Source of the DNA: Candidatus Zixiibacteriota bacterium
GTDB taxonomy: Bacteria > Zixibacteria > MSB-5A5 > SM1-73
Direction of reading: 5' to 3'
NCBI GenBank assembly: GCA_049643405.1
Contig: JBARPX010000080.1
Span: forward strand, 1 to 62,546
Length of the DNA stretch: 62,546 nucleotides
Part shown: positions 1-62,546 of the stretch, in pieces
Layout of the letters: each line of letters begins with the position of its first letter
How positions within the stretch are numbered: position 1 is the stretch's first letter
Made by a program: the position numbers and the translations under genes
The notes under the pieces: model-generated
Seen by the model: only the letters and a program-made list of their open reading frames with translations
Databases searched by the model: none
Told to the model about the DNA's origin: nothing

Positions 1-2
1 CT

Positions 3-620
3 CGTGATTCGTTATATTTTGAGGCTCAGGATTGGAACGTTGGTTTTGATGCCATAATCGCTGACACGGCCTATAGGAACCTGGTGGATCGCACCTCGCC
101 TGCCGACACCTCGGACCGGTACTGGGATTATGAGTTTGAGTTGCCTGAGTTTGCCTCTCAGTCGGTTCACTATGCGGTAACGGCGTTCGACGTGGGCGAT
201 CCTCAGACCGGTCTTCAACCTCTGGAGGCCTCCAAGCTGGTCAACGCCACCGAAGTCTATCCGGTGGACGACTGGGGTGAGGTTGAGGCCGAGGGTCTGA
301 AGGTGATGGTTTATCCCAATCCTTATCGGATAGATGGGGGGTATGTTGACGACAAGTACGAGTCGGAAGGCATTTACGAGAAGCGGATAAGGTTTGTGAA
401 CCTGCCTCCCCGATGCACCATCAGGATATATTCTCTGGATGGTGATCTGGTACAGGTCATAGATCACGAAAAAGAGGATGACGCCCTGGATGCCACCATT
501 GACGAATGGAATTTGATCTCCCGTAACACCCAGGCGGTGGTAACAGGGATCTATCTGTTCGCCGTGGAGAACAAGGATACCGGAGAAAACCAGGTAGGAA
601 AGTTCGTGATAATGAAATAA
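3..620 (+). CDS. 3' part of a large secreted protein ending in a T9SS-type C-terminal sorting domain (5' end outside window)
   Basis: The frame is open from base 3, so the listed GTG at 84 is internal. The tail reads KVMVYPNPY..IRFVNLPPRCTIRIYSLDGDLV..WNLISRNTQAVVTGIYLFAVE..GKFVIMK*, the layout typical of Por/T9SS CTDs. Confidence 0.7.
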   Translation, partial: RDSLYFEAQDWNVGFDAIIADTAYRNLVDRTSPADTSDRYWDYEFELPEFASQSVHYAVTAFDVGDPQTGLQPLEASKLVNATEVYPVDDWGEVEAEGLKVMVYPNPYRIDGGYVDDKYESEGIYEKRIRFVNLPPRCTIRIYSLDGDLVQVIDHEKEDDALDATIDEWNLISRNTQAVVTGIYLFAVENKDTGENQVGKFVIMK

Positions 621-635
621 GGAAAGGAGAGAATC

Positions 636-1568
636 GTGCGAAAGCCACTCTTTGGAGTTTTGATATTGATACTGCTTTTGTCCCCCCAATGGGTTTGGGG
701 GCAAGATAAGGTCGGAACGGCCGGAGCTCAATTTCTGGAGTTGGGGGTTTCGGCTCGGGCCATGGGCATGGGAGACGCTTTCCTCTCCATCTGTGATGAT
801 GCCTCCGCGGTGTACTATAATCCGGCCGGATTGGCCCAACTCATGGACAGGCAGGCGCTGTTTACCCATGTCTCGTACCCGGCGGACATCACCTATGATT
901 TTGTGGGCGTAGGTTACCCGACTCCCAGATGGGGTGGAGTATGGGGATTCGGTCTTCTCATGCTGAATGCCGGTGACATGCCCTTTACCCCCTATGATGC
1001 CCACTTGGAGCCCTCCCAGACGTTCACCTGCAAGGAATATGCTTTGAGCTTCAGCTATGCCAGAAGCCTGACAGATCGTTTCAACATCGGCATCACTTTG
1101 AAGTTCATCGATCAGCTCTATGACACCGATAGAGCCATAGGCTGGGCTGCAGACGTGGGCACCCTGTATGACACCGGGTTCAAGGGTTTCAAGATAGGTA
1201 TGGTGGTCAACAACTTCGGCCCAGACATGACCATGATAGATGAATCATATCCGCTTCCCATGAATTTCAGATTCGGAGGCGTGTTCGACGTGTACCGGAG
1301 GGGTGATCACAGCGCTGTCTTTGCGGCTGAGGGAAGCCATCCCAATGATAACTCGGAGAAGTTCAATGCCGGCGTGGAATACTGGTACAGCGATGTGTTC
1401 TCCTTGAGATTGGGAAACCATTTTGAATACGACAGTGGCGGAATTTCGGCAGGCGGGGGAGCGAGGTTCAACTTGACCGAAGCGATCCGGCTGAGCATCG
1501 ATTACGGTTATCATGACATGGACTGGCTGGAGCGCATGCAGAGGTTCACCGTGGGAGTCGCATTCTAA
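636..1568 (+). CDS. PorV/PorQ-family outer-membrane beta-barrel (T9SS-associated)
   Basis: AAGGAGAG RBS before the GTG and a signal peptide. N-terminal GTAGAQFLELGVSARAMGMGDAF and YYNPAGL motifs. Alternating beta-strand pattern with a C-terminal aromatic residue (..TVGVAF). Confidence 0.65.
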   Translation: MRKPLFGVLILILLLSPQWVWGQDKVGTAGAQFLELGVSARAMGMGDAFLSICDDASAVYYNPAGLAQLMDRQALFTHVSYPADITYDFVGVGYPTPRWGGVWGFGLLMLNAGDMPFTPYDAHLEPSQTFTCKEYALSFSYARSLTDRFNIGITLKFIDQLYDTDRAIGWAADVGTLYDTGFKGFKIGMVVNNFGPDMTMIDESYPLPMNFRFGGVFDVYRRGDHSAVFAAEGSHPNDNSEKFNAGVEYWYSDVFSLRLGNHFEYDSGGISAGGGARFNLTEAIRLSIDYGYHDMDWLERMQRFTVGVAF

Positions 1569-1659
1569 GGGTTCATTTTAAAGACGTGGAGATTAGGAAC
1601 CGCAAGCTTGGAAAGGACAAGCTTGACTTTCATATAATTATCGCAAGGAGTTCTGAATT

Positions 1660-3504
1660 ATGAGGAGATACGGTTTTTGTTTAGTGATCTTTTCCCTCTG
1701 CCTTCTGATGCTTTCCGGGTGTGGTAAGCTGGAACGGAAAGGGACCCTGCCGGCTAACAGCCCTCCCACGGTGTATTTCGCAAACGTTCCGGCTGAGTCG
1801 ACCTATTTTTCGGTGAATCCCCGGATTTACTGGTACGGGACGGACGTCGACGGTTTCATAGCCGCCTATCAGTATGCGGTGATGATGACGGACAGCGTCG
1901 TCAACTTCGGGGGATTGGAGGAGGTGAAAAGCTTTCTTCGCAGCATCCCGGCGGATAGCGTTTCGTGGGTAAGCCAGACCAGCCTGAAGAGCATGATCGG
2001 AGCTCATGTGGTGTCCGAGCCCGGTGGGCATCAGAGAAACGTGAGGACGTATGCGGACATGAATCCCGAGATATATACGCCTCAATACCTGTTGCTTCGA
2101 GCCGTGGACAATCGCGGAGAGATATCTGAGGTGATTAGCAGGCTATTCTACCGCAACAACCACCGACCGGAAGCCTTCATCAACGCGGACAGCGCCTTTG
2201 CCGCCAAGAACCATTATTGCCTGGAAGACACGACTGCCACCTGGAAAGGAATCAGCATCTCCTGGTCGGGTCTGGACACCGCCGACTATCCGGACGAGCG
2301 CTATCAGCCCGACTTTCAGTTTAAGTGGGAACTGGTGGGTCCGTTCGGGGACACTTTGAGCATGGATTCCAGCATGGTTGCCGATTCATCGCTTGACAGC
2401 ATGGTGATCGGCGGGGAGGTGATCTACACGCGATGGGTACCGGATCAGTCGTATGTCTTCAGAGATCTGGAGAATGCCGCTGGTTTGGGCTATGGATGGT
2501 ATCAGTTGAGGGTAAGAACCAGAGACGATGCCTTTGTCAGCACCGACACTGCCACCACGCTTAACATCCGCATCTTAAAGCCGCAATTTCGTTACGCCGA
2601 CCAGAGCAGAAAAACCGTTCTGCTGGTGGAGGCCACCAGGTACGGCGGGGCACCCGGAGGTCTGGTCGGCAGCGCGACAGAGGAGTCTGATACCGCGTTC
2701 GTTCGAGATTTCTATCGAACAGGGCTCCAACGCCTTCTCGGTCAAAATGTGTATCACGAGTTCGCAATGTGGCACGACCCGGCGGTTCCTCCATACGGGG
2801 GCGGCAAGAGCGTTCCCGTCGAGGACACCCTGGCGCGATACGACCTGGTGATAGTGACCAACCTGGGATCCGGACCGGGCCTCAGTGAGGATAACTTCAG
2901 AGCGTACAAGGAATACCTGAACGTGGGCGGACGTCTGTGGATTATTGGAATGAACAATTTCAATTTTTCCCCGGGCAGGGAATCCAAGCCAATGGAAACA
3001 ATAAGGAGTGTTGCCCCCAACACCTACCAGGTTGGTGTTGAATACTGTGGAATACAATCCGTGTTCATTCCCACCTTGACCAGCTTGGACAGCATGACCC
3101 TGGAGTTCGTCCAGGCCAAGCCTTTTGGAGCTTGGGAGCAGCTTCCTGTCCTCAGCGCGGATACCACCAAGTGCAAGCGGCTGATAGAGTATAAACCGAA
3201 CGACGCATACCAGCAATGGGGCGCGCGCGGTATCCCCTGGGTGACTTTTGTTGCCATGTCTAACAATATGGATTGGGCTTTCAGAATTCCTGCCGAGAGA
3301 CGAATCTTGAGTTTTGTCTCTTACTACGGGTTTCTCTCACCCATGCATGATCGCCCCTGCGGGGTGAATTACATCGGGCCCACCTTCCGTACCGCTTTCT
3401 TCACTTTTCCGCTCAATCTGATGCAAAATGACGAACAGGACGATTATCCTGCGCATCAGGTTATGAAGGGGGTCATAGAGTGGTTCTGGGAGGACTTACC
3501 TTAG
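1660..3504 (+). CDS. lipoprotein of unknown function (614 aa)
   Basis: AAGGAG RBS and a lipobox (LLMLSG-C). Long uninterrupted ORF followed by a strong terminator. No domain recognised. Confidence 0.7.
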   Translation: MRRYGFCLVIFSLCLLMLSGCGKLERKGTLPANSPPTVYFANVPAESTYFSVNPRIYWYGTDVDGFIAAYQYAVMMTDSVVNFGGLEEVKSFLRSIPADSVSWVSQTSLKSMIGAHVVSEPGGHQRNVRTYADMNPEIYTPQYLLLRAVDNRGEISEVISRLFYRNNHRPEAFINADSAFAAKNHYCLEDTTATWKGISISWSGLDTADYPDERYQPDFQFKWELVGPFGDTLSMDSSMVADSSLDSMVIGGEVIYTRWVPDQSYVFRDLENAAGLGYGWYQLRVRTRDDAFVSTDTATTLNIRILKPQFRYADQSRKTVLLVEATRYGGAPGGLVGSATEESDTAFVRDFYRTGLQRLLGQNVYHEFAMWHDPAVPPYGGGKSVPVEDTLARYDLVIVTNLGSGPGLSEDNFRAYKEYLNVGGRLWIIGMNNFNFSPGRESKPMETIRSVAPNTYQVGVEYCGIQSVFIPTLTSLDSMTLEFVQAKPFGAWEQLPVLSADTTKCKRLIEYKPNDAYQQWGARGIPWVTFVAMSNNMDWAFRIPAERRILSFVSYYGFLSPMHDRPCGVNYIGPTFRTAFFTFPLNLMQNDEQDDYPAHQVMKGVIEWFWEDLP

Positions 3505-3530
3505 GTTTCCATTCAAACGGGTTTAGTAGA

Positions 3531-3562
3531 AGAGGTCGGAGTCGTCTCCGGCCTCTTTTTTT
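3531..3562 (+). terminator. Rho-independent terminator after the 614-aa lipoprotein gene
   Basis: 11-bp stem agaggtcggag / ctccggcctct (one G-U pair), tcgt loop, then a run of 7 T. Confidence 0.6.
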
Positions 3563-3723
3563 GGCGGATAACTTCAACCTCATCTATCAGCACTGTCCAT
3601 TTGGGTCTGAATAGGTGTGGCGAGGAAAGGTCAGGGTTGTTTATCCTGGAAGCTTCGGTGAATATCTCCGGTGCAATAATAACCGGGCTTGGGCGGTCGA
3701 TCTCACTGGTCCCGCTGTCTGTT

Positions 3724-4215
3724 TTAGAACAGAACCTGCCATATGAAGATTCCTATCATGGCACAGCCGACCACGAATTTGATCAGAGTCCCGCCCAAAA
3801 AGCCGAGGAAAGTTCCCACTCCGGCCTTAAAGGCCTGAGAGCCTTTTCTTCCTCCCAGAAGTTCACCTAAGATGGCTCCCACGAATGAGCCCAGCAGAAG
3901 ACCGATCAGTCCACCGGTAAAGAGCCCGATGAGCATGCCCAGAAACGCTCCTGTAAGTCCCCATCCGCTGGCACCCATCTTTTTTGCCCCGTACAAATTC
4001 GCCACATAGTCCAGCAGGCTGACCATTGCAGTCAAGAGCGCGAATACTCCCAGGAAACCCCAGCCAATCTTTTCGAATCCGGTGAGGAGGGCGTAGATGA
4101 AAGCTCCCACCCACATTATGGGTAAACCGGGAAGCATGGGAAGTATAGTCCCCGCCAGGCCAACCAGCATTGTGAGCATGGCCAATATGAACAGACCAAT
4201 CATCCCGATATTCAT
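3724..4215 (-). CDS. DUF456-family inner-membrane protein
   Basis: Gly/Leu-rich four-TM protein with LAGTILPMLPGLP, GAKKMGASGWG and GELLGGR motifs typical of DUF456. The start is ambiguous (ATG at 4257, 4215 or 4203). Confidence 0.7.
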   Translation of the reverse strand: MNIGMIGLFILAMLTMLVGLAGTILPMLPGLPIMWVGAFIYALLTGFEKIGWGFLGVFALLTAMVSLLDYVANLYGAKKMGASGWGLTGAFLGMLIGLFTGGLIGLLLGSFVGAILGELLGGRKGSQAFKAGVGTFLGFLGGTLIKFVVGCAMIGIFIWQVLF

Positions 4216-4563
4216 GCGGCGTGCCCGTCCTTCTTTGATGAGTTGCGGCCGATTCAAGGCCTGCCGGAACCTGTACTAATATCATCCGGATGCAGAAAAA
4301 GGCAAGGCTTTTCGTCAAAAAAAGCCTGTACACGTATTATATCAGAGAAGCCGTGTTAGGCACGAAACCCTTTTTAGAGCCTCAGGAATTTGCGGCAGGT
4401 CGGCAGATTACTCCGAAAGGCCCCGGCTGAATGAAGGTGAAAGCCGACCCAATGCCGCCGATAACATAATAGATGTCGGTTTGAGCATCGCGGTACTCCT
4501 GCGACGACCTCGACCGCCTTCCTAAACTTCAAAGGATCTGTCAGTCAAGAAGGGGGAAGCACG

Positions 4564-4776
4564 ATGAGATACTCAAAAGGTGCCTTGCGAATACCTGTTA
4601 TGGTTGGCGTGCTACTCTTGATTTCTGTTCGAGACTGTTTTGCCTATGTCGATCCCGGTACCGGCAGTTACGTTCTTCAGCTCATTATGGCTGGACTGCT
4701 GGCAGCGGCCTTTGCCCTGAAGTCTTACTGGAAAAACATCACTGCCTTCCTCTCCAGGCTGCTTTCAAAGAAATAG
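4564..4776 (+). CDS. small membrane protein (70 aa) with YVDPGTGSY motif
   Basis: GGGGGAAG RBS, two hydrophobic segments, and the stop lies 10 nt before the next gene. Function unknown. Confidence 0.45.
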   Translation: MRYSKGALRIPVMVGVLLLISVRDCFAYVDPGTGSYVLQLIMAGLLAAAFALKSYWKNITAFLSRLLSKK

Positions 4777-4786
4777 AAGGGGAAAG

Positions 4787-6166
4787 ATGACGGCAAATGC
4801 TGAAGCTCTTGCCAGCTCCTTTCGGGATACAAGCGGTTTCGTGTTTACTCGTGATGGCTCGGTCTATCGTCAGGTGAACCGTGCATACGAGGATAACTAT
4901 GACCACCTGATGCGCTCAGGACTTTATGAATCGCTTGTTGGTTCAGGATTGCTGATTCCTCATGACGAGGTGGAGACGGAGTCAGCCGGAGCTGAGGGCG
5001 CATACAAGATACTGAAACCCGAGTTGATACCTTTCATATCATATCCCTATGAATGGTGTTTCAGCCAACTGAAGGATGCGGCCTCAACTACCTTGCAGGT
5101 TCAGAAGACCGCAGTTGATTTCGGGATGACCCTGAAAGATAGCAGTGCCTACAACGTTCAGTTTCTGAACGGAAGGCCTGTATTCATCGACACTCTCTCC
5201 TTCGAGAGATACCGCGAGGGGCAGACCTGGGCCGCATACAGACAGTTCTGTCAACATTTTCTTGCCCCTTTGGCTCTTATGAGTTACCGGGACGTCCGGC
5301 TAAGTCAGCTGTCCCGCGTTTACTTGGACGGAATACCGCTGGATCTGGCCGGTTCACTTCTTCCCTTTCGAAGTCGGCTGAGATTCTCCCTGCTTTCTCA
5401 CATTCATCTGCACGCCAAAAGCCAGAAATACTTTGCCGACAAGTCTCCGGCCGCAAACCGGCGCAGAATGAGCCTCAAGGGTTTTCTGGGTCTGATTGAC
5501 AGCCTGCAATCCGCCGTGGAGAGACTGAAGTGGCGTCCCCAAGGCACTGAGTGGGCAGACTACTATGAGAAAGTCGGCTATTCACAGGAAGCGCTGGAAC
5601 ACAAGAGGGAACTGGTGAGAGGGTTCTTGGAGAGCATGAACCCGAGCATGGTTTGGGATCTGGGTGCAAACACCGGCCTTTTCAGTCGCATAGCAGGCGA
5701 AAGAGGGATCACCACCATCTCCTTCGACGTCGATCCCGCGGCGGTGGAGAAGAATTACCTTGAGTGCCGAGAGCAGGGCCAATGCAATATCCTGCCTCTG
5801 GTACTTGATTTGACCAATCCGAGTCCGAGCATAGGATGGCGTAATCGGGAAAGGGACTCATTCGTCGAACGTGGTCCGGCCGATACCGTTCTGGCCCTGG
5901 CCTTGATCCATCATCTGGCAATCTCCAACAATCTTCCAGTCAAAGAGATTGCAGACTTCTTTGGAAAAATCTGTGACCGGCTCATCATCGAATTCGTTCC
6001 CAAGAGCGACTCGCAGGTGCAAAGGCTTCTGTCGACCAGAGAGGACATTTTTGCCGATTATACCCAGCAGGCCTTTGAACGCAGCTTCAGGGAGCATTTC
6101 AGAATTCAGAGTTGCGCGAACATCCGGGATACCAAAAGAACCCTGTATCTAATGGAAAAGAGGTAG
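4787..6166 (+). CDS. class I SAM-dependent methyltransferase with an N-terminal extension domain
   Basis: Motif I VWDLGANTGLFS followed by the acidic loop ISFDVD, then LALALIHHL. RBS AAGGGGAAAG. Confidence 0.7.
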   Translation: MTANAEALASSFRDTSGFVFTRDGSVYRQVNRAYEDNYDHLMRSGLYESLVGSGLLIPHDEVETESAGAEGAYKILKPELIPFISYPYEWCFSQLKDAASTTLQVQKTAVDFGMTLKDSSAYNVQFLNGRPVFIDTLSFERYREGQTWAAYRQFCQHFLAPLALMSYRDVRLSQLSRVYLDGIPLDLAGSLLPFRSRLRFSLLSHIHLHAKSQKYFADKSPAANRRRMSLKGFLGLIDSLQSAVERLKWRPQGTEWADYYEKVGYSQEALEHKRELVRGFLESMNPSMVWDLGANTGLFSRIAGERGITTISFDVDPAAVEKNYLECREQGQCNILPLVLDLTNPSPSIGWRNRERDSFVERGPADTVLALALIHHLAISNNLPVKEIADFFGKICDRLIIEFVPKSDSQVQRLLSTREDIFADYTQQAFERSFREHFRIQSCANIRDTKRTLYLMEKR

Positions 6167-6178
6167 GTCAGATAAGCG

Positions 6179-7843
6179 ATGAGGAAATCAGTTGTTGTTC
6201 ACCCTTTCCTATTTGCGGTATTCCCCATTCTGTTTTTGTATTCTCACAATATAGAAAGGACGTCAATAACTGATTTCGTCGCTCCTGCAGTGATTTCAGC
6301 TCTGTCTGCTTCTTCGCTCTGGTTCTTGCTGAGTCTTGCCTTCAAGAGCAAACAGAAGGCGGGACTATTGGTCTCTTTATCCGTCCTCTTGTTCTTCTCC
6401 TACGGGCATCTTTGTGATGCAGTCGGAGATTTGGCCTTTTCCATCCGGGGGACCATCATCGGAGCTGATGAGCTTCTTGTCTTCGTGTGCAGCCTCCTTG
6501 TCTTTTTGGGCGCATACTTCCTGGCGAAATCAACCAGGAACTTCAGCGTTCTAACCAAGGCCCTTAATGTGGCCGCGGTTTTCCTGCTTTGCATTTCCCT
6601 TATAGGCATTGGCAGCCATGCGCTCAGAACGGGGCTGGCGCGGCACCAGCATGGATGGCCGGGGGATACGATGGAGGCTTCGGTTGATTGGGACAAACCT
6701 GACAGGTTTCCTGACATATACTACATCATCCTGGACGGCTATGCCAGGGCGGACATCCTTGAGGAGTTGTATCGCTATGATAACGGAGAGTTTCTCGATT
6801 ACCTGAAGAGAAGGGGTTTCTGTGTGGCTCATAAGAGCAAGTCGAATTACTGCCAGACCGCCTTATCGCTGGCTTCGTCTTTGAACCTTCAGTATATCCA
6901 GGAGTTGATCAACCGAATCCATGATGATTCCCGCAACACCTCACTGCTGAGGAACCTGATCCGGGAAAGCGGAATCGCCCGCTTTCTAAGACAGCACGGA
7001 TACACGTTTGTGGCCTTCTCCTCCGGATACTCTTTCACGGAGATGAAGAGCGCGGACATCTACATGTCTCCCTCTCAGGCCTTGTCCGAATCTCAGAATC
7101 TGCTCATCAACCGCACGCCTCTTCGACCGCTTCTGACCAAGCTGCCGCTAAAATCACAATATGACCTGCACCGGGATCGCCTGTTATATGTCTTCGATGA
7201 GCTTCCCCGTGTCAGCAAAACGGATTCCCCGGTCTTCGTCTTTGCCCATATCATGGCCCCTCATCCCCCTTTTGTGTTCGGAGAGGACGGGGAGCCAATC
7301 AGATGCGATGGTGAATTCTCATACCATGACGGCAGCCATTATACCAGAGATACAGGCAGAGACGAGTACAAGCGGAATTACATTAGACAACTGGTATTCA
7401 TCAATAAGAAGACGAAAGAGGCGATAGACCGGATTTTGGCGGCTGCCCCCGAGCCCCCGGTCATAATCCTGCAGTCCGATCATGGTCCGGGTTCCATGCT
7501 GGAGTGGGACGATCCAAAGAGAACCAACCTCGAAGAAAGGATGTCCATACTGAACGCATACCATCTTCCGGACGATGGTCACGAACTCCTGTACGACGAG
7601 ATAACCCCGGTGAATACGTTCAGGATAATATGCAACCACTACTTCGGCACAAGCTATGATCTGCTTAGAGACGAGAGCTACTTTTCAAACCACCAGCATC
7701 CTTACAGATTCATCAACGTAACCGACCAGACAACCTGCAGGATTCATCCGGAATGTTCGACGTTGGCCGTGGGTGCCCCCCCACCCCGGACCACGCCTGC
7801 CCGGAGTAAGCCTACCCCGCGGGAAGACCACAAAACCCAGTAG
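6179..7843 (+). CDS. polytopic membrane protein with a sulfatase/alkaline-phosphatase-superfamily (LtaS/EptA-like) ectodomain
   Basis: About 5 N-terminal TM helices, then YYIILDGYARAD, FVFAHIMAPHPPF and ILQSDHGP motifs. The last ~25 codons run antisense through a DUF456 relic. Confidence 0.7.
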   Translation: MRKSVVVHPFLFAVFPILFLYSHNIERTSITDFVAPAVISALSASSLWFLLSLAFKSKQKAGLLVSLSVLLFFSYGHLCDAVGDLAFSIRGTIIGADELLVFVCSLLVFLGAYFLAKSTRNFSVLTKALNVAAVFLLCISLIGIGSHALRTGLARHQHGWPGDTMEASVDWDKPDRFPDIYYIILDGYARADILEELYRYDNGEFLDYLKRRGFCVAHKSKSNYCQTALSLASSLNLQYIQELINRIHDDSRNTSLLRNLIRESGIARFLRQHGYTFVAFSSGYSFTEMKSADIYMSPSQALSESQNLLINRTPLRPLLTKLPLKSQYDLHRDRLLYVFDELPRVSKTDSPVFVFAHIMAPHPPFVFGEDGEPIRCDGEFSYHDGSHYTRDTGRDEYKRNYIRQLVFINKKTKEAIDRILAAAPEPPVIILQSDHGPGSMLEWDDPKRTNLEERMSILNAYHLPDDGHELLYDEITPVNTFRIICNHYFGTSYDLLRDESYFSNHQHPYRFINVTDQTTCRIHPECSTLAVGAPPPRTTPARSKPTPREDHKTQ

Positions 7844-7943
7844 GCTGGTGACTGCCGTCAGGAGCGCGAATACCTCCAGAAAGCCCCAGCCAATCCTTTC
7901 CAATCAACATTATAAGCACGGCTAAGATGAATAGAGCAATCAT
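7768..7943 (-). pseudogene. decayed partial copy of the DUF456 gene (5' flank, N-terminus and mid part; internal deletion and frameshift)
   Basis: 7857-7905 aligns to 4031-4079 at about 86% by hand. It encodes MIALFILAVLIMLIG.. and, in another frame, ERIGWGFLEVFALLTAVTSLL, compared with MIGLFILAMLTMLVG.. and FEKIGWGFLGVFALLTAMVSLL in the intact gene. The upstream ggatgatatta string is also shared. Confidence 0.6.
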
Positions 7944-8217
7944 TTTGAGCTTGAAGTAATATCATCCACGTGCCCAAAACGCAATGTTTTTTCACAGGAA
8001 AAGAATTCCCCACTTCGCCAACTGAGAATCGCTGAAAAGTATCTACTCTCAGCAAGGAACTCTGGAAACGAATGAACTCTGTCCCTTTGTGAAAAAATCT
8101 GCAAAACTGCCGATAATATTTCATGTCTTGCAAGATAGCCGATAGTTCGTTCGTCCTCATATACACACTACTAAATCGTTAGCCGGAACATTCTAAATCA
8201 TTAAAGAGGAGGCAGAA

Positions 8218-9261
8218 ATGAAAAGACAGTCTTTGCTGGCGATTCTGGTCGGAGGTCTTATTTTGGGTGCAATCTTCTGCGCTGGTGGAGGCGAAAGCCA
8301 AGGGACTGGTCTGAAGCTGGAAAGCTTCAACGGTGGTTTTTTCTCAATTGATAAGCCACGCGGGTGGAAGGTTATTACCGCCGGGGAATGCGCCGGATTT
8401 GCTTTCTTGATTCGTGATCCATCTGAACCCCTGAGACAGACTTTTTACTTTGGGGAGGTTGGGCCGATTTACCTATCCGAGCAACAGAGGCAAATCGATC
8501 ATCAGTACATGAACATGGGCGGCTATCCTGTCACCTGGATTGATATGCCGGTTGTCAATCCGCTTACCCCTGATAATTTTCTTGCCCAGTTTCATCTTGT
8601 CGCCCGGAGTCAAGTGGCCCAAAACTTCATGCCTCAATGCCCCAGATTGGAAAACGTTCAGATTATTTCAAAGGTCAAACAGCCAAGCCCAGTAAGCGGC
8701 GGCAGCACCGAACTGGTAAGGGCCCTGTTTACCCGAGGCGGAAATGTGGGTGAAGGGTTGTTTTTGGTTACCGTTGCTCCGGTTCTGCCCTTTACCGGTG
8801 GACCCGGAGGGGGGCTGGGATACGGATTCTCCATAATCGGAATCACTGCACCCAAGAGGGAGTTTCGGAACATTGAAAATGTACTGGTCAAGTCAGTGGG
8901 AAGTTATACCATAAGTCAATCTTATGTGAACAATTGCTTAGCACAGCAGGCAAACACCTATGCCGGGATTCTTAAGGCGGGAAAAAGCTTAAGCGAAACT
9001 TCGGATATCATTATGCAAGGATGGGAAAACCGGAATAGAGTGGACGACGTCCTCGCCGAGAAAAGAAGTGATGTCATCCTCGGCAAGGAACGACTGTATG
9101 ATCCGAATACCGGAGAGGTGTATGAATTTGAGAACGGTTTTTATGACAAGTACCAGCTTGACCAGAACAAGTATGAAATGAACAACCTCCAACCCTTACC
9201 TGATGATAATACCGATCTCTGGATGGAAGCGCCCCTGGATGGATACAGGCACCTGCGATAG
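8218..9261 (+). CDS. hypothetical lipoprotein (347 aa)
   Basis: AGAGGAGG RBS, signal peptide with Cys (GAIFC-AGGG). No domain recognised. Confidence 0.65.
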   Translation: MKRQSLLAILVGGLILGAIFCAGGGESQGTGLKLESFNGGFFSIDKPRGWKVITAGECAGFAFLIRDPSEPLRQTFYFGEVGPIYLSEQQRQIDHQYMNMGGYPVTWIDMPVVNPLTPDNFLAQFHLVARSQVAQNFMPQCPRLENVQIISKVKQPSPVSGGSTELVRALFTRGGNVGEGLFLVTVAPVLPFTGGPGGGLGYGFSIIGITAPKREFRNIENVLVKSVGSYTISQSYVNNCLAQQANTYAGILKAGKSLSETSDIIMQGWENRNRVDDVLAEKRSDVILGKERLYDPNTGEVYEFENGFYDKYQLDQNKYEMNNLQPLPDDNTDLWMEAPLDGYRHLR

Positions 9262-9652
9262 CAATTCGGCAACAGGTCGTCTGTATTTTCACTTCATTAA
9301 TAGTTGGCAACGGACAACTTACCCCTTACCGTGAAGTGCCCGGTAAGAGGGGTCCGTGACAGACAAAGCTCCTTCCTTTCACGATTAGAGCCAAATCTGG
9401 TTCCAGCCGGATTTACACCGACATCGCCTGCACAGCAAGAACGCGAGTTCTTTTCGGGAAAAACTCTTGACTTTTCCAGGATTCGGGATTGCTTGGGAGT
9501 GAGTAACAAAAGAGTTTGGCCACATAGGGAAGGGGGTGAACTGCATAGCCCGGCAGCCTCCTTTGCGAGAGCGAGAGATGAAGACCAGAGATGTAAAAAC
9601 GTCCTTGCCGCCTGACCGGCCGGAATCGTTTTATGCCTCGGGGCCAGCTAAA

Positions 9653-10225
9653 ATGCGTGCACTGGTTGCTATATGCGGTTTTGTCACTTTCGTCCTTTTG
9701 TTTTGTTCGGCAGTGCATGCCAGTGAAAACATTACTCCGGCATCGCACGCAAGAAGATACTTCAAGGCGGATGTGGTGATCTTCGGCGAAGTCCTTGGTT
9801 GCACGACAAACGTCGTCGAAAGAAAGGACGTTCCCGGTGACAGCGGATGGGTAAACCATTATACCACTCTTGCCAGTACGTGCACTGTGAGAGTTGACAG
9901 CGCGTTGAAGGGAGCGCTTGCCGAGTCTGTAATAGTCATCCAGAAAGAATCGTCTCGGGCCTGGAAGTCACGATTTGAGGCTATTGACGAAAATGGCGAT
10001 TCTCTCTACATGGGCCAGATGGCGGAGGAACCCGGCCCTGGAGAAGCCAATGAAATCCCGTCCTCCGGAAGATGGATTCTATTCCTGATTGAAAAAGATA
10101 GTACCTACACTTTCCTATGGCGAGCGAAGTACGACCGGATGAACCTTGATCTTTACCGAAAGTTCGCGGAGGAGGGGCGAAGATATTTTTCAGAAATACG
10201 ACCTCTCAGGCTGGTATCGCGTTAG
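9653..10225 (+). CDS. hypothetical secreted protein
   Basis: The internal ATG gives a clean signal peptide (MRALVAICGFVTFVLLFCSAVHA). The ORF-track start at 9536 adds a non-hydrophobic extension. Confidence 0.5.
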   Translation: MRALVAICGFVTFVLLFCSAVHASENITPASHARRYFKADVVIFGEVLGCTTNVVERKDVPGDSGWVNHYTTLASTCTVRVDSALKGALAESVIVIQKESSRAWKSRFEAIDENGDSLYMGQMAEEPGPGEANEIPSSGRWILFLIEKDSTYTFLWRAKYDRMNLDLYRKFAEEGRRYFSEIRPLRLVSR

Positions 10226-10441
10226 AGAAGATTCCGTGTGGGAGTATCGTCTGAGAAGAAAGCCTCCTCCTGAATAAATGACCAGCTATCCGTTCCTTGC
10301 CGGTAGGCTTCGGACTCTCAGGTCTCGCCGCCTTTTGGCATCCTATTTCCCCCGACTTGTCTTTGCAACATGGAGACGGCGAGGATAAGAGGGTGCCCGC
10401 TTCCATTTGACAAAGCCCGCGCAGGGGGGTATATTCTCTCC

Positions 10442-12796
10442 ATGTTCGGGAGAATTCGAGATGAGGACCGGGAGAAGATGTGGATCCTGGTCATCTTCGT
10501 TCTTGCCTTCGCTCTGAGAATCGTATACCTCCTCCAGATCAAAGCCAATCCACACTTCTTCTCCCCCACTATGGACCCCTTGTACCACGATGTATGGGCG
10601 CAGAACATAGCCGGCGGGAACTGGGTCGGGTCGAAGGTGTTCTTCAGGGCGCCTTTCTACGCTTACTTCCTGGCACTTGTCTACAAGATATTCGAGCACT
10701 CATACATCATCCCTCGTATCATCCAGCACCTGGTCGGGTCCTTCTCGTGTGTTTTAGTCTATTTCCTGGCAAGGAAGCTCTTCAACCGGAAAGTGGCGAT
10801 CGTATCCGGCTTGATAGCCGCCACCTACGGAATGCTCATGTATTTCGAAGGCGAACTGCTTCTGGATTCATTCTTGATACTCTTCGATCTTCTGCTCATC
10901 TTGTTTCTGCTTCGAGCAAAAGAGAATCCCAAATTCTTCAGATGGTTCGCCTGCGGGATAATCCTGGGACTCTCCGCCATCACCCGGCCCAACATACTTG
11001 TCTTTGTCCCCTTTGTCTGGCTGTGGATATTCTTAGTATTCAGAAGAGAGAAAAGGTTTAAAGCCGTCCTGACCTATTCGGCTTCCTTTCTCCTGGGAAG
11101 CATTCTGATAATTTCACCGGTCACCCTAAGAAATCTGATTGCCGGTGAAGATACGGTGCTGATCGCTTCCCAGGGCGGCATAAATTTCTACATCGGGAAC
11201 AACGAGAATGCCGACGGGGTGAGCGCCATCTTTTACAAAGAGGACTGGCAGTACCGGGACTTTCAGCAGATGGCGGAAAGGGAGAGCGGCAAAAGTCTTA
11301 AGCCCTCTGATATCTCCAACTTTTATTACCGGAAGGGGGTTGACTTCTATCTTGAAAACCCGTCCAGCGCCTTCAAGCTTCTGGTGAAGAAACTGTATCT
11401 CTTCTGGAACCGGTTTGAGATCAGTAACAACCAGAACATATATTTCTTTAGCCGGTATTCCTCCCTTATTCGCATCCTGCCGCTTGGGTTTTGGCTCGTA
11501 GGACCCTTGGGCCTGGCGGGGATGATTCTATCCATGCTGGCGCTCAAGCGTTCCAAAAAGGTCCATTCCGGTAAGATCGCTGATCGGAGGAAGAGAATTC
11601 TCCTGCCTATTCTGTTCACCTTCTCTTATATGGCTAGCGTGGTGATGTTCTTTGTCACCGCCCGGTTCAGGTTGCCGGTCATTCCCCTTTTGATCATTTT
11701 TTCAGGCTTTTCACTGGTATGGTTTTTTGAAAGGCTTCGGGAAAAGGAAGTCTCTCTTGTCAGGACGTTCCTGCTGATACTCGCCCCCTTTGTGCTCCTG
11801 ACCAATTCGAACGCTTATCACCTGAGAGTGGGCGATTTCTCCCAGGCACATTTCAGCCTGGGGAATGTTTACCTGAAGGAGGGTGAATTGGATCTGGCGC
11901 TGACGGAGTTCAACTCCGTGCTGGCATTGAACCCTGGTTATAACCGGGCTCACTTAAACCGGGGCATGGTGTTTTTCAGGAGGGGAGACTTGGGTAAGGC
12001 GGAGAAGGAGTTCTTAGCTGAGTTGGAGCTCAATCCGGACGAGGCCAAGGCATATAACAACCTCTCGGCGATTTACCAGCAGCAACGCCTCTATGAGAAG
12101 GCTGAGGAGATGGCAGAGAAGGCGATCCGTCTGGGCGGCTATTCTGCAAACGCATACATGAATCTGGCTATGAGTTATTGGAAAGAGGGAAAAATTCACG
12201 AAGCAAAGCAGACTGTAGCTCAAGGTCTAACAGAGGTTCGACCCTTTCCCGAAGGCGAACTGCTCTTAGGCGAGATCTACTTAACCGAAGGGCTGTACGA
12301 TTCGGCGGTGGAACGGTTCGAAAACGTCATCCATCCGCCGGCGTCTGAAAGAGACGTAGCCTACGATCTTGAGATTCTGGCCTCGAAAGGAGATCCCCAA
12401 CGGTTGGACAAACAAGGTCTGCAGGCCAAAGCACATTTCAATTTAGGGACGGTATACGTGCAGAGAGGAGAGATAAGCTCAGCCGAGATTCACCTTAAAC
12501 GGGCGATCTCGTTGAAGCCGGATTTTGCCGAAGCCCATGCCAACCTGGGGCTTCTCTACGATCACACCGGGCGCGGGGCCCAAGGCTTGCCCTCGCTTAA
12601 GAAAGCAGTAAGCCTGGATCCCCAAAATGCTGTCTATCATTTCAACCTGGGCTTAGCTTACGCCAAGCAGATGAAGTTGATAGAAGCTCGAGAAGAATTC
12701 GAAACCACTCTCACGCTTGATCCCTCCCTGACCGACGCTCACCAGAAGCTACGCTTGGTGGATTCCCTGCTTCAGGTGCGGGGGGTCTCTCCGTGA
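10442..12796 (+). CDS. GT-C fold glycosyltransferase (GT39/ArnT/PMT-like) fused to C-terminal TPR repeats
   Basis: About 11 TM helices with an early periplasmic-loop motif (DPLYHDVWAQ). The C-terminal half has repeated TPR signatures (AHFSLGNVYLKEG.., AYNNLSAIY.., AHFNLGTVY.., AHANLGLLY.., YHFNLGLAY..). Confidence 0.8.
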   Translation: MFGRIRDEDREKMWILVIFVLAFALRIVYLLQIKANPHFFSPTMDPLYHDVWAQNIAGGNWVGSKVFFRAPFYAYFLALVYKIFEHSYIIPRIIQHLVGSFSCVLVYFLARKLFNRKVAIVSGLIAATYGMLMYFEGELLLDSFLILFDLLLILFLLRAKENPKFFRWFACGIILGLSAITRPNILVFVPFVWLWIFLVFRREKRFKAVLTYSASFLLGSILIISPVTLRNLIAGEDTVLIASQGGINFYIGNNENADGVSAIFYKEDWQYRDFQQMAERESGKSLKPSDISNFYYRKGVDFYLENPSSAFKLLVKKLYLFWNRFEISNNQNIYFFSRYSSLIRILPLGFWLVGPLGLAGMILSMLALKRSKKVHSGKIADRRKRILLPILFTFSYMASVVMFFVTARFRLPVIPLLIIFSGFSLVWFFERLREKEVSLVRTFLLILAPFVLLTNSNAYHLRVGDFSQAHFSLGNVYLKEGELDLALTEFNSVLALNPGYNRAHLNRGMVFFRRGDLGKAEKEFLAELELNPDEAKAYNNLSAIYQQQRLYEKAEEMAEKAIRLGGYSANAYMNLAMSYWKEGKIHEAKQTVAQGLTEVRPFPEGELLLGEIYLTEGLYDSAVERFENVIHPPASERDVAYDLEILASKGDPQRLDKQGLQAKAHFNLGTVYVQRGEISSAEIHLKRAISLKPDFAEAHANLGLLYDHTGRGAQGLPSLKKAVSLDPQNAVYHFNLGLAYAKQMKLIEAREEFETTLTLDPSLTDAHQKLRLVDSLLQVRGVSP

Positions 12797-12985
12797 AGCG
12801 GATTCGCGCCGGGGAGCCTTCAGGCTGAATTCCTCGATGATGAACCGTTACTCCCGATCGACGTGCACTCTATCTCTGACAGGCCCTTGAGCACAAGCGT
12901 AGAAGAGCTGCGTTGTTTGCGGCGGAAACGATCTTCCCCTTTAAGCGGATAAGGAATCGCACTTCTGTAGTCAACTGAATATGGG

Positions 12986-13013
12986 TTGACAAGGGGTGAA
13001 GAACGCGTATATT
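12986..13013 (+). promoter_or_regulatory. sigma70-like promoter (TTGACA-16-TATATT) for the SBBP/dockerin gene
   Basis: TTGACA at 12986-12991 and TATATT at 13008-13013, about 85 nt upstream of the ATG at 13100. Confidence 0.4.
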
Positions 13014-13099
13014 ATATTAATATAGGGTTAACTGCATAGAGAAGCAGCCGGAAACGGCTCAGCATTGGTTTCTGCACTCCTATACAGGAGGTGTCGATC

Positions 13100-14638
13100 A
13101 TGAAACGCTCTTTGTTCGTAGCAGTTGTCTGGATCATCCTTTTGGTCTTGTGGGCTTCACCGGCTTTGGCTGAGACGACTGCTGATACTGCCTGGGTAAG
13201 AACTTACTGTGGTCCCGGGTACGGCTGGGAAATCGCTTATGCCATAGCACTGGACGGCTCCCAGAATGCCTGTGTCACCGGATTCAGCCTCGACCCGGTG
13301 ACAGGCGAGGATTATGCCACCGTAAGGTACTATCCCAACGGAAACGTAGCATGGAGTGAAAGATACAATGGCCCGGGAAACGGCGGCGACAGGGCCTATG
13401 CCATAACCGCGGATGATCCGGGCAACGTCTATGTGACAGGAAGAAGTCTGGGCAGCGGCACATATCTCGACTTTGCCACCATAAAATACGATTCCGAAGG
13501 CGACACCGCCTGGGTACGAAGATGTAACGGACCGGCAGACTCCACGGACGAGGCCCGGGCCATTGCCGTGGACGGGTTTGGCAATGTCTACGTGACGGGA
13601 TTCAGTTCCGGCGGTACGACAGGCTACGACTACCTAACCGTGAAGTACTATCCCGACGGAGCTACTGCCTGGCTGAGAAGGTACAACGGGACCGGCAACG
13701 ATGATGACAGAGCTTATGCCGTAGCCGCAGACGGTGACGGCAGCGTGTATGTTTTCGGGCAAAGCAAAGGCATCGGCACAGACTACGATTACGTCACCAT
13801 CAAATATCATTCCAACGGGGACACCGCCTGGGTAAGAAGGTATAACGGGCCTGGCAACGACTACGACAGGGCCTCGGCCATGGCCATCGATGACTACGGC
13901 AACGTCTATGTAACCGGCTGGACGTTAAGCGCTGCCACCGACTGGGATTATGCTACTATAAAGTACCTTCCCAACGGAGACACCGCCTGGGTCAGAATAT
14001 ACGACGGCGCAGCAAGCGGCTGGGATGCTGCCTATGCCATCGCCGTGGATGGCCTTGGGAATGTTTACGTGACTGGAGAAAGTGAGGAGGTCGGAACCTA
14101 CGGTGATTATGCCACCGTAAAATATAATCCAGACGGAGACACACTCTGGGTTGGAAGATACAACGGACCGGGAGACTTAGTCGACTATCCCTACGCCATT
14201 GCCGTGGATGGCTCGGGCAACGTCTACGTCACCGGAGAGAGTGGGGCGGACTATCTCACAATAAGATATGATCCCGGGGGAGAAACCGACTGGGTACAGA
14301 GATACGACGGCCCGGCCAACTCAGGCGACGGCGCCGAAGCCATAGTCGTGGATGATTCCGGCAACGTCTACGTGACCGGATCAAGCGATGGCACCGGAAC
14401 CGGGAACTATGATTATGCCACCATCAAGTACGTCCAGTTCATGCGCGGGGATGCAAGTGGAGACCTGATCGTCGATGTCGGGGACGTGGTATATCTGGTG
14501 AACTACTTATATAGGAACGGGCCTGCCCCCCAGCCATTAGCGGCCGGAGATGCAAACTGCGACGGAGTGGTTGACCTGGGGGATATTGTTTTTCTGCTCA
14601 GCTATCTATTCAGAGGCGGCGCGCCACCGGGTTGTTAG
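13100..14638 (+). CDS. SBBP beta-propeller-repeat protein with a dockerin-like C-terminal module
   Basis: AGGAGG RBS and signal peptide. About 9 tandem ~47-aa repeats (DTAWVRRYNGPGN..D.A.AIAVD..GNVYVTG.S....DY.TIKY). C-terminal GDASGDLIVDVGDVVYLVNYLYRNG..GDANCDGVVDLGDIVFLLSYLFRGGAPPGC*. Confidence 0.85.
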   Translation: MKRSLFVAVVWIILLVLWASPALAETTADTAWVRTYCGPGYGWEIAYAIALDGSQNACVTGFSLDPVTGEDYATVRYYPNGNVAWSERYNGPGNGGDRAYAITADDPGNVYVTGRSLGSGTYLDFATIKYDSEGDTAWVRRCNGPADSTDEARAIAVDGFGNVYVTGFSSGGTTGYDYLTVKYYPDGATAWLRRYNGTGNDDDRAYAVAADGDGSVYVFGQSKGIGTDYDYVTIKYHSNGDTAWVRRYNGPGNDYDRASAMAIDDYGNVYVTGWTLSAATDWDYATIKYLPNGDTAWVRIYDGAASGWDAAYAIAVDGLGNVYVTGESEEVGTYGDYATVKYNPDGDTLWVGRYNGPGDLVDYPYAIAVDGSGNVYVTGESGADYLTIRYDPGGETDWVQRYDGPANSGDGAEAIVVDDSGNVYVTGSSDGTGTGNYDYATIKYVQFMRGDASGDLIVDVGDVVYLVNYLYRNGPAPQPLAAGDANCDGVVDLGDIVFLLSYLFRGGAPPGC

Positions 14639-14648
14639 ATTCATTTGC

Positions 14649-15089
14649 CTAATGTGTGGCGTCATCAGTGACACAGGTGAGCGTTCCGGTCTGGTCTATG
14701 GTCCACACGTCTAAGGTTGCGTCGTCATCCAAGCCGTTGGCATCCCTGGATCCGGCAGTGGCCACAAAGCTGGTGCGGTTCGCCGTCAGTGAGTAGCTGT
14801 ACCGAGCCGAAGGCATCAACTCCACACCCAGGGGGCCGAAAGTTCCACCCGGCTGCACAACGATGGTGCTTCCGTTGCTCGGATAGTAGCTGTCCTTTTC
14901 CTGACGGTAAGCCCTTTGCATCTCGTAGACCTGCTTCAAGATCAGCTGGGCCTCGCCCTGTTTGGTCTTCGCCGTTGACTGCATGAAGCGGGGGATGGCG
15001 AGAGCGGCTATGACTCCTATTATCACGACCACAACAAATAGCTCGATCAGAGTGTATCCTTTCTGCCCATATCTCAGTCTCAGTTTCAT
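14649..15089 (-). CDS. type IV pilin-like protein (prepilin N-terminal methylation domain)
   Basis: GGAGAAAGGAGA RBS. MKLRLRYGQKG/YTLIELFVVVVIIGVIAALAIP is a class III signal peptide plus hydrophobic helix. The ORF-track start at 15140 is an extension. Confidence 0.8.
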   Translation of the reverse strand: MKLRLRYGQKGYTLIELFVVVVIIGVIAALAIPRFMQSTAKTKQGEAQLILKQVYEMQRAYRQEKDSYYPSNGSTIVVQPGGTFGPLGVELMPSARYSYSLTANRTSFVATAGSRDANGLDDDATLDVWTIDQTGTLTCVTDDATH

Positions 15090-15352
15090 GGCATTCTCCT
15101 TTCTCCGGCGCTGACAACACTGCAAAGCTCGTGCCACCAAGCTTTCTTCATCCTAACCCGGTGCGCCAAAAGAGGTTGGTCAGCTAGGGGGTGTGCGGTG
15201 TTGACTTTCTGAGCCACCTCCTTTGCATACTTCGCCTATCTCTTTGCACACCCTGGCCTGAGTGTTTTGCCGGGAGCACTAAGTTGACTGACGAGGCTGA
15301 TGTGTAGGTTTATTAGTCGCGTCAGGAGTTCCACTCTGGACACCTTGGAAGA

Positions 15353-15378
15353 TGTCAGGAGTGAGGTCCTGACACAAC
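15353..15378 (+). repeat. short hairpin of the GTCAGG..CCTGACA(C)AAC family (copy E)
   Basis: tgtcagga-gtgagg-tcctgaca followed by caac. Confidence 0.4.
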
Positions 15379-15413
15379 ACGCGCGCGGATTTGACCGGGA
15401 ATTGCAGCCTGTG

Positions 15414-16325
15414 CTACGCGCGGAAGAAATTCTTTATGAAGAAGAACAGGTTGGCGGGCCTTTCGGCTAAGCGCCGCATGAAATAGGGATACCACTGCTG
15501 GCCGAAGGGGATGTAGATGCGCACCTTGTAACCGTCCCTGATCAACTGGCGTGCTAGCTCGGTGCGGATTCCGTAAAGGAGCTGGAATTCAAAGTTATCT
15601 TTGGGGATGTTGTTCTTTTGGGCGAATTGCTTGGTTTTCTCGATCAGCCTCTCATCGTGAGTGGCCATTCCGTGATAGATCCCGCTTTTGAGCATTTTTT
15701 CCATCAGCTTCACGAAATTCTCATCCACCTCCGGTCTCTTGGGGAAGGCGATCTCCTTTGGCTCCTTATAGGCGCCCTTACAGAGCCTGATTCTACCGTC
15801 TAATTTGAGAATCTCGTCGACATCCTCTTCACTTCGATGAAGCAAACTCTGAATCACAATGCCGACGTTGTCGTACTTTTTCCTGAGACGGTAGAAGACT
15901 TCAAGGGTATCCTCGGTGCAATCGGAGCCTTCCATATCCATCCGGACGAAGTTGTTATACTTGGCTGCCCTCTCGATCATCTTGGTGAAGTTCTCTTCGC
16001 AAAGCCCCTTATCGACTTTCAGGCCAAGCTGGGTCGGCTTGGCCGAGACGTTGGTATCCACCCCTCTCTCGTTGATGCGATCGAGCGCATCCAGATAGAC
16101 CTCGGTCGCCGCTATCGCCTCGCCTGCTTCCGATACCTCCTCACCCAGGTGGTCTAAGGTGGCAATTGCGCCTTCGGAGTTTAGCTTCTTTACTGCATTC
16201 AAGCCATCCTCCAGCTCCTCCCCGGATACGAATCTATCCACCACTCTCCGGGTCACGCCGAACTTTGTCATAAAACTCTGGATGGCCTTTTGCCTGGAAA
16301 GATAGAGAAGAATTGCCTTCAGCAT
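15414..16325 (-). CDS. proline dehydrogenase (monofunctional PRODH)
   Basis: GGAGG RBS. About 300 aa with typical motifs (..ATLDHLGE.., VSAKPTQLGL, VRMDMEGS, LCKGAYKEP, ATHD, FEFQLLYGI, RIYIPFG..WYPYFMRRLAERP). Confidence 0.85.
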   Translation of the reverse strand: MLKAILLYLSRQKAIQSFMTKFGVTRRVVDRFVSGEELEDGLNAVKKLNSEGAIATLDHLGEEVSEAGEAIAATEVYLDALDRINERGVDTNVSAKPTQLGLKVDKGLCEENFTKMIERAAKYNNFVRMDMEGSDCTEDTLEVFYRLRKKYDNVGIVIQSLLHRSEEDVDEILKLDGRIRLCKGAYKEPKEIAFPKRPEVDENFVKLMEKMLKSGIYHGMATHDERLIEKTKQFAQKNNIPKDNFEFQLLYGIRTELARQLIRDGYKVRIYIPFGQQWYPYFMRRLAERPANLFFFIKNFFRA

Positions 16326-16450
16326 GACTGACCTCCATGGCCTGCAATCTCAGCTAAAATTACATGAAAACATCTTGCAGTCAAGTTCTATTTGTGAAAG
16401 CTTTCACTTTCTTCAGGCGATGGGACGGTTGGCAGTGGCGAGGGTTGGGT

Positions 16451-16550
16451 TACCTCGGGCCTTGCCGGCGGCCCGCCGTCAGTGTCACCCGACACACTGG
16501 AGGCTGTCAGGTCACTCCCGCCAGGGGGCAAAAACTAACAGAACAAGAAG
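16451..16550 (+). repeat. REP-like double-hairpin element, GTCAGGTC family copy A
   Basis: Aligns along about 100 nt with copy B (18271-18373). Ends in gtcaggtcactcccgcc...acagaacaagaag. Confidence 0.6.
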
Positions 16551-16633
16551 AATCCGCTTGATTTAACCTTTTTCGGATGATATCTCTATGCTCAAATGTC
16601 GTATAGAGTCACAGCATGCAGAGGGAGAGACAA

Positions 16634-18094
16634 ATGAGCAGGCACCCGGGGTTGGGCAAGAGGGAAATACGGAAGGGACTCAGGATTTCAATCTTCGAGG
16701 GGTCTTTTGCAGCCATTCACCTGGCTCTGACCACCGGTCCTTTCCTGGCCGGCTATGCTCTTCTCCTGGGGGCGAACGATTTTCAACTGGGACTGGTGGC
16801 GGCTCTCCCTTTCCTGGCGCAAGTCTTTCAAATCGTTGGGGCTTTCGCGGTGGAGAGGTTCAAACAGAGGAAGAAGATCAGCCTGTTGGGTTCACTCTTC
16901 TCTCGCTCGCTTTTCTTGGTATTCGTCTTCCTGCCCTTTTTTCCGGAAAATCAATGGGTCAAGATCGGGATTTTTCTTTTGCTTCTCTGTCTATCCTCCG
17001 CAATCGCCAATCTGGTTGGGGTGGCATGGCTCTCCTGGATGTCTGATTTGGTGCCTGCACGGAAAAGGGGAAAATATTTCGGTCTGAGAAATACAATCCT
17101 GGGCTTCATCACCATGGCAGCCAATTTCGGGGGGGCTAACCTGATTGACTATTTCAAAGCCGGAGGCGCGGGGATAGGTGGTCATGTCCCGGGTTTCATC
17201 TCCGGACTGCTCAAGGAAAACCCGACCGGCTTTGGGTTTTCCCTGATATTCCTGCTGGCGGTTTCGTCCGCCTGGATCGCAGCACTGCTTCTGACGCGGC
17301 AACCCGAACCGAGGATGGACTCTGATACACAGGTCAGCTTAGCTTCCACACTCAGAGTTCCCTTCTCGGACAAGAATTTTAGAATGCTGATCTATTTTTT
17401 CATCTACTGGTCTTTCGTGACCGGAATATCCACGCCTTTCTGGGTGCCACACATGCTCAAGAATCTGCATTTGGATTTCCGCCTGATCTCACTTTTCTCC
17501 ATCGGCGCCGGGGTGATAAGTCTGTTTGCGCAGCCCTTCTGGGGAAAAGCTATCGATAAATACGGAAACAAGCCGGTCCTGATCTTCAACGTCTCCTTTA
17601 TCTTTCTCATACCCTTTATCTGGCTTTACGTTACTCCCGAGAACATCTTCCCCTTGTGGATCGATGCGGCCATGGGAGGGATTTTCTGGTCGGGATTCAA
17701 CCTGGCCGCCTTCAACGTGGTTTTGGCCCTGTCTCCGCAAAAGGGAAGAGCCTATTATCTGGCTGCAATTGCAGCCGTCAATGGATTGACCCTGTCTGCG
17801 GCCTCTGGCCTCGGAGGTATCATCGCCCACAATCTGAGCGGGTTGAGTTTCGTTTTCAATGGCCAGCATTTCGTGAATTTTCACATACTTTTTGCCCTTT
17901 CCGGAGCAGGCAGGCTCTTCGGCCTGTTGTTTCTTAAGAAGCTCCTTGAGCCGGAAAGCAGACCCACCCGGACCATGGTCCGGGAGATAGGGTATTCCTT
18001 TTCCAAGCGGGTTCCTTTGGGCAGACAGACCTGGACTTTGGTCATCTGGGCTGTGTCAACCTTTGGCGGATCGGGAAAAGATGAGCGGAGATAG
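16634..18094 (+). CDS. MFS transporter
   Basis: GGGAGAG RBS before the ATG at 16634, about 12 TM segments, and MFS loop motifs (..ERFKQRKK.., SDLVPARKRGKYFGLRN). Confidence 0.8.
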   Translation: MSRHPGLGKREIRKGLRISIFEGSFAAIHLALTTGPFLAGYALLLGANDFQLGLVAALPFLAQVFQIVGAFAVERFKQRKKISLLGSLFSRSLFLVFVFLPFFPENQWVKIGIFLLLLCLSSAIANLVGVAWLSWMSDLVPARKRGKYFGLRNTILGFITMAANFGGANLIDYFKAGGAGIGGHVPGFISGLLKENPTGFGFSLIFLLAVSSAWIAALLLTRQPEPRMDSDTQVSLASTLRVPFSDKNFRMLIYFFIYWSFVTGISTPFWVPHMLKNLHLDFRLISLFSIGAGVISLFAQPFWGKAIDKYGNKPVLIFNVSFIFLIPFIWLYVTPENIFPLWIDAAMGGIFWSGFNLAAFNVVLALSPQKGRAYYLAAIAAVNGLTLSAASGLGGIIAHNLSGLSFVFNGQHFVNFHILFALSGAGRLFGLLFLKKLLEPESRPTRTMVREIGYSFSKRVPLGRQTWTLVIWAVSTFGGSGKDERR

Positions 18095-18270
18095 AATAGA
18101 AGTGCTTCAGCAAACGGACGGGCGGGCCCACAGGCGGGTGGCTCACAGCTCTGCTGTGAGATAGTTAGAGTAGGTCAAGCATGTCTGCCCTTCGACAAGC
18201 TCAGGGTGGTGAGCAAAGTCGAACCACAGGACTGCTTGACGAAAAAGATCCTCAACCACACTTCACTAGT

Positions 18271-18373
18271 TGTGTCAGGCCTTGCTGGCGGCCTGCCATC
18301 AGTGTGACCTGACACATTCGAGGCCGTCAGGTCACGCCCGCCGAGGCTACGCAAGACCTGATAGAACGTTAAG
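18271..18373 (+). repeat. REP-like double-hairpin element, GTCAGGTC family copy B
   Basis: tgtgtcaggccttgctggcggcctgccatcagtgtgacctgaca + cgtcaggtcacgcccgccgaggctacgcaagacctgatagaac. Confidence 0.6.
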
Positions 18374-18410
18374 ATACAAAGACTCGTCGCGCGGAGGGAA
18401 ATAATCTTTC

Positions 18411-19151
18411 TCACTTCACTATGGGCGATGCCTCTTGGTCGAACGGATTCGTTCTCATTGCCAGAGAGAACAGATAGGGATAGTTGTTCTTCAGATGCTT
18501 CATGTAATCCAACCATTCGTGAACCAGCCGCGAGTAAACCCTTTTAACATCACCCGCCAGATGCTGATAGTCGCTGTCCGGCAGACCTTTCAGGTCCTTT
18601 CGATTGGCGAGCTCTTCGGTTAAGTGGAACACCGCACGAAGCAGTCCGGTGAAGGATTCGTGTTCCAGAATATTGGGGTTCTCCAACAGACGCAGCAAGA
18701 AATCGCGCTTCAATCCCAGGAATTGTCTCAACTCGTCTAAGCCCAGTCTCCCTATCTCCACTCCATAATCGTAGTCTCGCAGCTTCTTACTCACCTTCCC
18801 GAAATCTCGCTCAGACCAGCCCTTTCCGACAACAAGCTCCCCTCTGATATTATCCAAATCCGGATCAGAGTTGGAGAAAAAGTTCAGCAGCTCTGTTCCC
18901 GCCTCGCTGAAGAAGATTCCGATGACCATGTTGAGCTTCTCCAATAGACTTTTTTTCTCCCTCTCGGTGAGCAGACGATGGATTATGAGCGTGACCAGAA
19001 GCACTTCGAAGAAAACGAAAGCTATGTCGCCTATCAGGTAGATGAAGATGTGGTGCGCATCTCTGAAGATAAGATAGTGTATAACGTAAACGACAGCCGT
19101 AAGTGCGACCAGGACCGCACCAAGGATGATCTGCCATTGTGAGCTTCTCAT
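18411..19151 (-). CDS. membrane protein of unknown function (2 N-terminal TM helices plus a cytoplasmic helical domain)
   Basis: GGAG RBS 9 nt before the ATG and a coherent 246-aa ORF. No domain recognised. Confidence 0.6.
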   Translation of the reverse strand: MRSSQWQIILGAVLVALTAVVYVIHYLIFRDAHHIFIYLIGDIAFVFFEVLLVTLIIHRLLTEREKKSLLEKLNMVIGIFFSEAGTELLNFFSNSDPDLDNIRGELVVGKGWSERDFGKVSKKLRDYDYGVEIGRLGLDELRQFLGLKRDFLLRLLENPNILEHESFTGLLRAVFHLTEELANRKDLKGLPDSDYQHLAGDVKRVYSRLVHEWLDYMKHLKNNYPYLFSLAMRTNPFDQEASPIVK

Positions 19152-19177
19152 ATGCTATTGCTCCTACGGTTTTGGGT

Positions 19178-19230
19178 TGTGTCAGGTCACACCCGCCGAT
19201 GGCGGGCAAGACCTGACAGAACAGCAAAAG
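19178..19230 (+). repeat. REP-like hairpin element, GTCAGGTC family copy C (single module)
   Basis: tgtgtcaggtcacacccgccgatggcgggcaagacctgacagaacagcaaaag. Nested perfect stems gtcaggtc/gacctgac and cccgcc/ggcggg. Confidence 0.6.
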
Positions 19231-19420
19231 GATGTAGAGAGCGAGGGGATTCTCAATCCAGGTATCGTCCCGTTCCACTCTTTTCTGCAGAGAATCTTTG
19301 AAGAAGGCTTCAATTGCCGGAGACTGCTTCAGTTTCTGAAATAACTCAGTCTTCAACTCCTCAAGTGTTTTCATCCGTATTGTCTTCCTCCGCGGAAGGA
19401 TGCCCGCTTAACGCCTGGGG

Positions 19421-19473
19421 GCTGTCAGGTTGCACCGGCAGAGGCTGCGTAGGACCCGACAGAACAGCAATAG
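19421..19473 (+). repeat. REP-like hairpin element, GTCAGGTC family copy D
   Basis: gctgtcaggttgcaccggcagaggctgcgtaggacccgacagaacagcaatag. Confidence 0.55.
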
Positions 19474-19475
19474 TG

Positions 19476-20225
19476 CTAACGTCTTTCCGCCTCGCCGGTC
19501 ATGGGCACGAAGCGGACCGGGATGGCGTTCATCTTCGTGATTCCGGTCTCGGTCTTGGTTATGACCATCAACTCCTGGAAAACGTCACCCACCGGTATGA
19601 CCAATCTCGCACCAACCTTAAGCTGATCCACCAAAGGCTGCGGGATATGATCGGGCGCCGCGGTCACGATAACGCCGTCGAAAGGCGCATGCTCTTCCCA
19701 TCCCTGGTAGCCATCCGCACACTCGACGGTGATGTTCTCGTATCCCATCTCCTTCAATCTCTTCTCTGCTGTCTCTGCCAGAGAGCAGATGATCTCGATG
19801 GTGTATACGTGCTCGACAATCTCCGCCAAGATTGCCGCCTGATAGCCTGAGCCTGTGCCTATCTCTAAGACCTTCTCTCCGCCCTTGAGACCCAGAAGCT
19901 CGGTCATCAAGGCGACGATGTAGGGTTGGGAGATGGTTTGGTTCTCTCCAATGGGCAGAGGACCGTCGCTGTATGCCCGTTCGACCAGGCTGGGCGGCAC
20001 AAACCGGTGGCGCGCCACCGTTCGCATGGCATCCAGGACCAGTTTGTCTTTGACTCCTCTCGGCTCAATCTGGGTCTTGACCATCGCCATTCTGGCTTCG
20101 GCGTAGAGGTCCTCTGGAGATTCTTGGCGGGTCATCTCGGCTTCCTCATTCTTGGAGTCCCGGCAGGAGAGGAGAATCAAGAACACGAGTATCACTGGAA
20201 TCAACAAGAGGTGAGCTTTTCGCAT
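19476..20225 (-). CDS. pcm: protein-L-isoaspartate O-methyltransferase with a lipoprotein-type signal peptide
   Basis: TISQPYIVALMTELL, VLEIGTGSGYQAAILA, ADGYQGWEEHAPFDGVIVTAA and RFVPMTG. The ATG at 20225 gives MRKAHLLLIPVILVFLILLS-C. Confidence 0.85.
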   Translation of the reverse strand: MRKAHLLLIPVILVFLILLSCRDSKNEEAEMTRQESPEDLYAEARMAMVKTQIEPRGVKDKLVLDAMRTVARHRFVPPSLVERAYSDGPLPIGENQTISQPYIVALMTELLGLKGGEKVLEIGTGSGYQAAILAEIVEHVYTIEIICSLAETAEKRLKEMGYENITVECADGYQGWEEHAPFDGVIVTAAPDHIPQPLVDQLKVGARLVIPVGDVFQELMVITKTETGITKMNAIPVRFVPMTGEAERR

Positions 20226-20408
20226 ATCTGACCATCTTCTTTCTTTGGTCTGTAGGTTCGAAATAATGATATATGAAAAAAGGATTTGTGTCAACGATTT
20301 ATTTCCGGTTTACTGGCCTGTGCCGCTGACCCGCCGATCCTTTTGGATGGTAAGTGGATCAACGAGTTAGCGTAGGACAGAAAGTTCTCCGGAAGGGAGA
20401 GAAAAGAA

Positions 20409-20436
20409 TTGACAAAACACGATTCTGTGTTATCTT
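20409..20436 (+). promoter_or_regulatory. sigma70-like promoter (TTGACA-16-TATCTT) for the C25 protease gene
   Basis: TTGACA at 20409-20414 and TATCTT at 20431-20436. Confidence 0.35.
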
Positions 20437-20553
20437 TTAGCTTGGAGCGAAATACGAAGTGAAGGAAGGTTTTGTTTATTCGGCTGCGACTTGAAAACTC
20501 AGTTTTGCCATGACATCAATTACTCTAACTCCTAACCTCAAGGGAGGTTCAAC

Positions 20554-23500
20554 ATGCTAAACCCTAAAGGTTTGAGCCAGCTTAAGCTCATGGGGCTTGT
20601 GCTATTGCTTCTGGGCTGGTTCTGTTTTGGGGCCGCGCCTTTGTGGGCTGACTCTAACCAGGAGTGGATAGAGCTCACTCCCGGGATGGATAAAATCCCG
20701 CAAATCAGCGTTCTTGAGTCAGATTTTCAACAGGTGGTCCTTGACCTTCAAATCTCCGGCATCTGGTCTGAAGAGGTCAGCACCAAGGGAGGGATTTTTA
20801 ACCGGATCAGCATACCGGACTGCGGCGTGACCAATGTCGTTGGCGAGCCGAATCTACCCGTGATCAGAAAGATGGTTCAGATACCCTACGGAGCTGAAGT
20901 TAGCGTGGAGGTGATCTGGTCTAAGTACGTGAAGAAATCCCTGCAGGAGCTGGGTATTGCAAATCGGATTATTCCGGTCCAGCCACCCATCCCCAAGATC
21001 GAGGGCGCCGCCGAGGCGGCCGAGTTCGTGATCCATGAGGACGTCTATCAAGCCAATGCCTTCTATCAGCAGGAGTTGGCAAAAGTGGGAGACGTTGGTA
21101 TCATCCGCGGGCACAGGTTTGTGACCGTGGAGATCTCTCCGGTCAGCTACAACCCCGTTTCGGGCACGGTGAGGCTTTACTCCCAGGTGCAAGTGCGGGT
21201 CAATCTGACCGGTTCGGATATGGCCAGGACTCAGGGCATGCTCTATCGGTATGCTTCGCCGCCCTTCGAGGAAATCTGTCGGGAGATGCTCATCAACTAT
21301 TCGGCATATCAGGATCTGACCAAGGGTGCGCCCACTTTACCCATCGGGTATCTCATTATCGTGCACGAGGACTATCAATCTCAGGCAGCTCCTCTGGCAG
21401 AATGGAAGAGGAAGAAGGGGTTCCACGTCACGTTGAACGTGATCGGGGACGGCACGTCCACCACCACCATAAAGAACTACATTCAGGACGCCTACGACAA
21501 CTGGCCGATTCCTCCCACCTACGTTCTCTTCTTCGGCGACGTGGGATGGATTCCCACCTACACGGGGACCAACAGCGGCACCGCAACCGATCTTTACTAT
21601 GTGCAGATGGACGGGGACATTTTCGCGGATATTCTTCGTGCCAGATTCCCGGTGCGCAACACCACCGAAGCCACCGACATGGTGACCAAACTTCTCTACT
21701 ATGAAAATCCAACCTCGCCCGATCTGGAATGGATGAGGCATGAGTTATTTATCGCCTCATCCGATCACGCCTCACTTGTCGAAGCCACTCACGGCTGGGC
21801 CATTGTGAACTATCTCATACCCATGGGAATTTTCGTGGACAGTCTGTGGGAGAGGTTGGGTGGTGTGACCTCAACTGCAGTCACCAACAGTATAAATGCC
21901 GGGAAAGCCATAGTCTGCTATTCCGGGCACGGCGCTTCGTCGGGCTGGCAAACCGGATCATACGACCAGACAGACGTCCGCAATCTGAACAACGCAGATG
22001 AATACCCGCTGGTTCTCTCCCACGCCTGTTCGACCAACCCGTTCGACATGACCGAGTGCTACGGTGAGACATGGGTAAAGGTCGCCAATAAAGGTGGCAT
22101 AGCTTTCTGGGGCGCCTCCAATTCCTCCTACTGGGACGAAGACGACATCCTGGAGAGAAGGATGTGGGATGCCGCTTTCGCCGAAACCTGTTATACCGTC
22201 GCGGCAATGACCGATAAGGCACTGTGGCATCTGTACCAGCACTACGGGAACACCTCCAGCGTAAGATACTATTTCGATATGTACAATGTTAATGGCGATC
22301 CCTCGGTCGACATCTGGACATATATTGCCGAGGATCTGGTGGTCACCTTCCCAGGGACGATTCCCATGTTGCCCTCTCATGCCGTGGAGATCAATGTGGC
22401 AACCCAGGACAAAGGTCCGTTGTATGGCGCCCTGGTGTGTCTGAGAAAAGGAGCGGAGGTTTTCGAAACCGGATACACCGATGCCAGCGGTAACATAACC
22501 CTCTATGTCTCGCCCGCCTCTCTGGGTAACATGGAGTTGACCGTAACCGCCCACAACCAGCTTCCTTTCGAGAGTTACATAAGCGTCATCCCGGCCGGAG
22601 ATGCCTATCTGGTCTTCGAAAGCCAGAGTGTGGACGACGACAGCCTGGGCGAGAGTCTTGGAGACGGCGATGGCGAAGTAGACTTCGCAGAGACGGTGGA
22701 GTTCCTGGTGGAGCTCAAGAACTTTGGTGATTCGGCTGCTCACAGCACCTATGGCATCATCTCCACCACCAGCCCCTACATCACCATGGTGAACGATTCT
22801 GCCTTCTGGGGCGAGGTTCCTGCGGGAGGCACGGCAACTTGTGTGAACGCCTTTGTATTCTCTGTGGATCCCAACGTGCCGGACATGGAGATGGTCACCT
22901 TCCAGCTCGATATCCAGGCTACCAACGGGAGCTGGTCCTACGACGATATAACCGTGGTGGCTCATGCCCCGATACTGGTTTACAAGAGCAAGATAACGGA
23001 AGATCTGGGAGGAAATGACAACGGCAAGCCTGATCCGGGTGAGTCGGTTGACCTCACCATAACCTTGCAGAACGACGGCAGCGCCGGCGTGATACAGGTC
23101 GCGGCCGACTTAGTATGCGTCGATCCTTACGTAACCATCGACGTGTCGAGCGCAACCTATCCGGATATGTCCTCCGGCGGAACGGGAACTTCCCTGTCTG
23201 CTTATCGATTCACCGCAGACGAGGAGTGCCCTGACGGGTACAAGGTGAGTATGACCTTGCAGATCAGCGGCTGCGGCGGCTACTATACCGAGGAGATTTT
23301 CGAGATCCGGATCGGCCAGAGGCCGATTTTGTTCGTGGATGACGACGGAGGCGATTCCCACGAAAGCTACATAATGGTTGCCCTGGATTCAGTGGGAGTG
23401 CTATACGACGTGTGGACTCATGAAACCGACGGCTGCCCCCCGGACACCATCTTCGAGCAGTACCAGTCGGTGGTGTGGAGCACCGGTGACGACTATGGGA

Positions 23501-24243
23501 GCTTATCCGATCCGGCGACGCTGGATGCCACAGACGAAGCCCGGCTCATGACTTACTTAGACAACGGAGGAAGTCTGCTCTTGTCCAGCCAGGACCTGCT
23601 GCTCGATCACAATCCCGATGTTTTCATTACCGACTATCTGCATGTGGCAGGGCACAACGACGACGAGGGCGTCACTTCCGTCTCCGGGGTGAGCGACGAT
23701 ACCATCTCCGACGGCATGTCGTTCGGCCTGAGCTATCCTTTCTACAACTTCTCGGATCACATATTTCCGGGAGCGGAAGCCGCGGGGATATTCTATGAGA
23801 CCAGTAAGGAATCTGCCCCGCCCAGACCCGGGGTACAGATAGACGAGTATGCCGGTGAAGGAGCCGGACCGGTCAACTACTGTGCCCTCCGTTATCCTGC
23901 GTCCGGACCGTCTGTTTATAAGGTGGCCTTCTTCACGTTTGCCATTGAGGCGGTTCCCGAGTCCGGGACCTATCCCAACAATCGTTACACCCTCATGCGG
24001 CGGATCATGAATTGGTTCGGGATAGGCAGAACAGCTTCCGAAGTCATGCATGGTGATGCCAACGGAGATGAGATTATAGATGTAGGGGACGTGGTGTTTC
24101 TGGTCAACTATCTCTACAAAGGTGACGTCCCACCCGCCCCCTGGGAGGCTGGCGACGCCAGCTGCGATGGTGAGGTGGACTTAGGTGACGTGGTTTACCT
24201 GATCAATTACCTGTATAAAGGTGGAGACCCGCCGCCTTGCTAA
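20554..24243 (+). CDS. peptidase C25 (gingipain-family) protein with propeptide, Ig-like repeats and a dockerin-like C-terminal module
   Basis: GGGAGG RBS, signal peptide and a propeptide-like N-domain. YLIIVHEDY..AEWKRKKGF, FFGDVGWIPTY, catalytic-type CYSGHGAS and VLSHACSTN. Tail [54 protein letters not shown]. Confidence 0.85.
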   Translation: MLNPKGLSQLKLMGLVLLLLGWFCFGAAPLWADSNQEWIELTPGMDKIPQISVLESDFQQVVLDLQISGIWSEEVSTKGGIFNRISIPDCGVTNVVGEPNLPVIRKMVQIPYGAEVSVEVIWSKYVKKSLQELGIANRIIPVQPPIPKIEGAAEAAEFVIHEDVYQANAFYQQELAKVGDVGIIRGHRFVTVEISPVSYNPVSGTVRLYSQVQVRVNLTGSDMARTQGMLYRYASPPFEEICREMLINYSAYQDLTKGAPTLPIGYLIIVHEDYQSQAAPLAEWKRKKGFHVTLNVIGDGTSTTTIKNYIQDAYDNWPIPPTYVLFFGDVGWIPTYTGTNSGTATDLYYVQMDGDIFADILRARFPVRNTTEATDMVTKLLYYENPTSPDLEWMRHELFIASSDHASLVEATHGWAIVNYLIPMGIFVDSLWERLGGVTSTAVTNSINAGKAIVCYSGHGASSGWQTGSYDQTDVRNLNNADEYPLVLSHACSTNPFDMTECYGETWVKVANKGGIAFWGASNSSYWDEDDILERRMWDAAFAETCYTVAAMTDKALWHLYQHYGNTSSVRYYFDMYNVNGDPSVDIWTYIAEDLVVTFPGTIPMLPSHAVEINVATQDKGPLYGALVCLRKGAEVFETGYTDASGNITLYVSPASLGNMELTVTAHNQLPFESYISVIPAGDAYLVFESQSVDDDSLGESLGDGDGEVDFAETVEFLVELKNFGDSAAHSTYGIISTTSPYITMVNDSAFWGEVPAGGTATCVNAFVFSVDPNVPDMEMVTFQLDIQATNGSWSYDDITVVAHAPILVYKSKITEDLGGNDNGKPDPGESVDLTITLQNDGSAGVIQVAADLVCVDPYVTIDVSSATYPDMSSGGTGTSLSAYRFTADEECPDGYKVSMTLQISGCGGYYTEEIFEIRIGQRPILFVDDDGGDSHESYIMVALDSVGVLYDVWTHETDGCPPDTIFEQYQSVVWSTGDDYGSLSDPATLDATDEARLMTYLDNGGSLLLSSQDLLLDHNPDVFITDYLHVAGHNDDEGVTSVSGVSDDTISDGMSFGLSYPFYNFSDHIFPGAEAAGIFYETSKESAPPRPGVQIDEYAGEGAGPVNYCALRYPASGPSVYKVAFFTFAIEAVPESGTYPNNRYTLMRRIMNWFGIGRTASEVMHGDANGDEIIDVGDVVFLVNYLYKGDVPPAPWEAGDASCDGEVDLGDVVYLINYLYKGGDPPPC

Positions 24244-24279
24244 GTTGAACCGAAACGCGAATATTGTTGTTGCTCAACG

Positions 24280-24314
24280 CCCCCGGCTTCCTGAAAGGCC
24301 GGGGGTCGCTTTTT
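24280..24314 (+). terminator. Rho-independent terminator after the C25 protease gene
   Basis: 8-bp GC stem cccccggc/gccggggg with a 10-nt loop, followed by tcgcttttt. Confidence 0.55.
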
Positions 24315-24552
24315 GCCCTGCGTAGTCGCTTGATTTATCAAGCGGAAGACAAGCCCGATAGAGCGGGCGACCATGGAAAACCTATCTTTCCGTTTTTCCC
24401 AAGGGTCAGGGTCATAGAGGGATACAAAAAAGAGCTTGATTTTAGGAAAGAAACAGGATAACATTAGACCAAGGTTCAAGAAGGTATGATCTCAACAATG
24501 AACAATGTATCAAGAGTGAAACAAGGGCATTATACGATATGAGAGTCCTACC

Positions 24553-27500
24553 ATGCCAAGAGCACGTAAAGGCCGCGATCTGAATCTGGAATCCAAGGAA
24601 CCCCTTATCCGGGTTGCTGATAAGCTTGTTGCGTCTACGAAGGAGCTGATGCGCTCGGCAAACACCGAGGAGGACCTGCGAATAGGCTTCGAAAAAATAC
24701 TGGAGCCTTTGTGCGCGGCTATCGGAGTTGAATCACACGCCAAGTACGAGAAGTCCATTTACAGAAGTGGTCGCGCCGATGCATTACATGGACAGGTAAT
24801 CATCGAGTATGAGCGCCCCCAGACCTTTCGCTCGCCCAAGCGGATTGAGCATGCTTACAACCAGCTGATTGAGTATATTCGGGGAGAAGCAAGGGAGAGA
24901 AAAGAAACACTATTCCTACTTGACCCAAAGCTCGTAGGGGTTGGCTTTGATGGCGAACAAATCTTTTTTGTGCAGTATCAAGGAGAGAAAGCCAAGCCGA
25001 AAATCAGGCTTGACAAGAGACATTTCAAGCTAATTGGCCCTTATTCCTTCACCCCGCAAAGTGCACGCACATTTCTGACATACATACGAGCTCTTTCGCG
25101 CCGTCTACTTACAGCAGAGAATCTAGCCGAAGTCTTTGGACCCGACAGCAAACTTGCGCCCCTGGTGGTTTCGGCCCTGGCAGATGCTCTGGAAAACTGG
25201 GACAGCAAGGGACGAGCAAGAACATTCTTTAATGAATGGCGTCGCCTTTTTGGGATTGTGTATGGAGAGCAATTCAATATACAGCAAGCGGAGGAAGTAA
25301 AGAAGCTTTCAGAGTTGTACGAAGTGGGCAAAGAGACTGATTTCCAGAAACTTTTGTTTTCGGTTCATACCTATTTTGTTTTTCTAATGAAGTTGATTGC
25401 GGCGGAGCTTCTTACAATTGCGGAGACCTCGTTTAGATCCTCTTTTTCTGATGATCTGGTTCATTCAGACAGAAAGACTTTGCTTTCTAGGCTCAGGTTC
25501 ATCGAGGATGGGGGTATTTATGCTAACCGCGGGATAGACAATTTCCTTGAAGGAGACTTCTTCCGGTGGTACGTTGATGCTTTTTCACCCCGGGTCGAGG
25601 AAGCTGTCAGGGAGGTGGCCAGGGCACTCTCTGATTTTGAGCCAGCCACTACGGCGTTAAACACTAAATCCAACCGGGATCTTCTGAAAAAACTATATCA
25701 ATATCTTGTGACCCCAGAGGTGCGCCATAAACTGGGAGAGTACTATACACCGGATTGGCTCGCAGAACTCGTACTAAATGAGGTCCGGTTCGATGGCAAC
25801 ACTCGCAAGCGGGTGCTTGATCCGGCCTGCGGTTCTGGAACTTTCTTGGTGCTTGCCATCCAGCGAGCGAAAGAGTATGGATTCACTCACAGAGAGGGAG
25901 CGCTCGAGACTGCCAAGAGAATAGTGGGAAACATATGGGGTTTTGACCTTAATCCTTTAGCCGTGATCGCGGCCCGCACCAACTATCTGTTTGCGCTTGG
26001 GGACTTGGTTAATGAACTGACTGACTTTGAAATCCCGGTTTATCTGGCGGATTCTGTTCTGTGGCCGGAAGAAACAGGGAAATTCGAACTCAACTTCGCT
26101 GGCGGTGAGCACATCGGAATTCAGACCTCTGTTAGGGTATTTCACGTCCCCTACATTTGGGTTAAGGATGAGGGGTTTCTGATGCGGAAAGCTGCGCCAC
26201 TTGTGGAACAGATGGCAAAAGAAAGATACTCCGCTTCTGAGGCTATAGTGGCTCTGAAGAAGAAAGGCCTGGTGTTTCCTCCCCACCAACACGTGGTGAA
26301 GAACTTTTACAGTGAAATACTGCAACTTGAAAAAGAGAGCAAGAACGGTATTTGGGCGCGTTTTCTCAAGAATGCCTTTGCCCCAATGATCGCCGGGAAG
26401 TTCGATTTTGTGGTTGGCAATCCACCTTGGATTCGGTGGGGCTATCTCTCTAGGGATTATCGAGAAGCAACTACGCCACTTTTGAAACAGTATGGTCTGT
26501 ATCAAACGAAGGATTTTGCATCAAGGAATCTGGGTGTGGGTGAAAAAGACTTCTCGATGCTCTTTACCTATGCGGCAACTGATTATTATCTGAAAAACGG
26601 AGCGAAACTGGGCTTCCTCATTACCCAGGAAGTCTTCAAATCGAAGGGAGCGGGAGAAGGGTTCAGACGTTTCCGTTTAAGGGAAAAGGAACCATTCCGT
26701 GTTCTCTCAGCACATGATTTGGTAACGGTGAAGCCGTTTGAAGGTGCAGCAAATAAGACTGCCGCTATCATCCTGCGTAAGGGCCAAGTCTCGACTTATC
26801 CCATCCCGTACAACTTGTGGACCCGTAAGAAGAACGTAGGAAGGGTTCCCACGGACGCGGTTCTGAAGGATGCGCTAGCGCTTCTCCAAAGGAAGAAGCT
26901 TCTTGCGCATCCCATGGGTTCAGCCGTTGGGTCATGGCAGACCATCTCTCAAAGCCAGAAAGGTCTTATGGCTATTGAGGGAAAAAACCCCTATCAGGCG
27001 TGGAGGGGCACTGAAACGGATCCATACGGTGTGCATCTCGTTGATGTAGTTCAACTTCTGTCGAGTGGAGATCTGGTGATTCGCAATCTCGCAGGCCTTG
27101 GAAAAAGGAAGATCCAACAGGTGGAATTGAGAGTCGAGCAAGATTTGATCTATCCCGGAATCCGGGGGCGTGATATAGAGCGATGGGAGATTAGGCCCAC
27201 CGTATTTGTCTTGTTCCCTGTCAATCCTCACAGGAAACAGCCACACTCAGAAACCGAAATGAAAAAGAGGTGGCCGAGAACTTACAGCTATCTTACGACC
27301 TTTCGAGCGGACTTCGAAGCACGAGGTTCTCGCGCGGCAAAGATGTTGGCTGAACGAACAGCCTTCTACGCGATGCTGGGCTACGGGCCTTATACTGTGG
27401 CTCGCTATAAAGTGGTGTGGAAACGGATGGCCAGCGATCTCGTTGCTGCTGTCGTTTCCCATCACAAGACAGAATACGGCTATAAGACGATGATTCCAAT

Positions 27501-27813
27501 TGGCACAACTTCCTTTTTCGCTGTTGATGAGGAGGACGAGGCTCACTATCTCTGCGCCGTCGTCAACTCCACGCCAGTTCGGGAGTTCATCAAGTCCTAT
27601 TCCTCCGCCGGTAGGGGGTTTGGCACACCCTCCGTGATGAACCACGTTGGTATTCGGGCTTTTCGCCCCAAGAACAGACTCCATCAGGAACTCGCTGCAC
27701 TGTCGAAAAACCTTCACGATCTGAAGAAAGAGGATAACTCTGCTGGGATTGCACGTTTGGAGAACGATGTCGACCGCCTAGTTCGTAAGTTGTTTGGCAT
27801 AAGGGATGCATAG
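24553..27813 (+). CDS. large N6-adenine DNA methyltransferase, MmeI-like type IIG/IIL architecture (N-terminal nuclease-like domain, MTase, TRD)
   Basis: GEYYTPDWL, VLDPACGSGTFLV (motif I), VVGNPPWIRW (motif IV). C-terminal YTVARYKVVWKRMASDLVAAVV-type TRD. N-terminal ..GRADALHGQVIIEYERP.. is a PD-(D/E)XK-like segment. Confidence 0.8.
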   Translation: MPRARKGRDLNLESKEPLIRVADKLVASTKELMRSANTEEDLRIGFEKILEPLCAAIGVESHAKYEKSIYRSGRADALHGQVIIEYERPQTFRSPKRIEHAYNQLIEYIRGEARERKETLFLLDPKLVGVGFDGEQIFFVQYQGEKAKPKIRLDKRHFKLIGPYSFTPQSARTFLTYIRALSRRLLTAENLAEVFGPDSKLAPLVVSALADALENWDSKGRARTFFNEWRRLFGIVYGEQFNIQQAEEVKKLSELYEVGKETDFQKLLFSVHTYFVFLMKLIAAELLTIAETSFRSSFSDDLVHSDRKTLLSRLRFIEDGGIYANRGIDNFLEGDFFRWYVDAFSPRVEEAVREVARALSDFEPATTALNTKSNRDLLKKLYQYLVTPEVRHKLGEYYTPDWLAELVLNEVRFDGNTRKRVLDPACGSGTFLVLAIQRAKEYGFTHREGALETAKRIVGNIWGFDLNPLAVIAARTNYLFALGDLVNELTDFEIPVYLADSVLWPEETGKFELNFAGGEHIGIQTSVRVFHVPYIWVKDEGFLMRKAAPLVEQMAKERYSASEAIVALKKKGLVFPPHQHVVKNFYSEILQLEKESKNGIWARFLKNAFAPMIAGKFDFVVGNPPWIRWGYLSRDYREATTPLLKQYGLYQTKDFASRNLGVGEKDFSMLFTYAATDYYLKNGAKLGFLITQEVFKSKGAGEGFRRFRLREKEPFRVLSAHDLVTVKPFEGAANKTAAIILRKGQVSTYPIPYNLWTRKKNVGRVPTDAVLKDALALLQRKKLLAHPMGSAVGSWQTISQSQKGLMAIEGKNPYQAWRGTETDPYGVHLVDVVQLLSSGDLVIRNLAGLGKRKIQQVELRVEQDLIYPGIRGRDIERWEIRPTVFVLFPVNPHRKQPHSETEMKKRWPRTYSYLTTFRADFEARGSRAAKMLAERTAFYAMLGYGPYTVARYKVVWKRMASDLVAAVVSHHKTEYGYKTMIPIGTTSFFAVDEEDEAHYLCAVVNSTPVREFIKSYSSAGRGFGTPSVMNHVGIRAFRPKNRLHQELAALSKNLHDLKKEDNSAGIARLENDVDRLVRKLFGIRDA

Positions 27814-27892
27814 ATTGCTAGACCGTGCATCCACGCACTGGACGGTGTCGTCCGATGTGTGAATCGACTCGGCGTCCTCGAAAGGCGAGTGG

Positions 27893-29029
27893 ATGATGAG
27901 AGTCGCTTTAGTTCATGATTGGCTGACCGGGATGAGAGGGGGGGAGAAGTGTCTGGAGATTCTGTGTGAGCTTTTTCCGGATGCCACCCTGCATACTCTC
28001 CTGCACAAGAAGGGATCGGTTTCGGAGACCATCTCCCGGATGAGAATAACGACATCGTTCGTTCAGAGTCTCCCTTTCGCTATGGATCATTATCGAAAAT
28101 ATCTTCCCCTTTTTCCCACTGCCATCGAGCAGTTTGACCTAACCGGCTTTGATCTGGTCATCTCCTCCAGCCATTGCGTTGCCAAGGGCGTGGTCACCTC
28201 TCCGGAGACGTGCCATATCTGCTACTGCCATACTCCGATGAGATACGCCTGGGAGATGTATTATACCTATTTCTCCAAGAACAGCCTTAACCCTGTCGTC
28301 CGCTGGACCGTCCCCTTCTTTATGAATTATCTGAGGACCTGGGATGAGAGATCCTCTGACCGTGTGGATCATTTCGTGGCCAATTCGCAAAATGTAAGGA
28401 GACGAATCAAGAAGCATTATCGCCGCGATGCAGAGGTCATCTATCCTCCGGTGGATACCGGGTATTTCGGGATGAGCAAGAACCAAGGGGAGTATTTCCT
28501 GGTGGTCTCCGCCCTGGTCCCCTATAAAAGGATTGACTTGGCTGTTCTGGCTTTCAATGAACTGAATTTGCCGCTCCTTATCGTGGGCGAAGGAGCGGAG
28601 AAGAAAAAGTTGATGAAAATGGCTAAGAAAAACATTAAGTTTATAGATTGGCAAAGCGGCCCGGAGTTGATCGGATATTATCAGCAATGCAGGGCTTTGA
28701 TCTTTCCGGGAGAGGAGGACTTCGGCATCGTCCCGGTAGAGGCCCAGGCTTGCGGTAAGCCGGTGATAGCTTTCGGAAAAGGAGGAGCGACCGAGTCGGT
28801 GGAAGGAGCCTATCCCGATCAAGACGTCACTTCTTCGCACACCGGATTATTCTTCTCTCCCCAGACCGTGGAAGCCCTGATCCAGGCGGTACGGGGTTTT
28901 GAATCGGCTCGGTTCGATCCGGAACAAATAAGAGAGCATACGCTCCGGTTTGACAAAGAGGTGTTCAGGGAGAGAATAAGAGAGCTCATCGAGACAAAGG
29001 TTGCCGAGCATCAAGAGAGTGTGAGATGA
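27893..29029 (+). CDS. glycosyltransferase family 4 (GT-B)
   Basis: MRVALVHDWLTGMRGGEK N-terminus and the E-x7-E region GEEDFGIVPVEAQACGKPVIA. Confidence 0.8.
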   Translation: MMRVALVHDWLTGMRGGEKCLEILCELFPDATLHTLLHKKGSVSETISRMRITTSFVQSLPFAMDHYRKYLPLFPTAIEQFDLTGFDLVISSSHCVAKGVVTSPETCHICYCHTPMRYAWEMYYTYFSKNSLNPVVRWTVPFFMNYLRTWDERSSDRVDHFVANSQNVRRRIKKHYRRDAEVIYPPVDTGYFGMSKNQGEYFLVVSALVPYKRIDLAVLAFNELNLPLLIVGEGAEKKKLMKMAKKNIKFIDWQSGPELIGYYQQCRALIFPGEEDFGIVPVEAQACGKPVIAFGKGGATESVEGAYPDQDVTSSHTGLFFSPQTVEALIQAVRGFESARFDPEQIREHTLRFDKEVFRERIRELIETKVAEHQESVR

Positions 29030-30450
29030 GAAAAGAGGGTTTCAAGCACATATTCTCGTTTCTCCTTTTCCTGGCAGACGTTCTGATCATCTTCTGTGCG
29101 TTCTTCTTAGCCTACTGGGTGAGGTTTTACTCACCTTTTACGGAAATCCTTCCGGTCACCAAGGGAATTCCCCCGCTGTCATTTTATTTTTACGGGTCGA
29201 TCTTTGTGGCGCTGGTGTGGGTGGCGGCCTTCAACGCCTATGGCCTCTACAAGAGCGCCCGGCCCCGGGGCGCCTTCGACGAGTTCTATCTTCTGACCAA
29301 GAGCGCCACCCTGGGATTTCTGGTAGTGCTGGCGTTCACTTTTTTCTATCGGGGCACCTCCTATTCCCGTGCTACTCTGATAGCATCCTGGATTCTGGGC
29401 ATAGTTTTGCTTTACGCAGAAAGGCGAATCATGGCCAGGCTGGAACGGGGCTTCATGAAGCGCGGTTATGGAGTGAAGAATGCGGTCATAGTCGGAACCG
29501 GAGAGATGGGACTCTCACTCTACCGGAGGTGGAAGGAGAATCCTCAGCTTGGCTATCAGCTTATCGGGCTTATTGAAGCGAGGGAACATGGGACTAATGC
29601 AGATACCGGACACTCTACGGAAACACCCGTCGTGGGAACCGTGGACGATCTCTTCCGGATAATTGGAGAGGAGAACGTGGAGCTGGTTATCCTGGCGTTG
29701 CCCCTGTCTTATCATAACAAGATCATGGAGATCATCCTGGGGTGTGAGGATCTGAAGGTGGAGTTTCAGATAGTGCCGGACATGGTTGAGATCATGGCCG
29801 CACGAGCGAAGGTGGTCTCCCTTGACGGAATCCCGTTGATCAGCCTGGGGCGCACGCCGCTGGAAGGATGGAATAGGGTGCTGAAGAGGTCTCTGGACGT
29901 AACCCTTTCTTCCGCCGGATTAGCGCTGCTTTCACCTGCCTTTGCTTTGCTGGGTATATGGATAAAGCTCGATTCCAAAGGGCCGGTGTTTTTCAAACAG
30001 GAGAGATTAGGAAGGGATGGGAGGAAGTTCTTCCAGTATAAGTTCAGGTCCATGATGGAAGATGCTGAGAAGCAGACCGGGCCGGTGTTCGCTAAGGAGG
30101 ACGACCCGCGCAGAACCAAAGTAGGAGCGTTTCTGCGAAAGAACAACTTCGACGAGCTTCCCCAGCTCTTCAACGTCTTGAAGGGAGACATGAGCCTGGT
30201 GGGACCTCGTCCAGAAAGGAAGTTTTTTGTCGATAAGTTTAAGGAGGGGATACCCCGATACTTTCTGCGTCACAAGGTCAAATCCGGGATAACCGGCTGG
30301 GCGCAGGTGAACGGGTTGAGGGGAAACACGTCTATAGAGGAGAGGACAAAGTACGATCTATTCTATGTGGAGAACTGGTCGCTGGCCTTTGACATCAAGA
30401 TACTATTACTGACCCTGAAGGATTGGTTCTCGCCCAAGAATGCTTATTGA
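29026..30450 (+). CDS. undecaprenyl-phosphate sugar phosphotransferase (WbaP/EPS priming glycosyltransferase family)
   Basis: ATGA overlap with the upstream GT4 gene. 4-5 N-terminal TM helices, a central Rossmann-like domain, and a C-terminal sugar-transferase core (KRSLDV.., GPVFFKQERLG, FRSM, DELPQLFNVLKGDMSLVGPRP, YVENWSL). Confidence 0.85.
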   Translation: MRKEGFKHIFSFLLFLADVLIIFCAFFLAYWVRFYSPFTEILPVTKGIPPLSFYFYGSIFVALVWVAAFNAYGLYKSARPRGAFDEFYLLTKSATLGFLVVLAFTFFYRGTSYSRATLIASWILGIVLLYAERRIMARLERGFMKRGYGVKNAVIVGTGEMGLSLYRRWKENPQLGYQLIGLIEAREHGTNADTGHSTETPVVGTVDDLFRIIGEENVELVILALPLSYHNKIMEIILGCEDLKVEFQIVPDMVEIMAARAKVVSLDGIPLISLGRTPLEGWNRVLKRSLDVTLSSAGLALLSPAFALLGIWIKLDSKGPVFFKQERLGRDGRKFFQYKFRSMMEDAEKQTGPVFAKEDDPRRTKVGAFLRKNNFDELPQLFNVLKGDMSLVGPRPERKFFVDKFKEGIPRYFLRHKVKSGITGWAQVNGLRGNTSIEERTKYDLFYVENWSLAFDIKILLLTLKDWFSPKNAY

Positions 30451-30556
30451 GCAGAACCCTTATTCGACCCGCGTCCTTGAGTAGAAACCGGCAGCCGCAG
30501 GCTTTGGCCTGCGCTGTGGGCCCTCAAAACAAGGGCTTTTCGACCGGCGTTTTCGC

Positions 30557-30584
30557 TTGACTTATTGAAATTGTTTATTAAATT
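30557..30584 (+). promoter_or_regulatory. sigma70-like promoter (TTGACT-16-TAAATT)
   Basis: TTGACT at 30557-30562 and TAAATT at 30579-30584, 25 nt upstream of the ATG at 30609. Confidence 0.35.
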
Positions 30585-30608
30585 TACCTTCGTTGAAGAG
30601 AGGATAAA

Positions 30609-30887
30609 ATGGCTGAAAAAGGCAAACGCAAAGTAAAACCCCAGGTTAAACCAGCAGGCAAGACTTATAAACCTAAGGAGAAATCGATTTTACCTTTCTC
30701 CAGCAAGAACTACATCCTGTTCGCCATAGGTTTGTTCGTCATCGTGATCGGTTACGTCACCTTAGGATACGGTTCCATCACCTTGGCGCCCATACTTCTG
30801 GTGCTGGGCTACTGTGTGATCATCCCCGTGGCCATAATAATCAACGGAGGGAAGGAGAAGACTCCCGAGGCCCGCAGAGGGGCGTGA
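30609..30887 (+). CDS. small two-TM membrane protein with a Lys-rich N-terminus (possibly DUF3098-like)
   Basis: GAGAGGA RBS. Basic N-terminus followed by two hydrophobic helices. Confidence 0.5.
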   Translation: MAEKGKRKVKPQVKPAGKTYKPKEKSILPFSSKNYILFAIGLFVIVIGYVTLGYGSITLAPILLVLGYCVIIPVAIIINGGKEKTPEARRGA

Positions 30888-30963
30888 CGCTTTTTTTCGA
30901 ACTTGATGCAAATACAGTCTGAGAGTCTGGCGTTTTACTAAGGACTTTCGGCTGTTTTGTCTC

Positions 30964-31038
30964 GGGCGGTTAGCTCAGCTGGTTTAGAGTGTCTGCCTTA
31001 CACGCAGAAGGTCACTGGTTCGAACCCAGTACCGCCCA
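30964..31038 (+). tRNA. tRNA-Val (anticodon TAC)
   Basis: Hand-folded cloverleaf: acceptor GGGCGGT/ACCGCCC, anticodon stem TCTGC/GCAGA with loop CTTACAC, T-arm ACTGG-TTCGAAC-CCAGT. No encoded CCA. Confidence 0.9.
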
Positions 31039-31133
31039 TGGTAAAAACGGTTATTAGTTCGTGGTTCATGGTTCGTGGCAAGAATCTCTGCTGTGAACGG
31101 TGGACTACGAACCAAAAACTGCAGTAAATTGTC

Positions 31134-31208
31134 GGGGTCGTAGTTCAGTCTGGTTAGAACGCTGGCCTGTCAAGCCAGAGGTCGCGAGTTCAACTCTCGT
31201 CGGCCCCG
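31134..31208 (+). tRNA. tRNA-Asp (anticodon GTC)
   Basis: Acceptor GGGGTCG/CGGCCCC, anticodon stem CTGGC/GCCAG with loop CTGTCAA, T-arm GCGAG-TTCAACT-CTCGT. Confidence 0.9.
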
Positions 31209-31317
31209 CATTTTTGGAAGCAATAGCTCTCGTCGCGGACGTTTCCATGGTTAGTCGGAGAAAGCGTTAGTTCCTAGCGATTTCTCGACCACCTCATTGG
31301 GGGAGGCTAATTCAGTT

Positions 31318-32016
31318 ATGGGCAAGTTATACAAGAACTCTCCGCTGGTGGAATCGGTCTTTGAGATCAGATTCCCTCCTGAGCTCGCGATAGAGTGCAG
31401 GAAAGATGAGTACTACAGCAAAATCAGGGGGGAATTCCCCGAAGTCAACCTCCCGCTAGCTGATACGCCTGAACCGTATCCAATGAAAAACTATCTCTTT
31501 CGAGACAGCCAGAGGGAGAAGGGTATTCAGTTCTCGGTGAACAAGTGCTCTTTTCACCGATACAAGTACTTTGGCTTTGCCGAGTTCAAGGAACAAGCGC
31601 TTCGATATCTGAGGATGTTTGCGGAGAAGTTCGGGATTGACGTGCTTCACAGGACTGGTCTGCGATATGTGAATCAGATTCCCATATTGAGAGAGGATGG
31701 AATCATACCGCTCACGAAGTACCTGAACTTCGGATACCGCTTGCCAGAGTCTATACCGGAGCAGTATGACTTCCTGCACACAGTGCTGTTCGCCAAACTT
31801 GGCGAGGGGGCTCTTAGAATACTGATTCAATACAAGAGGCTCGTCGATGAAATGCAAACTGAGGTAATAGCTGTGGATTTTGACTACTTCTATGAAGGCA
31901 CCCTGCACTTCTCAGAGGTTGAGACGTATATAGATGAATCACACAAGCACACGAAGAGCATCTTTGAGGATTTAGTGACCGAACACTACAAGAAGATCAT
32001 GGACCAGGAGCCTTGA
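31318..32016 (+). CDS. TIGR04255-like protein (function unknown)
   Basis: GGGGGAGG RBS. The N-terminal YKNSPLVESVFEIRFPP.. signature and ~230-aa length match my recollection of the TIGR04255 family. Confidence 0.55.
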   Translation: MGKLYKNSPLVESVFEIRFPPELAIECRKDEYYSKIRGEFPEVNLPLADTPEPYPMKNYLFRDSQREKGIQFSVNKCSFHRYKYFGFAEFKEQALRYLRMFAEKFGIDVLHRTGLRYVNQIPILREDGIIPLTKYLNFGYRLPESIPEQYDFLHTVLFAKLGEGALRILIQYKRLVDEMQTEVIAVDFDYFYEGTLHFSEVETYIDESHKHTKSIFEDLVTEHYKKIMDQEP

Positions 32017-32018
32017 GT

Positions 32019-32525
32019 ATGTCACGCGACACGAGTTTCCCCACCTCATATGATCGGAAGCCATTGGGGTATACATCCGTTCTGGAGGAGGTTCAAACCG
32101 TCTTAAACTCGCAGCTTTCCTCGAAAATGCTCGCATCCGCCAGAGATTATGAGGATTGCAGCCGGGCAGCGGACGAAGTCGCGAAACAGGTTTTTCCGGG
32201 CACTGTACCTGCACTTGCCCAGACGATCGCGACGAAGTATTACGTGACCGAACTGAGAAGCAGTGAAGGCAGAGTGATTTTTAAGGAAGGCTTTCCTTTG
32301 GACATCGAACTCTCAAAGGATGACGATCTGTTCTTTTTCCAGAACTCGAGATTCAATCTATTCGGGTCTGGCGGCACTAAAGAGGATGCCTTGAAGGACT
32401 TCGCGGAGTTCTTCATTCACGACTATATTTCATACAAGAATACCCCCCCAGACAAGCTCAGTCGGGACGCTCGCCAACTTCTGCAGGAATACAACTCCGT
32501 TATCGGCAAGTTAGAGATCGCATGA
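32019..32525 (+). CDS. hypothetical protein with a HicB-like (antitoxin N-domain-like) C-terminal half
   Basis: The start is either TTG at 32013 (overlapping the upstream TGA) or ATG at 32019. The segment LFFFQNSRFNLFGSGGTKEDALKDFAEFFIHDY resembles the HicB fold signature. The stop overlaps the next start (ATGA). Confidence 0.4.
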   Translation: MSRDTSFPTSYDRKPLGYTSVLEEVQTVLNSQLSSKMLASARDYEDCSRAADEVAKQVFPGTVPALAQTIATKYYVTELRSSEGRVIFKEGFPLDIELSKDDDLFFFQNSRFNLFGSGGTKEDALKDFAEFFIHDYISYKNTPPDKLSRDARQLLQEYNSVIGKLEIA

Positions 32526-32827
32526 AGCCAATCCCCAGACGCATAATAGAGAAGTCTCTGGCGGAAAAAGGATTCGTAAAGGAGGAAGGCAGAGACCACA
32601 AATTGTGGTATTTCTTTCACGAGGGGATCAAGACCGGAATACGAACGCCAATATCTAGAGGCAGCGGGTACAGGGACTACCCTGTCAGCCTGTTGAAGAG
32701 GGTTCAGGCTCAGTTACGTTTGGACTCCCTGAGACAGCTTGATGAGCTTCTGCGGTGCCCGATGAACGGACAGCAATACACCGAGTTGATGCTGAATAAA
32801 GGGGAGGTTTTGCCTAACGACACATGA
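32522..32827 (+). CDS. HicA/YcfA-like small protein (putative toxin), tentative
   Basis: 101 aa. IEKSLAEKGFVKEEGRDHKLWYF..TPISRGSGYRDYPVSLLKRVQAQLRL has the HicA-like pattern (GF..xH....P....l..ll..i...l). Translationally coupled to the upstream ORF. Confidence 0.4.
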   Translation: MKPIPRRIIEKSLAEKGFVKEEGRDHKLWYFFHEGIKTGIRTPISRGSGYRDYPVSLLKRVQAQLRLDSLRQLDELLRCPMNGQQYTELMLNKGEVLPNDT

Positions 32828-32877
32828 ACTTCCGCACGCTGGCGTCGCTTTGCGACGAGATCTCATGGCAAACCCAA

Positions 32878-32913
32878 CCGGTGGGGCCGCTTCAAGCCTC
32901 ATCGGTTTTTTTT
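32878..32913 (+). terminator. Rho-independent terminator ending the three-gene islet operon
   Basis: 10-bp stem ccggtggggc/gcctcatcgg (two G-U pairs), 8-nt loop, then a run of 8 T. Confidence 0.6.
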
Positions 32914-33360
32914 AAGGCGGTTCACAGTCCATGGTTCACGGTTCGTCGTCCCCGCAGCCTCACCCGGAGAGAGAGGTGGACAGTGGAGTGGAAGCGGTTT
33001 TGAATCAAGCCAGGGGTCGTCTGGCCTGAGGCGGAATTGACCTCGTGTTCGCACGGCAGAACCATCCTCTTGGTATTCGCTGTTCCTTCAAGTCCGTCCG
33101 CAAGACTCCCTCGATCTTCTGCTCAACAATGAGTCTGCTCTTGACTTTCAGCCTGAGACAACTATATTTTCTCTGAATGTCTCTGGTTGGTTTCCGGAGA
33201 GGGGAGTGCACGTCGCTGGCGGGCTGCTCGTAAGCCCGGCAGTGATCTGTTCGGGAGTCTTTCAACCGGCGCCAAACCAGGACAAGGTTTTTGCACGTAG
33301 ACTTTGTGAGTGACAGGCATTGCCGTAGATTCACAGCAAAAAAGAGAAGGGAGGTTGTCA

Positions 33361-34884
33361 ATGAAGAAGAAAGCCAAAAAACTGACTACAGCTTTTGGGA
33401 TACCTGTGGCTGACGACCAGAACAGTATGACAGCCGGTGAAGGTGGTCCCGTGCTGATGCAGGATGCCCACCTGCTGGAGAAGCTTGCCCATTTCGACCG
33501 TGAGCGCATTCCCGAGCGAGTGGTGCACGCAAAGGGTGCCGGAGCCTACGGTTATTTTGAGGTTACTGCGGACGTCGCCAAGTACACCAAAGCCAAGTTC
33601 CTCTCGGAAGTGGGTAAGCGTACGGAGGTATTTCTCCGTTTTTCTACCGTCGGGGGTGAAAGGGGCTCAGCAGATGCCGCTCGAGATCCACGCGGCTTCG
33701 CAATCAAGTTCTATACCGAAGAGGGGAATTATGACTTAGCCGGCAACAACACGCCTGTATTTTTCATCCGGGATCCGCTCAAGTTTCCCGATTTCATCCA
33801 CACACAGAAACGGCACCCGGCCACCAATCTGCCCGATCCGGACATGTTCTGGGATTTTCTCTCCCTGACACCCGAGTCGATTCATCAGGTCACAGTCCTT
33901 TTCTCCGACAGGGGAACACCGGCCACCTATCGGAACATAAACGGCTACAGCAGCCACACCTTCAAATGGTACAACGATAAGGGGGATTACTTCTGGGTGC
34001 AGTATCATTTCAAGACGGATCAGGGTATCAAGAATCTGACCCGGGAGGAAGCGACGCTGCTGTGTGGCGAAGATCCAAACCATGCCACCCGTGACCTGTA
34101 TGAGTCCATCGAGCGCGGCGAATACCCATCTTGGACTCTTGAGATGCAGATTCTGCCGGCAGACAAGGCCAAGGATTTCCCCTGGGATATCTTTGACATC
34201 ACCAAAGTGTGGCCGCATGCAGAGGTCCCGCCCATCAAGATCGGTAAGCTGGTCTTGAACCGCAACCCGGTCAACTATTTCGCCGAGGTGGAACAGGCGG
34301 CCTTCTGTCCCGGAAACGTGATTCCCGGCATAGCCATTTCGCCGGACAAGATGCTGCAGGCAAGGGTTTTCTCATACCACGATACTCACCTTCATAGACT
34401 GGGCTCCAATTATCATCTGATTCCGGTTAATGCCCCGAAGCACGCTCCTGAGGAGAATTACCAGCGCGACGGCTCCATGCGCGTGGATAACGGCGGGGGC
34501 GGTGGACCCAATTACTGGCCCAACAGCGTCGGCGGGCCCGAGCCGGACCCGAAGGCAGGCGAGCCACCCTTCGGGCTTTCCGGCCAGGCAGGTCGTCACC
34601 CCTTCACTCACCCCAATGATGACTTTGTGCAGGCTGGCACGCTTTATCGCAACGTCATGTCGGACCAAGATCGGGATAACCTGGTCGGCAACATTGTGGA
34701 TCACCTGGACAATGCGCAGAAGCGCATCCAGATACGCCAGGCCGCCATATTCTACAAGGCAGACAAAGAGTACGGCCGCCGCGTGGCCGACGGGATAGGC
34801 TTAGATGTGAATGAGGTAAAGCGTCTGGCAAATATGTCTAACGAGGAGAGGGCAAAGGCTACAGAAGAGGGAACCTACTCCTAA
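33361..34884 (+). CDS. monofunctional heme catalase
   Basis: GAAGGGAGG RBS before the ATG at 33361. FDRERIPERVVHAKGAGA, RFSTV, RDPRGFA, VFFIRD, the ..YSSHTFK.. region and RVFSYHDTH. Confidence 0.9.
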   Translation: MKKKAKKLTTAFGIPVADDQNSMTAGEGGPVLMQDAHLLEKLAHFDRERIPERVVHAKGAGAYGYFEVTADVAKYTKAKFLSEVGKRTEVFLRFSTVGGERGSADAARDPRGFAIKFYTEEGNYDLAGNNTPVFFIRDPLKFPDFIHTQKRHPATNLPDPDMFWDFLSLTPESIHQVTVLFSDRGTPATYRNINGYSSHTFKWYNDKGDYFWVQYHFKTDQGIKNLTREEATLLCGEDPNHATRDLYESIERGEYPSWTLEMQILPADKAKDFPWDIFDITKVWPHAEVPPIKIGKLVLNRNPVNYFAEVEQAAFCPGNVIPGIAISPDKMLQARVFSYHDTHLHRLGSNYHLIPVNAPKHAPEENYQRDGSMRVDNGGGGGPNYWPNSVGGPEPDPKAGEPPFGLSGQAGRHPFTHPNDDFVQAGTLYRNVMSDQDRDNLVGNIVDHLDNAQKRIQIRQAAIFYKADKEYGRRVADGIGLDVNEVKRLANMSNEERAKATEEGTYS

Positions 34885-34886
34885 AT

Positions 34887-34972
34887 CGTAGGTCGGATAG
34901 GGCCCCCCGTATGGGGGGCTATCCGACATTTCTTGTCCGAAAGTCCCCACATGGGGACATTTCGGACCTACG
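34887..34972 (+). repeat. Y-shaped double-hairpin palindromic element (GTAGG...CCTAC type) immediately after the catalase stop
   Basis: Outer stem cgtaggtc/gacctacg encloses hairpins cggatagggcccccc-gtat-ggggggctatccg and gtccgaaagtcccca-ca-tggggacatttcggac. Confidence 0.6.
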
Positions 34973-35056
34973 CGCTAATCTCAAAGATATACCCCTTTCC
35001 TTTCCCTAATCCTGATCGCTTTACACAGTTCAAGCTACACGCCAGTACCATTCCCC

Positions 35057-35085
35057 TTGACATAGAGCCCGTCGTTCTGTATACT
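35057..35085 (+). promoter_or_regulatory. sigma70-like promoter (TTGACA-17-TATACT) about 265 nt upstream of pruA
   Basis: TTGACA at 35057-35062 and TATACT at 35080-35085. Confidence 0.4.
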
Positions 35086-35350
35086 TGATCGGCGCAAGGA
35101 ATTTCTTGCTGTCGCTGAATGAGGGAGACAGATGAGAGAAAGCGTGCTGGATTGCTGTCTCTCGATTTCTGTTACAGACTCGTGAATAGCTCCAAACTGG
35201 GTTGAGTTTTGGCATTCGGAAATGAAGAAAGTCCCAAATTCGTCTCGCAACTTCCGCGTTTTTATTCATCCTGCCTTTATCGAATTTGTGCCGCATGGCT
35301 GCCAACCAGGAAATCGAGTCAGTTGACCACAAATAAATCTGGAGGTTAAG

Positions 35351-36979
35351 ATGGATGAATATCGCATACCCTGTCCGGCCAACGAGCCGGTCTACAGCTA
35401 CGCTCCCGGCACACCGGAACGGGAGAAGCTGAAAGTCGCTTTAGATGAGGTGAAGTCGAAACAAATAGAGATTCCCCTGGTAATCGACGGCAAGGAGATC
35501 ACCACCGATAAGAAGGTCAAAATCACCGCACCGCACGATCATAATCTGGTCCTGGCCTACTCTCACCGCGGAGGCAAGAAGGAGACACAGCTTGCCGTCG
35601 ATTCGACAGTGAACGCCCAGAAAGCGTGGGCAGCGCTGCCGGGCCAGCAGCGCGCTGCGATCTTCCTGAAGGCGGCCGACTTGCTGGCCGGACCCTACCG
35701 CTACATAATGAATGCCGCCACAATGCTGGCCCACTCCAAGACAGTGTTCCAGGCGGAGATCGACGCCGTCTGCGAACTGGTCGATTTCTTCCGATTCAAC
35801 GCCTACTTTATGCAGATGATCTCCGACTTCCAGCCGATCAATCCTGATCCGTTGGTTTGGAATCGCCTTGACTATCGGCCCCTGGAAGGCTTTGTCTTTG
35901 CCGTCACGCCGTTCAATTTCGTGTCGATTAACGGCAACCTTCCCACCGCACCCGCCATGTGGGGGAACGTGTCGGTCTGGAAGCCAGCAGCTTCCGTACC
36001 GTATACCTCGCACCTTATTATGAAGATACTGATGGAAGCAGGCCTGCCCCCCGGTGTCATTAACTTCGTCACGGGCAAGTCATCCGAGATCGGTGAGATC
36101 GTCCTAAGCGACGAGAACCTGGCGGGGATCCATTTTACCGGGTCCACTGCCGTGTTTCAGAATATGTGGAAGACCATCGGGCAGAACATCGCCAAATACA
36201 AGACCTATCCCCGCATCGTGGGCGAAACCGGCGGCAAAGACTTCGTCTTCGTCCATAATTCAGCCGTTGCCTCGGAAGTCGCCACGGCGATCACGCGCGG
36301 CGCTTATGAATATCAGGGTCAGAAATGCTCAGCAGCATCCAGGGCTTATGTGCCGAAGTCGACCTGGCCACAGATCAAGAAGATTTTGCTTGCGCAGATC
36401 GGCGACATAAAGATGGGCGACCCGTGCGATTTCACCAACTTCATGAATGCCATCATCGACAAGAGCGCCTATGACAGCATCAAGGAGTACGTCGACTACG
36501 CCAAGAACTCATCGGAGTGTACGATCCTAGTCGGGGGCAACTGCGATGATTCGAAAGGATACTTCATCGATGCAACCGTGATTGAAACCGCCAATCCGAA
36601 GTTTAAGACCATGGCGGAGGAGATCTTTGGGCCGGTAATGACCATCTATGTTTACGACGACGCTGATTACGAGAAGACCTTGCATCTTTGCGACGAGACC
36701 TCACCCTATGCTTTGACCGGTGCGGTGTTTGCCACTGACCGGGCTGCGGTCGAAATGGCCGAAAGGATTCTTCGTAATGCCGCCGGTAACTTCTATATCA
36801 ACGACAAGCCGACAGGAGCCGTGGTCGGCCAGCAGCCGTTCGGCGGAGCCAGAGCCTCGGGCACCAACGACAAAGCCGGTGCCCTGCAGAACATGATTCG
36901 GTGGACGTCACCACGATCCATTAAGGAGAATCTCCTGCCCCCGAAGGATTTTGAGTATCCTTTCATGGCAAAACCGTGA
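35351..36979 (+). CDS. pruA: L-glutamate gamma-semialdehyde (1-pyrroline-5-carboxylate) dehydrogenase
   Basis: GGAGG RBS. 542-aa ALDH-family protein with WKPA, VGETGGKDF, YEYQGQKCSAASR and EIFGPV, and the characteristic P5CDH N-terminus (PxNEPVxxYAPGxxER). Confidence 0.9.
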   Translation: MDEYRIPCPANEPVYSYAPGTPEREKLKVALDEVKSKQIEIPLVIDGKEITTDKKVKITAPHDHNLVLAYSHRGGKKETQLAVDSTVNAQKAWAALPGQQRAAIFLKAADLLAGPYRYIMNAATMLAHSKTVFQAEIDAVCELVDFFRFNAYFMQMISDFQPINPDPLVWNRLDYRPLEGFVFAVTPFNFVSINGNLPTAPAMWGNVSVWKPAASVPYTSHLIMKILMEAGLPPGVINFVTGKSSEIGEIVLSDENLAGIHFTGSTAVFQNMWKTIGQNIAKYKTYPRIVGETGGKDFVFVHNSAVASEVATAITRGAYEYQGQKCSAASRAYVPKSTWPQIKKILLAQIGDIKMGDPCDFTNFMNAIIDKSAYDSIKEYVDYAKNSSECTILVGGNCDDSKGYFIDATVIETANPKFKTMAEEIFGPVMTIYVYDDADYEKTLHLCDETSPYALTGAVFATDRAAVEMAERILRNAAGNFYINDKPTGAVVGQQPFGGARASGTNDKAGALQNMIRWTSPRSIKENLLPPKDFEYPFMAKP

Positions 36980-36984
36980 AGAAG

Positions 36985-37023
36985 CGGTAGATAGTTCATG
37001 GTTCATAGTTCGTTACTGAAAGG
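36985..37023 (+). repeat. RGTTCRT heptad-repeat element, copy R3 (first 27 nt identical to R4)
   Basis: cggtagatagttcatggttcatagttcgttactgaaagg begins 6 nt after the pruA stop. Confidence 0.65.
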
Positions 37024-37069
37024 CACAAAAGCTCACCGGAACATGGATGTGTTCCAAAGGAGAGTGGAA

Positions 37070-37882
37070 ATGAAAAACGGCATCACCAAGTTAGTCTTCC
37101 TGGTTTTGTTGGCCGCCAGTTTTATCTGCATTACCTGCTCCAGCGACAAGACCGTGGACTCCGGCGGCGACGTGAACAACACGGATTTCGTTGCGAAGGA
37201 GTCCTTTTCGTTCCGCGTGGACGTGACCACCCATTCCCGATTGAGGCTTGAAGGGGTGAGCGGGACCGTTACGATCACGGGAGAATCGGGGTCCGATTCG
37301 GTACTCATAACCGGCGAAAGACGCGTTGGCTCAGAGAGCATGCAGGATGCCGAGGACCACCTTCCGCTACTTCAGGTGACTGTGCGGGAAGTGGGAAACG
37401 AAATATATTTGAAGACCACTCAGCCCGAGCAAACACACGGTCGAAGCTACGTGGTTGACTACACTATCACCTTCCCGGAAGGTTTCGTGGTGTCTGTGGA
37501 TCACGTCACCGGAATCGTGAGCATAAACTCTGTCAAGAATAGTGTTTTCGTCAACCACGTGACCGGACAAGTTCTTTTGGATGAAATCTCCGGCAGTGCA
37601 GTCGTCAGTTTAGTCACCGGTGAGATCGAAGCCGAAGTGATTTTGCCGGAAGATGGCACGATCAATCTCAATCTGGTAACCGGAAATATCGAACTTGACA
37701 TTCCTCAAAACACCTCGGCAGAATTCTCGGCCACAGTGGTCACCGGGACTATCAGCATATCCGATCTTATTCTTCAGAATCAAGTAAGCACTCCCGGTTC
37801 CCTCAGCGGGACATTGGGCAGCGGAGAGGGGACGATCTCACTGAACGTAGTCACCGGTTCGGTAAACGTGCAGGGATTTTAA
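37070..37882 (+). CDS. DUF4097-like beta-strand-repeat lipoprotein
   Basis: AAGGAGAG RBS and lipobox (FICIT-C). Repeated VTG.I/V strands (VTGIVSINS, VTGQVLLD, LVTGEIEAEV, LVTGNIELDIP, VVTGTISIS, VVTGSVNVQGF). Confidence 0.7.
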   Translation: MKNGITKLVFLVLLAASFICITCSSDKTVDSGGDVNNTDFVAKESFSFRVDVTTHSRLRLEGVSGTVTITGESGSDSVLITGERRVGSESMQDAEDHLPLLQVTVREVGNEIYLKTTQPEQTHGRSYVVDYTITFPEGFVVSVDHVTGIVSINSVKNSVFVNHVTGQVLLDEISGSAVVSLVTGEIEAEVILPEDGTINLNLVTGNIELDIPQNTSAEFSATVVTGTISISDLILQNQVSTPGSLSGTLGSGEGTISLNVVTGSVNVQGF

Positions 37883-37885
37883 AAC

Positions 37886-37924
37886 CGGTAGATAGTTCAT
37901 GGTTCATAGTTCTTAGCTGAAAGA
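37886..37924 (+). repeat. RGTTCRT heptad-repeat element, copy R4
   Basis: cggtagatagttcatggttcatagttcttagctgaaaga begins 4 nt after the DUF4097 gene stop. Confidence 0.65.
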
Positions 37925-38098
37925 AAAAGGAGTCAGCCCCTAAAGAAACACGCCCGCTGCTTTAGCGGGCGTTTGTTTCCTGACCTGAGTATGAAAGAAT
38001 ACTCGCTGGCTGCTGGTTTTCTGATCCACAGCCAGCAGAAAGGATTTTCACCTTTTGCTCCCCTTGGGGAGTTCTTATTTTAGTAGGTGCAAGGGAGA

Positions 38099-38359
38099 TT
38101 AGTCCTCTTTATCTGAGTCCTCTTGATCTGAGGGCTCCTGATCTGAGGCCTCTTGATCTGAGGGCTTTTTTACGCCGATAGCCTGAGGACCCTTTTTCCC
38201 TTTAACGATTGTGAATTCCAGTTGATCTCCTTCCCCTATGTCGTCAAACTCGATGTCCTGGAGTTCTGTGCGATGAAAGAATATCTCCCTTCCATCCTCA
38301 GCCGAGATGAATCCAAATCCTCTTTCCCTTATTATCCGCTTCACTGTTCCTGTAGACAT
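38099..38359 (-). CDS. cold-shock-domain protein with an acidic SDQE-repeat C-terminal tail
   Basis: AAAGGAGAG RBS. GTVKRIIRERGFGFISAEDGREIFFH (RNP1/RNP2-like). The tail is PSDQEASDQEPSDQEDSDKED. Confidence 0.85.
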   Translation of the reverse strand: MSTGTVKRIIRERGFGFISAEDGREIFFHRTELQDIEFDDIGEGDQLEFTIVKGKKGPQAIGVKKPSDQEASDQEPSDQEDSDKED

Positions 38360-38493
38360 GCTTTTGCTCTCCTTTAGAAGAAAATACACTACCTGCTGAA
38401 AACGGTTCCCTCTCTCCCATCCCCCAAAAATTGTTTGACCTTACGACTCCTCTCTTAGAGTTTTAGTAGTTTAATTAGAACCTCTGCTTTTTT

Positions 38494-38521
38494 GATATAA
38501 CCTTTTATTCTCAAATGTCAA
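38494..38521 (-). promoter_or_regulatory. sigma70-like promoter (TTGACA-16-TATATC) giving a ~130-nt 5' UTR for the cold-shock gene
   Basis: Minus-strand TTGACA at 38516-38521 and TATATC at 38494-38499. Long 5' UTRs are typical of csp genes. Confidence 0.4.
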
Positions 38522-38983
38522 GCTATATTTCAGCTTTTGAACAATTAAAGGTGTACCATGCCAAATGGCTGCCGGATTTCTATGGCTGCCGGTCTTCTAC
38601 GGCCACCAGGAAGAGCCGTTCGGTTGGCCTTCTGGCGGGGTCCTGGTGATGGACCATAGGCCTGGCGGTTGATGAAATCGTTATCGCGAGGAGGCCCCGA
38701 ACGGGGAGGACGAGGCGATCTCACCGCAGGCAGGTCACGACGCAATCCGGGCGAGGGAAAACTCCCAAGCTGCGGACGGCGGACTTGACCTGAGCGAAGT
38801 CGAAGGACGGTCGACTGCTGACAGAATTCCCCGCTCCCTCCCTTCGACAAGCTCAGGGACAGTGAGTCTTCGACCCTGAACTCAAGCAGGCGCTTGCCCC
38901 CAGACGGGCCCGTATGGGCGTCTGGGCAGACCGAAGGGCGAAGTCGAACCGTGCGGTCGATCGCAATGACCGTTGGGGGCTTC

Positions 38984-40456
38984 TCAGCGCGCGAGGAGTT
39001 CCTCGATTTTTCCTGCGACCTTGGTTGCGGCGCCGCCATAATTGGCCATCACGGCCACGCTATACCCGCTGGTGAGGTACATATCCAAATTAGCATTGAT
39101 GCCCGGTGCGCCGCCACCGTGTCCCAAAATCCGGTGGCCGTTTACGGTCTTATCCTGGAAAAGATAGGCATACATGCCTTCAGGGCCCATCTGTGTTTTG
39201 CCAGTGGTGAGGGTGTCGAAGGCTTCCTTGCTGATCAGCTTGTTGCTCCGCAGAGCAATATCGAAGCTCAACAGGTCCTCAACCGTGGAGAATCCACCTC
39301 CGGCCGGACCACCCTTGACCACGTGCATGAAGAGATTATTGCGCCACGAGCCGTCCGAAGTGGGGCTCCCGTCATGGTTCATTTTGGTGTAACCGATGGC
39401 CAGATTGGGCACCGGTGTATCCATCTCATAACAGTCAGTGTTGATCATTCCAGCCGGCTTGTGGATTTTCTCCCTCACATAATCATAGTAGTCCTGCCCG
39501 GTGACTGCTTCAATGACCATCCCCAGGACGATGGGACCGGAATTGCTGTAATGAAAATCTGTTCCCGGCTCGAAAAGGAGCGAATCATCGAAAATCAACT
39601 CAGCCAGCTGGTCAACGGTTTTGATCTCCCACCAGTGGGCATCATAAACCTCGTCCCAGTAGTCCTGCATTCCCGAAGTGTGAGTCAGCAGGTGGTGAAT
39701 GGTCACTTTCTCGGCGATCTCAGGACGAGGCAGGTCAGGCAGATATTTGCCCACAAGGTCGTTGAGGGATACCTTGCCCTGTTCGACCAACTGCATGATG
39801 GCCACACCGGTGAACATCTTGTTCATGGATCCTAAGTTGAACTTGGTGTCGAGCTTGTTCGGGACATTGAATCGCTTGCTGGCCAGCCCCTCTACCCGTG
39901 TGTAGAACGGTTTGCCATCCTTTGCGATCAGTACGGTGCCTGAAAACTGATCTTTGGACACTAAGTTGTCCAGGTAACGGTCAAGGAAATCGAGTATCTG
40001 CTCCTGTGTCAGATCGCCTTCCGGCGCTTCAAATCCCGGTTCCTCTCCAGGCCGAACAGAGAGCATGTCGAGCTTATGAGGGGGCAGGGTATCAGCCTGG
40101 AGAGACATCATCACCCACTCAAACGGCCCGGTGGGCTGTTTGGCCTGCAGGAGGGCGGAGACGAAATAGTCGTCAGATTCCTCAATCCGGTGAAGGATCA
40201 AGCCGCCCACGTCAGCATACACCATCGTGAAGAACTCAAGACGGCGCTCAAACGTGCTCCCCTCTTTCTCCTTCCAGTGATTCTTGATGAAACCCGTCCA
40301 CTGGTTTTCATCCCCGGAATTGAACGCCTCTAACAGGCGGCTCAATAGCTTGCCTGCTTGGGTGTCCGGTATCTCAGGCGGCGACTGCTGAGCGACAGCG
40401 GGAACGACGAGAGCGCATACGAGTATGAAGACGAAAATCGTCGAGATGTACCGCAT
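38984..40456 (-). CDS. serine hydrolase of the beta-lactamase/PBP (class C-like) family
   Basis: AAGGAGG RBS and signal peptide from the ATG at 40456. S-x-x-K (LGSMNKMFT), Y-x-N (HYSNSG) and the GHGGGAPG box. Confidence 0.8.
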   Translation of the reverse strand: MRYISTIFVFILVCALVVPAVAQQSPPEIPDTQAGKLLSRLLEAFNSGDENQWTGFIKNHWKEKEGSTFERRLEFFTMVYADVGGLILHRIEESDDYFVSALLQAKQPTGPFEWVMMSLQADTLPPHKLDMLSVRPGEEPGFEAPEGDLTQEQILDFLDRYLDNLVSKDQFSGTVLIAKDGKPFYTRVEGLASKRFNVPNKLDTKFNLGSMNKMFTGVAIMQLVEQGKVSLNDLVGKYLPDLPRPEIAEKVTIHHLLTHTSGMQDYWDEVYDAHWWEIKTVDQLAELIFDDSLLFEPGTDFHYSNSGPIVLGMVIEAVTGQDYYDYVREKIHKPAGMINTDCYEMDTPVPNLAIGYTKMNHDGSPTSDGSWRNNLFMHVVKGGPAGGGFSTVEDLLSFDIALRSNKLISKEAFDTLTTGKTQMGPEGMYAYLFQDKTVNGHRILGHGGGAPGINANLDMYLTSGYSVAVMANYGGAATKVAGKIEELLAR

Positions 40457-40789
40457 GTGAGTAGGTCCTCCTTTACTTAGGTTGAGTGAAGATGTTTTTG
40501 CGTCCGGATTGCTGACCCGTATTTCATGTAAGTACTTACGCAAATATGTTCGATTAAGTTGCCGGTTTCTTCGGTTCTCGAACGGCTCATTCGTGGCGTA
40601 CTTGGAAGCACGAATGTGAAGATTTTAGCCTGTGTGCCCCCCTCGCGAAGTCTGTCTGACATGGACAGATCCGCCTCTGGCGGAGAGACTGCGGCTACCC
40701 CCGCCTCGTCCCGTCATTGGCTCGCCCGCGGTGAAGATGACCGGCGACAGATTGGAAGGTGTCAGTCTTTGATGATTATTTCCTCTAAC

Positions 40790-40819
40790 AAGAAAAACGG
40801 CCGGGGAAGGCCCGGCCGT
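40790..40819 (-). terminator. Rho-independent terminator of the Spy/CpxP-like gene
   Basis: 9-bp GC stem acggccggg/cccggccgt with a 5-nt loop, and a T-run on the minus strand (forward aaaaa at 40793-40797). Confidence 0.55.
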
Positions 40820-40871
40820 TTCTCTCCTACATTATTTCGAACTTCTCTTAAGTTGAATTCGAAATCTCCTC

Positions 40872-41501
40872 TTACTTCCCCATGCACTTCTTCATCTTCT
40901 CCATCTGCTCCGGGGTCAAGAGCGCCTTCGCCTTCCTGAAGGCCTTTATGTGGGATAGATGCATATCAACCTTCAGCTTCGCCGCCGCCTTCATCTTGGC
41001 CTCAATATCCTTGATGGGTGCGTCGTCATCGTGCATTAGGCCCTTCAGCTCCAGTTCGGCAATCTTCAGATCAGCTTCCGTTCTGATCTTGCCTTTCTGG
41101 AAATCCATTTTGATGGCCTTGAGGTCCTTCATCTGCTTGTCGGTAAGCTCCAACTCCTTCTTGCAGCAGAGGAAAAAGTCCATCTTGCAGCAGCCCATCC
41201 CCTGGTCTCCTCCCATCATCTCACCGCACATTCCCATCCCCGAGCCCATTTTGCCGCATCCCCGCATTCCTGAACCCATAGAACCGCATCCCATCTGGTG
41301 CATCATTCCCCCACCCTTTCCGCAGCCGCCCATCCGAAGCTCCACTCCTCCTTTGTGCCCTCCGCATCCGCCCTTCATGGACATCTCATCGCCCATCACC
41401 TTGATCACGCGCTTTTCCGTCTCCATCTGGGCGAAGGTCCAGGTGAAGGCCAAAAGCACCAAGAGGAGAGCGATTCCTCCTGCCAAACCAAGCTTCCTCA
41501 T
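40872..41501 (-). CDS. periplasmic Spy/CpxP/ZraP-like (LTXXQ) protein with a Met/Gly/Cys-rich insert
   Basis: AAGGAGG RBS and signal peptide. Two LTXXQ motifs (LTDKQ, LTPEQ) in a helical Lys/Glu-rich C-half. Residues ~43-110 read GGCGGHKGG..MGGCGKGGGMMHQMGCGSMGSGMRGCGKMGSGMGMCGEMMGGDQGMGCCK. Confidence 0.7.
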   Translation of the reverse strand: MRKLGLAGGIALLLVLLAFTWTFAQMETEKRVIKVMGDEMSMKGGCGGHKGGVELRMGGCGKGGGMMHQMGCGSMGSGMRGCGKMGSGMGMCGEMMGGDQGMGCCKMDFFLCCKKELELTDKQMKDLKAIKMDFQKGKIRTEADLKIAELELKGLMHDDDAPIKDIEAKMKAAAKLKVDMHLSHIKAFRKAKALLTPEQMEKMKKCMGK

Positions 41502-41680
41502 AAACCACCTCCTTTGGGGTTAAACAGTTGTATATCTAATACGGACAGTTCTTGTCTTAATTGGGCGAAAAACTGGGTCGGGAGACGAACCATGCGACCG
41601 CAGCGAATGCTGGGCCTGAAGCTTGCCCGATTTCCTTCCTAGGAGTTGCGGGAGGACTTGCCTTCCGTCTATCTGAAGAG

Positions 41681-41730
41681 CTGCCAGGTCACACTCATGG
41701 CATGCCATGAGCAAGAACTGACACAACAGG
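41681..41730 (+). repeat. hairpin element related to the GTCAGGTC family (copy F)
   Basis: ccaggtcacactcatggcatgccatgagcaagaactgacacaac. The inner 18-nt perfect palindrome is ctcatggcatgccatgag. Confidence 0.45.
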
Positions 41731-42071
41731 GAGACCGGGTGCCCCAGCGCTTGCGGTGGGTTGAGTTTCGCCTTCTGTGGAGACTTTTGTTGCCGATCCC
41801 CAAAGCCGCGGAAGTCCCGCTAAAGTGCGATTTCCACCAATAAGCCAGGGTGCCCTCCCTACGGCACTAGAAGTAGACGCGAAAAGAGGCAAAGTAAAAG
41901 TGAGGATACCCTCCGAATTCCGAACGCAGAAGTACGGCGGGAACGCAGCAGCGACTGACCACCAGATGGGGACTCTCACCCAAACCCAGGTATGCGCCTG
42001 CCGACAGATAGACGTCCTCTGCACGCAAGACCCATCAGCAGTTGCTCACCTCACAAAACAAGAGGCCCTCT

Positions 42072-42133
42072 TCATTCTATTCGATAGACGATGCCCCAGG
42101 CTTTGAACTCGTATTCTGTGGTATCGCCGCCAG
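42072..42133 (-). pseudogene. relic of the 3' end of a paralog/copy of the 48208-49032 lipoprotein gene
   Basis: About 60 nt at about 90% identity (hand alignment) to 48208-48270. Encodes ..[19 protein letters not shown] compared with ..[19 protein letters not shown]. An in-frame stop lies just upstream. Confidence 0.6.
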
Positions 42134-42334
42134 CGAGTTACGAAGAGGATTGTGACCCTGTCCCAGGATTTCCCCCTTGATCAAGTTTGAAGCCTGAGAA
42201 TAGGGATGCTGGGGCACTCGTACACGTGGGTGCGAGGGCTTTTGGCAATTATCCAGGAATGTCCGTCAGGGCTAAGAAGCCCCGGACTGAAAAGGGAAGG
42301 CCGAACGAGCGTCCGTTGGTCCGGCTGCGATCAC

Positions 42335-43402
42335 TCAATCGTGGAGATCAAAACCTAACCCGGGCTTGCCTGTCGGAAACAGGACTCCGTCCTTGAGAAT
42401 AACCGCTCCGGCCGAAGGATCGTCGATTAAGTCGAGGTGCCCGTCCAGATCGGCATAGACCACGTTCGGCCGCGCTAAAGCGAAATGGAGCCCTGCGGCG
42501 ATTCCCAATGCTGCCTCATCCATGCATCCTACCATGACCTCAAGATTGGCCGCTCTGGCAACTGCGTTGATCTGTAGGGCCTCGGAAATGCCCCCGACTT
42601 TCATCAGCTTGACGTTGACCATATCTGCCAAATTGCGCCTTGCTAATCGGAATGCGTCCCGCAAGTTCATCAGACTTTCGTCAGCCATCACCGGGATCGC
42701 GGCCCCGTTGGTCACCCTTCCCAGCAGGTCAAGCTGGCCCTTGGGAGTGGGCTGTTCCAGAAGTTCGATTTTAGCAGAGCGGCTAGCCTTAACAAAGTGA
42801 AGTGATTCCTCCACCGAATAGCCCTGATTGGCGTCAAAGCGCAGCGCGATCGACTTGCCCACTGCCTCCCGTACCTTCATCACCCTGTCAATATCTATGT
42901 CGACGTCCTTTCCCCCCTTGATCTTCAGCACCTTGAAGCCTTTTGCCACGAGATCTCTGGCCTTGACTACGGTTTCTTCCAAAGGAAGTATGCCGATGGT
43001 GACGCTGGTCTTGATACGATCCCGGAAACCACCGAACAGCTTGTGAACTGGAAGACCGGCGACCTTACCCAATATGTCATGGAGAGCCATGTCGGCCATA
43101 GCAAGGGCGGAAGGGTGTGCCTGTAAGTTTGGCTTCAACCTTTCCAGAAGGAGAGCCAGTCGTAGAGGATCGCTGCCTCTAAGAGACGGCTCGATCCATT
43201 CCTTGAAGACCTCCAGCACACCGTCGGGACTCTCGCCCGTAACTTCAAAATCTGGGGCGGCACAGCCGTATCCCGTGACCCCGCTGGTGGTCTGAATGGC
43301 CAGGAAGACGTTTGTGGCCGAGTCGATGGTCTCGTAGGCGATGGTGTAGGGCTCGGCTAGGCGCATCTTAACCTGCCAGGCTTGGAGGCGAGTGATTCTC
43401 AT
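42335..43402 (-). CDS. enolase-superfamily dipeptide / N-acyl-amino-acid epimerase (MLE subgroup)
   Basis: VLKIKGGKD (K-x-K), [25 protein letters not shown] and MVGCMDE. The start is ATG at 43402 or TTG at 43444. Confidence 0.8.
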
Positions 43403-43421
43403 AGATTTTCTTGCCTGAATA

Positions 43422-45782
43422 TCATTTTTGGTAGATTTGCTCAAGGGTCATGCTCTTCAGGTCTTCCACCAACGCCACCAGGTGGGCGATCATGATCTCC
43501 CAAATCTTCTTGCCCTTCTCTGCAGTCGCTTTGCTGGGATCGCCCATAACGCCGGTGGGCGAGATCTTCTTGGTGTGGGCATACCATAACACACCGCGCT
43601 TTGAGCTGAAGTTCAAGTATCGGCTGGAGAACTTCGGAACCAGTTTGGTGGCTTTGTCCAGCCTGACCAGATGAGGCCGCACGGCCAGGCTGGTGCTGGT
43701 CTCAATCTCGCCAGCATGGACATCGTTCGGCGTTTCAACCAGTTTGCTGATATCCACGTCGCTGGTCTCTCCCGTGTCCACACAGACGAAAATGCGCGCA
43801 TCGCGATTAATCATCTGAGCCGCATAATCGAGCGCAGGAGTATTGCCGCCGTGAGCGTTTACGATGACCAGCTTGTTAATACCGTTCTGAGCCGCGCTCA
43901 TGCCTATCTCGTATACCAAACCGGAAAGCGTGGCATTGCTGATGCTGAGGGTTCCCTTGAAGTCTTCATGGTGATATGAGACCCCGTAAGGGATCAGCGG
44001 CAGCACCAACGGCTTGGGGCTGCTGCAGGCTTCTGCTACCCGTCTGGCCAGGTACTCAGCGTCGAATGCATCGGTGCCCACGGGAAGGTGAGGACCGTGC
44101 TGCTCGGTGGAACCTACAGGAAGAAGCGCGATATCCACATCTTTGAATTTTCTCTCGGCCTCAGGCCAGGTCAACTCAACCCACAGGTAAGTGTCTTCAG
44201 CAGCCCCGGATGCTCTGGCGGAGATTTTATGGATTGAGCCTGGACCCAGCTCAAAAGGGTAAGGTCGGCTTATATCCGGATCGTTAAGCGGGTCGAATTC
44301 CGTCCACCTTCGTTCAACTCGTCGCACCGCACCGTCGGAGTGTTCCAAGAGCATCCTATAGAGCGGTTTTCGGAGGTCCGGCGGAATCCCACCGACAGGA
44401 GATCTCTCCTGATTGAACCTGAGCTTCAGAATAACCGGGTGCTCTCTGGCGGATCTCTTTCGCTCCTCCGGCAGTTCAACCAGGCCCTTTTGGGATAGCA
44501 GGAAAGTCAGGTGCTCGGAACCGGAGACCTCCTGATGTACTCCCTTGACGGCCACGTCCTTGAGGCAGCTTTTGATCTGCCCATCAGAATAACCACAGCG
44601 TCCGGGATCAGCACCAATCGCCATCAGCATCCCCACAATTCGGCGACATTTCTCGCATCTGCCGCAGGGACGCATTCTCTGGTCCTCTCTATGCGTGGCA
44701 TGGCATGAGAGCTGGTGTTCCTGCAGGTGAGGATAGCGTTCCTCCAGTGTCTCTTGAATCAGCATCTCAGAAAGCTGACGTAAGATGGAGAACTGGCTGA
44801 TGGCCCAGCCCTTCTGCATATAGTATCTGGAAAGCGCCTCGTCGAAATACCGGCTCTGATCGTAGAGCCCGTCGTAATGCGTGATTCCATGGGAAGAAGT
44901 GCGGTGAGTGGTATCGTATTCGTCTCCTATAACCACACGGCCTATGCCCCGCTTCCGCAGAAGGGGCAACGCCCCGAACAGGAAAACCGCCACGGTCCAG
45001 AGCCGGATGGGATACTCGTCCGAGCGGATGTCGGCGAAATCCGGGCGGATGAAGGGCATATGACGCAGCATCCAGGCGAATACCCGGTCGGAATTCACCC
45101 ACACTCTGGCCGTGTTGGGTATGTTCTGCTTGAAAAAGCGAAAGGCGTTCAGAGCCGTAAACCAGTGGCGTCCGGACTCGTTTACGAAAATGGGGTGCGT
45201 CTCCATTCCCATCTCATTCAACAGACCGAAGCTGAGCAAACTATCCTTGCCGCCGCTGGAAAGAATGCAATGGCGTCTCCTGTCGGTTGGCCAGAGTCGC
45301 CAGCTTGCCATGGAGGCGCCGGAATCGGGGAACTCCAAGCCGGCCCGCAGGTAGGGTTTCCTTTTCTCAACCGGCAAATGAGCGGCATCACCGATCAGGA
45401 AAGGATTCGGCTCCAGGAATTTCTTAACGTAGATCTCGCGGGCCGTATTCTCCGCCATATCCAGAATGAACCGGCGATCCTTCTGATCGAATGAACCGTG
45501 GAAGACAATCTTATTACAGAAGAGACCATAGTTGATGGCCGCCTGCGCCGCGATCATGGCCGCTAAATTCTGGGATGCATCGTCGGAAGGGTCAAATACG
45601 TCCCCCTCGTAACTGTAAATCAAATCGTAGCTGTCTTCCTTGCCTTGCTGAGAGAGCCGGTAAGGAGCGAGCAACCGTCGTCGCTCAAGCCTTACGGGAC
45701 CTACTTCCAGCCGGTCAAAAACCTCCAGAGCGGACAGAGGATCATTCTGTCTTTCAGGTCTGGAATGAGCATCCATAACCAT
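43422..45782 (-). CDS. fusion protein: unknown N-domain + QueC-like PP-loop ATP pyrophosphatase + creatininase-family amidohydrolase
   Basis: PP-loop ILSSGGKDS and Cys cluster C-x12-CGRCEKCRR (QueC-like). C-terminal [28 protein letters not shown] and HAGEIETS (creatininase/MftE/ArfB family). Confidence 0.8.
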
Positions 45783-45895
45783 CAATCCCTGGTTTGCCTC
45801 ACTTAGGCCTTTGCTGTTTTCATCATCAATACGCTCAGTCTGTTACCAAATCATTGATAGGAGCTGTCCTTTAGATGATCCCCCGGGTCCCTGCG

Positions 45896-46972
45896 CTAAG
45901 CCTTGATATGCGGCAATAGTGCTTTTGCCAGGCCCTCCGCGCCGGAGATCAGCACGTCCATAGTCGGCAGGCCTGTCTGCTTCTGAATTGCAGCAGAAAT
46001 GGCTGAAACGTCCTCAGCCGTCATCCCTTCATGATTCAGAGTAATGGCCACCACCGGCTTGCCAGAGAGGAGCTGGATTGCCTGGATCTGCTTTGCCAGC
46101 GGATGCACCGGGTAACCCGGAAAACCGTCGTAATCCTTGCGAGCCGGCGCGTGCTGCAGTACGATCACATCCGGCCTGCCGGCAGCCAGAATCTCAAACC
46201 CACCCGGATATGCGGGATTCATCAGGCTTCCCTGGCCTTCAATCACGATCACGTCCGCTCGAGTTTCGCTCCACGCCGTCCAGACGACGTGCTCGATTTC
46301 TCCGGAGACGAAATCATTTATCAGAGAGTCCAAGATAATACAGTACCTGGCACCTTGCATCCATGAAGTCTGGCCGGTTCCAACCATTTCGGCACGGAAT
46401 CCGGCATCTTGCAGCGCCTGGACCAGCATCCAGGCAGTGGTACGTTTACCTACCGCCGAATCCGTCCCCAGCAACGCCACCTTAAGGGAGCTGACTTCTT
46501 CTATTTTGCCACTGAAGAAATGCAGCTGATTTCGCGGCGGCGGCTTGCGAATGTCGCGAATTTCCGTGCCATTTCGATGAGTCAAATCGACGATCTCCGG
46601 ATCCTCCGAGAGGAAGTCGTGAAGACCCGAGTCCACATTCAAGCCCAACTTGACAGCCTCTTTGACATCTTCACGCGCCGAGTGGCTCAGCCGGCCTCCG
46701 TCGGGCGCTAATCCTATCACCAGATGAGTGGGCCGGATTCCCCAATTCCGGCCAGCCTGAACTACCTGTTCTATAGTGGCGAAGATCGGAATCCCCTTGG
46801 GCTTTCCGTCCAACACAGCTCCGGCATCCTGGTTCTGGTAGCGGGAGTCGATGACCGAAAGCACCTGATAGCGCCTGGTGAAGCGAACCAGACCATGAGC
46901 GGTTTTGCCATTGGGAGTGTTGAGGGCTCCCTGGCAGTAGACAATGGCGTTTCCCTCAGGCAGCAAGCTCAT
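45896..46972 (-). CDS. DUF1611-family P-loop protein (DgcN-like)
   Basis: N-terminal Rossmann-like AIVYCQGALNTPNGKTAHGLVR, P-loop LGTDSAVGKRTTA, about 358 aa. The start overlaps the upstream stop (ATGA). Confidence 0.7.
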   Translation of the reverse strand: MSLLPEGNAIVYCQGALNTPNGKTAHGLVRFTRRYQVLSVIDSRYQNQDAGAVLDGKPKGIPIFATIEQVVQAGRNWGIRPTHLVIGLAPDGGRLSHSAREDVKEAVKLGLNVDSGLHDFLSEDPEIVDLTHRNGTEIRDIRKPPPRNQLHFFSGKIEEVSSLKVALLGTDSAVGKRTTAWMLVQALQDAGFRAEMVGTGQTSWMQGARYCIILDSLINDFVSGEIEHVVWTAWSETRADVIVIEGQGSLMNPAYPGGFEILAAGRPDVIVLQHAPARKDYDGFPGYPVHPLAKQIQAIQLLSGKPVVAITLNHEGMTAEDVSAISAAIQKQTGLPTMDVLISGAEGLAKALLPHIKA

Positions 46973-48057
46973 GATCTTTTCCCGGTCAGGACTACAACGT
47001 AACGATCGTTTGGCAAGGCCTCTTTGCGATGGTGCTCTACCAGCGCGATCAAGCCGGCAGTCGAAGCCGGCAGCACGTGCATCCCCTCCTTCTCTCGCAG
47101 CAGCTTGGAGAAGGTCAGCATGTTCTTGTCGGAGATGTAGGCCGCAAAACCTTTCGATTGCCGAATAGCCCCGAGAGCAACGTCGCCGTCGATAGAATGC
47201 CAGTTAACCAGAGGTTCGTTAACCTTGGTCTCATGGATGCGCTCCGGTCGAAGGTCCACGCATGTCGCGCTATTCTGAATGAGTGCCTGCACGATAGGAT
47301 TCTTCCTGAACGAAGAGCCAGCAACCATCCGGGGGATTCGGGAGGTTTTGCCGCGTCGGTAAAGGCTCAAGAATCCCTTGAAGATGCCGGCCAGAGTAGT
47401 ACCGTTGGATACCGGGACGCCCACCATAAAAGGCGCATCGCGCAACTCGTCATAGATTTCATAAGCGATTTCTCCATAGGCCCGCAGCTGCAGGGAAGTG
47501 TTCTCTCCACCGGGATTGGCATCATAGAACTCGTGTCTTTCGGCATCCTCTTTGGAGGTCTCTACTGCCCTCTCGTAGTCACCCGGCACTCGAACGATCT
47601 CCGCTCCCCGGTCGGTAATCTCCTTGATTCGTTTGGTCTGATAGTCTTGGGGGAGGTGAATCAAACACCGCAGCCCGGCGAGTGAAGCAGCCAGCGCCAT
47701 GGATGCACCGTAGTTTCCACAGGTAGCGACGGTAATGGTATCGAATCCTCTCCTCATGGCGTCCATGGCCTGGGCAAAAGCGATCCGATCCTTCTGCGTG
47801 CCGGTAGGATTGGCACCCTCGAATTTAAGGTAAATCTGTCGCAATCCCACCTCGCGTTCGATGTTGCGTGCCCGCCAAAGAGAAGTGTCTCCCACCTCCG
47901 AATCGATGATATCCTCGTAAGCCTCCTGCCGTTTCTCCAGGGGATATGTCTTGTCAGTTGCGATCCTACGCTGTTGCTTGATCTCCTCTGAGATCTCCAC
48001 TGCCTGACCTGAAGCTCCATCCATCAGGTCGTACGGAGTTTCAAGATCTGCGGACAT
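46969..48057 (-). CDS. fold-type II PLP-dependent enzyme (threonine synthase/cysteine synthase-like)
   Basis: AGGAGGG RBS. KFEGANPTGTQKDR (PLP-Lys motif), the ATCGNYGAS and VPVSNGTT(L)AG loops. Confidence 0.75.
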   Translation of the reverse strand: MSADLETPYDLMDGASGQAVEISEEIKQQRRIATDKTYPLEKRQEAYEDIIDSEVGDTSLWRARNIEREVGLRQIYLKFEGANPTGTQKDRIAFAQAMDAMRRGFDTITVATCGNYGASMALAASLAGLRCLIHLPQDYQTKRIKEITDRGAEIVRVPGDYERAVETSKEDAERHEFYDANPGGENTSLQLRAYGEIAYEIYDELRDAPFMVGVPVSNGTTLAGIFKGFLSLYRRGKTSRIPRMVAGSSFRKNPIVQALIQNSATCVDLRPERIHETKVNEPLVNWHSIDGDVALGAIRQSKGFAAYISDKNMLTFSKLLREKEGMHVLPASTAGLIALVEHHRKEALPNDRYVVVLTGKRS

Positions 48058-48207
48058 CCTGCTATCCCTCCTGTTTTAGGTCTTCTAAGGCTCTGATACG
48101 TTTGGACTGACCAAGTTAGAGAATGATTTCTCTCCCCGCAACCGGATTTTTGGCAGCGCCTCGGTCAGCCCGACCAGGACTTGCCTGGGGCTAAACCTCA
48201 GCTTTCA

Positions 48208-49032
48208 TCATTCTATCCGATAGACGATTCCCCAGGCTTTGAACTCGTATTCGGTGGTATCGCTGGCAAATGACTCCCGGCTGACTAAGTCCACAATGGC
48301 ATGATAATAGTGTTTTCCCGGCTTCGGGTCCTCAATGGTAGTCCAGCTTGCGGCGAAACTCCCCTCTCCCTCTCTGACGAACGGAATCTTCTGATACTCC
48401 TCTCCCTCCTTCACGTGAAGGAAGAGGGAATCAGTAGTATCAGCTGGCTCAACGATAAAGGTCACCTGCTTCCCCCTGCCGAACTCAATCGTACTGTCCT
48501 TGTTGACAAGCAGCACCATGCCGGGCTCGTAGATGAAGGTATCTATTCCTTCGGAGACAATCTGCAGCTCGTCAATCTCTCTTGAACCGTCTATCGAGAT
48601 GATTACGGTCCCGCTGACTCTTCTCAGCAGCCAGCCCAGGTTAGGATCGTTGATATTTCCCCACCTCTCGAAATAGGCTTTGGTTCGGGTTTTGAAGACA
48701 ATTGGCTTTTCGTGTGGATGTCCGCTCGAGTCGTAGTGGAGTTTACCAATTAGGCTATCACTCCATGTCAGGGTGATGTAATCAGGATCCGCCTCGAAAA
48801 GCTCCCCTTCTTCTATATCCGCCTGACTGGATATTATCTCCCGATAAAAGAATTGAGTATCCAACTCGGTACCAAAGAATCCTAAGCGAAATATGGTGGG
48901 ATACTGAGATATGATCGCCTTAACCGCGTCCCAGTCAGTAACCCCCGGGGTCACAGTTCTCTTCTCGCAACTCGCCTGAAACAGGCAAAGCACGAGCAAG
49001 CAAACCAGCAGGGCCAACAGAGCTCTTCTCAT
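48208..49032 (-). CDS. lipoprotein of unknown function (274 aa)
   Basis: The start overlaps the uvrB stop (ATGA). Lipobox LFQAS-C. No domain recognised. Confidence 0.7.
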
Positions 49033-51053
49033 CTTCTCTTTCCTCTAAGAATGTTGGCTGTGCGGGTTCTTTTCCCGCTCTTTTTCAGCAGTTTAGAAAG
49101 CTCGTCTCTGAAAAAGGCTGCCTTCTCGAACTCCAGATTGGACGCCGCTTTCTTCATCGCCCGCTGAAGCTCCCTGATCTTATCCTCTAAAGAGAGCTTT
49201 TCCAAAAAGTCAAGCTTTTCTGCTTTTTCCGGGGTGGGGGTTCGTGAATCGGCGAAGGCGGTGGTCTTGAGAATCTCCTCTCTGGATTTGTATATGCCTT
49301 CCGGGGTGATGCCGTGCTTTTTGTTATACTCCTCCTGCTTTTTCCTTCTCCTGTCCGTCTCATCGATGGCTCTTCGCATGGAGTCGGTCACCTTATCTGC
49401 ATACATGATAACCTCGCCAGCCCGGTTTCGCGCGGCCCTGCCCGCCGTCTGGATGAGAGACGTCCCCGATCTTAAGAAACCCTCCTTATCGGCATCCAGG
49501 ATCGCCACCAGCGACACCTCCGGTAGATCCAGCCCCTCCCGCAGCAGATTGATTCCCACCAAAACGTCAAACTCCGCCAATCTTAAATCTCTTAAGATAT
49601 CCACCCGGTCGATGGCGTCGATCTCCGAGTGGAGATAGCGCACCTTCACATCCATCTGGGCCAAGTAATCTGCCAGGTCCTCAGCCATTCTTTTAGTCAG
49701 GGTGGTGACTAAGATCCTTTCCTTCTTTTCAGCTCTTACCCTGATCTCCTCCAGCAGATCGTCCACCTGATTGGATGAGGGCTTGACCGTGATTTTCGGA
49801 TCGACTAAGCCGGTGGGCCGGATCACCTGCTCCACCACCACGCCTTTGCACCTCTCAAGTTCGAACTCAGCCGGCGTGGCGGAGACGAAGATCACCTGAT
49901 CAATCATGGAGTCGAATTCGTCGAAAAATAAAGGCCGGTTGTCCAGCGCGGAGGGAAGCCTGAAGCCGTACTCCACCAGCACCTCTTTTCTGGACCTGTC
50001 CCCGGCATACATCCCTCTGATCTGGGGAACGGTCTGATGGGACTCATCGATTATGATCAGAAAGTCTTTGGGGAAGAAATCCAAAAGGACGTAGGGCCGC
50101 TCACCCGGCTTCCTTCCGGAGAGATGGCGGGAGTAGTTCTCGATTCCGGTGCAGTAGCCGATCTCCCGCATCATCTCGATGTCAAAGCGGGTGCGCGATT
50201 CTATCCTCTGCGCCTCTAGGAGCTTCCCCTGAGATCTGAAATAGGAGAGCCTCTCTTCAAGCTCAATCTCGATATCCTTGATAGCCCTTTCCAACTGGGG
50301 AAAAGTGGTTACGAAGAGTTTGGCAGGATAGATGGCAACTCTCTTCTTTTCCTCTAATATCTCGCCTTTAAGCGTATCGACCACCGAGATTTTCTCTACG
50401 GTATCGCCGAAAAGCTCCAACCTGATGGCGGTCTCTTCGTAGGCTGGATGAATCTCTATCGTGTCCCCTCTGACTCTAAACGTCCCCCTTGCAAATTCGA
50501 TGTCATTGCGTGAATAGTGAATGTCTATTAAGTCCTTCAGAATCTGATCCCGTTCCTTTTCCTGCCCCACCTCAAGGAAGAGTAATAACTCCTTCCAGTC
50601 CTTGGGAGAGCCGATGCCGTAGATGCAGGAGACGCTGGCCACAATCACCACGTCATCCCTTTCCAGAAGGGAGCTGGTGGCTCTTAAGCGTAATCGGTCA
50701 ATGTCGTCATTAACCGAGGTATCCTTCTCTATGTAGGTGTCGCTGGCTGGGACGTACGCTTCCGGCTGATAGTAGTCGTAGTAGCTTATGAAAAACTCCA
50801 CCGCGTCGTGAGGAAAGAAGCCTTTCAGCTCGCCGTAGAGCTGGGCTGCCAGGGTCTTGTTGTGTGAGATGACGATGGCGGGCTTGCCCGCATTGGCGAT
50901 AACGTTCGCCATGGTGAAGGTCTTACCCGATCCGGTCACCCCCAGCAGGGTTTGGTACTTCCTACCCTGCTTCAATCCCTCAGTCAGTTCTGCGATTGCC
51001 CTGGGCTGATCGCCTTTGGGTTTGTAGCTGGAGACTAATTGAAATTCTGCCAT
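49029..51053 (-). CDS. uvrB: excinuclease ABC subunit B
   Basis: [20 protein letters not shown].., [24 protein letters not shown], helicase motifs and a C-terminal UVR domain (..[13 protein letters not shown]). The ORF-track start at 51230 is an unsupported extension. Confidence 0.9.
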
Positions 51054-51246
51054 TTTCTTAAAGTCTACAGTCCGCCGACCGCCGTCGGCAGCCGATTCTG
51101 TTGGATGATCATCACCGATTATATTACGGGAAGAAGCCGCCAGGTCAAGGTAAAAAAAGAAGCCCTTTTCAAATCCGATCGAAAAGGGCCTCTTGAGAAT
51201 AATGGGTGAGAATGTCCGCTCATCCAACACCCGTCGGGATATGCCT

Positions 51247-54200
51247 CTATTTCAGTGGAGCGCCACAAGGGGTGGGCGGAGAGAGTTTCTGTTTCTGCCC
51301 ATCCGGCCTGGCAAACCTGGGGGCTGGAACCGGTGGAGGGCCACCCCTGTAAAGATAGTTGATCAAAAAGATCACATCTCCGATGTCGGTAATTTCATCT
51401 CTGTTGACATCACCTAATATTTGAATGTAGGGGGCAGGTCCATTCTTGTACAGGTAGTTGATCAAATAAACGACGTCCCCGATGTCAATTACCCTATCTA
51501 AGTTCACGTCTCCTAAGAGATAAGCCTGAGAAAAGTTCACCAAGCCCAAGGATGGAACGTCGGATTGGTGAAAGATCTCTTGCTCAATCTGTGCGACGGT
51601 CGAAGTTCCCCAGTAGTTGTAAGTGGCATCGATGTCATCGTTGCAGTATTCTAAGTAGAGCTCGGAGCTGTCGTTATCATAGATGAGGTTGTAGAGGGCG
51701 GAGTCACCGCCGATGGTGACCAGCACATCCTCCGTTGTGTCCACGGCGGACTCATTCAACACTATCCCCAGCCAGTTGTTGACTATCTGGTTGTTGGTGA
51801 GATTTCCTCTCACATCTCCCGCTCCCCAATCCGTGTAATTGGAGATATAGAAACCCAGTGCCTGGGGCTGGTTCTGGCCATCGAATAGGTTACCATCTAC
51901 GGTGTTGAAGCCACTCCCCAGCCCATACATCACCATCCCATACCTGCAGCCCAGGATAGTATCGTTAGAGGTGCTCACTTCCGCGTTAATTGCGATGGTT
52001 TGAATACCTTGATTCGAATCGGTGATCTTGTTGTTTACCAGATATGTGGGCTGATCGTTTCCGTTAACCCCAATTCCTAACTCACAGCTGTCAACCGAAT
52101 TGAAGCTCACCTCTCCGTCCGAGCCATTCTGCAAGAATATTCCATAGGAAGCTACTCCGATCCGGTTATTTGTGATCGTTCCGCTTGCATCCCACAGCAT
52201 GATTCCGGCGGATTGCATTGAGACACCGGCGGCATTGTATACGGTGTTGTCGGTAATTTCAATGCCTGAAACAGAGCTCTGGGCTGAAGGATAGATAGCC
52301 CTCAGATAAACGTTGTTCACAGAGCAGTTCCTTACCTTCAGATTGTCCCAGTCGCCCAGTGTATGATTGGAGATGATCCCGTTGCGAGCGTCCAGAGTGC
52401 CGACGGGTGTCAGAGTGGGGTTGTCTCCATCAAAGGTGAGTCCGTCAATAAGGACGTTATCTGCTTGCACTACCACCATCTGTGAACCCTGGAACGAGGG
52501 GCCTGAAGGTGGGCCCACGTTGGAAGAATCGGTATAGACCAAAACCGAGTCCCGACCTTCTCCCAGCAGAGCCAGCCCTTTGTCGATCACTATATTCTCG
52601 ACATATGTGCCCGGCAATACCCTCACCGAATCTGCTTCACTGGCAAAGTCAATCCCCTCCTGGATCGCGCCCGTGGTATCCACGAGATAGATCATGGGAG
52701 TTGTGCCTACCGCATATCCCAGCCAGGGACTGTAAGCCACATTTTGAGTTATCGCATCCCCAGCGCCAAAGTTCTTGCCACCGCTGGCTACCAGCTCGGC
52801 CTTTCTGCCGAATCTCATGTCAACATTTTCCTCGGGGGTGGATGGCAGAGCCGATACATTCTCGCTGGCAAACTTTCCACCAGTCGCAGGACCCCAGTAG
52901 TCTCCCCACCAGTTAGCAGAGGCATTCAGAGAGCTCGCCTCCTGGTTTACCGCCCCATATTTGACGTTCCCGGCAATGTCATTCCGATTGATCTGAGCTT
53001 GAGCGGCTGATCCGTCCTCGACCCAGACACCATAATCGTTGTCGTGAATATGAGAATTCGTCACGGCGATAGTGGTGGGCACGCCGTAACCGTAGCACAT
53101 TATGCCAACTGAAGCCCACTCAGGATCAGGGTGGAGGTTCCGACTGTTGAAAACCTCGGTATTACTTACCTCGACAGTTGCACCATAATCGGCCTCAACT
53201 GCGTTGGTAAGCCTAAGGGAATCGTCGAGCACCGGAGCTTCCACCACGCAGTCTGTGATTTGTCCCGAAGCGCTAGCCCCATAGTAGAAGATTCCAGCCT
53301 TGCCGAAGCTTCGGACGGTGTCCTGGGTGAGGTGGAAGACAGAGTTTCCCCAGATTCCTATGGCACAGCCATTGGACCACTCGGTGACGTTGTTCGGGGA
53401 AATAACACCTTCAGTGAAAGTGCCTCTTGTATCCTCGACGATAACTCCATACCTGGGAGTGCCGGACGGGGGTCCCTGTACTTCTATTCCTGTTAGATTT
53501 ACGCCTAGAGACCTTTTGAGAAAGACTATCGTCGTTCGGTCTCCGTAAGCTGTCGATACTGTCTGATTGCCGGTCACTACCGCGCCACTTTGCCCCTCGA
53601 CACTCAACGATTTCGAATCCACAGTGAATGGTGCGTAAGTGCCAGCGGCCACGTTGATGACATCGCTGCCAGAAGCTACATCAACGGCGTCCTGGATGGA
53701 GTCGTCCGTGCCCCAGGTCATCGGACTCGTGCCCACTGGGACGCCAAGCCAGGGACTATAGTCAGCCGTGGCATTGCAGCTGTTGTTGCCATCTACTCCA
53801 GGTGCACCAATTCCCCCACCGCCCCAGTAGTTATATCTAACATCAAGGGCCGCAGTGCACCCTCCGCCAAATCCCGCGGAATTTCCATAGATGTCATTAT
53901 AGTTAACGGTGATTCCGGTTATGTCGTTGTCGTGTTTCTCTACTCCGGTTCCACTGGCGGTAATTGTGTTATGGTGGACATTGACTCCTGTTGCTCCAGC
54001 CCGTAAAGCTATCGCTCCATATGTAACGTTGGAAATCTGGTTGTAGCTGACCGTGCTGTTATCGGCAGCTTGATCCACCCAGATTCCGTCCGAACCACCG
54101 CCATCAACGAGATTGTAGCTGATGTCCACTTGAGAACCACCCCAGAATCTTATAGGCGTGTGGCCCGAACCAGTAATAGTGTTGTGAAGGATTTGATTCC

Positions 54201-54894
54201 TGTCACCCACATGGTTGAGGGCCATTATGCCCATATACTGGCTATTCAAGATGTGGTTATGCTCGATGGTGACATCGTCATTCCCTACGGTCCAAATCCC
54301 CCCGCCCTGCCAGTCAGGAGACGTAGTACCACTGATCGTGTTGTAACCTATGTAGGCGAAGTCACACTGGTTGTAGACAGGTCCTGCTGCTATTCCGTGG
54401 AGGTGGATGGCACCCCAGTGCCCATCAGCGTTTAGCGAGATATTGTAGCTGATGTTCACATACCAGGCATGATCATAGCCCACGTTTATGGGGTAGCCGG
54501 TCTTGAAGCCATTCACCGTGACATAGTCGGCGGTAATCATGATCGTACTGGTTATCAGAGACTCGTCAATGTCACCAGCGCCTCCTCTGGTGGTTGCTCC
54601 AGCCGGATCAATGTTGTACTGCGCACCACGTACCTCGATGTTTGCCGCCGCGACGGTAAAGCCTGCATAGGTGCCCGCTGCCACGTTGATGACATCGCCG
54701 GACGTAGCATCGTCAATCGCATCTTGAATGTTGCAATACACTATCGAATATGGATCAGGTTGTCCAGAGCCGGATACGCAGGCTGGGTCGTTGACATCTA
54801 CATTGATTGTTCCCGCCCACACCGATCCAACCAACAGAAACAGCATGCCTGCCGACAGGCAAATTGTCCCTTTAATCGTTCTCTTTAAGTTCAT
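51247..54894 (-). CDS. 1215-aa secreted right-handed beta-helix (PbH1-repeat) protein with a dockerin-like C-terminal module
   Basis: GAAGGGGAAGAG RBS and signal peptide. Many N.I..N/G-type beta-helix turns and repeated [12 protein letters not shown] segments. Tail [53 protein letters not shown] plus a 27-aa Pro-rich extension. Confidence 0.85.
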
Positions 54895-55258
54895 GACTCT
54901 TCCCCTTCAATGAAAAAAGATTCACTCCCCGGTTTACACAGCTATAAAACCCAATTGCTACGACATCACCTCCTTTATTCTTATAGATCTCAGAAAAACG
55001 GAAGGTTAAATTAGTGCTTGGCAAGTTCAATTTGGAACCAACTCCTCTGATTAGGGAATACAGCCTTATTGCGGTTAGTTGCGGGAAAACGAACGGTTCC
55101 TCTTTTGCCACAGAAAGGAACAGACTTGTGCATTCGTTGTGATGGGGGAAACGAAATCTTTTGATCACCATAGGATAACCAAGAGCCCGTGTCTTATGCG
55201 TAAAACTACTATTTACATAGTTAGGTAAGCCCCTGTAGTGCCTTACCTCATGGCTAAT

Positions 55259-55287
55259 AATATAAGGCAATGCCTTATATATGTCAA
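55259..55287 (-). promoter_or_regulatory. near-consensus sigma70 promoter P1 (TTGACA-17-TATATT) with an embedded 21-bp perfect palindrome
   Basis: Minus-strand TTGACA at 55282-55287 and TATATT at 55259-55264. The palindrome atataaggca-a-tgccttatat at 55260-55280 fills the spacer and -10. An A-tract lies upstream. It sits about 365 nt upstream of the beta-helix gene start. Confidence 0.5.
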
Positions 55288-56286
55288 GCCTTTTTTTGCC
55301 GTTATTTGAAAATAATCTAGTTCCACAAGAACCGCGAACGACATATGTTAACCCATTGAACTATACTGGGTTTGGTCATTACGGTGGCCACACAAAAGCA
55401 TCGCTTGATTATTTGGTGCGGCTTGTCCCATAGTCGCAGTTCTCTGATTTTATTGTATTCTGATCTGCCTTATTTTGGAGGAGAAAAATACAGGATAGAT
55501 ACGGTCATCAATACCAAATATCTCAGTCCAAATGATGTTAGTGATTAGGATGAGATGGTTGGGTGTCGGTCATCCGCAGGGTGATAATTCCTGTGTTCTT
55601 GCGCTAGGGGCAGGGGTGAAGATGCGCTGGCAGGTCATCCCAGGTCGATTACTGCATTCATGATCACTGGAATGGTTCAGGCTTTCATTCCAAGTTCATG
55701 TTACGTCAAGAAGTCAGGACATCAAGGCAGGAAGGTCCTCAGCCTTTGGAGAAGACTGAGGGGAAATGGTTCCCTCTCCCCTGGTGTGAACCAGCCGGTT
55801 CATACTTTGATGGAAGAGGCTAAGGGTGGCTGAGCATCGTTCCCCTGTTTCCCCTGCCTTGCAGGCGATTCCCAATCTGAAGTTCTCCCACCAGAGGAGA
55901 GAGGGGAAGGGTTTATATCAGAAGGGAACCAGAACCCTTCCCCTTGTTGCGGGGCTAATCTTTTCCTACTGAGATTACCGGGTCTCTATCTACGGTCAGA
56001 TACCTTTCGGTTGGATAACCAGTGGCGCGGGCGAGTCGCACCCGGCAAGCTCAAAATGATGTATGACTCCTTTATGAGAAGACAGACCTCTCATTCGCTC
56101 ACGACCTGAACTGTCAGTACTCAGAGATTGCTTAGCTGTGCTCGCAGCAACATTGTGTCTTCCTTAAGGCGATCAATAGCAAGGCGCCGTAAGCCTCCTC
56201 AATTAGGCGGGCAGGAAACAACTCCGTCGCGAAATCCGGCGTTTTTAATGTCGGCAACGTTGAAAGAACCAACAAACTAACGTTGT

Positions 56287-56315
56287 AATATACAACATTC
56301 TCCCTCAGAAGTCAA
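56287..56315 (-). promoter_or_regulatory. near-consensus sigma70 promoter P2 (TTGACT-17-TATATT), paralogous to P1
   Basis: Minus-strand TTGACT at 56310-56315 and TATATT at 56287-56292. The upstream aacggcatcaaaaaaagc matches aacggcaaaaaaaggc of P1. Confidence 0.45.
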
Positions 56316-56566
56316 GCTTTTTTTGATGCCGTTCTCACCATTAATCGGATTCAGCGTCACTGACTCCACAGTCATGCACGTCGGTCAAACCCCTAATCGC
56401 CCGATAGTCGACAGCACCAGGGTGTCTTCATTGCGAACGGAGCCAGCAGGTCGGATACGTAACGCCGGTGGTGGGACTATCGGACCTCTTCTTTGTCTTT
56501 CCTTGCCCGAAGGGCTTGGCCATTTCGGACTTACCATTGCCGCCGCTACAAGTCAAGGTTTTTTGA

Positions 56567-56595
56567 TTGACTACGTCCTCAGTTTTGGTTAAATT
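56567..56595 (+). promoter_or_regulatory. sigma70-like promoter (TTGACT-17-TAAATT) for the permease gene
   Basis: TTGACT at 56567-56572 and TAAATT at 56590-56595, about 40 nt upstream of the ATG at 56635. Confidence 0.4.
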
Positions 56596-56634
56596 CACCT
56601 GACGAACGCAGATCAAATCCTTCGGAGGTATGTC

Positions 56635-57129
56635 ATGAATGCTGCGACAATCGTGATGATTGCTATCGCTTTGGTTTTGTTGTTGGTGGCTTTCCTGCAA
56701 GGGGATAATCTTCATATCCTGGGATTGAAAAAGGGCGGGAACATGCTGGTTCAGGTTCTGCCGCTACTGATCGCAGCCTTCGTGATTGCAGGGATGGTGC
56801 AGGTTCTTGTTCCGAAAGAATTGATAGCAAGGTGGCTGGGGCCGGAGTCTGGGTTCAAAGGGATTCTGCTCGGATCGCTGGCAGGTGGGTTGACGCCGGG
56901 AGGGCCCATCGTGAACTTCCCCATAGTAGCCTCGATATATAAAGCGGGTGCTGGCATTGGAACAGTGGTCGCCTATGTGACTGCCTGGTCGCTCGTGTCG
57001 GTTGTGCGATTTCCTTTAGAGGTAAGCCTGATCAGCCCCAAGTTTGCTCTTATCAGGCTGGCATGTACCTTCTTCTTCCCGCCGATCGCGGGAGTAATCG
57101 CGTGGCTTCTCTTCTCCAAGGTGGCGTGA
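56635..57129 (+). CDS. small permease (half-size, DUF318/ArsP-like), tentative
   Basis: GGAGG RBS and 4-5 TM helices. The GGLTPGGP and AGAGIGTVVAYVTAWSL motifs resemble predicted-permease families. Confidence 0.55.
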   Translation: MNAATIVMIAIALVLLLVAFLQGDNLHILGLKKGGNMLVQVLPLLIAAFVIAGMVQVLVPKELIARWLGPESGFKGILLGSLAGGLTPGGPIVNFPIVASIYKAGAGIGTVVAYVTAWSLVSVVRFPLEVSLISPKFALIRLACTFFFPPIAGVIAWLLFSKVA

Positions 57130-57369
57130 GCAAAACGGATTCGGGCGAATGCAAGGTCCGCCCCTGCGCGGTTTTGTGGTCTTTGTGCTCGATGACCATA
57201 CAGTCCCCCAGACGGGCCCGTCCGGGCGTCTGGGAATCGAGCAACTACGACTTCCCTTATGCATGAAAATTCCCTCAAAATCTCTTTGAATTAAGCCCGC
57301 GTTTCTTATATTCTCTTTGCCCGAAAAGGAGACGTATAGTCCTACTGAACATTGCCCGGTTTTGAAGCC

Positions 57370-57873
57370 ATGCCCGAGACTGAAGATGATAGATGGATGC
57401 GACACGCCTTAGTTGAGGCAGGGTCAGCCCTGAAAAAAGGGGAGGTGCCAGTAGGGGCGGTGGTCGTATATGAGGATAAGATCATCGGGAGGGGACACAA
57501 TCAGGTGGAAGGGCTCAGCGACCCTACTGCCCATGCCGAGATCATTGCCATCGGAGCCGCTTCTACTTATCTTAACTCCTGGAGGCTCTCGGGCGCATCC
57601 CTATACGTGACTCTTGAGCCGTGCGCCATGTGCGCCGGGGCGTTAGTCTTAAGCAGAATAGACCGTTTGGTCTTCGGTCCGAAAGACCCAAAAGCAGGAG
57701 CATGTGGCTCGTTATACAATATAGTACAGGACATACGGCTGAATCATCAAGTTGAGATCGTCCCGTATATCTTAGAGAAGGAATGCAGCCAGATTTTGCA
57801 GGCGTTTTTTGAGAAGCTGCGTAAGAAGAGCCTGGAAGGAAAGAAAGGGAACACGAGTGGGAACACCGGCTAG
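57370..57873 (+). CDS. tadA: tRNA-specific adenosine deaminase
   Basis: WMRHALVEA.., VPVGAVVV, HAEIIAI (H-A-E) and TLEPCAMCAGA (PCxxC). Confidence 0.9.
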   Translation: MPETEDDRWMRHALVEAGSALKKGEVPVGAVVVYEDKIIGRGHNQVEGLSDPTAHAEIIAIGAASTYLNSWRLSGASLYVTLEPCAMCAGALVLSRIDRLVFGPKDPKAGACGSLYNIVQDIRLNHQVEIVPYILEKECSQILQAFFEKLRKKSLEGKKGNTSGNTG

Positions 57874-57883
57874 TCCCGTAGAC

Positions 57884-58357
57884 ATGGAAAGGATGCATTC
57901 CCGGCTCTTGAACCTGGGCCTGTTGCTGAACGTGTTGGCGCCGGTGGTGCTGATCTTTGTGGGTGCCCTCCTTAAGGCCGGGGGAGTCAATGCAGGTGCT
58001 GTTAGTGACCTGGGGCTCTTCTTCTGGATATTGATCGCGGTAGCCTTCTCAGAGATCCCGGCGATCTATATTGTGAAAAGAAGCTTTCTCTCCGGCAGTA
58101 GAGCTTTTCAAAAGAACCGTGGACGCTCGACAACTGAACAGGCCTTGCTCCAGAAGGGTATCATAATCTTTTCTCTTGCTCTTGCGCCGACTGTCTATGG
58201 ATTAGTATATTATCTTTTGGGCGGGACCTTGGAAAGATTTGTTCTTTTTGCGGCCATCACACTGTTTTGCTTTGTGGTGTTTAAGCCGAAACAGGAGGAA
58301 ATACGCTCTTTTGTGAAAAGGCAGACAGGCACTGAAGAGAGCCTAACAGAGTTTTGA
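57884..58357 (+). CDS. membrane protein of unknown function (4 TM)
   Basis: The ATG lies 11 nt after the tadA stop, with hydrophobic segments. The ORF-track start at 57809 overlaps tadA. Confidence 0.55.
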   Translation: MERMHSRLLNLGLLLNVLAPVVLIFVGALLKAGGVNAGAVSDLGLFFWILIAVAFSEIPAIYIVKRSFLSGSRAFQKNRGRSTTEQALLQKGIIIFSLALAPTVYGLVYYLLGGTLERFVLFAAITLFCFVVFKPKQEEIRSFVKRQTGTEESLTEF

Positions 58358-58406
58358 AGTTTTTTGTCTGTCTACTGTCTACTGTTTACTGTGTACTGAA
58401 CTCGTC

Positions 58407-58491
58407 GGAGAGGTGCCGGAGCGGTTTATCGGGGCGGTCTCGAAAACCGTTGTGCCGTAAGGCACCCCGGGTTCGAATCCCGGCCTCTCCG
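58407..58491 (+). tRNA. tRNA-Ser (anticodon CGA), long variable arm
   Basis: Acceptor GGAGAGG/CCTCTCC, anticodon loop CTCGAAA, variable arm GTGCC-GTAA-GGCAC, T-arm CCGGG-TTCGAAT-CCCGG. Confidence 0.9.
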
Positions 58492-58557
58492 CTTTTTATT
58501 CGCTCGATCGAATATCATGCAGTGTCGCTTAAGCTTGCCGTCACGAAATAGACCTCT

Positions 58558-59010
58558 GTGAAGACGATCCGCAATCTATTTAAGAACAAGAACGCAGCCG
58601 CATGGGTCTTGATGATTTCGGCAATCGCGGTTCACGTTTTGGATGAGGCGATCACCGGCTTCCTGCCCTTTTACAACGACGTGGCTCTTAACCTGAGGGC
58701 TAGTCTGGGGTTGTCTCTCCCGCCCACGTTCGCCTTCGAAACCTGGCTCGGCGGGTTGATCGCTGCCATTATCGTATGCTTTTCCCTGACCCCCGCGGTC
58801 AGCCGCGGTGGTAGGTTCATTCGGGTCCTGACCACCGCGCTGGGAATACTAATGGTAGCGAACGCCCTCGGGCACATGCTCGGCTCGTTTTACTCAGGAA
58901 GACTGCTACCCGGTTTCTGGAGCTCGCCTTTTCTGCTGGTGACGGCGGTGTACGTGGTGATTCGAGGGTTTAGCGGCGCACCTCCTATAGCCAAGAAAGT
59001 CGAAGGTTGA
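58558..59010 (+). CDS. membrane protein (HXXEE-like motif HVLDEA), tentative
   Basis: GTG start with a weak RBS and 4 TM helices. Confidence 0.5.
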   Translation: MKTIRNLFKNKNAAAWVLMISAIAVHVLDEAITGFLPFYNDVALNLRASLGLSLPPTFAFETWLGGLIAAIIVCFSLTPAVSRGGRFIRVLTTALGILMVANALGHMLGSFYSGRLLPGFWSSPFLLVTAVYVVIRGFSGAPPIAKKVEG

Positions 59011-59108
59011 AGCTTCCTGGTGAATCCTGCGTTACGGTTGCCTGAGTCCTGTTTATAGACATAGTTCTTCCTCTTCTTCTGGTATCCTCCGCCTCCTTTT
59101 AGGTTGAC

Positions 59109-59136
59109 TTGACAAAAGCACCAAAGTTGTTATATT
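59109..59136 (+). promoter_or_regulatory. sigma70-like promoter (TTGACA-16-TATATT) for the M16 peptidase operon
   Basis: TTGACA at 59109-59114 and TATATT at 59131-59136. Confidence 0.4.
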
Positions 59137-59179
59137 TGGAGAACATTTCTGGTTCGTCAACTACTAAACGGAGGAGGAA

Positions 59180-60511
59180 ATGAAGCCCCAACGAATCTTG
59201 AGTTTCACTGTTTGCCTGCTTCTGGCTGCAGCATTGCCGATCCGTGCAGCCTCAATTGACCTTGACATCCAGAAGAGGGTCCTGGACAATGGGCTGACCA
59301 TACTCACCTGCGAGGATCATTCAGTCCCCACAGTGAGCTATCAAACCTTTATGAATGTGGGTTCCCGGAATGAGGTGCAACCCGGAAAGACAGGATTGGC
59401 ACATCTGTTTGAGCACATGATGTTCCGTGGCACGGAGAGATACCCGGATTACGACCAGGCTTTGGGAAACTTTGGCCCCGAGACCAACGCTTATACCGGG
59501 GAGGATATGACGGTCTATTTTGTCAACGTCAAGGCTGAGTACTTAGAAACAGTGATAGAGGTAGAGGCTGACCGGGTCAGAAACCTGATCTTCAACGACC
59601 AGACCTTCAGGACCGAGCTTGGGCCGGTTAAAGAGGAGAGGCGCATGGGTGAGGTGGAGGATCCGGATGGATTCCTGTGGTCGGAGTTCACTCAGTTAGC
59701 TTATAAGAAGCACACCTACGGTCATTCGGTGATCGGCTTCGAGGAGGATCTGGAGAAGAACATCCAACTTGAGGATGGTCTGGAGTTTAAAAGAACGTTT
59801 TACTCTCCGGGATATGCGACCATAGTGGTGACCGGCAACTTCGATACTCCTCAGGTACTGGAATGGGTCAGGAAATACTACGGGGATTGGGAGAAACAGC
59901 CTCCGCCTGACCTGCCGATTCCCGCAGAGCCGCCGCAGACCGAAGAGAGGGTAAAGGAATACGTCTGGAAAGACAACCTGATCACGCCCAAGCTGATCAT
60001 CGGCTATCATGGTCCGGAGTTCGACATCATGTCGGACGATTTCTGCGCGTTGAGCCTAATCGGCGAGATTCTCTTCCTCAAAAGCGGCCGATTGACCAAA
60101 AGGCTGGATACTGATCTGCAAATGGTAGACTATATCTCCGGGCGGATGCAGGGTCAGAAGGACCCGGGGATGTTCACCGTCTCCACAAATCTAAAGAGAG
60201 GGAAATCGCTTCAGGAGGTCAAGAAGATAGTCTTTGAAGAGATCGATAAATTGATAGAGGAGAAGGTGAGCCAGGAGGAGTTGACCAAAGCGAGGAACTC
60301 AGTCAAGGCTTCCATGTTCTACCGCCTGAATCGCCCCTTCTCGGTTGCGTCCCTGATTGGGCGCTATCACCTGACCGGCGGAGACTACAATTTACTGTTC
60401 CAGGTCGAGGACAGATACGATTCCATCACGCCAGAGATCATTCAACAGGTGGCAGAGAAGACATTCAGACCGACCAACCGCACCGTGGTCAGCCTGGTGC
60501 CCAAAGGATAG
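59180..60511 (+). CDS. M16 (pitrilysin) family zinc peptidase, catalytic subunit
   Basis: GGAGGAGG RBS and signal peptide. Inverted zinc motif HLFEH in GLAHLFEHMMFRGT, with a downstream E (..VKEERRM). Confidence 0.85.
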   Translation: MKPQRILSFTVCLLLAAALPIRAASIDLDIQKRVLDNGLTILTCEDHSVPTVSYQTFMNVGSRNEVQPGKTGLAHLFEHMMFRGTERYPDYDQALGNFGPETNAYTGEDMTVYFVNVKAEYLETVIEVEADRVRNLIFNDQTFRTELGPVKEERRMGEVEDPDGFLWSEFTQLAYKKHTYGHSVIGFEEDLEKNIQLEDGLEFKRTFYSPGYATIVVTGNFDTPQVLEWVRKYYGDWEKQPPPDLPIPAEPPQTEERVKEYVWKDNLITPKLIIGYHGPEFDIMSDDFCALSLIGEILFLKSGRLTKRLDTDLQMVDYISGRMQGQKDPGMFTVSTNLKRGKSLQEVKKIVFEEIDKLIEEKVSQEELTKARNSVKASMFYRLNRPFSVASLIGRYHLTGGDYNLLFQVEDRYDSITPEIIQQVAEKTFRPTNRTVVSLVPKG

Positions 60512-60569
60512 AGTGACCCCTCGTCATTGCTTTTGAGAAGTTCATTCGGAATTGAAGAAGGAGGATTAA

Positions 60570-62066
60570 ATGCGATCTAATTGGCTAAAGATAGTGCTTC
60601 TGGCAAAGCTCATGTGCTTCGTCAGCCTCAGCCTTTTTTGCGGCAAGGCCGGGGAACTGGAGGTCGTCCAGGTGAAGAAGCCGGGAATACCGGTGGTTTA
60701 TTTCGAAGTAATGATCAAAGCCGGCTCAGCCTACGACCCGCCAGGCAAAGAGGGGTTGGCTTATTTCACGGCCGAATTACTGGACCGGGGGACCGCCTCG
60801 TTTTCCCGCGATGAGATCGACGAACTTTTGGATTTCATCAGCGCGCGGCTGAGTGTCGAGGTTAACAAGGAGGTCATCGTAATCTCCGGCACTACCCTGA
60901 AAGAGAATCTGGATAAGTTCTATCAGGTGTACTCCGAGATCATATTGAAGCCCACTTTCCCCGAGGATCAAATTGAGAAGACTAAGCTGGATCAATTGGA
61001 TGCCATCGAGAACACTCGCCAGAGGGATCGCAGATTGGTGAGTGAGAGTTTCGACAACTTCATTCATCGGGGACATCCGTATGGGCATCTGGTCTGCGGA
61101 AACGAATCGTCGGTCAACTCGTTGACACGGCAGGATGCTCTGAGTTTCTATCACAAGCATTTCCTCAAAAATAACATCCTTCTTGGTCTGGCTGGAGACT
61201 TCGACGATCAGTTGGTGCAGTGGCTCAGACAGGATATGTCTACATTGAACGTCGGGCAGGTGCCGGAGATCGAGGGAGAGATCCAACCGATCGTGGGAAG
61301 GAGAGTGCTCTTAATCGAGAAGGAGAAAAGAGCCCAGACCCAATTCAGGATCGGTCATCCCTTTGATCTGACCCGGCATTCTCCGGACTACTTCCCCATG
61401 CTGGTGGCCAATGCTCATCTGGGAAAACACCGGGAGTCGATAGGCAGGCTGTACAAGACCGTCAGAATGGAGCGGGGTTTGTGTTATGGAGCCTACAGCT
61501 ACATCGAGCACTTCGAACAGTTTGGGTGGGGTAAACTGGCCAGCCCCAACTGTCCCCGGAAGGCGCAATACTTCAGCATGTGGACTTATCCCAAGTGCGC
61601 CAATGCCAAGTTCGCCATGAAACTCTGCCTTAAGGAGATGACCGATCTGGCCACGAATGGTATCCCCGAGGACAAACTGGAGTTCATAAAGAGCTTCGAG
61701 AAGAATCAATTTCCCTTCCAGATCGAAACTCCGCAGAGAAAACTGGCCCACATGATGGCTGAAAAGTACTACGGCACTTTTGGCTTCGTGGATCATTTTG
61801 AAAGCGAAGTGGAGGGTGTGACCAAGGAGAAAATCGATAGGGCGGCCCAGATGTATCTTTCTCCGGACAACGTGGCCATCGTGGCTTTGGTCTCCGACGC
61901 GGAGGAATTCATAAAGGAGGTTCTGTCCGATCAGACTGTCATCGAGTATCCCTCTCAGGCAAACCCGACCATGCTCCGGGAGGAGGATGATCAGATCAAG
62001 GCTTTCGATCTAAAGCTAACAGAAGACGACTTCGAGATCGTGAAGGCGTCTGAGCTTTTCAAGTAG
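60570..62066 (+). CDS. M16 family peptidase, non-catalytic partner subunit
   Basis: AAGGAGG RBS. M16 fold signatures are present, but HxxEH is replaced (GLAYFTAELLDRGT). Confidence 0.8.
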   Translation: MRSNWLKIVLLAKLMCFVSLSLFCGKAGELEVVQVKKPGIPVVYFEVMIKAGSAYDPPGKEGLAYFTAELLDRGTASFSRDEIDELLDFISARLSVEVNKEVIVISGTTLKENLDKFYQVYSEIILKPTFPEDQIEKTKLDQLDAIENTRQRDRRLVSESFDNFIHRGHPYGHLVCGNESSVNSLTRQDALSFYHKHFLKNNILLGLAGDFDDQLVQWLRQDMSTLNVGQVPEIEGEIQPIVGRRVLLIEKEKRAQTQFRIGHPFDLTRHSPDYFPMLVANAHLGKHRESIGRLYKTVRMERGLCYGAYSYIEHFEQFGWGKLASPNCPRKAQYFSMWTYPKCANAKFAMKLCLKEMTDLATNGIPEDKLEFIKSFEKNQFPFQIETPQRKLAHMMAEKYYGTFGFVDHFESEVEGVTKEKIDRAAQMYLSPDNVAIVALVSDAEEFIKEVLSDQTVIEYPSQANPTMLREEDDQIKAFDLKLTEDDFEIVKASELFK

Positions 62067-62088
62067 GGGCGGAGCTTAAGCTCCGCCC
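62067..62088 (+). terminator. GC-rich hairpin right after the M16 partner stop (possible terminator, weak T-run)
   Basis: gggcggagc-ttaa-gctccgccc, a 9-bp perfect stem. Confidence 0.35.
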
Positions 62089-62358
62089 GCATTTGGGCGA
62101 ATCTGCGGTTCGACTTTGCTCACCGCCCTGAGGAATTCGAAGGGAAGATTCGCTCCTACGCACCTCTATTGAGGGTTCCTGTGCGAGGTCTTATTCACAG
62201 CAGATGAAGCTGATTAAACGGATTCTTGCAGCAGATTGTCTGCCCGCAAGATCTTTAGAGAGATACTTGAATCTGCTTAATCCTGATAATCAGCTGTGAG
62301 GGAAAAACGACAGCCGCAGAGACTTGCGGGTCTGAGCAAAAGCCCGCAAACTACTAAG

Positions 62359-62420
62359 GTAGGGACAGGGCTCGTCCCTGTCCGAAGATAGAGGCGGACA
62401 GCCACAAGGGCTGTCCCTAC
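62359..62420 (+). repeat. Y-shaped double-hairpin element (GTAGG...CCTAC type), second copy
   Basis: Outer gtagggacag/ctgtccctac encloses ggacaggg-ctcgt-ccctgtcc and ggacagcc-acaa-ggctgtcc-type hairpins. Confidence 0.5.
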
Positions 62421-62469
62421 GTCTGTTTCCTCGTCTGTGGTGTTAGATGGCAAGATAAATCAATCGAGA

Positions 62470-62546
62470 ATGCGGAGCAAAAAGAACAATTCACTTCAGA
62501 GTCCTGAAGAAGGATTCCAGCCGTACATTCCTTCGAGCAAGGTCAT
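62470..62546 (+). CDS. possible 5' end of a CDS running off the window (MRSKKNNSLQSPEEGFQPYIPSSKV..)
   Basis: ATG at 62470 with an open frame to the window end. No clear RBS, and only 25 codons are visible. Confidence 0.25.
   Translation, partial: MRSKKNNSLQSPEEGFQPYIPSSKV

Follow-up and report, generated by a model that had tools for sequence, protein, structure and literature searches.

A conserved PLP–DUF1611–PP-loop–epimerase cassette in Zixibacteria and other phyla: a candidate uncharacterised pathway acting on an alpha-amino acid

Contig JBARPX010000080.1 of Candidatus Zixiibacteriota bacterium (assembly GCA_049643405.1), analysed here as a window of 62,546 nt, carries four co-directional minus-strand ORFs (Table 1), raising the question of whether these genes form a functional module and what chemistry they would perform. 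ORF inspection and Pfam domain calls confirmed the four-gene content, the domains and the operon-like layout reported in a preliminary description of this DNA. The junctions it reported were also recovered: the stop codon of gene 1 and the ATG of gene 2 overlap as ATGA (GATCATGAGC), the gap of about 110 nt upstream of the fusion gene measures 113 nt to its ATG or 110 nt to its TTG, and 19 nt separate the fusion from the epimerase ATG, with 19–23-nt spacing in orthologues. Overall, the gene content, QueC-like fold and deacylase idea of that description were supported, whereas DgcN/DgcA orthology, a DUF1611-plus-racemase core and QueC as the closest sequence relative were not.

Table 1. Features of the four-gene cassette
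Feature	Position	Strand	Remarks
Gene 1	46969..48057	(-)	362 aa, fold-type II PLP enzyme
Schiff-base Lys89 in NPTGTQKDR	47785-47811	(-)	gene 1 motif
Gene 2	45896..46972	(-)	358 aa, DUF1611 protein
P-loop GTDSAVGKRTT	46436-46468	(-)	gene 2
Gene 3	43422..45785	(-)	fusion; 787 aa from TTG, 786 aa from ATG at 45782
N-terminal half, PP-loop enzyme	44247..45782	(-)	gene 3, aa 1-512
PP-loop motif SSGGKDS	45240..45260	(-)	aa 175-181, translation verified
Cys cluster C360-(x12)-C373-x2-C376-x2-C379	44646..44705	(-)	translation verified
Linker between halves	44178..44246	(-)	about aa 513-535, predicted disordered
Creatininase half	43422..44177	(-)	aa 536-786, Pfam Creatininase 3e-73 (aa 536-772)
Metal-ligand motif EQHGPH	44088-44105	(-)	conserved
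Metal-ligand motif NAHGGN	43842-43859	(-)	conserved
Metal-ligand motif HAGEIETS	43695-43718	(-)	conserved
Gene 4	ORF 42335..43444; from ATG 42335..43402	(-)	355 aa, enolase-superfamily epimerase
DLD motif	42443-42451	(-)	gene 4

Gene neighbourhood analysis revealed all four genes in the same order in 56 of the 62 reference-genome loci that had enough flanking sequence on either side, and the cassette occurred in Zixibacteria, Ignavibacteria, Desulfobacterota, Bacteroidota, Calditrichia, and KSB1. The PLP and DUF1611 genes lay upstream of the fusion in 63/67 loci and the epimerase gene downstream in 69/73. Synteny was broken in loci without the epimerase (L037, L043, L068), without PLP/DUF1611 (L018, L070), or without DUF1611 (L080, L117, L129, L144, L153). 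A reverse search from the PLP enzyme found DUF1611 adjacent in 55 of 59 loci and a PP-loop gene in every locus with room. No further neighbour was conserved, with no other gene family present in more than 11 of 80 loci. With colinearity in 56 of 62 loci and no other family above 11 of 80, the arrangement is far beyond chance, and the cassette is a real module. The preliminary description had held that the grouping would lose its meaning if the genes did not co-occur elsewhere, or if they were a bona fide threonine synthase (ThrC) or a QueC accompanied by queuosine genes; co-occurrence was confirmed, gene 1 is no bona fide ThrC, and no queuosine genes were found in the locus neighbourhoods. It had also stated that no system of this composition had been described, and this agrees with our literature search, which returned none, and with a 2026 survey of the QueC family, which does not mention the cassette.

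The trio of PLP enzyme, DUF1611 protein, and PP-loop enzyme was also present in Thermoplasmatota (T. volcanium GSS1, Picrophilus, and others), with the PLP and DUF1611 orthologues of T. volcanium showing 44% and 48% identity to the window proteins, and in one Rosetta-stone fusion (P0124) DUF1611 was joined to the PP-loop domain. No epimerase or hydrolase adjoined the trio in the cultured Thermoplasmatales (Thermoplasma, Picrophilus), and epimerisation and release may therefore not be central to what the pathway does. Sediment Thermoplasmatota carried a type-B cassette, in which a separate M14 carboxypeptidase replaced the creatininase domain beside an epimerase with the same E24/DLD signature (44% identity). 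The ancient core is the trio, and the epimerase and creatininase are add-ons; an epimerase and a metallo-hydrolase were added in Bacteria and, separately, in sediment Thermoplasmatota. The earlier view of DUF1611 plus racemase as the basic pair was not borne out. Since the core is present in wall-less Thermoplasmatota, a cell-wall function is excluded. A GNAT N-acetyltransferase recurred in cassette variants lacking the creatininase fusion.

Gene 1 matched Pfam PALP (1.3e-52) and scored above the cutoff of NF004996 "threonine synthase" (437 bits, cutoff 266), but below that of TIGR00260 thrC (101 bits, cutoff 167). It shares with ThrC the fold-type II PLP fold and the NPTGxxKDR lysine motif, and its nearest solved structures are ThrC (E 1e-27). 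However, its Asn loop (ATCGNYG in this PLP family) differs, an invariant YDANPGGxN...Q...Y stands where ThrC binds phosphate through NSVNPxRxEGQK, and the gene invariably accompanies DUF1611 and the PP-loop enzyme and is never found with thrA or thrB. The missing phosphate-binding motif and the sub-cutoff TIGR00260 score led us to reject a genuine ThrC; gene 1 is a ThrC-like member of the PRK06381 family of fold-type II PLP enzymes. Cysteate synthase is an example of a ThrC-like beta/gamma-replacement enzyme.

Gene 2 combined a Rossmann-like DUF1611_N domain (2.1e-24) with a P-loop DUF1611 domain (1.9e-64) in Pfam and matched PDB entries 2G0T (4.5e-43), 2OBN, and 7XRJ. Gene 4 contained MR_MLE_N and MR_MLE_C, matched 3RIT (4.6e-69), 1JPM/YkfB (7.4e-69), and 3JVA (2e-67), and retained the catalytic residues (KxK, three metal ligands, and the second Lys). 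Both had been linked to the DgcN/DgcA system, in which DgcN is an acetyl-CoA-dependent N-acetyltransferase and DgcA an N-acetyl-D-Glu racemase, with a separate deacetylase. The homology held but the orthology did not: gene 2 scored 154 bits against the DgcN model (cutoff 480) and gene 4 scored 150 bits against the DgcA model (cutoff 400), with dipeptide-epimerase models scoring higher for gene 4, although it remained below every NCBIfam equivalog cutoff. These scores mark genes 2 and 4 as paralogues, not orthologues, of the N-acetyltransferase DgcN and of DgcA; the P-loop of gene 2 would also suit an ATP-using enzyme. As in DgcN-DgcA, an accepted irreversible racemisation pathway (PMC10845958, PMC12363236), a DUF1611 protein and an enolase-superfamily racemase/epimerase are encoded together, and the common logic would be to bring an amino acid into an amide, invert its C-alpha, and cleave the amide. 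Unlike DgcN-DgcA, the cassette always has a ThrC-like PLP enzyme and a PP-loop enzyme, encodes its hydrolase in cis, uses an epimerase with the dipeptide DxD motif and Glu24, and has its core in Thermoplasma without any racemase.

Residue-level comparison placed gene 4 in the dipeptide-epimerase (AEE) clade of the enolase superfamily. Like the dipeptide epimerases YkfB/YcjG, 3RIT, 3JVA, and TM0006, it keeps the catalytic Lys residues, the metal ligands, and DxD. This last motif is missing from 2P88, an N-succinyl-amino-acid racemase; DLDGH was invariant among orthologues. YkfB binds the Glu side chain with Arg24, whereas gene 4 has Glu24 at this position, as do 57/62 orthologues. N-acetyl-Glu, a substrate candidate of the preliminary description, is thus disfavoured by DxD and Glu24. 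In contrast to YkfB/YcjG, gene 4 is not partnered by murein-recycling or peptide-transport genes.

The N-terminal half of gene 3 (~510 aa) gave no Pfam match at E<=10, PF06508 included, and no match in a PDB sequence search, and none of the QueC, QatC, and Cap9 profiles detected it. Its AlphaFold2 model (pLDDT 86.8, pTM 0.88), comprising an N-terminal extension (aa 1-160), a core (aa 165-400), and a C-terminal extension (aa 400-510), was matched by Foldseek to QatC (1e-5), QueC (2PG3/3BL5, TM 0.70-0.73), and Cap9. SSGGKDS, which aligns with SGGQDS of E. coli QueC, showed no variation among 30 close homologues and almost none among 36 diverse ones, and the four cluster cysteines were invariant or nearly so among homologues. 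The QueC Zn-ribbon motif is C(x)8CxxCxxC (PMC13329287), and the cluster in the N-terminal half reads as a variant of it. The earlier "QueC-like" assignment was thus upheld by predicted fold, SSGGKDS, and the Cys cluster, but not by any sequence profile.

Among characterised proteins, only MurL, and not QueC, is related to this half by sequence. MurL is an ATP-dependent unidirectional epimerase of a peptide's C-terminal Glu that acts with the ligase MurD2. The MurL model matched 13 of 36 PP-loop family members (best E 4.9e-6), whereas E. coli QueC did not match it. This similarity was weak (19-25 bits over ~80 residues around the Zn ribbon; 19 bits for the N-terminal half of gene 3 against a cutoff of 700) and absent in the archaeal members tested. 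This half is a PP-loop enzyme that had gone unrecognised, QueC-like in predicted fold and a distant relative of MurL. It shares with QueC, Cap9, and QatC the fold, the SGGxDS loop, and the C...CxxCxxC metal site, and with QatC the extensions around the QueC core; unlike them, it has Cys spacing of x12 rather than x8, its deazaguanine-recognition residues are replaced, and it is accompanied by amino-acid enzymes rather than by queuosine or defence genes. QatC, QueC, and Cap9 activate a carboxylate by adenylation and pass it on to an amine (PMC13279940, PMC13329287), and MurL converts ATP to AMP, with adenylation of the C-terminal alpha-carboxylate as its proposed chemistry (PMC5808125, PMC8788868). 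By analogy with MurD2-MurL, the cassette could carry out ATP-dependent, AMP-forming chemistry on an amide-held C-terminal residue and gain directionality by spending ATP; unlike that system, it has no Mur ligase partner or UDP-MurNAc context, is present in wall-less archaea, and has a separate enolase epimerase.

A linker with pLDDT <50 (aa 513-543 in the full-length model), the lowest-conservation block of the protein, separates this half from the C-terminal half, and the full-length model gave no evidence of structural coupling between the halves, whether fixed packing or a tunnel. The C-terminal half matched 3NO4 and 3LUB in the PDB and scored 156 bits with TIGR03964 MftE (cutoff 172) and 109 bits with TIGR04448 creatininase (cutoff 235). 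With its full-length Pfam match and retained metal-ligand motifs, it is assigned to the binuclear-metal amidohydrolases of the creatininase family, the closest named subfamily being MftE, an amide hydrolase (peptidyl-dipeptidase) acting next to the C-terminus. Unlike creatininase, MftE, and the deformylase ArfB, it is fused to a PP-loop enzyme, and no mycofactocin, creatinine, or riboflavin genes lie near the cassette. Gene 3 resembles NAD synthetase, GMP synthase, and asparagine synthetase in joining a hydrolase domain to a PP-loop synthetase, but unlike in those amidotransferases the hydrolase is a creatininase-fold metalloenzyme; we know of no ammonia release by such enzymes. The suggestion that the creatininase domain supplies an amide-cleaving (deacylase) step gains support from its replacement by an M14 carboxypeptidase in the archaeal cassette.

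What, then, would the module do? Our preferred reading, held tentatively at somewhat less than an even chance, is that the cassette encodes a conserved uncharacterised pathway acting on an alpha-amino acid that sits at the C-terminus of a dipeptide-like intermediate, either N-acyl or N-aminoacyl. An unusual amino acid is probably built, inverted in configuration, and set free by an undescribed route, each chemical step of which we infer from family membership. The PLP enzyme would make, or finally consume, a non-standard amino acid by beta/gamma-elimination-replacement, and DUF1611 and/or the PP-loop enzyme would put it into an amide. The PP-loop enzyme would adenylate a carboxylate, as do QueC, Cap9, QatC, and MurL, either forming the amide or activating the C-terminal alpha-carboxylate as in MurL. 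The enolase enzyme would then epimerise the C-terminal residue at C-alpha; DxD implies that the substrate has a free N-terminal ammonium, and Glu24 that its side chain is not acidic and might be cationic. Finally, the creatininase domain or M14 enzyme would cleave the amide and free the processed amino acid, probably in D configuration. Overall, ATP would drive the synthesis or stereo-inversion of an unusual amino acid in one direction.

The dipeptide-type epimerase, the MftE-like hydrolase, and the M14 replacement all point to a C-terminal residue, and the DgcN homology of DUF1611 and the recurrent GNAT in fusion-less variants point to acylation. Several observations sit uneasily with this proposal: a MurL-type PP-loop epimerase would make the enolase epimerase look redundant, a PP-loop ligase would leave DUF1611 without a clear role, DUF1611 lies far below the DgcN cutoff, and DxD suggests an aminoacyl group whereas the DgcN homology suggests acetyl.

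An extended DgcN/DgcA-type D-amino-acid catabolism, comprising N-acetylation by DUF1611, racemisation of the N-acetyl derivative by the enolase enzyme, creatininase deacetylation of the L-form, and PLP-dependent conversion or deamination, with an accessory role for the PP-loop domain, is unlikely, although it would draw on the homology of both proteins, a known irreversible racemisation route (PMC10845958, PMC12363236), an amidohydrolase fused in cis, and the GNATs of variant cassettes. Both scores are far under the equivalog cutoffs (154 vs 480 and 150 vs 400), dipeptide-epimerase models score higher, DxD is kept but missing in 2P88, Glu24 speaks against an acidic substrate, and the most constant partners, the PLP and PP-loop enzymes, would not be needed. 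Catabolic clusters usually carry a transporter or regulator, and neither was conserved in the 80 loci.

A more specific version of our preferred reading, in which the PP-loop enzyme is a ligase and the product a free D-amino acid, would supply D-amino acids by ATP-driven ligation of a carrier amino acid to the product of the PLP enzyme, epimerisation of the C-terminal residue by the enolase enzyme, and splitting of the transient L-D dipeptide by the fused creatininase or the M14 enzyme, with recycling of the carrier. QueC-fold enzymes form amides via acyl-adenylates, the epimerase bears the dipeptide signature, the hydrolase is fused to the putative ligase, an M14 carboxypeptidase would free a C-terminal residue, and MurD2 (ligase) plus MurL (epimerase) follow a parallel logic (PMC8788868). 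We nevertheless consider this version quite unlikely: no step falls to DUF1611, the ligase gene of Thermoplasma and Picrophilus has neither an epimerase nor a hydrolase gene near it, and there is no sign that wall-less archaea need D-amino acids. Moreover, we know of no PP-loop enzyme that makes dipeptides.

Sulfur-amino-acid biosynthesis via a thiocarboxylate, like CysM/CysO/Mec or MetM/MetO, is improbable. The PP-loop enzyme would adenylate a carboxylate and turn it into the thiocarboxylate, the ThrC/CysM-like PLP enzyme would use it as sulfur nucleophile, an S-to-N acyl shift would give an N-acyl (dipeptide-like) product, and the metallo-hydrolase would free Cys or homocysteine. Sulfur transferases are common among PP-loop enzymes, TtuA, MnmA, NcsA, and LarE were among the structural or P-loop neighbours, and the family has extra conserved cysteines (C89, C396); pairing a ThrC-like PLP enzyme with a hydrolase would fit the logic of CysM/Mec and MetM/MetO. 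However, no sulfur-carrier protein, rhodanese, or cysteine desulfurase was conserved near the cassette (80 loci), the four-Cys pattern is that of the QueC structural Zn site and not a 3-Cys Fe-S site (PMC13329287), and the epimerase with its Glu24 is left unexplained.

Murein-peptide recycling or an alternative D-Glu supply (YkfB/YcjG with MpaA, or MurD2 with MurL) is already disfavoured and very improbable. L-Ala-D/L-Glu epimerases are the nearest relatives of gene 4, the PP-loop domain bears a distant likeness to MurL, and the pairing of M14 with an epimerase recalls E. coli mpaA-ycjG, but the core trio and type-B cassette occur in Thermoplasmatota, which lack murein, the Glu-binding Arg of YkfB is Glu in 57/62 orthologues, and the MurL score is 19 bits against 700, with neither MurD2 nor any mur gene found near the cassette. 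Likewise disfavoured, with a slighter chance still, is 7-deazaguanine (queuosine/preQ0) metabolism or Cap9/QatC-type deazaguanylation or phage defence. The top structural matches are QatC, QueC, and Cap9, the extensions are QatC-like, and IMG labels some homologues "7-cyano-7-deazaguanine synthase"; against this, PF06508 does not match, residues that QueC needs to turn over CDG have changed (Y35 to E, Q37 to G) and YPDC is missing, que, QatA/B/D, and CBASS genes were not found nearby, a PADLOC search for defence systems returned nothing, and the conserved partners are amino-acid enzymes. The cassette is not devoted to threonine synthesis, queuosine synthesis, murein metabolism, or phage defence. 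A chance neighbourhood of unrelated housekeeping genes, such as the threonine synthase suggested by NF004996, has a negligible probability and was refuted by the conserved gene order, which is shared by six or more bacterial phyla and by Archaea. In addition, the PLP enzyme falls under the thrC cutoff and lacks the ThrC phosphate-binding motif, genes 1 and 2 are translationally coupled through ATGA, and fusion P0124 joins two of the components.

The four genes were found as minus-strand ORFs at exactly the positions assigned to them in the preliminary description, whose account of their spacing (an ATGA overlap between genes 1 and 2, a gap of about 110 nt before gene 3, and a 19-nt gap before gene 4) was likewise correct. 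Promoter and terminator scans of the cassette gave the same result as shuffled sequence, and an Rfam search revealed no riboswitch in or near it.

Genes of the cassette, in the order of transcription
Feature	Position	Strand	Domain evidence
Gene 1, PLP enzyme	46969-48057	-	Pfam PALP 1.3e-52, fold-type II, motif NPTGTQKDR
Gene 2, DUF1611	45896-46972	-	Both DUF1611 domains found
Gene 3, fusion	43422-45782/45785	-	Creatininase domain within last 250 residues
Gene 4, epimerase	42335-43402	-	Both enolase-superfamily domains found

Full-length homologues of the fusion protein number in the thousands. Scanning one genome per species gave 80 loci, distributed over Zixibacteria, Ignavibacteria, Desulfobacterota, Bacteroidota, Calditrichia, KSB1, and Eiseniibacteriota; a Zixibacteria homologue 94% identical to the fusion is evidently the window's own lineage, and Flexithrix, Muriicola, Zeaxanthinibacter, Croceitalea, and Kordia are cultured Bacteroidota carriers. 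Sufficient flanking sequence on either side was available at 62 loci, and in 56 of these the four genes were colinear; the PLP enzyme and DUF1611 lay upstream of the fusion in 63/67 loci and the epimerase downstream in 69/73. Clustering of all flanking ORFs revealed no further conserved neighbour, the next commonest family occurring in 11 loci; UvrB and the remaining genes around the cassette in the window were common only to the closest relatives. A reverse search of metagenomes from the PLP enzyme recovered the same partners: of 59 loci, 55 had DUF1611 next to it, and none with room lacked the PP-loop gene, the less constant elements being the creatininase domain (25/36) and the epimerase in its canonical position (20/30). 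The prospect raised in the preliminary description, that the genes might not co-occur in other genomes, is contradicted by these counts. The four genes are a real module, and chance adjacency of unrelated genes is excluded.

An exhaustive search with the N-terminal half of gene 3 (the N-domain) yielded a small family, of 457 representatives at 50% clustering. These included stand-alone forms of about 470–520 aa and a DUF1611::N-domain fusion (P0124, 855 aa). The stand-alone form occurs in the order PALP > DUF1611 > N-domain in Thermoplasma volcanium GSS1, Picrophilus, and other Thermoplasmatota, with the T. volcanium PLP enzyme and DUF1611 protein 44% and 48% identical to those of the window. 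Since carriers of the Thermoplasma/Picrophilus type have no cell wall, this core trio is not a murein function. Intermediate orders were also found: PALP > DUF1611 > N-domain > epimerase without creatininase (L081, L108), PALP > fusion without DUF1611 (L080, L129, L153), and DUF1611 > N-domain (L093, L098). DTD2, a D-aminoacyl-tRNA deacylase, sits beside the archaeal trio at L091 and at L094 and is missing in Picrophilus; it was rejected as a partner and attributed to lineage synteny. In P0123 (L101 506-2983), the N-domain is fused to a SAM-dependent methyltransferase where creatininase otherwise sits; this fusion was given no weight because its only source is one contig covered about 3x, and it may be an assembly artefact. 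The divergent N-domain homologues P0233 and P0190 lack the cassette partners and probably have other functions.

Six metagenome loci (L134, L146, L156, L164, L170, L176; e.g., L146 5902-12584) contained an archaeal variant, here called type-B, with the order PLP > DUF1611 > stand-alone N-domain and, convergent on the opposite strand, a GNAT, a 449-aa protein, and the enolase epimerase. The GNAT is RimI-like; in L086-L088, too, the stand-alone N-domain is followed by a GNAT. Identities to the window proteins were 69% for the PLP enzyme, 39% for DUF1611, 31% for the N-domain, and 44% for the epimerase; the gap between 69% for the PLP enzyme and 30–40% for the DUF1611 and PP-loop proteins suggests transfer between the domains of life or a mosaic history. 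The 449-aa protein has homologues from sediment Thermoplasmatota that bear the Pfam domain Peptidase_M14. An unrelated zinc carboxypeptidase thus stands in the place of creatininase beside the same kind of epimerase, and this is the strongest indication that the step hydrolyses the amide bond to a C-terminal residue.

The preliminary description had called the N-domain a QueC-like PP-loop domain, a call that the profile searches did not bear out and the predicted fold did. The N-terminal half showed no Pfam match at E<=10 and no PDB sequence match, the QueC profiles PF06508 and TIGR00364 did not match it, with no QueC model hit in NCBIfam, and a profile of 36 diverse N-domains produced only sub-threshold P-loop matches among PDB sequences. 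An AlphaFold2 model of the N-domain, built with 30 homologues, reached a pLDDT of 86.8 and a pTM of 0.88; that of the full-length fusion, in which coupling between the two halves was looked for, had a pTM of 0.64 and a disordered linker. Foldseek comparison of the N-domain model with the PDB returned QatC (E 1e-5 over about 450 columns), 2PG3 (TM 0.70), 3BL5 (0.72), and Cap9 (1e-3), then other PP-loop enzymes, with QueC TM values of 0.70–0.73 as computed on the target. QatC, QueC, and Cap9 adenylate a carboxylate and hand it to an amine (PMC13279940, PMC13329287). A defence role, as these QatC and Cap9 matches might imply, was dropped because PADLOC gave no relevant match in the five proteins scanned and QatA/B/D or CD-NTase/Cap10 neighbours were not conserved.

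The QueC signature comprises an SGGxDS PP-loop, a C(x)8CxxCxxC zinc motif, and the substrate motifs YxQxHxxE, VPxRN, and YPDC, with Y35, R99, and Y131 essential (PMC13329287). In the N-domain, the PP-loop is invariant as SGGKDS, and a putative zinc motif with invariant cysteines reads C(x)12CxxCxxC, against x8 in QueC. Alignment to E. coli QueC with hhalign reached only E 0.017. In the profile alignment, YGQRH of E. coli QueC lies opposite ESGRH (Y35 to E, Q37 to G), so the essential Tyr35 is lost from the N-domain; YPIR sits five residues from VPxRN, and YPDC is absent, with HYDGLYDQS at that spacing.

In sequence comparisons, MurL alone recurred as a related family, its model being matched reproducibly, though distantly, by 13 of the 36 diverse N-domain members (best E 4.9e-6); the window N-domain itself scored 19 bits against NF041275 (cutoff 700). 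The archaeal N-domains tested did not match the MurL model. Neither did E. coli QueC, and since a genuine QueC fails to match, a generic zinc-ribbon effect does not account for the relationship. MurL epimerises a C-terminal Glu in one direction only, depending on ATP and Mg and forming AMP; it is described as having no known domains, and an alpha-carboxyl adenylate has been proposed as the route (PMC5808125, PMC8788868). A counterpart of MurD2, the partner of MurL, was looked for, and no Mur ligase was present in any locus.

The C-terminal domain of the fusion matched PF02633 over its full length (247 bits, cutoff 31) and conserves EQHGPH...D, NAHGGN, and HAGEIETS, which we take to be the creatininase metal ligands. 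Its best subfamily score was to MftE, a peptidyl-dipeptidase (156 against a cutoff of 172), compared with 109 against 235 for creatininase, and no mft or creatinine genes were found nearby.

The PLP enzyme keeps the Schiff-base Lys motif of the NPTGSFKDR type as NPTGTQKDR, with K89 invariant. Comparison with threonine synthase (ThrC) was made by alignment to 2ZSJ, 2D1F, and 1UIM. The Asn loop reads ATCGNYG, presumably in place of ASTGNT, and an invariant YDANPGGxN..Q..Y occupies what we assume to be the phosphate segment of ThrC, NSxNPxRxEGQK; the conserved Arg, presumably the phosphate-binding one, is absent. Against the thrC model TIGR00260, the window protein scored 101 bits (cutoff 167) and orthologues from Thermoplasma, Picrophilus, and others scored 85–93. 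Against the 'equivalog' model NF004996 (PRK06381, 'threonine synthase'; cutoff 266), the genes scored ranged over 437–494 bits, with the window gene at 437, T. volcanium at 494, and Picrophilus at 471 (the set including L094 4966-5916 and L095 5017-5964). Because its members pass NF004996 and stay below the thrC cutoff, NF004996 is in effect a model of the cassette PLP enzyme and its name a legacy label. The preliminary description had allowed that gene 1 might be a bona fide threonine synthase; with the score below the TIGR00260 cutoff and the ThrC Asn loop and phosphate-binding segment replaced, the PRK06381 enzyme is very unlikely to be ThrC, and the PGAP label 'threonine synthase' for this family is probably wrong.

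Gene 2 has the DUF1611_N plus P-loop DUF1611 architecture of DgcN (Pfam 2.1e-24 and 1.9e-64; PDB 7XRJ 2.9e-28). It scored 154 bits against the DgcN equivalog NF041892 (cutoff 480), with archaeal orthologues at 170–190, and is on this sequence evidence homologous to DgcN but far under its cutoff. DgcN itself, going by its NCBIfam name, is an N-acetyltransferase. The cassette paralogue is common in Bacteroidota. Metagenomic surveys count 'dgcN' by homology, with Bacteroidia among the carriers (PMC12363236); such counts may include the cassette paralogue and thus be inflated, distorting estimates of D-amino-acid turnover.

The epimerase matched 3RIT, YkfB, and 3JVA at E ~1e-68, placing it in the dipeptide-epimerase (AEE) clade. 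Its score against DgcA (NF042940, 150 bits, cutoff 400) was lower than that against the dipeptide epimerase model NF041118 (240 bits), and it also fell below the equivalog cutoffs of NF041118 (500) and NF011708 (83 bits against 343). LKIKGG, FDANQ, LEQP, MADES, and VKLMKVG align to the catalytic KxK, the second Lys, and the three carboxylate metal ligands of YkfB, an L-Ala-D/L-Glu epimerase, and conservation of these catalytic residues extends across 62 orthologues and to the archaeal type-B proteins. The DxD motif, which we understand to bind the N-terminal ammonium of the dipeptide, is invariant as ADLDGH; it is also present in 1JPM, 3RIT, 3JVA, and 3Q45, with VELTGP instead in the N-succinyl-amino-acid racemase 2P88. 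At the position of YkfB Arg24, presumably the ligand of the Glu side-chain carboxylate, the 62 orthologues have Glu (57), Gln (4), or Asp (1), which suggests that the residue acted on is not acidic and may be basic. The type-B epimerase retains all catalytic residues, the DLD motif, and Glu24.

A catabolic route for a D-amino acid of the DgcN/DgcA type, an acetyltransferase paired with a racemase, would suit two of the genes but misfits the model cutoffs, the DxD/Glu24 signature, and the regularity with which the PLP and PP-loop enzymes occur, and we consider it unlikely. A thiocarboxylate route to Cys or homocysteine, for which any sulfur-carrier partner is absent, is improbable. Murein recycling or D-Glu supply for peptidoglycan is contradicted by the wall-less Thermoplasmatota carriers and by Glu24 of the epimerase, and queuosine synthesis or deazaguanylation by the lost QueC substrate motifs and by the neighbours: the QueC with queuosine genes nearby that the preliminary description had considered was not found, as no queuosine, threonine-pathway, or mur genes were present among the large window ORFs checked.

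The reading we prefer, an inferred one, is the simplest scheme that combines the parts: making, acylating or ligating, activating and inverting, and releasing an amino acid. The PLP enzyme, of a kind that makes amino acids by beta/gamma-replacement, would supply the amino acid, and DUF1611, related to an amino-acid N-acylating enzyme, would acylate or ligate it. The MurL-like N-domain would then activate the carboxylate of the C-terminal residue in a short amide-linked substrate, the enolase epimerase would carry out dipeptide-type inversion at its C-alpha, and the MftE-like or M14 hydrolase would cleave the amide of that residue to release the amino acid, with ATP giving the pathway its direction. 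The acyl group may be of either of two kinds: the DxD motif suggests aminoacyl, and the DgcN homology together with the GNATs suggests acetyl. We give this general scheme almost an even chance of being right, and any particular substrate much less. Slightly more tentatively, the cassette may represent a new cross-domain pathway of primary metabolism. In it, adenylating enzymes of a hitherto unrecognised QueC-fold, MurL-related family, DUF1611, and a ThrC-like PLP enzyme would together yield a non-canonical amino acid, probably basic and of D configuration, or its amide or dipeptide, the PP-loop enzyme and the fused or swapped hydrolase forming an ATP-driven 'activate, invert, release' machine on the C-terminal residue.

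The logic of the cassette resembles that of both DgcN-DgcA and MurD2-MurL, and every component comes from a known superfamily. In the literature searched, we found no description of the combination, the N-domain family, or the cross-domain core, and there is a substantial chance that the pathway is new. The cassette, to which no function is assigned, is widespread: its homologues number in the thousands and span at least six bacterial phyla as well as Thermoplasmatota. A new amino-acid pathway would be directly testable because cultured, tractable carriers exist (Thermoplasma volcanium, Picrophilus, Flexithrix dorotheae, Kordia, Muriicola, and Zeaxanthinibacter), and the M14-for-creatininase swap and the DUF1611 fusion provide a comparative framework for assigning each step. 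The PP-loop family of about 500 aa, which lies outside every Pfam model, ties the mechanistically unexplained MurL to the QueC fold and offers a structural hypothesis for it; if the new-pathway reading is true, MurL would belong to the QueC-fold PP-loop superfamily, which would account for its 'unprecedented' mechanism.

Neighbours of the cassette in the window include UvrB, two dockerin-bearing proteins, a type IIG-like methyltransferase, a catalase, and an aldehyde dehydrogenase. The product of 38984-40543 (-), 1.8 kb downstream on the same strand, has a beta-lactamase fold, weak matches of the D-aminopeptidase/AmpH type, and some 180 aa of extra N-terminal sequence. Because the nearest relative, L001, is the only one to share it, it lies outside the cassette, although a nearby D-stereospecific peptidase is still suggestive. 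A 274-aa ORF (48208-49032, -), 150 nt upstream of the cassette and overlapping the uvrB stop by 4 nt, showed no Pfam, NCBIfam, or PADLOC match, and its conservation is limited to relatives in Zixibacteria and Ignavibacteria (L001, L003-L005). The two large proteins with dockerin type I domains, a 1215-aa beta-helix/NosD-like protein (51247-54894, -) and a 1229-aa gingipain-like peptidase C25 protein (20554-24243, +), hint at cohesin-dockerin surface assemblies in a Zixibacteria-like genome. The 1086-aa product of 24553-27813 (+) has Eco57I/MmeI-type N6-adenine methyltransferase domains and is a probable type IIG restriction-modification enzyme, and two long ORFs, 1660-3504 (+, 614 aa) and 4787-6166 (+, 459 aa), had no Pfam match at 1e-5. 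Rfam identified three tRNA genes (30964-31038, 31134-31208, and 58407-58491), two of them in tandem. Among the homologous loci, DUF1611, the fusion, and the epimerase were split into several frames in two long-read MAGs (L053 6874-9507 and L065 6915-11370), for which indel sequencing error is a more likely explanation than pseudogenisation.
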